From Eledone cirrhosa (lineage: Eukaryota), in the NCBI GenBank assembly GCA_964016885.1, contig OZ024743.1:321842001-321906000 (forward strand): DNA of 64,000 bases, read 5' to 3'. A program made the translations under genes and the position numbers. The notes beneath the pieces are model-generated. The model did not search any database. It had not been told where the DNA came from and saw only the letters and a list, made by a program, of their open reading frames with translations. Shown here piece after piece: positions 1 to 64,000 of the stretch (within the stretch, counting starts at the first letter, position 1; every line of letters begins with the position of its first letter).

Positions 1-3000
1 CATATATAAGTTGCAAATACGTGTATTATCCCAAAGTGAAAAACCAAGTTTTGCATCAAAGTGGTGATTTCAAAGTTTATTTATTTACACATGGTGGTGG
101 CGGTGATACAGAAATAAACGAAGGTTGACGATTGAGAAGGTTGACGAATGACGTCAGATTCTTCTACTTTCACTTCTGACAGCCAATTCCGTTGTAGTGC
201 CCCGTTTATAAATCTTTCACTGTTCTTATATAAAGATTCATTTGATTTGATGAAGAAGTTAAAAGCGAATATTTCCAAAATTAGATGGAATCATTATTGC
301 AGAATTTCACATAAATGCAGTCAACTGACGTGATAATGAAATAGTTTCAAACAAACCGTCCCTAGCTTATGCTGAAATTCTTATTCTAGACACCAATTAT
401 ATTGCAGTATTGCCACAACTGTCCAAAGTAATTTCTGCTAATGAAAGGTAACACTTTGAGAATGACCGTTACATTTGCATGAAATTTTTAGGTAACTTCT
501 TATGACGTCACAATAACAATTTGTAAATTTAGATTGGATGAATTCGTTTAGGTTTTATCTCCGCATATAATATATTCTTTGAATCAATTGCACTCGTGCG
601 TTCTCGCGTAATAGCTACATTGAGTATTGAAGGAGACAGGATAAATACTTAGACTGAGAGAAAGTTTAAAATATGTACTAGGAAACGTCCATTAGAGAAA
701 AATAAAATGCGTGAAAAGAAATGAGAAAATCGAAACGAAATGATCATAACTAGAAGACAAAAGAAAAAAATATAAGATGAAATGTAAAATTGTAAATAAA
801 GCCTGGACGAAGATACGGAGCGAACCGAACTAAAAATGTAAGCAGGAAGCCGACGGCATAGCAGCTCCTGCCGTTTCTACAGCTAGATCCGAACTCAGTT
901 CGGATCTAGCTGTCAAAACGGCCGGAGCTCAGCCACTCTACTACCCTAACTCTCGAGTACTTTGGTTGTTATGGTCCACCTGGTTACTAAACCACGCTTT
1001 CTTTCCTGTTAATTTGGGAGTATGAATGTTTAGCGAACGTTTTAAACTATCGAGAAAATAATAACTAAAATTAAATTGATATATATTTTATGAGTGAGGC
1101 TAACAAACATAAGACTTGTTATAGACCCAGTGAAATTAAATTATTTTACAAATAGTGGGCAAATGTTGGTGATCAACACGAAATAATTAGAAACACTTTC
1201 AAAGATAGTACTGTCTAAAATCATATCTATAGTCATTTAAATTGTCAGGCGATTATTCAATAGTTCCTTGTGGGTTATTTGGTAGCATATTAGACTAGGA
1301 CACTAGTGGTCACGTGTTCGTCTACTGTCAACCTTAACACGCTTCAGTTTTGAAGTAGATGCTTTTTTTTTTTTTTTTTTTAATAATTTTTAGGCGTGGC
1401 TTATGATATATACTTTGATTAAATATATTAGTTATGACATTTATTTATTTATATTTATGCATACACGAAGATGATATAGTTTACATCATATGTGTATTAG
1501 ATTCTTTACATTCTACAATAAAAGTTGATATCTAAAGCATATGTCATTCACATATATGTTCTTACTATTTCTCAATCTACACATTGATTATGTATCTAAG
1601 ATTAGCTAAGCATCCATACATACACTAACGACAATTTTGCAGAGTAAGGTAAACTCTTTATACGATTGTAAATATAATGGAAAATTTCGATAAAACTAAA
1701 GATCTTACCTGAACACTACAGCAAATGATGGAGACATTTCATTAACAAATAGGGACAGTCTGATTAAAAGCAAATAGTGGGAATTGAAAATGCGATGCTA
1801 TATAATTGTTAGAAGTGAATGAGGGCACGCGCAATCACATCGAACCTTCTCTGTAGACGATAAAATATAGCTACAAATATCCACATACTTAGTCCCGTTT
1901 ATAAATCTTTCACTGCTCTTATATAAAGGCTCATTTGATTTGATGACGAAGTTAAAAGCGAATATTTCCAAAATTAGCAGAATTTCACATAAATGCAGTC
2001 AACTGACGTGATAATGAAATAGTTTCAAACAAACCGTCCCTAGCTTATGCTGAAGTTCTTATTCTAGACACCAATTATATTGCAGTATTACCACAACTGT
2101 CCAAAGTAATTTCTGCTAATGAAAGGTAACACTTTGAGAACGATCGTTACATTTGCATGAAATTTTTAGGTAACTTCTTATGACGTCACAATAACAATTT
2201 GTAAATTTAGATTAGATGAATTCGTTTAAGTTTTATCAATCTATTTGACAAATGGAGTGGATTGGAATCGGCTGGAATGTCCATATAGTCTTATTTGTGA
2301 GAGAGGGAGAGGGCGTGTGAGACAGTGGTTGTGTACAGTTTGGTGTACAGTTTGTGTTCCGACCTGTTATATATGTATGTATTTTTTAAAGCTCCATATT
2401 CATTAACAAATTTTAATGCATTGGTATTGAAATGTGTAAAGGCATATGGCCTAATAGTTAGAGTAATCGTGCGTAAATGCTTCTTTCGTTAATTTCGTAT
2501 GGAAATCGAATATATAGGACTTTTGGCTAAATTTGAAAGCTTCTAACGAGGGGTTGAATTCTTCCACATTTCATCCTTAGTCTGTATCTCTGTACTTTCA
2601 TATTACTTATATTGAAAGCCCCATTATCTGTTTTCGTTTGCTCAATGTAAATATTACGTTATAGTTTTTCATATATTTGAGAAGATATGAAAGAAACTAT
2701 ATAAATATCTCCGCATATAATATATTCTTTGAATCAATTGCACTCGTGCGTTCTCGCGTAATAGCTACATTGAGTATTGAAGGAGACAGGATAAATACTT
2801 AGACTGAGAGAAAGTTTAAAATATGTACTAGGAAACGTCCATTAGTGAAAAATAAAATGCGTCATCGAATGAAAAGAAATGAGAAAATCGAAACGAAATG
2901 ATCATAACTAGAAGACAAAAGAAAAAAATATAAGATGAAATGTAAAAATGTAAATAAAGCCTCGACGAAGATACGGAGCGAACCGAACTAAAAATGTAAG

Positions 3001-4221
3001 TATCCCATGCAATAAAAATACACCACCTTAAACACTCGGCCACCTCGTTACCTAAAGTCCTGAAAATCTGTCACAAATATAAACTGATATATGAGAAAAT
3101 AGTTTATGAATGGGTTTCATGTGAAATTGGAGAATTGGAGGGTAGAAGAATAGCAGCATTTCAGGTTTCCCCATCTATATTAATTTGGGAGTAGGAAAAG
3201 AACGAGGAAGCCGACGGCATAGCAGCTCCTGCCGTTTCTACAGCTAGATCCGAACTCAGTTCGGATCTAGCTGTCAAAACGGCCGGAGCTCAGCCACTCT
3301 ACTACCCTAACTCTCGAGTACTCTGGTTGTGGTCCACCTAGTTACTTACCACGCTTTCTTTCCTGTTAATTTGGCAGTATGAATGTTTAGCGAACGTTTT
3401 AAGCTATCGAGAAAATAATAACTAAAATTAATTTGATATATATTTTATGAGTGAGGCTAACAAACATAAGACTTGTTATAGACCCAGTGAAATTAAATTA
3501 TTTTACAAATAGTGGGCAAAAGTTGGTGATCAGCACGAAATAATTAGAAACACTTTCAAAGATAGTACTCTCTAAAATCATCTCTATAGTCATTTAAATT
3601 GTCAGGCGATTATTGAATAGACCCTTGTGGGTCATTGGGTAGCATATTAGACTAGGACACTACTGATCACGTGTTCATCTACTGTCAACCTTAACACGCT
3701 TCTGTTTTGAAGTAGATGCTTTTTTTATTTTTTTGTAATTTTTAGGCGTGGCTTATGTTATATACTTTGATTAAATATATTAGTTATGACATATTTAATT
3801 ATTTATATTTATGCATACACGAAGACGATATAGTTTACATCATGTGTATCAGATTCTTTACATTCTACAATAAAAGTTGATATCTAAAGCATATGTCATT
3901 CACATATATGTTCTTACTATTTCTCAATCTACACATTGATTATGTATCTAAGATTAGCTAAGCATCCATACATACACTAACGACAATTTTGCAGAGTAAG
4001 GTAAACTCTTTATACGATTGTAAATATAATGGAAAATTTTGATAAAACTAGAAATCTTACCTGACACTTCAGCAAATGATGGAGACATTTCATTAACAAA
4101 TAGGGACAGTCTGATTAAAAGCAAATAGTGGGAATTGAAAATGCGATGCTATATAATTGTTAGAAGTGAATGAGGGCACGCGCAATCACATCGAACCTTC
4201 TCTGTAGACGATAAAATATAG

Positions 4222-4494
4222 CTACAAATATCCACATACTTAGTCCCGTTTATAAATCTTTCACTGTTCTTATATAAAGGCTCATTTGATTTGATGAAGA
4301 AGTTAAAAGCGAATATTTCCAAAATAGATACAATCATTATTGCAGAATTTCACATAAATGCAGTCAACTGACGTGATAATGAAATAGTTTCAAACAAACC
4401 GTCCCTAGCTTATGCTGAAGTTCTTATTCTAGACACCAATTATATTGCAGTATTACCACAACTGTCCAAAGTAATTTCTGCTAATGAAAGGTAA
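4222..4494 (+). pseudogene. Degenerate leucine-rich-repeat-like coding remnant inside the tandem unit (also ~200-450 and ~1890-2130)
   Basis: Manual translation: ...GSFDLMKKLKANISK...HINAVN*RDNEIVSNKPSLAYAEVLILDTNYIAVLPQL. LAYAEVLILDTNYIAVLP fits LxxLxxLxLxxNxIxxLP apart from one Ala; an in-frame stop is present. Confidence 0.35.
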
Positions 4495-6621
4495 CACTTT
4501 GAGAATGACCGTTACATTTGCATGAAATTTTTAGGTAACTTCTTATGACGTCACAATAACAATTTGTAAATTTAGATTGGATGAATTCGTTTAGGTTTTA
4601 TCAATCTATTTGACAAATGGAGTGGATTGGAATCGACTGGCATGCCGATATAGTCATAATGGTGAGAGAAGGGGATAGCGTGTGAGACAGTGGTTGTGTA
4701 CAGTTTGGTGTACAATTTGTGTTCCGACCTGTTATATATGTATGTAATTTTTACAGCTCCATATTTGTTAACAAATTCTTATTGCATTGGTATTGAAATG
4801 TGTAAAGGCATAATCGTGCGTCAATGCTTCTTTCGTTAATTTCGTATGGAAATCGAATATATAGGACTTTTGGCTAAATTTGACAGCTTCTAACGAGGGA
4901 TTGAATTCTTCCACATTTCATCCTTAGTCTGTATCTCTGTACTTTCATATTACTTATATTGAAAGCCCCATTATCTGTTTTCGTTTGCTCAATGTAAATA
5001 TTACGTTATAGTTTTTCATATATTTGAGAAGATATGAAAGAAACTATATAAATATCTCCGCATATAATATATTCTTTGAATCAATTGCACTCGTGCGTTC
5101 TCGCGTAATAGCTACATTGAGTATTGAAGGAGACAGGATAAATACTTAGACTGAGAGAAAGTTTAAAATATGTACTAGGAAACGTCCATTAGTGAAAAAT
5201 AAAATGCGTCATCGAATGAAAAGAAATGAGAAAATCGAAACGAAATGATCATAACTAGAAGACAAAAGAAAAAAATATAAGATGAAATGTAAAAATGTAA
5301 ATAAAGCCTCGACGAAGATACGGAGCGAACCGAACTAAAAATGTAAGTATCCCATGCAATAAAAATACACCACCTTAAACACTCGGCCACCTCGTTACCT
5401 AAAGTCTTGAAAATTTTTCACAAATATAAACTGATATATGAGAAAATAGTTTATGAATGGGATTCATGTGAAATTGGAGAAATGGAGGGTAGAAGAATCG
5501 CAGCATTTCAGGTTTCCCCATCTATATTAATTTGGGAGTAGGAAAAGAACGAGGAAGCCGACGGCTGAGCAGCTCCTGCCGTTTCTACAGCTAGATCCGA
5601 ACTGACTACAGCTAGATCCGAACTCAGTTCGGATATAGCTGTCAAAACGGCCGGAGCTCAGCCACTCTACTACCCTAACATAGTTTCAAACATAACCGTC
5701 CCTAGCTTATACTGAAATTCTTATTCTAGACACCAATTATATTGCAGTTTAACCATCACTGAGGATAGCGTATTAGATTAGGAAACTAGTGGTCACGCTT
5801 TCGACTGCTGTCAACCTCAACACGCTTCACTTTTGAAGTAGATGCTTTTCTCTTTTTTTTTTTCGTATTTTTTCTGCGTGGCTTATGACATCTACTTTCA
5901 TTAAATACTAGCAGAATTGTTCGGTCTTCTAAACATAGATTGGCATGTTTATCCCTCCTTAAATGTTCAACCCACGAAAGCCAAGACGATAGGGTTAAGT
6001 AAAAAGGCATTCGACAAACCGAACATGTATTTGTTGTGTATACGATGAAAGCAATAGTTACAGAGCAGTAAGCATGTGGGACTGCAGAGGTGGAGAGCAT
6101 GAAGGAATTTAGTTGGATACTTTTAAGGTTACAAATATCTACACAATTTGATATAGACCGAACTGTTATATCTGATGCCAAACGCCTCGGAGTTACTATT
6201 GGGATCACCATCAACAATTTCAAGGGATGTACGTTTAAGTCGGGATAATATAGTCTATAAAGAGAGGTAACTCCTCCAAAATACTAAAGAGTTGTCTCTT
6301 TTGAACATTGTAGACAGAATGACGTACTAACTGACAAAAAGGGATTAAAGTTTTAGTGAAAAAAACGCCCTTAACAACAGAATATTGCAACATAAAAGCT
6401 TTGAAGCAATTGCACTCGAGGAATAGCTACATTGAGGATAAATACTTAGATTGAAAGAAAGGTTAAAATATGTATTAGGAAACGTTGATTAGAAAACAAA
6501 GAGTGCGTGATCGAATGAAAGAAAATGACAAAATGTAAACGAACTGATGGAGACTAGAAGATAAAAGTAAAAATATGAGATGAAATGTAAAAATTACTGC
6601 AAAACTAAAAATTGTAAGTAT

Positions 6622-6667
6622 CCAATGGATTAAAAGTGTACCGCTTTAACCACTCGGCCAACTCATC
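6622..6667 (-). pseudogene. 5' half of a tRNA-Ser(GCU)-like sequence (further degenerate copies at ~3003-3048 and ~5350-5395)
   Basis: The reverse strand GATGAGTTGGCCGAGTGGTTAAAGCGGTACACTTTTAATCCATTG resembles eukaryotic tRNA-Ser GACGAGGTGGCCGAGTGGTTAAGGCGATGGACTGCTAATCCATTG. The T-arm and 3' acceptor half are missing. Confidence 0.5.
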
Positions 6668-6799
6668 ACGTAACTTGTCACAAATATAAATCGATATATG
6701 AGAAAATAGTTTATGAATGGGATTCATGTGAAATCCCATTCATAAACTATGAAGGGTAAACGAATAGCAGCATTTCAGGTTTCCCTATCTATATTAATT

Positions 6800-6936
6800 T
6801 GGGAGTAGGAAAAGAATCAGGACCCCGACGGCCGAGCTCCAGCCGTTTCGACAGCTAGATCCGAACCGAGTTCGGATCTAGCTGTCAAAACGGCTGGAGC
6901 TCGGCCGTCGGGGTCCTCACTTTTTCCTATTTCCCA
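6800..6936. repeat. Long GC-rich palindrome (48-bp arms, 3-nt loop, imperfect outer extension)
   Basis: 6819-6866 is the reverse complement of 6870-6917 with one mismatch. Outer TGGGAGTAGGAAAA / TTTTTCCTATTTCCCA also pair. Decayed copies occur in each tandem unit and at 60659-60769. Confidence 0.9.
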
Positions 6937-7299
6937 CTCTACTACCCTAAGTATCGAGTACTCTGGTTTGTTATGGCCCACCAGGTTTCTTATCACACTT
7001 TCTTTGTTGTTAATTTGGGAATATGAATGTTTAGAAAATATTTTAAACTATCGAGAACATAATAATTAATATTGATTTGATATGTATTTTATGAGTGAGG
7101 CTAACAAACATAAGACTAGTTATAAATCCAGTGAAATTAAATTATTTTTCTAACAGTGGGCAAACGTTGATGATTAACACGATATAATTAGAAACACTTC
7201 AAAGATAGTACTGTCTAAATCATATCTATTGTAATTTAAATTTTCTCCTGCAAATCAATCCTCACTTGTTGATCATTTGATCACTTCCTAGAGACATGT

Positions 7300-9030
7300 C
7301 TCCGACGAACCCTGCTCATCTACCTCGTTCACCTTTCGTACGGAAAACCCAGCTCACTCTTGGTTGCCGACAACTTGGTTACTTCCGCCACAGTTGTCCA
7401 GCAGTCGGCGACGTACGCCGGTCGGTGCGGACTTCCCACAACGTCTGGTACCTCGATGACGTGACCCTGGGCGGCCCGGCTGAGACAAATCATCCCAGCT
7501 CTAATGCTCCTTGGACTTGAGATCAACCCAACTAAGTCTGAGGTGACCAACATCAGCTACGAAGAGGCCGGATTCCGAAACGCCGTTCTCAGCTCCCATC
7601 CCATCTTGGCCGGGGACTCGGTTGACACCCAAGGATGCCGCATGCATTTTCAGCTCCCTCCTTCTCCTGAAAGCCATATGAGAATGCCTGGAGACCAAGC
7701 ATGCGGATTTGTCCCGATTAGCAGGGAGGCTGCGCCATATTGACGCTCATCCCACGCTCTTCTTCTTAAGGAACTATTTCGCCAAATTCACATTTACTCT
7801 GCGCGATGCACCTTGCCACTCCCAGGCAGATCTTCTCAGAGATCTTAACGCCACCATTCGGCTCTGTGTGGAACTCATCTGCAATGTCAGTTTCGACGGC
7901 GCAGGCTGGCAACAGGCGATACTCCCAGCGAGGTTCGGTGGCCTCGATATCCGATCATCTTCGGACCTAGCTTTATACCTGCCTTTATACCTCGTCAGCG
8001 AGGTTCTCAGCCAGATGGCAGAACCTGACCTGGCCTCTGTGATGGAATGGGCTCTGGCCTACTGGACAGGCGAAGGCCTCTCAAACCCCCCAGTATACTA
8101 CAGTCCCACGTAACTGGGACGACATCAATTGCAGGTCTTCTACCTTGGACCAACACCGCCTCACCTGCCTACGATCCGCTTCTCAGCCCAACAGCGGTGG
8201 GTGGCTCAATTCGATGCCCTCCTCATCAACCGGAACCCTTCTTGATGATGAGTGCACTCGCATCGGAGTAGCCAAACGCCTTGGCCTCTGCGTGTGTGAG
8301 CCACATAAATGCCGCTGCGGACGGTTGTTGACAAGTTCGGCCTGCACTCTCTGTCATGCCGCCAGAGCGCAGGCCGGTTCCCCCCACACGTCGCTCTCAA
8401 CGACATATTGAGAAGAAGCTAGGACGCAGCTGGCTTCCATTCTCAACTGAGACCAACAGGCCTACATCGTGGAGATGGCAAGCGCCCCGATGGAATCACC
8501 CTCTTCCCATTCGAAGGAGGTAGATCCCTGATCTGGGACGCCACCTGCTGCGACACGTTTTCCGCCCCCAGCTTAGTCGCTTCGGCCACAAACCACGGCA
8601 TCGCGGCCCGTCTCGCAGAAGAACGTAAAATTAAAATAATACCGGGGTTTGTCCAGCCGCTTCTTCTTCGTACCGGTCGCCATCGAGACCTCAGGCATAC
8701 TTGGACCCTGTACCGCCGAACTCCTCCACGAGATCAGAACGTCGGCGGCACGTCTGACGAGGGAACCCCGCGAGGTTGGGTGGCTGTTGCAGCGGGTGTC
8801 ACTGGCCATCGTCCGCAGGAATGCTTTTGTCATCTTGTCCGTGGGGCGCAGCACTTCTGCCCCTTTGCCCTAGGCCCAAAGCCCAATCACCCTCCCCCTT
8901 CAACCCCTCTCTTCTGCGACACCAGAGTTCTTGCCAACTCCTCCCCTACCCGTTCTTTTTCTTCTATATTTTTCTCTTTTGACATATTTTCAACTGTCTC
9001 ACTTTATTTGAAGAAAAATATCTGTAAATA
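7300..9030 (+). mobile_element. 5'-truncated, frameshifted CRE-clade non-LTR retrotransposon (RT C-terminus plus restriction-like endonuclease)
   Basis: Motifs across frames: VWYLDDVTLGG, LEINPTKSE, WQQAILPARFGGLDIR, SGGWLNSMPSSSTGTLLDD, CRCG, RGDGKRPDGITLFPF, LIWDATC, FVPVAIETSG, QRVSLAIVRRNA. It interrupts the tandem-repeat unit. Confidence 0.85.
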
Positions 9031-9370
9031 ATTTGTGACCTCATGCAATTATTTCACTCCTTTATCTCGGAAATCAATCAAATATTTGATAAAAATATTA
9101 ACTAATAAACACGTATCGAACCTTGACTAGGGATCTAGCGGTCACATTTTCGACTCCTGTCAACCTCAACAGGCTGCACGTTTGAAGTAGAAGTAGATGT
9201 TTTCTTCTTTTTATTTTTTTTTTTAGGTGGGGTATGACATCTACTTCCATTAAATATATTAGTTATTACATATTTATCTATAGTTTACATCATATGTATA
9301 TCAGATTCTTTACATCCTACTATAAATATTGATATCTAAAGTATATTTCATTCACATATATGTTCCTGCT

Positions 9371-9990
9371 GGTAGCCGGTAATTTGACTCCTGGTAATGT
9401 CGCTCCCGATATTTTGACCTCCAGTCAATTTCCATCTCGATATTAGAAAAAAATAAGACGTTGAAATTCAACATTTTTATTATTATTATTTATTATCAGT
9501 TCAAGGGCAGTGGATTGGCAGTATCGGTAGAGCGTCGGACGGCATGCTTTGCTGCAAAGAGTTACAGCCCTTTATGATCTGAGTTCAAATCCCGCCAAGG
9601 TTAACTTTGTCTTTCATCCTTACGGGGTCGATAAAATAAAGTACCAGTCACGCACTGGGGTCGATTTAATCGATTTTCCCCTCCCCCAAAATTGCTGGCC
9701 TTGTGCCTATATAAGAAACCATTATTTATTATCAGTTCAAAACATCAAACCAATACAGTGTTTTAAACAAGTAAATATACCGTAACTATATGAAAAGCTA
9801 AAAAAACATTTCTAAAATCCATCTTATTTTCGGGATTATATCGCTCAATAATTATCTGCAGCCGTTTGTTTATATTTTTATACTTTTATTTGGTCTCGCA
9901 GATCTCACCTCGATCAAATTCATATATGTAATTCATTTCACCCACAAGTTTATTCCTTCTGCGGATACTGTTAAAAATGTGAGACATAGT
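9371..9990 (-). mobile_element. MULE (Mutator-like) DNA transposon remnant, interrupted by a SINE
   Basis: Terminal ~15-bp tandem subrepeats (CGGTAATTTGACTCC-like) at 9371-9440. The minus strand at ~9800-9925 reads EFDRGEICETK*KYKNINKRLQIIIERYNPENKMDF, like the C-terminus of animal MULE transposases. Confidence 0.45.
9505..9725 (+). mobile_element. tRNA-derived SINE, family A (octopod type)
   Basis: A-box-like TGGCAGTATCGG, B-box-like GAGTTCAAATCC, body ...CTTTCATCCTTACGGGGTCGATAAAATAAAGTACCAG, short ATT tail; many copies in the window. Confidence 0.85.
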
Positions 9991-10002
9991 GTATATATAT
10001 AC

Positions 10003-11023
10003 AGTGGTACCTTGACTTACGAGTTTAATTCGTTCCGTGACGGAGCTCGTAACTCAAATTACTCGTATGTCAAATCAATTTTCCCCATTGAAATGAATTA
10101 AAATGCCATTAATCCGTTCCGGGTCCCATAAAAAACACCGCAATTCTTTTCTTTTTTTTTTTTGTTTTGCGTGTTTTTAAATAAGAAAAATGTACTTATA
10201 TTAAATACCGAATATTGTATTAAAAAAAATACAATACAATAGAATCTACTGCAATAAACTGGTTTTATTAAGTATAATTGTTTCTACTTTTGGCACAAGA
10301 CCAGCAATTACCCAGTACATAGCTGGTACTTTATTTTATTGACCCCGTAAGGATGAAAGGCAAAGTTGACCTCAGCGGGATTTGAACTCAGATCGTAAAG
10401 GGACGTAACTATGCTGGAAAGCATGGCATCCGACTCTACCTATACCGCCAATCCACCACCCTTTATTAAGTATAATGCACATTTACATTGGAGATCAGAC
10501 GACTTGAAGATGCTGACGGAGGTGGAGGAGAAGGGCTGACCTGAATAATTGGATCTTATTCGCTGATTTTTGCCCTTTTCGCTACGCTTTCCTCACTTTT
10601 ATCTGCTGGGGTTTTCGATAAATACCTGTCCAATGAGGTTTGTTTTATCCTCCCACTCAGAATGTTTCTGAAATGAGTTAGGCAAGTGTCACTGAATAGC
10701 GCCGCCGTACGCCCAGTTACAACTTTTTCTTGGTGTTTCTTTTGAATAAAGTTTGAAAGTTTCTCCCACATTTCCAATATTTCCTTTATCTCACTTGTAG
10801 AGATAACCTCCTCCACCTCCCCCACGTCACCTACTTCCTGCAAAACCCCAGCGTGGAAGAAGCTGTGGCCTGTGGTTGTTTCTGAAACGGACTTTGAAAG
10901 ACTCGAACCCGAAGCGGCAGTGGTGGAAGAGATTGTATCCTTCGGCCTGGACATGGATGAAGGTGACATCAACGAGCTCATCGAGGAGCACTCCGAGGAA
11001 TTGACAACGGAGGAGCTAAAGGA
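10003..11023 (-). mobile_element. Tigger/pogo (TIGD1-like) DNA transposon 3' portion with an internally inverted segment
   Basis: TA+CAGTGGTACCTTGACTTACGAG TIR at 10003. Minus strand EEVISTSEIKEILEMWEKLS...LTHFRNILSGRIKQTSLDRY. The upstream transposase part AWKKLWP..DFERLEPE..EELTTEELKE lies on + at ~10850-11023. Confidence 0.8.
10279..10461 (-). mobile_element. SINE family A inserted in the Tigger element with a 15-bp TSD
   Basis: TSD TTTATTAAGTATAAT at 10264-10278 and 10462-10476. Confidence 0.9.
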
Positions 11024-12197
11024 AAGATGCTACCGAGATGATGATAAAGCGCCGCCTTGGAAATCAAGGAGAGCTATATGCCATGTTCCACCTGAAGTTG
11101 AGCGTCTTCTTTGTGCCTTCAGAAAGGAATAAGGCAGCTTTTCTCATCAGGGTGAAAAACACTTAGTTAACGGTGCCAGAGTATTAGGAGATGGGCTGGT
11201 TGCAGTGTGTTGGTGGGATGACATAGAGTTAGGGAGACTACAGCGCATGCTTTATATGTGAGTTGATAGGACCCTATTTCTATTTAGGAAACTTGTCTCC
11301 GATGTTAACAGGAAAAGCGTTCAAAAAGTGGTCTGGGACTGCGTTAGATGTCAGTCAATCGGCCCTGCATCGAGTGTGCACGAGACGAGGTTGCTAGTAG
11401 ATTTGACGCACTACTAACAAGGAGCATATCTCTTAATGACTGACTGCATACCAGGGTGGATGATAATATGTAAGAAAATGAGAATGGAGGCTGCAGGTGA
11501 AATTGGAGAAGTGCTGAACGAAATATTACTGGAGAGGGCCCCAGTGAACAAAATGTTGATACACAACAATATTGCATTTCGCTCAGAGTTGCTGAAAGAG
11601 ATGTTCAGCAAGTGGAATATGAGTAGTTTCTTCAGAGATGTGTATAGACCGAGTGGAGAGACACCATCGCACATTTGAAGCCATTGTTGAGAGGGGAAAT
11701 ATTTCCGCAATTGAGACAGAGAGGTTGAGGAGTCGATGGCATTAAATTAAGAGAATTATTCAAATAAAAATGGTGACACTCGAGCACGGGACGAGAGCGT
11801 TATGAGGAAGGGTCTGCATCCATTCAGATAGGGAACGAAGTCTGGGTAGAGCCGAGTATTTCCAAAACAATGTTTGATGTGATGAAAAGCCACGTTACAA
11901 TATTAATATCCGCCGCAGGGTTTTCAGGTTGTCGGACGATAACAAGGAGAGTATCTGATCAGTTTAGAATAGTATGATTCTCGGGTTACACAAGTAAATA
12001 AGAGAGACAACAAACGAAGAGCACCCGAGGTAAGCGTTTTTGCGTTTCCCTCCACAATATAATTCCCACACGCACATACGCACACACATACACACACACA
12101 CATATATACACACACATGCACGCACACATACACACACATACCCCTATTACATTTCACGTTATTTCAGTGGAACCAGTTTTTGCACTGTATGGAACGC

Positions 12198-12254
<57 letters not shown>

Positions 12255-12287
12255 CAAATATTAATAAAGTAGATGTTCTTTTGATCA

Positions 12288-12350
12288 ATTACATTTTATT
12301 ATACATATTTCGGATGTACAACACTACGTCCTCATCAGACAAAATATAAT
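12288..12350 (-). ncRNA. Minimal type I hammerhead ribozyme (Penelope-like pLTR fragment between TA tracts)
   Basis: Minus strand ATTATATTTTGT-CTGATGA-GGACGTA gtgttg TACATCC-GAAA-TA tg TA-TA-ATAAAATGTAAT. Core motifs are intact, with a ~12-bp stem I, stem II with one mismatch and a very short stem III. Confidence 0.75.
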
Positions 12351-12463
12351 GATACATGACATACCCTGAGATGTTAAATGGTTAAGATTTAATCAAGGTA
12401 GTGATTAACCCAAGAAAAATTTAACATTTATACTCTAATAATTAGAAAATGCGAAAAATTATT

Positions 12464-12518
<55 letters not shown>

Positions 12519-12726
12519 GGAAATCAGTAAAATCGAATCTCTGGCGGTTTGCAAGTAAATTCGGCCTACTTATATGAAATGATAAGTTAGCAAAGCACTC
12601 GATAAGATAGGACCTCAGAGTAATAACATACGTTTAAATAGCTTGACAAATCGAACATTGTGGTAGGCGAAACTAACACACAATATACCAAAGTAACGAT
12701 AGAACTAATCAGGTTGAGAAAAGTAC

Positions 12727-12749
<23 letters not shown>

Positions 12750-12763
<14 letters not shown>

Positions 12764-13662
12764 TGAGGCTGTCTTGTGTGTGTGTGTGTGAGTTTGAATC
12801 CCTAAAACTAGAGAAGCACCCAACCGACTGTTTTCAAACTTTATACATGTAATACTTATGTTTAATGGAATGTTCTGAGCAAAAAATATTTCAAATTTTC
12901 AATGCCCTAGGGACCGCATTAGGCGATTTAACGATCTTTCTCTATAATTCTTAGTCTTTCTCTTTTTAGATAGATACATACATATAACGTCGCGCCCTTA
13001 TAATATCTGTCTGTATGCCTGGCTGTCTGCATTACGTCACTTCCCTGAGGATGTCTCTGTGTGTGTGTGTGTGAGTTTGAATCCCTAAAACTCGAGAAGT
13101 ACCCAACCGATTCTTTTCAAACTTTACATGTGTATTACTTATGTTTCAGGGAGTGTTATGCACATAAAAAAATTAATTTTTTTTATCTCCTAGGGCTCGC
13201 ATTAGGTGAAAAACTGCGTTTTTTTCAGGTTTTTAGGGGTTATTTGAGGCGTTACGTCAGACCGATTTCCTTGAAATTGTAACTATGTATTAGTCAGTCT
13301 CTTCTTCATACCGTGAGCAAAGAAAATCCAACTTTGTTATGGCCTAGGGCCCGTATTAGGTGAAAAACTTCATTTTTTCAGCTTTTTAGAGGCATTACGT
13401 CTATCCGCTTTTCCCGAAATTTCAAGGCATATTATGCACATAAAAAACATGTATTTTCTTGATCCCCTAGTGCCCGCATTAGGTGAAAACCTGCATTTAT
13501 CCTGCTTCATCGAGGAAAATCTTAAAGATTATCCAGCTATCAGAGTATTCGGTTTATTTTCTTTACATATTGTCCAGGCATGCAGTTTTTCCACGATTAG
13601 GTCTGTTGGCGGTCTGCGTTCCAAAATACCTTATCCCGTGCAACGCCGGGTACCACTGCTAG
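12750..13662 (+). mobile_element. Non-autonomous Helitron
   Basis: Starts in (TA)n+AAAACTGAG and ends with hairpin CCCGTGCAACGCCGGG followed by CTAG|T (13659-13662). Internal duplication (~12763-12930 / ~13045-13210) and four CCTAGGGCCCGCATTAGGTGAAAA-like subrepeats. Confidence 0.75.
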
Positions 13663-13683
13663 TATATATATATATATATAGCT

Positions 13684-14176
13684 TGTGGTGTATATGCCGA
13701 TTATGACATGGTGTATCGTCCAAAGCTAACTTCAGCTTAATTATCCTATTACACACACTGACTTTTTCAATTATCCATCCATCTTTCTGCTAATATGAGT
13801 AGTATACCTACACCCCCCACAACGTCACTGCTACCCTCCCAGAATTTGTATCTGGGTTCCTTGTCCGTGATCAGTCTGGCCAAAGCTCCCCTCTATCTTA
13901 CTTCTTGTACACAACATGCATTTATACGCCTCCTCTGTAGCATCACAATCTTTCCAGACCTACCTTTCATTTGCCGACGTTGTTAGTCATAGCCCTGAAG
14001 AGTCTGACCTAAGGGGATGAGAGTGGCTTGCTTGTTTTCTGACCTGAAAAGAATAAATTGTGTGCAGTCGCTTGATATCAGCTTGGGAGCACTCGCAGAT
14101 GTTAAATTGTAATGTATTATTACTTTGTTTCGTATATAATTCCGAACACTACCGCCCGCAAACTATCACCTATTAC
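13684..14176 (+). mobile_element. Possible solo LTR or pLTR-like repeat
   Basis: TG...CA-bounded stretch next to a TA run, AATAAA at ~14052, and a degenerate CTGAAGAG..GAGA hammerhead-like core at ~13995; no TSD seen. Confidence 0.3.
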
Positions 14177-15014
14177 AAAATAACCTATCATTCTATAGAC
14201 CTCCAGTTTACGAATCAACATGATTGACCAGTTGAAAATGCGAGGAGATATTACCTTAAAGTAATTTAATTGTTTCTACTTTTTGGCACAAGTGTATTAC
14301 TGGTACTTTATTTTATCGACCCCGTAAGGATGAGAGGCAAAGTTAACCTCGGCGGGATTTTTTGCCTTTCAGTAATTTAATACGAAGCAATTTATCGAAA
14401 AAGTAAATACTTGGAAAATCTAGAATAAATCCTGTAAAACTAAGATAAATATAGAAAATTTATTCATGAGAAATTGGTGTATTTTAGGAAAATCTATAGA
14501 TGACAAGCTAGAAATGTTTTATCAAAAAGCTTTGATTGCCTTTGGGCGGAGCACATGGTGAGATTTTCAAGCAACAATTATATAACTTACATTTCAATTC
14601 GATCGACTAGAATCTTATTTGATGTTCACAACAGTCGAGCTATCGGCTAAATAGAATATATGATATACTTAAATTTATATGTATGATATATATAAACCGT
14701 ATTTCTGGTGGTAGAAATATATAAAAGGTAAGGATGATGAAATAAAACAAAATAATGTAATGTTTTTCTTACACAGTATATTTCAACATAATATTTCAGG
14801 ATTATAACCCTCTTTTCAAATATGAAAACAAAAACGATGCAATACAAAATTAACGATCGATGTATTTTTCCGTTTTATTTGTCATCCTTTGCCCTTTCTA
14901 TATTTCTAACGCTTTATACTGGCTTTCTAAAATACTTATAAGTCATTTGTTACATTTCTCACAATGCTTCATATAAACTTTACTACTTTATAAAATATAA
15001 GTTTATAGATATTA

Positions 15015-15976
15015 TGATGGGATGACAGAGTTCTTTGAGATACTGGCTGGAGTGCTCCGGGAAGATACATTGACTCCCTACCTTTTTTTCATCGTAGTGG
15101 ACTATTGTATGCGCCTTGCACTGGAGAAACACCAGGACTCTGGCTTTACTGTAGCACCGGCTCAGAGCAGGAGAGTTAAGGCGAAAAAGATATCGGATGC
15201 TGAATTTGCCGACGACATAGTTTTGGTGACAAATACAGTGAAGGAGGCAGAGGATTTGATGCGGGATGTTGAGACTGTGTCGATGAGTGTGGGGCTGAGA
15301 ATGAATGAGACTAAAACAAAATATCTGGTAGAGAATGTTGAGAAGCCAGAGGGGATCACTAATGTAGGCGGGAAGCAGCTAGAATTGGTTGAGGACTTCC
15401 TGTATTTGGTAGCAAAGATTGGGAATACCGAAGATGATGTGGTTGAGAGGAAGTGCAAAGCCTGGGCGGCGTGCAACAGCTTGAGATCGGTGTCGAAGTC
15501 GGACCTTCGTAAAAACCTGAAAATCCGCCTCTTCATTGCTGTAGTGGAGTCTGTGCTGCTGTACGGGTCTGAGACTTGGACACTGACCAAGAAACTCACT
15601 CAGATGGTGGATGGGTACTACACGAGAATGCTGAGGATGGCTCTACACATTAATCAGTATACACAGAGGATGAAAATTCAGAGCTGTATGGGAGCCTCCC
15701 AAAAGTCAGCTCAAAAGTGACACAGAGGAGACTGAGGTTAGCTGGACATGCACACCGACATCCAGAGTTGACATTGCACTCAGTGCTCCTGTGGGAACCC
15801 CTACATTGACACACTGGAAGAGGAAGACCAAGGTTAACGTATGTTGAGGCCCTAAGGACAGACACTGGTCTGTTGTAGACGCAGGACATGGCAGCGATAA
15901 TGAGGGACAGAGACCGCTGGAGAGAACTCGTCCATGGATCTCGGGAATTTTACCCGCCCTAGAAAAAAAAAAAAAA
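15015..15976 (+). mobile_element. 5'-truncated RTE-clade LINE with poly(A) tail
   Basis: RT motifs GVLREDTLTPYLF, EFADDI, GLRMNETKTKY; RTE-typical ESVLLYGSETWTL and RRLRLAGH, GRGRPRLTY; A-tail at ~15963-15976. Confidence 0.85.
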
Positions 15977-16287
15977 TATGAAATTACCAATTTATCGTTG
16001 GACGGAGTAATTTGTTTTGCCATTTCAATATGTTTTGTAATACCTTTTCTGTAAACAAATTTTGGTAATTATTGTCAATATAAATTGGCAAAATATGTTT
16101 AACAACTTATCGTTCTTATATATTATCATCGTATTTTATATTGATAATGTAATTATTATTAATGTTAAATGTGATCTTAATTGTATTCGTATCTACACCA
16201 ATCGAAACGTATGTAGGAAATGAATATTCATCTAATATATATATTTGGCTAAATTTTCTCTAATGTGATATATATGTGATATATATG

Positions 16288-16370
<83 letters not shown>

Positions 16371-16570
16371 ATTTATTTTTTATTTATTAAAATAACAGAT
16401 TAAAGTTTAAGCAAAGAATCGCTGCTTTCAGCCTTAACAGGATCTCCATGGGAAATTGGTGTGTTTTAGGTAGTATTTGTTATAGGGTTCTTATATATTT
16501 GACATATATTTATCCTTATCGAGCCCTCTTTGGTTTTTAGTCTTCGCTTTTATAATTATTATTATTATTA

Positions 16571-17679
16571 CAGTTGCATTTATCTTGTATTATGTTCATA
16601 CGAGTTATCACCAAGTCACAACCAGTGACCTCAAGAGACAACAAGGTCCGCCATGTTCAAGAAAGAACATACATATTCACACATGCATCTTTAGTGTTTA
16701 GACTTGTGATGTACTTATATTGACAGAATCTTCCTTAGTATATGGGCAGTTCCCATTAATACTATCTTTTGTATTTCTCCTATACGTGGGTTTCCTGGGA
16801 TTTGCGATATGTAATCATTAGACCCCTTAGGTATCATTCCCAGAGCGCCTACAACCACTGGTATTGTTTTAGTTCTCAATTTCCACATTTTTCCAATTTC
16901 TATCTCCAGGTCCTTATACTTGCTCAATTTTTCAAATGTTTTTATAGATACATTCTTGTCTATTGGAACAGACATATTAATTAGCAGGCATACCCTCTTT
17001 TGAAAGTCTTTCAATATTATAGCAGGTCTGTTTGCATTTATTTTTCGGTCTGTTTGGATGCTAAAGTTCCACAAGATTGAGATGTGATCTTTTTCAAGTA
17101 TGGGAGGTGGTTGATGCTCCCACCAATTCTTTTGATGGCGCAGGTCAAAATGCTTACACATTATCCAATGTATGTATTGTGCAGCTCTGTCATGCCTGTT
17201 TAGGTATTCGGTTGGAGCTATAGGACTGCACATTGAAATTATATGGTCAATGGTCTCTGGTTGTTTTTTGCATACACGGCATAATGGGCTGCACCCATTT
17301 TTTATTATGTTGGCTTGGTAATTTTTTGTTGGCAGACACTGATCTTGTGCCGATATAATCAGTCCTTCAGTCTCCGATTTCAGTCCAGAGGATGCCAACC
17401 ACTGATGGGTTAAAGTTTTGTCAACATCAGGATTGTTAGCTCGCTCTGGGTATTTTCCATACAGAGGCTTTTCTTGCCATTTCTTAGCCAGTTTCTGTAG
17501 CAGTTCTTTCTTTGCAGTTACTTTTACCTGCTTTGCTTTTTCTGTGTTTTCCATTTCAGCAGTAAATGGGACTTCTGAAATTTGTAGTCCATTACTGTAT
17601 CTTTGTGCATCTTTTGTAATGGAATATGATCTTTTGATGCTTTCGTGTTTCAAAACGAGTTTGATCATCCAATCATGTG
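16571..17679 (-). mobile_element. 5'-truncated R4/Dong-like non-LTR retrotransposon (CCHC plus RLE) flanked by (TAA)n
   Basis: ORF 16715-17668: GLKSETEGLIISAQDQ, CRVC..ETIDHIISMC, RHD, NRPAII (PD mutated), KLSKYKDL, PVVVGALG. (TTA)n at both junctions (16554-16570, 17680-17703). Confidence 0.85.
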
Positions 17680-17916
17680 ATTATTATTATTATTATTATT
17701 ATTGAATGCCATGGTTGACGGAGGCTCGGCTCTGTAAGGTATAGTAATTTTTAACCGTTAAAACAATTGTAAATTGTTTAAAACTTGAACCAAATTGTTG
17801 ATAAAGACACCCTCCTCCTCGTGAGAGGGGTCTTTCTGTCCGTTATTTGGCCCTTCGGGGTTAAATAACCAGTTATTGGGGTTTTGTACCCAAAATTTCA
17901 TTTTAAACAAAAAAAC

Positions 17917-20013
17917 ATGGCTACGAAAAAGAAATTTCATACGTCACTCCCACTCATTCCGTCTTCTTCTTCCTCAATCATCACTACAGCAGAGAGAAGA
18001 TTGTCTCTCTCCCTCCCTTCTTTAAATGTGACTCTCTCCCTCCCTTCTCTTTCGCAAGCGACGAAAGAAAAGAAAAGTCTCGTGCAAAGCGTGCAAGGTT
18101 TCTCCACGACGACGACGACAGCGACGAAACAGGTGTGCGGGAAATACGAAAACCCAGTTCATTCGTCTGACGTCAGGAATAATAGCAGTAGCAGCCGTAA
18201 TAACAACAGCAACAGTGACAATGAAAACAACAGTAGCAGCCGCAACAGCATCACCAGCAGCATAAACAACAACAGCATTAGCAGCAGCAACACCAACAAC
18301 AACCACAGCAACAGCGGCGGAGGCAGTAGTCGTAGTACCTGCAGCAACAACAAAAGTACCAGCAGCTCTGACGACAACAACAACAGCAGAGAAAAACCAA
18401 TCTCATTTGCAGGTATTGCGAAAAACCTGGAAACAATCCTCATAACAAATGAGGAATTAGAGGAAGCGAAGAAGATGGTGACAAAGAACGGACACCGAGC
18501 AATCTGCAAGGCAGCGAAAAATTTTTTCGAAACCCAAGAGCACTGTACGGTCACGTACCGTACAGTAAGTACAAAATCCCGTAGGGTGGAAAGAGCCACA
18601 GAGGCCCAAATACAAAAAGCCTTGGGGTCTGTGTGGCAGAGGAAAACGTACATCACCCGAGGCAAAAAATACGCCACCGTAGACGTACTTTTTGCCACAC
18701 CCCAGGAGGCAAAGGCCCAATCAGTAGTGACCCTAAGGAGCGAGGAAATGGTGTTGGTGCCCTCCTACTGCGGGCAAAAAATTGTGAGGGTCAAACTGAC
18801 CCACGTCCCCCCCGGAATGACCCCTTCTTGGCTGGCCGCGTCTGTCCTCGTCGGAATCGAGGACAAAACAACTGTACTGCAAGTACAGAAAAAAGTAAGA
18901 GAAGATTGGGTCGGCTCCTCCATTGAGATGCTAATCCAAACCAACCAGGAGTGCATCGAAGCTATCCCGGATGTGATAGACTTCGATAACGGCACTCAAC
19001 TGCCCATAAGTGTTGAGGGCAAACGCCCGAAATGCTTTCGCTGTGGATCGAAGACTCACCTCAGGGCCTTCTGCAACGAGAAGACCCTGAGAAAGGAGAA
19101 AACCCCCCTCCTCCCGAATCCGGTTCCACGGCTACCAGCAACAGGACAAGCGGCAACCAGGAACGATAGGTCCGTGGCACCCATACCCACTCCACGGAAA
19201 TCAAAGACAGCAGCAGCAGTGGAAATATTAACAACAACAACAGCAATACCAAATGCAGCTGCAACAGAGACTCCAGTGCAAACATCACCAACAACAACAA
19301 GTGAAAGAGTGGAGCTGGTACCCCTCCCCGACCTTACAGAATCAGACATGGAGTGTGAGGTGGGAGAGGGATGGCAAAAGGTCTCAAGAAGGCACAAACG
19401 CAGAAGCAGCGCATCGTCGCCTTTGAAAAGGGAGGAAAGAAATGAGAAAAGGGTAAAGTCTACTGCAAAGAGACCCACAGCAGCAACACCACCAACACCA
19501 TCACCACCCACACCAGCACCACCATCACCACCGGCGACAACCCCACCGCCAACAACACCTTCAACACCACCACCACAAGCACCAACATCGCAAACACAAC
19601 AACAAAACACACACACCCAGCAACAACGACAAGAAAATAGCAGAACCACACCCCACCCCCAGAAAAACAAATGCACGGCAATAAACACACACAACAAGAA
19701 ACTAATGACTTACATAATTGAACACACAGACATTTCACAACAGGACTACATAATACCAGCACCAATCAAAACGCCAACTAACATAAGACTGCTAAAAATA
19801 GCACAGAAACAATACACAAACATTAAAACGAAATTCCCCAACGCAGTTGGTGATTTCAGGGACCTAGGAGGAACCATTAATCGAAGAGTATATTCAGACA
19901 TTCTCTTAGAAGAGCCGACGACCAGCCGAAGGGACGATTCAACGGTCCCTTCACCAGACGATCAAGTGAAAAGGGATGTAAAAACCATCCCTCCTCTACC
20001 AAAAATACGGTAA
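17917..20013 (+). CDS. Tx1 ORF1 (gag-like nucleic-acid-binding protein, CCHC knuckle), 698 aa from the first ATG
   Basis: Ser/Asn-rich N-terminus, ISFA motif, CFRCGSKTHLRAFC knuckle, Pro/Thr-rich linker, small C-terminal domain. Confidence 0.9.
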   Translation: MATKKKFHTSLPLIPSSSSSIITTAERRLSLSLPSLNVTLSLPSLSQATKEKKSLVQSVQGFSTTTTTATKQVCGKYENPVHSSDVRNNSSSSRNNNSNSDNENNSSSRNSITSSINNNSISSSNTNNNHSNSGGGSSRSTCSNNKSTSSSDDNNNSREKPISFAGIAKNLETILITNEELEEAKKMVTKNGHRAICKAAKNFFETQEHCTVTYRTVSTKSRRVERATEAQIQKALGSVWQRKTYITRGKKYATVDVLFATPQEAKAQSVVTLRSEEMVLVPSYCGQKIVRVKLTHVPPGMTPSWLAASVLVGIEDKTTVLQVQKKVREDWVGSSIEMLIQTNQECIEAIPDVIDFDNGTQLPISVEGKRPKCFRCGSKTHLRAFCNEKTLRKEKTPLLPNPVPRLPATGQAATRNDRSVAPIPTPRKSKTAAAVEILTTTTAIPNAAATETPVQTSPTTTSERVELVPLPDLTESDMECEVGEGWQKVSRRHKRRSSASSPLKREERNEKRVKSTAKRPTAATPPTPSPPTPAPPSPPATTPPPTTPSTPPPQAPTSQTQQQNTHTQQQRQENSRTTPHPQKNKCTAINTHNKKLMTYIIEHTDISQQDYIIPAPIKTPTNIRLLKIAQKQYTNIKTKFPNAVGDFRDLGGTINRRVYSDILLEEPTTSRRDDSTVPSPDDQVKRDVKTIPPLPKIR

Positions 20014-20048
20014 GTGGTCTTTCCCATCTTTTCCACTCTATTTTAAAC

Positions 20049-23000
20049 ATGACCTCACTCAGAATAGGCAGCATAAATGCGCGTGGCTTGGGGTCGTCAT
20101 GGAAGCAGGGTCACCTGCTCAACGACCTCAGGTCACTAAACATAGATGTAGTGGCCATCAGCGAGACCAGAATCTCCGAAGCACGGGCCTTCGCACCGAT
20201 CTTCGGCGGCTACGATGTGTACGCATCTCCCAGCCGTCCTGGATCGGGTGGAGGAGTTGCTGTGCTTTTTCGGAGAGGTTTGGATCTCGCCATACGGGCC
20301 ATCTTCCTGGACCCAGAGGGTAAGCTGGTGGTGCTGGACGTGACCAGCGGAGACGGGCAAGCTTTCAGGCTAGTGGCCGTCTATGCCCCGACAGGAGCAG
20401 GGCGGCCTGATTTCTTCCGGCGTCTGGAGACCTTTCTTGGAACGTCGCGCTCTTTAGTGTTAGTGGGCGACTGGAACGGGATCTTAGATGCACGCTGGGA
20501 CTGTGTGGGATTAGCGGATAGGGGTGGAGGGTGCAAGAGCCTCACCAACCTGCTCAGGCGTTTTGAACTGTCTGACAGGTACCGATTGGATTTCCCGAAT
20601 GTGCCAATGTGGACTTGGACAAACCGCATAGGGTCATCCAGATCATATCTAGATAGAGTATTTTGTAGGGAAATAGATAGGTCTAGCATAGGCTGTCCAC
20701 AATTCAAGATAGTCAGCTACACGGACCACAAATTCGTGATCTGTGTGCTTGACTTAGATAGGCTTCATAGACGAGGACCCGGCTACTGGAAGCTAAACGC
20801 GTCCTTACCAGCGCGCAAGGCCTACAGAGACCGGATTAGCGAACTAGTTAAGCGGGCGTTGACGGGGGCCATCGTCAACAACAAGTGGTGGTTTGCTCTG
20901 AAAAGAGCGATTAGAATAGAATCGATTAGGTTTAGTAAGGCTTTAGCAATAGAGAAAAATAGAGCAGAGGGAGAACTAGTTAGAAAATTAGACGAGGCGC
21001 TTAGCAAAGGCATTGCGACCGACGTGCTTGCGGCGAAATTGGCCCTTGACCAATTCTTCAATGCAAAGCACGAAGGCTGCGTTGTCAGAGCTAGGGTGCG
21101 TGCTCTCAGACACGAGGGGACGAAAGCCGTTCAATGGGCCCGAGTGGCGGAGGCGCGTCGTGGCAACAAAGCCACGATCCGGTCTTTGGTGGACCACGAC
21201 GGGCGCATGCTACTCGATCCCGGGCAAATGTGTGAAGCTTTTCAGCGACACTTCGCTCAGCTGTTCGGGGGCAGCGGGGGGCCGGGTAGAGGGATGGACT
21301 TTAGTGTCTACCTCGACGGGCTGCCGCGGCTCTCGGCCACTGAGGCGAGGTGTTGCGAAAAGCCGATAACAGCCGCTGAAGTACGGGAGGCAATGACTGG
21401 CTGCACAAGGGGTAAATCGCCTGGTTTGGATGGTCTGCCCTATGAACTTTACGTACAGATGCCAGACTTGTTCGGAGGCCTCTTGGCGGACGTCTACTGC
21501 AACTGGCAACAGAACGGGAGAATTCCCAGTTCTGTGAGCCGAGGAGCGGTGGCACTGCTGAGAAAGGATCCGAACAAGGGGGATAACATAGACAATTTCC
21601 GGCCCATAACTCTGCTAAACACAGAGTTTAAGATTTTGGCCAAGGTGCTAGCAAAGAGGTTGGCGCTTGTCGTTGGTGGTCTGGTGGGAGAGGCGCAGAC
21701 ATGCGCCATTCCCGACAGATCCATCCACGACAACCTCCACCTCATGCGATACATCGTAGAGAGGGTAGCTAGGGAACCTGGCACGGGTGGGTCCTTGATC
21801 AATTTAGATCAGTCGAAAGCTTTCGATAGGGTCGACCATCGTTACCTAGCGGCAGTCCTGAGGGCGGCTGGCTTTGGGCCCGTCTTCAGAGGCTGGATCG
21901 CTGCCATGCACAGCGACATCTGCTCTGTGGTGAGAGTGAACGGTCACCTGTCGGAACCGTTCAACATCATGCGCTCGGTCCGCCAAGGATGTCCCCTCTC
22001 GTCCCTCTTGTACGTATTGACTCTCGAGCCATTACTGCACAAACTGGAGACGTTGAGGGGAGTCCCGCGCGAACTAGGATGCGGAAGATCCGTGTCAGCA
22101 TATGCGGACGATGTCACCGTAGTGGTGTCGAACGCCAAACACATCGAGGCGATCGGCACTACACTAAGAGAATACGAAGCGGTGACAGGAGCAATGATCA
22201 ACCAGGAAAAGTCAGTGGGCCTGCAGCTCGGCACCTGGAGAGGCAGGTCCATGCCGTCCAACAGCGTCGTCGGGCGCTGGACGGACGGACCGGTTAAATT
22301 GCTAGGGGTCTGGTTCGGTCCGGACCTCCAGACGGACAAAAACTGGGACGAGGTGACGAGCAGGGTGGCTTCTCTCACCCAGAAATGGGCGGAGAGGAAG
22401 CTATCCCTGAAAGGTCGAGCGGAGGTGGCTAACGCGTACATCGCGTCTGTCATCTGCTACCGCCTAACCGTCGTACCTTGTCCTAAGCCTCGCCTGACTG
22501 CGCTGGAGCGTTTGCTCTTTCGCTTTTTGTGGAAGGGACGTGCTCCGATGGTCAGGCGGTCCATCTGTTGTCAACACCCGCTACGTGGAGGGCTGGGCAT
22601 GCCGTGGCTGATGATGCGCAGGCACGCGCTCAGGCTACGACATCTCCACCTCTTCCTCGACGGTGATCAGGTGTGGTCGCCGTTTGCTAGACGCGTTTTT
22701 CCCCAGCTCGTTTCCTTGACGGAGCTGCAGTCCTGGGTCAAGCGAAGACCGAGAGGGAGCGCCTGGAGACTGGAATGTCTTCAGGCGCTCACAGCCCTCG
22801 ACCAATCGGGCAATGTGATCGGTGGAAACTCCACCTCGGCGTTCTATAGAGGATTAGTGGAGGGGAAGAGCGACGACGTACTTGGGGAAACTCTAGGCGT
22901 CGACGAAAATCAACTAGCCAATCTCTTCGGAAGAACTTTCGGGCCAGGGCCTATGGACAACTTCCAGAAATCTCTGGCCTGGCAGTGCTACCGAGGAGCC

Positions 23001-23468
23001 TTGCCAGTTCGGGATAAACTCTACAGGCATGGAGGTGCCGTCAGCCGGGCATGTCCGAGATGCGCGCAGGGCGACGAAACCGTCCTGCACGCACTCGTCC
23101 AGTGTCCGAAAATTGCTGACTTGTGGGTTTATGTCGAACACCTGCTGTCGCGTTTAGGACGGATCCAGCTATCATCTGAGTCTATCGTGAGGATTGCCCC
23201 GCCCTCCTCCTTTAGCCGGGAAGGGCAGGCAGTTTTTATCTCTCTGGTGGCCATGGCGAAAGAGATAGTATGGTGGACACGTTTGAAAGGGCTGAAGACG
23301 AGCACTTACCTCTTCGGTGATGCTCTGATTGACTTTTTCAAATTTCATTTGAAAAGGAAAATCAGAGTAGAGAAGGAAGTGCTCTCTTCCCAGCATTTTG
23401 TTGAAAGATGGGTGAGAGAAGCAAGAATGGCCCGAGTGAATGGGCCGACTCTGAGTATATATCTGTAA
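20049..23468 (+). CDS. Tx1 ORF2: AP endonuclease, reverse transcriptase, CCHC zinc finger (1139 aa)
   Basis: SINARGL, ISET, VYAP, GDWN, YLDR, TDHK; GKSPGLDGLP, FRPITLLN, DQSKAFDRV, RQGCPLS, YADD; CPRC..ETVLHALVQC. Confidence 0.97.
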   Translation: MTSLRIGSINARGLGSSWKQGHLLNDLRSLNIDVVAISETRISEARAFAPIFGGYDVYASPSRPGSGGGVAVLFRRGLDLAIRAIFLDPEGKLVVLDVTSGDGQAFRLVAVYAPTGAGRPDFFRRLETFLGTSRSLVLVGDWNGILDARWDCVGLADRGGGCKSLTNLLRRFELSDRYRLDFPNVPMWTWTNRIGSSRSYLDRVFCREIDRSSIGCPQFKIVSYTDHKFVICVLDLDRLHRRGPGYWKLNASLPARKAYRDRISELVKRALTGAIVNNKWWFALKRAIRIESIRFSKALAIEKNRAEGELVRKLDEALSKGIATDVLAAKLALDQFFNAKHEGCVVRARVRALRHEGTKAVQWARVAEARRGNKATIRSLVDHDGRMLLDPGQMCEAFQRHFAQLFGGSGGPGRGMDFSVYLDGLPRLSATEARCCEKPITAAEVREAMTGCTRGKSPGLDGLPYELYVQMPDLFGGLLADVYCNWQQNGRIPSSVSRGAVALLRKDPNKGDNIDNFRPITLLNTEFKILAKVLAKRLALVVGGLVGEAQTCAIPDRSIHDNLHLMRYIVERVAREPGTGGSLINLDQSKAFDRVDHRYLAAVLRAAGFGPVFRGWIAAMHSDICSVVRVNGHLSEPFNIMRSVRQGCPLSSLLYVLTLEPLLHKLETLRGVPRELGCGRSVSAYADDVTVVVSNAKHIEAIGTTLREYEAVTGAMINQEKSVGLQLGTWRGRSMPSNSVVGRWTDGPVKLLGVWFGPDLQTDKNWDEVTSRVASLTQKWAERKLSLKGRAEVANAYIASVICYRLTVVPCPKPRLTALERLLFRFLWKGRAPMVRRSICCQHPLRGGLGMPWLMMRRHALRLRHLHLFLDGDQVWSPFARRVFPQLVSLTELQSWVKRRPRGSAWRLECLQALTALDQSGNVIGGNSTSAFYRGLVEGKSDDVLGETLGVDENQLANLFGRTFGPGPMDNFQKSLAWQCYRGALPVRDKLYRHGGAVSRACPRCAQGDETVLHALVQCPKIADLWVYVEHLLSRLGRIQLSSESIVRIAPPSSFSREGQAVFISLVAMAKEIVWWTRLKGLKTSTYLFGDALIDFFKFHLKRKIRVEKEVLSSQHFVERWVREARMARVNGPTLSIYL

Positions 23469-53334: not shown

Positions 53335-56300
53335 CTACAGGCTGATATAGAGAGAAGGCCCATTCACTCGGGCCATTCTCGCCACTTTCACCCACCTTTC
53401 ATAAAACTTGCTGGGGTACAGCACCTCTCTCTCCATCCTGATTCTTCTTCCAAAGTGGTATTTGAAAAAAAGAATCAGTTGTTGGCCGGAGAGAAAGGTG
53501 TCTGACCTCAGCCCTTTCAACCTTGTCCACCATACAACCTCTTTCGCCATAGCTATCACACAAAGGAAAACCGCCTCTCCTTCGTTTTTGAAGGAGGGTG
53601 GCGGTTTGATCATGACAATGGACTCGGTGGTCAACTGGATTGGTCCCACCCGCGACAATAGTCGTTCTACATAGCCCCACAGGTCAGTGACGCCCGGGCA
53701 GTGTATGAATGCGTGCGCGACGGTTTCTTCGTCTCGCACGCACCTCGGACAGATCTTTTTTGCAGGGTCCCTGCCCGGGCGCCCATGTCTGTAGAGCTTG
53801 TCTCGAACTGGTAGAGCTCCTCGGTAGCACTGCCAGGCCAGGGACTTTTGGAAGTTGTCCATCGGTCCCGGGCGGAAGGTCCTACCGAACAGACTGGCCA
53901 GTTCATCTTCCTCCACGCCTAGAGTTTCACCGAGCGCGTCGTCGCACTTGCTGCGGACCAACCCTCTATAGAATGACGAAGTGGAGTCTCCACTGATCGC
54001 CGGGTCCGCCTGCCAGAGGGCTGTGAGCGCCTGAGCACATTCGATGTGCCAGTCGCTCATTTTCCTCGGTCTCTGCTTGACCCAGGACTGCAGCTCGGTC
54101 AGCGAGACGAGTCGTGGGAAGGCTCGCCTCACGAACGGGGCCCACACCGGTTGTCCGGTGAGGAATACGTAGAGATGCCGCAGCCTGAGCGCGTGTTTGC
54201 GCATCGTCAACCACGGCATCCCCAGCCCTCCGTTAGAAGGGTGTTGGCAGCAGATGGATCTTCTTACCAAAGGAGCCCGCCTCTTCCAAAGGAATCGGAA
54301 GAGGGCGCGCTCCATTTTGGCGAGCGTTTTGGCTGGACAAGGCACGACGGTCAAGCGGTAGTAGATGGCGGACGCTATGAAAGTGTTCGCCACCTCCGCT
54401 CGACCTTTCAAGGATAGTTTGCACTCGGCCCACTTCTGGGTGAGTGCAAACACCTTGGTCGTCACTTCGTTCCAGTTCTTCTCCACCTGGAGGTCCGGAC
54501 CAAACCAGACCCCGAGCAGCTTTACCGGTCCTTCCGTCCAGCGTCCGACGACGCCATCGGAAGGCATCGGTCTGCCTCTCCACGATCCGAGTTGCAAACC
54601 GATGGACTTGTCCCGGTTCAGCTTCGCTCCTGTGAGACATTCGTATTCCTTTAGTAAGGTGCCGACTTCCTCGATTTGCGAGGCGCTCGACACCATTACT
54701 GTCACGTCGTCGGCGTAGGCCGACGCCGCTTTCCGCAGTCCCGGTTCCAGAGGGATGCCCTGCAATAGCTCCAGCTTCCGCAGTAGTGGCTCGAGAGTCA
54801 GTACGTACAGAAGGGAGGAGAGAGGGCATCCCTGTCGAATGGATCGCGTAATATGGAACGGCTCCGAGAGGTAACCGTTCACCTTGACCCTTGAGCAGAT
54901 GTTGCTGTTGTGCATTGCAGCAATCCAGCTCCTGAACACGGGTCCGAAGCCTGCCGCCTCGAGCACCGCATCCAGGTAACGATGGTCAACCCTATCGAAA
55001 GCCTTAGACTGATCCAAGTTGATCAGGGCCCCACCGAAGCCGGGTTTACACCCTACCCTCTCTATGATGTATCGCATGAGGTGGAGGTTGTCGTGTATGG
55101 ACCTGGTCGGGATCGCGCATGTCTGCGCTTCTCCCACCAGGTTCTCGACGACAAGCGCCAGCCTCTTTGCCAACACCTTGGCCAAAATCTGTAACTCTGT
55201 GTTTAGCAGAGTTATGGGCCGGAAGTTGCCTATGTCATCCCCCTTATTCTCGTCCTTCCTGATTAGTGTGACCACGCCCCCGGTTACAGAACTGGGAATT
55301 CTCCCGTTCTGTTGCCAGTTGCAGTAGACCGCTTCCAGGAGACCGGAGAATAAGTCCGGCATTGCTACGTAAAATTCGTAGGGTAGACCGTCGAGACCTG
55401 GAGATTTGCGTTTGCCGCATTGGCTCAGCGCGTCCCCTATCTCAGTGGCTGAAATCGGCTTTTCGCAGAACTTCGCCTCGCTGTCCGAGAGTCGCGGTAG
55501 GCCGTCGAGGTATGGACCGAAATCCATAGCCTCTCCCGGCGCGCCGCTCCCCCCGAACAGCCGAGCAAAGTGCTGCTTCGGCTCACGTATCACGCGTCCG
55601 TTTTGGTCCTTCAAAGACTGAATCGTGGACTTGTTGCCACTTTTTGCCTCCGTCACTCGGGCCCAGCTAACAGCTTTGGCTCCCTCGTTTCCCAGAGCAC
55701 GTATTTTGCTTCTGACAACGCAGCCCTCGTGCTTTGCGTCGAAGAACTGGTCCAAGGCCGTTCTCGTTGCTAGCACGCTGGCTACGTTGCCACTTCTAAT
55801 TGCCTCTTCTACTTTATCTACCAGTTCCTTCTCGGTTCTATTTCTATCTAACGCTAATTCTTTACTAAAAACTATCGAGTCTAATCTAACTGCCCTCTTG
55901 AGAGAGTACCACCATCTGTTGTTGACAATGGCCCCTGTCAAGTGCTGTTTAACTAAAGTGCTAATCCGTCTACTGTAGGCTTTGCTTGTCGGTAACGACA
56001 AGTTCAGCTTCCAGTAGCCTGGTCCTTGTCTATGGGTTCTATCAAGGTTCGCCTTGCAGGTCACTAGTTTGTGATCTGAATAGGCAACCATGAACATTTG
56101 TGGACAGCTTAACATGTCCCTATCCTTATTTCTAACTAGAACCCTATCTAGGTACGATCTAGATGTTCCGCTACGATTACTCCACGTCCACAGTGGCGCA
56201 GTCGGAAAATCTAGTCGATATCTATCGGCCAGGTCAAATCGGTCGATTAACTGTTTGAGGCTGTTACACCCCCCTTTATCGGGACATGCTCCCACATAGT

Positions 56301-56751
56301 CCCAACGTGCATCTAGGATTCCATTCCAGTCCCCCACTAAAAGCAAGGAGCGGGACGTTCCCAGAAAAGTCTCTAGACGTTTGAAGAAGTCTGACCGCGG
56401 TGTCCCGGATGGGGCATATGCGGCCACCAGCCTGAACGCTCCACCTTCACTACCGTCAACGTCTAGGACCACCAGTCGACCCTCCGGGTCCAGATGTACC
56501 GTCTGTGTTACGAGGCCCAGGTGTTTCCGCAGCAAAACGGCAACTCCGCCCCCACCCCCCGGTTGACAGAGAGATGCGTAGATCTCAAAGTCATCGAAGA
56601 TGGGGGCCAGCTGTCGCTCGCCGTGGATCCTGGACTCGCAAATGGCTACCACATCCAAACTGTGCGACCTGAGGTCGTTTAAGAGTTTGCCCTGTTTCCA
56701 GGGCATCCCCAGGCCGCGTACGTTCACACATCCAACTCTTATATTGGCCAT
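53335..56751 (-). CDS. Tx1 ORF2 APE-RT-ZF (1138 aa; short in-frame deletion at EPKQ^HFARL)
   Basis: CVNVRGL, GDWN, SDHK, YADD, CPRC..HAFIHC. Confidence 0.95.
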   Translation of the reverse strand: MANIRVGCVNVRGLGMPWKQGKLLNDLRSHSLDVVAICESRIHGERQLAPIFDDFEIYASLCQPGGGGGVAVLLRKHLGLVTQTVHLDPEGRLVVLDVDGSEGGAFRLVAAYAPSGTPRSDFFKRLETFLGTSRSLLLVGDWNGILDARWDYVGACPDKGGCNSLKQLIDRFDLADRYRLDFPTAPLWTWSNRSGTSRSYLDRVLVRNKDRDMLSCPQMFMVAYSDHKLVTCKANLDRTHRQGPGYWKLNLSLPTSKAYSRRISTLVKQHLTGAIVNNRWWYSLKRAVRLDSIVFSKELALDRNRTEKELVDKVEEAIRSGNVASVLATRTALDQFFDAKHEGCVVRSKIRALGNEGAKAVSWARVTEAKSGNKSTIQSLKDQNGRVIREPKQHFARLFGGSGAPGEAMDFGPYLDGLPRLSDSEAKFCEKPISATEIGDALSQCGKRKSPGLDGLPYEFYVAMPDLFSGLLEAVYCNWQQNGRIPSSVTGGVVTLIRKDENKGDDIGNFRPITLLNTELQILAKVLAKRLALVVENLVGEAQTCAIPTRSIHDNLHLMRYIIERVGCKPGFGGALINLDQSKAFDRVDHRYLDAVLEAAGFGPVFRSWIAAMHNSNICSRVKVNGYLSEPFHITRSIRQGCPLSSLLYVLTLEPLLRKLELLQGIPLEPGLRKAASAYADDVTVMVSSASQIEEVGTLLKEYECLTGAKLNRDKSIGLQLGSWRGRPMPSDGVVGRWTEGPVKLLGVWFGPDLQVEKNWNEVTTKVFALTQKWAECKLSLKGRAEVANTFIASAIYYRLTVVPCPAKTLAKMERALFRFLWKRRAPLVRRSICCQHPSNGGLGMPWLTMRKHALRLRHLYVFLTGQPVWAPFVRRAFPRLVSLTELQSWVKQRPRKMSDWHIECAQALTALWQADPAISGDSTSSFYRGLVRSKCDDALGETLGVEEDELASLFGRTFRPGPMDNFQKSLAWQCYRGALPVRDKLYRHGRPGRDPAKKICPRCVRDEETVAHAFIHCPGVTDLWGYVERLLSRVGPIQLTTESIVMIKPPPSFKNEGEAVFLCVIAMAKEVVWWTRLKGLRSDTFLSGQQLILFFKYHFGRRIRMEREVLYPSKFYERWVKVARMARVNGPSLYISL

Positions 56752-56784
56752 GTTGGTGCTGAAAAGTTAAAAGAGGAAAAGAGA

Positions 56785-58701
56785 TCACTCACCCTTCGCC
56801 TCCTGGGGACCAGGCCGCACGATTTCCATGGGGGTGTTGGAGGGGTTGTCTGGATGGGTGGTGGTTTCCGGCGGGGTGGGGACGCAGATGTTTGGTGGGG
56901 TGGGGTCTGGTGGGATGGGGGTGTCTGGGGTGGGGAGGCATTTGAGAAGGACGCGGTTGAGTGGTTTCACGCAGGAATTCCCCACATCCTTCTCAAATGT
57001 TTCTTTTAGGGACCTATAAGTTTGTATAGGGACCCTAATCACTTTTAGGTTCATTTTTTTGCTATTTTTTATAGAGTGGGCGAAAGTTTTCCCTTCGGTG
57101 AAAACCGAAGGGTCGTTCGTAATGGTCTCCATTAGTGTTTTGTTTTCAGTGTTTATGTAAGTGTAAGTGTAATTTTCTTGTGTTGTGTTTGTTTTTGTCT
57201 GTAGTTCTTGTGTGTGCTTTCGTTTTGTTGTAGGTATTTTGTTTTCAGGAGGTGGGGGTTTTGTTTGTGATATTTTTGTTGTTTGTGTTGGTGGTTGTAT
57301 GTTTGTGGTAGTGTTTGCTGGTTTTTTGCTTTTGTGATGTCTTTTCTTTCTTTTCGAGCGATGGGGTTCTCCCTCGTCTTCACTGGGTGATGGCGAGATA
57401 GCCTCATCTGTTGTATCGTCTGTGTGATTGGGGAGGGGTATGTCTTGGGGAGCTGTTGTGTCTGTATGTGATTTTGCAGTGGTTTTAGGTGGAGTGAGGT
57501 TGGGTGGGACTGTGTTTGTTGTGGTTATTTTTGTGTGTTGGTGTTGTTGTTGTAGTGGTGGTGTTGGTGGTTGTGTTGTTTTGATGGGTGTTGGCAGAAG
57601 AGCCTTTTTTTGGTTCATTAGTTTAGGACAGGAAGCCCCCAGGTGACCCCTGCTAAAGCAATGGTAACATGAAGGCCGCCTACCCTCAACCGAAAGGTTT
57701 ATGTAGGTAAGTCCGTCCAGGAGTACACGCTGTGGGATCATAGCTATTCGCTCTGGGCTCATTTGCACCAGAACTTCAATGCTAGTCCCATTGAATACAT
57801 CTCTGGGGGACTTGCCTACTGACAGTATTCTGTCTTCATCAAAATTGATGAAGCCGCACAGTATCCACCATATGTTCACCTTTGGTGTGACACTTGTGAT
57901 TCTGATCTTTTGTGTCCTTTTTCCCATGTATGTAGGGAAAAAGGTGTACAGGTTGGATACAATTGGCGACACAGAGTAATTTTGGGCCGTCAATTGATCC
58001 TTCATCAGTACCGAAATACTCCCAAAAAGTTTGCTTCTTTGAATGAATGCAATATCATTCATTGAATCTTTGAAAACCAGTTCAATATCTTTCTGTGACA
58101 ATTGGACTGGTTTTCGGGTAGAATTGGTAACTGTCCTAAAAACTATCGTTTTGAGAGCAGTTTCCTTGCGAATTTCTACCGGAGAATTGATGCTGAAAGC
58201 ACCATTTTTTTCGAAGGTGACATATCTCTTAGCGTCCTTTAAAAGGTGTTCAGCATTTGTTATGTCGAGATATATCAATTGTTCTTTCTTTTGAACTTTC
58301 TCCGCAAAGGAGATTTTTGGTTTCTTTGTGGAATCCGTATTGGTGGTGTTGTCATTATTGTTGTTATTGTTGTTGTTATTCTTGTTGTCACCGATGTTGG
58401 TATCATCCGTATTTTCCTTGGTGTTGTTGTTGTCTTTGATGCTGGTGTTATTGGCGTTGTCTTTATTTTTTTCTTTGTTGTTGTTATCATTGTTGCTTTT
58501 ATCATCATTATTGGTTTTGCTGTTATTTTTGTTGTCATTGAGCTGTTTGGTGTCATTTGTGTTGTTTGGATGTGAATTCGTTTTTTTATTTTCATTTTGT
58601 CTTTCCATCTCTATAGTATCTAGTGAAGAAGACGTTGTTGACTGCGAGCTTTGTAGTCTTACCGCCTCTCCACCACCATTATCGTTGGACGCAGCGTTCA
58701 T
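56785..58701 (-). CDS. Tx1 ORF1 (638 aa, CCHC knuckle)
   Basis: Asn-rich N-terminus, ISFAEKV, CYHCFSRGHLGASC, Pro/Thr linker. Confidence 0.9.
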   Translation of the reverse strand: MNAASNDNGGGEAVRLQSSQSTTSSSLDTIEMERQNENKKTNSHPNNTNDTKQLNDNKNNSKTNNDDKSNNDNNNKEKNKDNANNTSIKDNNNTKENTDDTNIGDNKNNNNNNNNNDNTTNTDSTKKPKISFAEKVQKKEQLIYLDITNAEHLLKDAKRYVTFEKNGAFSINSPVEIRKETALKTIVFRTVTNSTRKPVQLSQKDIELVFKDSMNDIAFIQRSKLFGSISVLMKDQLTAQNYSVSPIVSNLYTFFPTYMGKRTQKIRITSVTPKVNIWWILCGFINFDEDRILSVGKSPRDVFNGTSIEVLVQMSPERIAMIPQRVLLDGLTYINLSVEGRRPSCYHCFSRGHLGASCPKLMNQKKALLPTPIKTTQPPTPPLQQQHQHTKITTTNTVPPNLTPPKTTAKSHTDTTAPQDIPLPNHTDDTTDEAISPSPSEDEGEPHRSKRKKRHHKSKKPANTTTNIQPPTQTTKISQTKPPPPENKIPTTKRKHTQELQTKTNTTQENYTYTYINTENKTLMETITNDPSVFTEGKTFAHSIKNSKKMNLKVIRVPIQTYRSLKETFEKDVGNSCVKPLNRVLLKCLPTPDTPIPPDPTPPNICVPTPPETTTHPDNPSNTPMEIVRPGPQEAKGE

Positions 58702-58936
58702 AACGTAATCAAAATTTTACAATATTTTTTCCAAGATACGATGGAGAAAAATTTTTTAAATGGATATTCCGCCCCTGAAGGGGCGAAAATGAGTTGATCC
58801 ACCAGCTGAAGGTCCAGACGGGTGGTCAAGTTACACAATGATATAAAATTGAACTAAAAACTCACGTTTTTTTCTTACATAAATTAACGGAAACTTCTCC
58901 GCGAAGTGACACACGACTGATAGAGAGATAGATAGA

Positions 58937-60586
58937 TTTATTAGCCACAGGGGCACAAAAGAAGGGGAAAAATACAAAGTGGGAAGTTTACATACAATAA
59001 AAACGTGTAAAATACTATCACAAATACAATTTAAAAGTTAATCGATTTTCCCCCAATAGGGGAGACATTACATATGGGTAACACATACCCCCGAAAAAAA
59101 TGTGCAACCCTCATCTCCAGGAGTACGAAGAGTTTGTACCCCTTTCCTCTACTCCTCTTTTTCCTCAACCTACAGGCTGATATAGAGAGAAGGCCCATTC
59201 ACTCGGGCCATTCTCGCCACTTTCACCCACCTTTCATAAAACTTGCTGGGGTACAGCACCTCTCTCTCCATCCTGATTCTTCTTCTAAAGTGGTATTTGA
59301 AAAAAAGAATCAGTTGTTGGCCGGAGAGAAAGGTGTCTGACCTCAGCCCTTTCAACCTTGTCCACTATACAACCTCTTTCGCCATAGCTATCACACAAAG
59401 CAAAACCGCCTCTCCTTCGTTTTTGAAGGAGGGTGGCGGTTTGATCATGACAATGGACTCGGTGGTCAACCAGATTTGTCCCACCCGCAACAATAGTCGT
59501 TCTACATAGCCTCACAGGTCGGTAACGCCCGAGCAGTGTATGAATGCGTGCGCGACGGTTTCTTCGTCTCGCACGCACCTCGGACAGATCTTTTTCGAAG
59601 GGTCCCTGCCCGGGCGCCCATGTCTGTAGAGCTTGTCTCGAACTGGTAGAGCTCCTCGGTAGCACTGCCAGGCCAGGGACTTTTGGAAGTTGTCCATCGG
59701 TACCTGGCGGAAGGTCCTACCGAACAGACTGGCCCGTTCGTCTTCCTCTACGCCAGAGTTTCACCGAGCGCGTCGTCGCACTTGCTGCAGATCAACCCTC
59801 TATAAAATGACGAAGTGGAGTCTCCACTGATCTCCGGGTCCGCCTGCCAGAGGGCTGTGAGCGCCTGAGCACATTTGATGTGCCAGTCGCTCATTTTCCT
59901 CGGTCTTTGCTTGACCCAGGACTGCAGCTCGGTCAGCGAGACGAGTCGTAAGAAGGCTCGCCTCACGAACGGGGCTCACACCGGCTGTCCGGTGAGGAAT
60001 ACGTAGAGATGCCGCAGCCTGAACGCGTGTTTGCCCATCGTCAGCCACGGCATCCCCAGCCCTCCGTTGGAAGGGTGTTGGCAGCAGATGGATCTTCTCA
60101 CCAAAGGAGCCCGTTTCTTCCAAAGGAATTGGAAGAGCGCGCGCTCCATTTTGGTGAACGTTTTGGCTGGACAAGGCACGACGATCAAGCGGTAGTAGAT
60201 GGTGGACGCTATAAAAGTGTTCGCCACCTCCGCTCGACCTTTCAAGGATAGTTTGCACTCGGCCCACTTCTGGGTGAGTGCAAACACCTTGGCCGTCACC
60301 TCGTTCCAGTTCTTCTCCACCTGGAGGTCCGGACCAAACCAGACCCCCGAGCAGCTTTACCGGTCCTTCCGTCCAGCGTCCGACGACGCCATCGGAAGGC
60401 ATCGGTTTGCCTCTCCACGATCCGAGTTGCAAACCGATGGACTTGTCCCGGTTCAGCTTCGCTCCTGTGAACCTTCCGTATTCCTTCAGTAAGGTGCCAA
60501 CTTCCTCGATTTGCGAGGCGCTCGACACCATTACTGTCACGTCGTCGGCGTAGGCCGACGCCGCTTTCGCAGTCCCGGTTCCAGAG
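58937..60586 (-). mobile_element. 5'-truncated degenerate Tx1 copy 5 (same family as copy 4)
   Basis: Colinear with 53095-54742; frameshifts; truncated just upstream of YADD. Confidence 0.92.
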
Positions 60587-60769
60587 AACCAGTTTAAAAC
60601 AAGTTTGACCGTTACTCAATAAAGTATTCTAAACTTAGAGTAGTAGAGTATGGCTAAATTATAAAGTGTCGGGACCCGACGGCTGAGGTCTTGCCGTTTC
60701 AACAGCTAGTTCCGGACTCATTTGTTGAAACGGCAAGAGCCCAGCCGTCGGGTCCCGAGTCTTTATAAT
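60587..60769 (-). repeat. Diverged relative of the palindrome element from the 2.35-kb unit
   Basis: TCGGGACCCGACGGCTG...CAGCCGTCGGGTCCCGA hairpin plus the reverse-complement ACTCTACTACTCTAAG flank. Confidence 0.75.
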
Positions 60770-60790
60770 ATATATATATATATATAATAT

Positions 60791-60854
60791 TTATTAAAAT
60801 AACAGATTAAAGTTTAAACAAAGAATCGCTGCTTTCACCCTAAGATCCCGCTAA

Positions 60855-60894
<40 letters not shown>

Positions 60895-61044
60895 TTAACG
60901 GGATCTTAGGGTGAAAACAGCGATTCTTTGCTTAAACTTTAATCTGTTATTTTAATAGATATTTGCTCTACGGTTCTTATATATTTGATATATATTTATC
61001 CTTATCGAGCCCTCTTTGGATTTTAGTCTTCACATTTATTATTA
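60791..61044. repeat. TA-associated dispersed repeat with a ~67-bp inverted repeat around (TA)n; related copy at 16384-16553
   Basis: 60791-60858 is the reverse complement of 60891-60957. AATAACAGATTAAAGTTTAA..GAATCGCTG and TATCCTTATCGAGCCCTCTTTGG are shared with 16384-16553. Confidence 0.8.
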
Positions 61045-61051
61045 TTATTAC

Positions 61052-61250
61052 TATCATGACAATCGGGACGACTCTGACTTCATGGCAGTTCCAAATCCTT
61101 TTTAACTCCCACTTCAAGTCCTGGTATCGGTTAATTTTCTCCCTCTCCTTTTCTTGCACTCTCGTGTCAAATGGGCAGGCTACATCTACAATTAGGCGCG
61201 ATCTTTTTTCCTTGTCCAAAACCACCAGGTCAGGCCTATTATTAAAAACC
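61052..61250 (-). mobile_element. R4/Dong-like RLE fragment (different subfamily)
   Basis: NNRPDLVVLDK..IVDVACPFD..KINRYQDLKWE..VVPIV. Confidence 0.75.
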
Positions 61251-61253
61251 CAC

Positions 61254-61343
61254 ATCGTACCGTCTTGTACCGTATGTAATATTTTTCTTGATGTCAGCCC
61301 TTGTGGCCAATAAAGAAATCATCATTATTATTATTATTATTAT
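61254..61343 (+). mobile_element. 3'-terminal stub of a Tx1 element with (ATT)n tail
   Basis: CGTACCGTCTTGTA...GCCCTTGTGGCCAATAAAGAAATC followed by ATT repeats matches the 3' ends of copies 1 and 2. Confidence 0.75.
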
Positions 61344-61540
61344 TTGGCAGTATCGGTAGAGGGTCGGACGCCATGCTTTGACGCATAGAGTTACGTCCCT
61401 TGCCATTCTGAGTTCAAATCCCGCCGAGGTTAACTTTGCCTTTCATCCTCACGGGGTCGATGAAATAAAGTATCAGTAATGCACTGGGTAATTGCTGGCC
61501 TTGTGCCAAAAGTAGAAACAATTATTATTATCATTATTAT
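61344..61540 (+). mobile_element. SINE family A with (ATT)n tail
   Basis: Match to the other copies. Confidence 0.88.
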
Positions 61541-61597
61541 AGTTGCATTTATCTTGCTTTATGTTCATACGAGTTATCACCAACTCACAACCAGTGA
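61541..61597 (-). mobile_element. ~57-bp 3' stub of the R4/Dong-like family seen at 16571
   Basis: AGTTGCATTTATCTTG..ATGTTCATACGAGTTATCACCAA.TCACAACCAGTGA is nearly identical to 16572-16628, with (TTA)n on both sides. Confidence 0.8.
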
Positions 61598-61620
61598 TTA
61601 TTATTATTATTATTATTATC

Positions 61621-64000
61621 ATGCATCCGTCCTATATGGGTAAAAGGACAGTGAAGGTACGCATTCCCAGCATCCCACCAGGAATGAACATATGGTGGCT
61701 GCTGGGATGCGTAATCGAGGAGGGGACAGAAACTACCCTCCTGGACATCAAAAGGACAGAGAGAGAGGACTGGTCCGGAATGGATTTGGAGATTCTTCTC
61801 CAAATGAAACCGGAGGATATGAATAACATCCCGGATTTTGCCCGCCTGCAGGACGGAACAACAATCCAACTAATGATTGACGGAAGAAGGCCACGCTGCT
61901 TCGTTTGCGGGGAAGCAACGCATCTTCAAGCCTTCTGCCCTCAGCGCAAAAATGCAGGGGTCGCAAACCTCCTTTGTTGCCAACGCCAGTGCCAGCACGG
62001 AAAGCTGCACCACCACCACGACCAAAAACAACATCAACAAAAACACGGACACCAACATCAAAAGCAGCCGGATCACCACCAACACCAAAACCAATCCAAG
62101 GAGAAAACGAGGAAAGCTCTCCCACTCCCCCTACCCCCCCCCCCCCCACAATTATACACATAGACAAAAAAATAAACACAAACACAGACACAGAGACACT
62201 CACAGACACAGACCCTTTGTCTTCCAGCAGCGAAGATGAAGGAAAACCCAAAAGTGCAAAAAAACAGAGAAAACTCACAAAAAAAAAAAGCCCCAACAAA
62301 ACACAAAAACACACACAACAAAAAATACAGACGCCACTAACGCAAACACTTCCCCAATAACATCATCACCAACAGCAACATCGACACCACCTCCACAATC
62401 CCCGAAACGCAAACAACCTAAACAAACACAAGTACAAATAAACACACAAATACCTGAAATTGCAGACACTACACCTACAACAAACATAGACGTACCCGAA
62501 ACAACACCACCAAAACCATCGCCACCACATTCACCAAAACGAAAACAAATAAAACCACACCAACAAAATGTTAAAAACTTCGTGCTTGTCAGAAGGGCCA
62601 ACGATAAACTGATGGCCCTCTTAGCGCGAAGCGAGGACATTCAAACAGAGGGGGAGATTTTTGAAATGAGCACATTTTGCGTGCCAGAAGATTTGCTTCT
62701 GGTCCGAATGATACTCAATTCCTTCAAAGAAATTCGAGAGAGCTTTCCTCAAGACGTGGGAACCACGACTGTGAAACCCATATCAAGACTTTTAAAGGGG
62801 TTCCCAAAAGAAACCCCACCAACCATGGAGGTCGAACCACCCGACCTTCACAAGACCCGGGAGGTAAGTAAACCTTTCCTCTCTCTCTCTTAGCTTACCA
62901 ATATGGCCATATTAAGAGTAGGAGGTTTAAATGTTCGCAGCCTGGGGTCACCCTGGAAGCAGGGTCGCCTGCTCAACGACCTCCGGTCGCCGGAAATGAA
63001 TGTGATTGCCGTAAGCGAGACCAGAATTTCCGACACGCGCGCACTAGCCCCCATTTTCGACGACTATCAGATCTTCGCATCTGTTAGCAGGCCGGGAATG
63101 GGGGGTGGGATGGCAGTGCTGTTTAGGAAAGGACTGGATCTCGAGGTAAGGTCGATCTTCCGGGACCCGGACGGTAAGTTGGTGGTCTTGGATGTGAGCA
63201 GTAGCGAAGGTGGTGCCTTTAGACTGCTGGCCGTCTACGCCCCTACAGGGGCCGGACGACCTGACTTCTTTAGGCGCCTGGAGACCTTTCTGGGTACGTC
63301 TCGCCCTTTACTGTTAGCGGGGGACTGGAATGGCATCTTGGACGCACGCTGGGATTGTGTGGGAGTAGCCGATAGGAGCAGGGGATGCAAAAGCCTCAAG
63401 CACCTACTCAGCCAGTTCCAACTGTCTGACAGGTATCGACTAGATTTCCCCAATGTGCTAGTATGGACATGGACCAACCGAATGGGGTCATCTAGATCGT
63501 ATATAGACAGGATCTTCATTAGGAAAATAGATAGAATTAGTGTGGGCTGTCCACTTTTTAAAACGGTTGCCTATTCAGACCACAAATTTGTGATCTGTAC
63601 GGTCGACCTAAATAAAATGCGTAGGTTAGGACCGGGTTACTGGAAGCTGAACATGTCATTTCCGGCACGTAAGGCTTACAGGGACCGAGTCAACAATTTA
63701 GTTAAGCAAAAGTTGACAGGGGGGATCATCAACAACAGATGGTGGGGGGCTCTCAAAAGAGAGATTAGAGTAACTTCGATAGAGTTCAGCAGAGAACTAG
63801 CGTTAGAGAAAAATAGAAAGGAGGGGGAGCTGGTAGATAAGTTAGACGAGGCTATTTATAGTGGCATCGCAACTGACGTGCTAGCGGCGAGAATGGCATT
63901 AGACCATTTCTTCAACGCCAAACACGAAGGTTGCATTGTCAGAGCTAAGGCGCGTGCGCTGAGAAACGAGGGAACTAAAGCTGTTCGATGGGCCCGCGTG
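61621..64000 (+). mobile_element. Tx1 copy 6 (third or fourth family), 5'-truncated within ORF1, runs off the window
   Basis: Begins directly after (ATT)n with PSYMGKRT; knuckle CFVCGEATHLQAFC; frameshifted ORF1 ends at 62893. Confidence 0.9.
62903..64000 (+). CDS. Tx1 copy 6 ORF2 N-terminus (AP endonuclease plus linker), partial
   Basis: MAILRVGGLNVRSLG..VSETR..VYAPTG..GDWN..YIDR..SDHK..GYWKLN; open to the window end. Confidence 0.9.
   Translation, partial: MAILRVGGLNVRSLGSPWKQGRLLNDLRSPEMNVIAVSETRISDTRALAPIFDDYQIFASVSRPGMGGGMAVLFRKGLDLEVRSIFRDPDGKLVVLDVSSSEGGAFRLLAVYAPTGAGRPDFFRRLETFLGTSRPLLLAGDWNGILDARWDCVGVADRSRGCKSLKHLLSQFQLSDRYRLDFPNVLVWTWTNRMGSSRSYIDRIFIRKIDRISVGCPLFKTVAYSDHKFVICTVDLNKMRRLGPGYWKLNMSFPARKAYRDRVNNLVKQKLTGGIINNRWWGALKREIRVTSIEFSRELALEKNRKEGELVDKLDEAIYSGIATDVLAARMALDHFFNAKHEGCIVRAKARALRNEGTKAVRWARV

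Follow-up and report, generated by a model that had tools for sequence, protein, structure and literature searches.

Tx1-clade LINEs that insert into microsatellites include Kibi at (TC)n, Koshi at (TTC)n and crocodilian families at (TTCC)n or (TTTC)n, as given in the accessible portion of PMC4494074. The elements described here share with them an L1-type layout of two ORFs (with APE, RT and zinc finger), insertion into microsatellites and head-to-tail arrays, whereas their targets are (ATT)n and (ATCT)n, and the accessible portion of that paper mentions neither a splice donor at the end of ORF1 nor a helix (PMC4494074). In O. vulgaris, 13 L1-Tx1 families have been recently active, and the string 'splic' has no match in the available text (PMC13282606).

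Splicing at the end of a structural ORF is best described for Ty1/Copia elements, in which the product is a subgenomic mRNA (shGAG) encoding the structural protein, while U1 also guards the full-length RNA (PMC5580714, accessible text). Arabidopsis EVD resembles our elements in its conserved U1 donor at this position, but it is an LTR element with a short intron coupled to early termination, proven by experiment (PMC5580714, same portion), whereas here we describe a non-LTR element in which the predicted intron measures 3.45 kb and contains the entire ORF2, together with a predicted long-range helix. Human L1 is likewise a bicistronic LINE; only a short spacer separates its ORFs, it shows cis preference, and spliced RNAs exist (PMC5860796, PMC5381506, in part). 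By contrast, its SpIREs arise by splicing within the 5' UTR or between 5' UTR and ORF1, giving dead copies (accessible part of PMC5860796). A survey of vertebrate L1 reports no shared spacer structure, and the word splice is absent from its main text (PMC5381506, as available). Drosophila TART, also a non-LTR element, has mapped splice sites and proposed subgenomic RNAs setting ORF1 and ORF2 levels, but the splicing concerns antisense transcripts, and no donor at the ORF1 stop is seen in the accessible text (PMC1636488). Our literature search, which covered mostly titles and listings outside subscription papers and supplements, found no report of a LINE with a donor at its ORF1 stop or with a helix around ORF2.

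A donor motif at the end of ORF1

The window, a stretch of 64,000 nucleotides from contig OZ024743.1 of Eledone cirrhosa, contains the following elements and junctions.

17704..23730, +, copy 1: full-length young Tx1-like LINE of family c1, inside an (ATT)n microsatellite
17917..20013, +, copy 1 ORF1: 698 aa, RRM-like region and putative CCHC knuckle, TAA stop within the donor
20007..20015, +, copy 1 donor ACG/GTAAGT (slash, cut site), GT at 20010, phase 2
20049..23468, +, copy 1 ORF2: 1139 aa (APE endonuclease, RT, zf-RVT), candidate intron body
23719..23724, +, copy 1 terminal AATAAA, in a 3' tail common to the families
26152..26192, +, copy 2 (c1) donor AG/GTAAGT at 26155, with spacer
50976..51023, -, copy 3 (c3) donor AG/GTAAGT at 51020, phase 2, with 45-nt spacer (predicted 5' arm)
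56752..56795, -, copy 4 (c4) donor GG/GTGAGT at 56792, phase 1, with spacer (predicted 5' arm)
62861..62902, +, copy 6 (c6) donor AG/GTAAGT at 62864, phase 0, with spacer

We compared seven related Tx1-like families (c1, c3, c4, c6, E, G and H), four of which are present in the window. They form one clade (100/99) in a tree built without named Tx1 references, and silent-site divergence among the five families compared is 0.25-0.52. The clade is very active, with more than 2,400 junction copies across c1, c3 and c4; at the copy 1 junction, all 40 scored genomic matches are 100% identical. Elements stand in head-to-tail arrays with a spacing of 5.8-6.1 kb, and the copies read are flanked by (ATT)n in c1, c6 and E and by (ATCT)n in c3, c4, G and H. 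The ORF1 product of copy 1 has no Pfam match, but a CX2CX4HX4C pattern is visible and Atlas look-alikes with zf-CCHC, RRM and ZCCHC3 domains score 0.89-0.93. Pfam Exo_endo_phos, RVT_1 and zf-RVT were found in ORF2 of copies 1 and 4, and the closest solved structure is L1 ORF2p (E 3.5e-52). Copy 2 is a damaged member of c1, and its duplication starting in the C/T tract has a 5-nt microhomology. Positions 61060-61315, considered as a new Tx1 family, were rejected.

An earlier note on this DNA had reported consensus donors at five junctions, each 38-45 nt before the ORF2 ATG and followed by a C/T-rich spacer. All five motifs exist at the positions given there, the distances being 39, 38, 45, 41 and 39 nt in copies 1, 2, 3, 4 and 6, and the spacers are 74-79% C/T; the independent junctions in the window are four, because copies 1 and 2 belong to a single family (89-94% DNA identity). 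Beyond these copies, the donor is present in all seven families. Only -1G, +1G, +2T, +5G and +6T are invariant of 26 columns, which are the U1-critical bases G/GT..GT, and none of the flanking columns is invariant; at fourfold-degenerate ORF2 sites of the same families, 5 of 30 (17%) are invariant. The motif is kept while the ORF1 stop shifts phase and changes among TAA, TAG and TGA, and the cut always falls just 5' of this stop, so that ORF1 stays whole.

The earlier argument that phases 2, 2, 2, 1 and 0 rule out stop-codon context holds in part. The phases are family traits rather than copy damage, but the ORF1 stop overlaps the motif in six of the seven families. Because of this overlap, and because copy 6, in phase 0, is an offshoot of a phase-1 form and one base shorter than it, stop context gives part of the motif, not all of it. 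As far as sequence comparison can tell, selection on the donor beyond the stop codon is supported, and some splicing- or U1-linked control is likely to act at the junction.

A predicted helix bracketing ORF2

In our folding models the C/T tract is better explained as the 5' arm of a long-range RNA helix than as the pyrimidine run of an acceptor close by. The predicted arms outside the junction intervals above are as follows.

20009..20038, +, copy 1 predicted 5' arm (donor and C/T tract)
23475..23502, +, copy 1 purine-rich 3' arm, predicted to pair with spacer and donor
29774..29801, +, copy 2 predicted 3' arm
47508..47548, -, copy 3 ORF2 TAG (candidate acceptor) and predicted 3' arm
53294..53337, -, copy 4 ORF2 TAG (candidate acceptor) and predicted 3' arm
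About 2.3 kb past the window end (L128), copy 6 (c6) ORF2 stop and predicted 3' arm

The predicted helix comprises 25-40 bp and extends from near the ORF2 AUG to the ORF2 stop codon, with the purine arm beginning at or just after the stop. Computed energies are -40.7 kcal/mol in copy 1, -44.3 in copy 3 and -37.9 in copy 4, each reached by 0 of 500 shuffles, whereas G, H and the c6 copy of the window have a weak helix, matched by 37, 70 and 36 of 500 shuffles. When the complete ORF2 region of five families was folded, the minimum-energy structure contained the helix in each case, and arms prefer their own partners (2 of 5,040 permutations, a test that overstates independence because the families are related). 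Predicted pairing takes in the whole donor in c1 and c3. The strand opposite the donor varies among families and pairs poorly in c4, c6, E, G and H, and modelled masking of the donor is small in c6, G and H. A local hairpin of the GGAGCAC/GTGCTCC type was observed in the folds of G, E and c3.

Among distant relatives (24-31% identity), a donor at the ORF1 stop occurs in 1 of 17 readable junctions (L175), and the helix was found in none of the six tested, one of which (L169) was cut at an internal stop; two more lacked the 3' end. A search with the N-terminus of a lineage at 42-44% identity (P0002, P0005) retrieved only families c6 and E.

ORF2 as a candidate intron

The reading we put forward, to which we give slightly less than an even chance, is that the donor is used to remove all of ORF2 (~3.45 kb) by joining to an acceptor located at the ORF2 stop or behind it, which would leave an ORF1-only mRNA. 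We count shGAG splicing in Copia as a precedent that supports this reading (PMC5580714, accessible text). ORF2 ends in TAG, the candidate acceptor, in six of the seven families; c1 alone has TAA, and by a home-made score it also has the strongest acceptor in the 3' UTR.

23618..23645, +, copy 1 distal site in the 3' UTR, a candidate acceptor with a T tract and a CAG whose last base is 23645, ranked first among 264 AGs by the home-made score
29921-29933, +, copy 2 distal acceptor-like site

Splicing of copy 1 to 23645 would give a stop after 19 codons. For splicing to the ORF2 TAG, the donor's own phase meets the earliest stop in five of the six TAG families, after 0-2 further codons as against 3-81 in the other phases; in copy 4, for example, a stop follows the TAG at once in phase 1. 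Family c4 (phase 1) and families G and H (phase 2) are distinguished by a compensating base. Family c3 departs from this pattern, with 27 codons to a stop. The match has a chance of ~0.02 by a hand binomial estimate that overstates the independence of related families. The acceptors are uneven: the site at the ORF2 stop is pyrimidine-poor in c6 and E, a competing AG lies 7 nt upstream in c3, c4 and G, and the best-scoring AG in c4, c6 and E is a site 30-36 nt from the donor. No single acceptor column is strong in all families (68 shared AG columns, best minimum score 10.5).

We propose that an ORF1-only mRNA would be made beside an unspliced RNA, the latter being the one copied into the genome. 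U1 would bind the donor before transcription of ORF2 is complete. When the 3' arm then emerges, the full helix could cover the donor, leaving the RNA unspliced as source of ORF2p and transposition template; alternatively, a local hairpin in the 3' UTR could leave the donor free near an acceptor, and the RNA would be spliced to supply extra ORF1p. In its full form, the whole reverse-transcriptase gene would be a spliceosomal intron under an RNA switch, with a helix of 3.4 kb range and a U1-mimicking 3' arm deciding for each molecule between ORF1-only mRNA and full-length template, a retrovirus-like subgenomic strategy in a non-LTR element. This stronger version is possible but rather doubtful.

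Genomic copies lacking a spliced segment would be a trace of such events. Junction copies, canonical plus variant, number 1,521 + 10 for c1, 606 + 13 for c3 and 301 + 1 for c4, canonical totals being counted for these three families only, and none of these ~2,450 precisely lacks the short intron for which the earlier note had suggested looking. The 30 variant junctions of five families contain no precise intron loss of the SpIRE type; what they show instead is point changes or small indels and, in one copy, an end at a satellite. The patterns used would catch any acceptor unless it is followed by G-N-A in c1, by N-N-A in E, G and c3, or by N-N-N-A in c4. L346, whose exon end abuts a 21-nt satellite in register with its AG, was rejected as a retrocopy, the satellite array continuing for at least 29.6 kb. 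The absence of spliced copies fits removal of ORF2, since cis copying would not act on an RNA that has lost this ORF. Against such removal, ORF1-only retrocopies are also absent from the 30 variant junctions, although trans-mobilised ones would easily span the junction.

Among contigs, those of runs X6 and X7 (kind unknown) span the c1 junction unspliced, run X1 has no cover there, and no joint starts at the donor among 15 listed of 2,034. An RNA carrying ORF2 alone and starting in the tract is not favoured: when loci were selected solely by the N-terminus of c1 ORF2, the ORF1 end was retained at all 30, and the duplication in copy 2 that begins in the tract shows the microhomology described above.

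Two alternatives seem unlikely, though both deserve weight. In one, U1 would bind the donor without splicing; it would prevent early cleavage and polyadenylation of the full-length RNA or direct its export, and the helix would later release U1. A strong donor with no single conserved acceptor, the absence of spliced copies and the unspliced X6 and X7 contigs all suit this account, as does the blocking of premature termination by U1 in EVD (PMC5580714, in part). However, c1 and c4 have no AATAAA or ATTAAA between donor and terminal signal, leaving little to suppress, and the account would leave unexplained both the constant position of the cut before the stop of ORF1 and the phase match of the stops reached at the end of ORF2. 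In the other, of similarly low probability, the helix itself would be the functional unit in translation or RNP assembly: covering the re-initiation spacer, it would bring the AUG of ORF2 next to the stop of this ORF, limiting ORF2p or keeping it near its own 3' tail, and the donor-like bases would survive as helix and stop context. The predicted reach of the helix from AUG to stop and the complete pairing of the donor in c1 and c3 are consistent with this account, and termination and re-initiation is a proposed route for human L1 ORF2 (accessible text of PMC5381506). A helix would tolerate compensatory change at the donor, yet the match to U1 is kept even in c4, c6, E, G and H, where the facing strand varies and pairs poorly.

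Neutral inheritance, with the motif a by-product of an R/G codon and a stop in one ancestor, is disfavoured and very improbable: the frequent overlap with the stop, the single clade and the rarity of the motif among distant relatives (1 of 17) agree with it, but five invariant bases set against 17% silent-site invariance (~1e-4 if independent, a hand estimate) and persistence through frame changes beside never-invariant flanks do not.

We give least credence, very little in all, to the proposal of the earlier note that removal of a 30-53 nt mini-intron fuses ORF1 to ORF2 in frame and so makes ORF2. In most animals an intron of 30-36 nt would be very short. The AGs described at 53, 52, 30 and 34 nt in copies 1, 2, 6 and 4 do exist, and the spacer YAGs of c4, c6 and E score high, but the first AG is a frame-restoring YAG in only two of the seven families, c1 (53 nt, CAG) and c6 (30 nt, TAG). 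In c4 and E the first AG does not restore the frame, in G and H the sole candidate is an in-frame AAG from the conserved Arg codon, and c3, as had been said of copy 3, has no usable AG, the one at 61 nt being out of frame. A spliced RNA making ORF2p should moreover be copied in cis, and none appears among the ~2,450 junction copies, whereas spliced human L1 copies reach ~1.8% of full-length ones (PMC5860796, accessible text).

Supply of ORF1p and ORF2p

LINEs require ORF1p in large excess over ORF2p, and the way in which one bicistronic RNA controls this ratio is debated even for human L1. A conserved donor together with a predicted helix bracketing ORF2 offers, for one very active clade, a concrete answer that is cheap to test. 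Should removal of ORF2 by splicing prove true, non-LTR elements would have arrived at the same solution as Copia elements, and thousands of strong sense-strand donors could capture host transcripts. Even without splicing, a helix linking the start and stop regions of ORF2 would have no counterpart found in the LINE literature searched.

The elements and their genomic setting

The Tx1-like copies in the window are two-ORF LINEs, in which ORF2 carries APE, RT and zf-RVT domains and has L1 ORF2p as its closest solved structure. Seven families were compared, four from the window (c1, c3, c4 and c6) and three from elsewhere (E, G and H), and all are inserted in (ATT)n or (ATCT)n microsatellites. 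The target repeat tracks the tree, being (ATT)n for c1, c6 and E and (ATCT)n for c3, c4, G and H, and all families have a common 3' tail ending near CCYYTGTGGYYAATAAA. By analogy with the type described in the accessible part of PMC4494074, they likely belong to the microsatellite-targeting type of the Tx1 clade, L1 group. Many of the genomic junction copies lie in tandem arrays; in family E, ten successive junctions are spaced 5.84 kb apart (G000:C1:423.36-423.42 Mb).

Arrays and other repeats in the window
17704-30080: head-to-tail array, copy 1 then 2
47290-60590: head-to-tail array, copy 5 then 4 then 3
844-5679: tandem duplication of ~2.4 kb, 94.7% identity
15022-15720 (+) and 16715-17668 (-): pieces of two other LINE types
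61060-61315: chimera, with a Tx1-type 3' tail and (ATT)n attached to 181 nt from a different abundant repeat
61316-61530, 44100-44318, 36987-37180, 33270-33464, 10274-10463, 9482-9659: dispersed repeat of ~190 nt that ends in (ATT)n and carries a B-box-like motif, probably a tRNA-derived SINE

The other LINE pieces gave one weak RVT_1 match and one 317-aa ORF, which has no Pfam match and resembles a restriction-like endonuclease tail. The host is probably an octopod, judging from a short 64% match inside an Octopus sinensis protein. A tectonic-3-like model of Octopus sinensis (XP_036360308.1) starts with a piece like the N-terminus of this ORF2, reflecting either exonisation or an annotation slip.

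A splice-donor motif at the end of ORF1

On re-reading the window, the five donor motifs, their distances to the ORF2 ATG, the C/T-rich spacers and the AG positions were all as the earlier note had described; since copies 1 and 2 belong to one family (c1), only four of the junctions are independent. Exact junction copies number 1,521 (c1), 606 (c3) and 301 (c4) in the genome. The differing ORF1 codon phases (2, 2, 1 and 0 in the window families) proved to be family traits, and c6 in its phase-0 form lacks one base that kindred phase-1 copies have.

Donors in families outside the window
E: AAG/GTAAGT, phase 1
G: GAG/GTAAGT, phase 2, ATG just 28 nt away
H: AAG/GTAGGT, TAG stop, one copy seen

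Among 26 columns compared across the seven families, only -1G, +1G, +2T, +5G and +6T are invariant, with +3 and +4 restricted to A/G. By comparison, 5/30 fourfold-degenerate ORF2 sites are invariant in seven families and 13/77 in six, with pairwise silent divergence of 0.25-0.52 among five. Because of this difference, the motif is judged from sequence to be under selection and U1-pairing in type; its invariant columns match the U1 consensus. The argument that stop-codon context cannot explain the motif holds in that selection extends beyond the stop, but the ORF1 stop does overlap the motif in 6/7 families, and this overlap, together with the seven families forming one clade, tempers the conservation statistics.

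Among distant relatives, the motif occurs in 1/17 readable junctions. In a distant metagenome relative (L175:1925-2002, 25% identity), GG/GTGAGTAA is found at the ORF1 stop and shares phase 1 with c4; no helix was found there on testing. A second strong donor-like site, CCG/GTAAGT, lies near the 5' end of copy 3 (53055, -).

That U1 acts at this donor without splicing is an unlikely reading; what weakens it is that, beyond the donor, c1 and c4 lack any internal poly(A) hexamer.

Predicted pairing of the C/T tract with the ORF2 stop region

Duplex formation was tested between each spacer and a 60-nt stretch at the ORF2 stop, with 500 shuffles of this purine-rich 3' arm as the control.

Predicted duplex energies (kcal/mol) and shuffles reaching the same value
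c1: -40.7, 0/500
c3: -44.3, 0/500
c4: -37.9, 0/500
E: -34.6, 9/500
c6, younger copy: -33.6, 5/500
c6, window copy: -29.1, 36/500
G: -24.4, 37/500
H: -31.7, 70/500

The cognate site was the best or tied-best of ~550 windows in c1, c3, c4 and E, and was not the best in c6. Folding of the whole 3.6 kb gave the full helix in c1, c4 and E; in c3 and c6 only the half on the donor side formed. When partners were swapped, own partners were favoured (2/5,040 permutations), with the exception of the G spacer, whose pairing is stronger with the arm of c1 than with that of G. The C/T tract is predicted to be one arm of a long-range helix, computed rather than probed, for whose bases a local hairpin within the 3' arm can compete in the models. 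For c1 and c3, predicted pairing of the 3' arm extends right across GTAAGT, so that the arm resembles a U1 decoy; in the other families predicted donor pairing is only partial. A role of the helix in translation or in the RNP is improbable.

G-type junctions (loci L325 and L326) have two different 3' arms; the rarer pairs better (-29.8 versus ~-24), which hints at inter-family recombination. In copy 2, a ~207 nt direct duplication (26167-26578) comprises the C/T tract plus ORF2 codons 1-61, and its join shows 5-nt microhomology.

Candidate introns

We tentatively favour a reading in which ORF2 would be a helix-gated intron, running from the donor at the ORF1 end to an acceptor at or behind the ORF2 stop. 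No strong acceptor column common to all families was found. ORF2 ends in TAG followed by G in six families, and a predicted splice at this TAG, read on in the frame carried over by the donor, would add no codon in c4, G and H, one in E and two in c6 before a stop, each time sooner than in the other two phases; in a second c6 copy, phase 1 stops sooner than its own phase 0. In c3 this phase test fails (27 codons), and a join at an AAG 7 nt upstream of the TAG would use the ORF2 stop. In c1 the ORF2 stop is TAA, and the best acceptor-like site of the element lies in the 3' UTR (23645), giving a 19-codon tail if used. Two points weigh against such acceptors: c6 and E have a poor tract in front of TAG, and in c3, c4 and G there is a rival AG. 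In two runs of unknown kind, contigs span the junction without splicing, which shows the presence of the unspliced form only.

Drift of the motif is highly improbable. Least credible is the proposal of the earlier note that a mini-intron of 30-53 nt fuses ORF1 to ORF2: downstream of the tract, only c1 and c6 have an in-frame YAG as their first AG. In c4 and E the frame does not fit, in G and H the AG is part of the AAG of a conserved Arg codon, and c3 either lacks the AG or has it out of frame. Copying in cis would be expected of a spliced RNA from which ORF2p is made, yet searching for exon ends followed by non-canonical sequence in c1, c3, c4, E and G gave 30 variant junctions (10, 13, 1, 2 and 4, respectively), all of which were read and none of which is spliced; 29 differ by point changes or by small indels, and the remaining one adjoins satellite. 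The patterns cover the joins proposed for c1 and c4, with a few acceptor contexts falling outside. In humans, spliced L1 copies amount to ~1.8% of full-length ones, according to the accessible part of PMC5860796. At locus L346 (G000:C5:21848353 onward), a c3-type ORF1 fragment stops exactly at the donor position and adjoins an array of a 21-nt satellite that extends for 29.6 kb or more; the join is in register with the AG of the unit.

A literature search of limited reach found no account of such a donor and helix arrangement, and the accessible part of a vertebrate L1 survey reports no spacer structure in common (PMC5381506). The closest working likeness is Copia shGAG splicing, in which, in the portion of the account available, the mRNA for the structural protein arises from a conserved donor and U1 has the further role of protecting the long RNA (PMC5580714); Copia shGAG is an LTR family, of which the elements here are not members. 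The junction is a real, selected feature, for which the mini-intron gives way to ORF2 as a predicted helix-gated intron.
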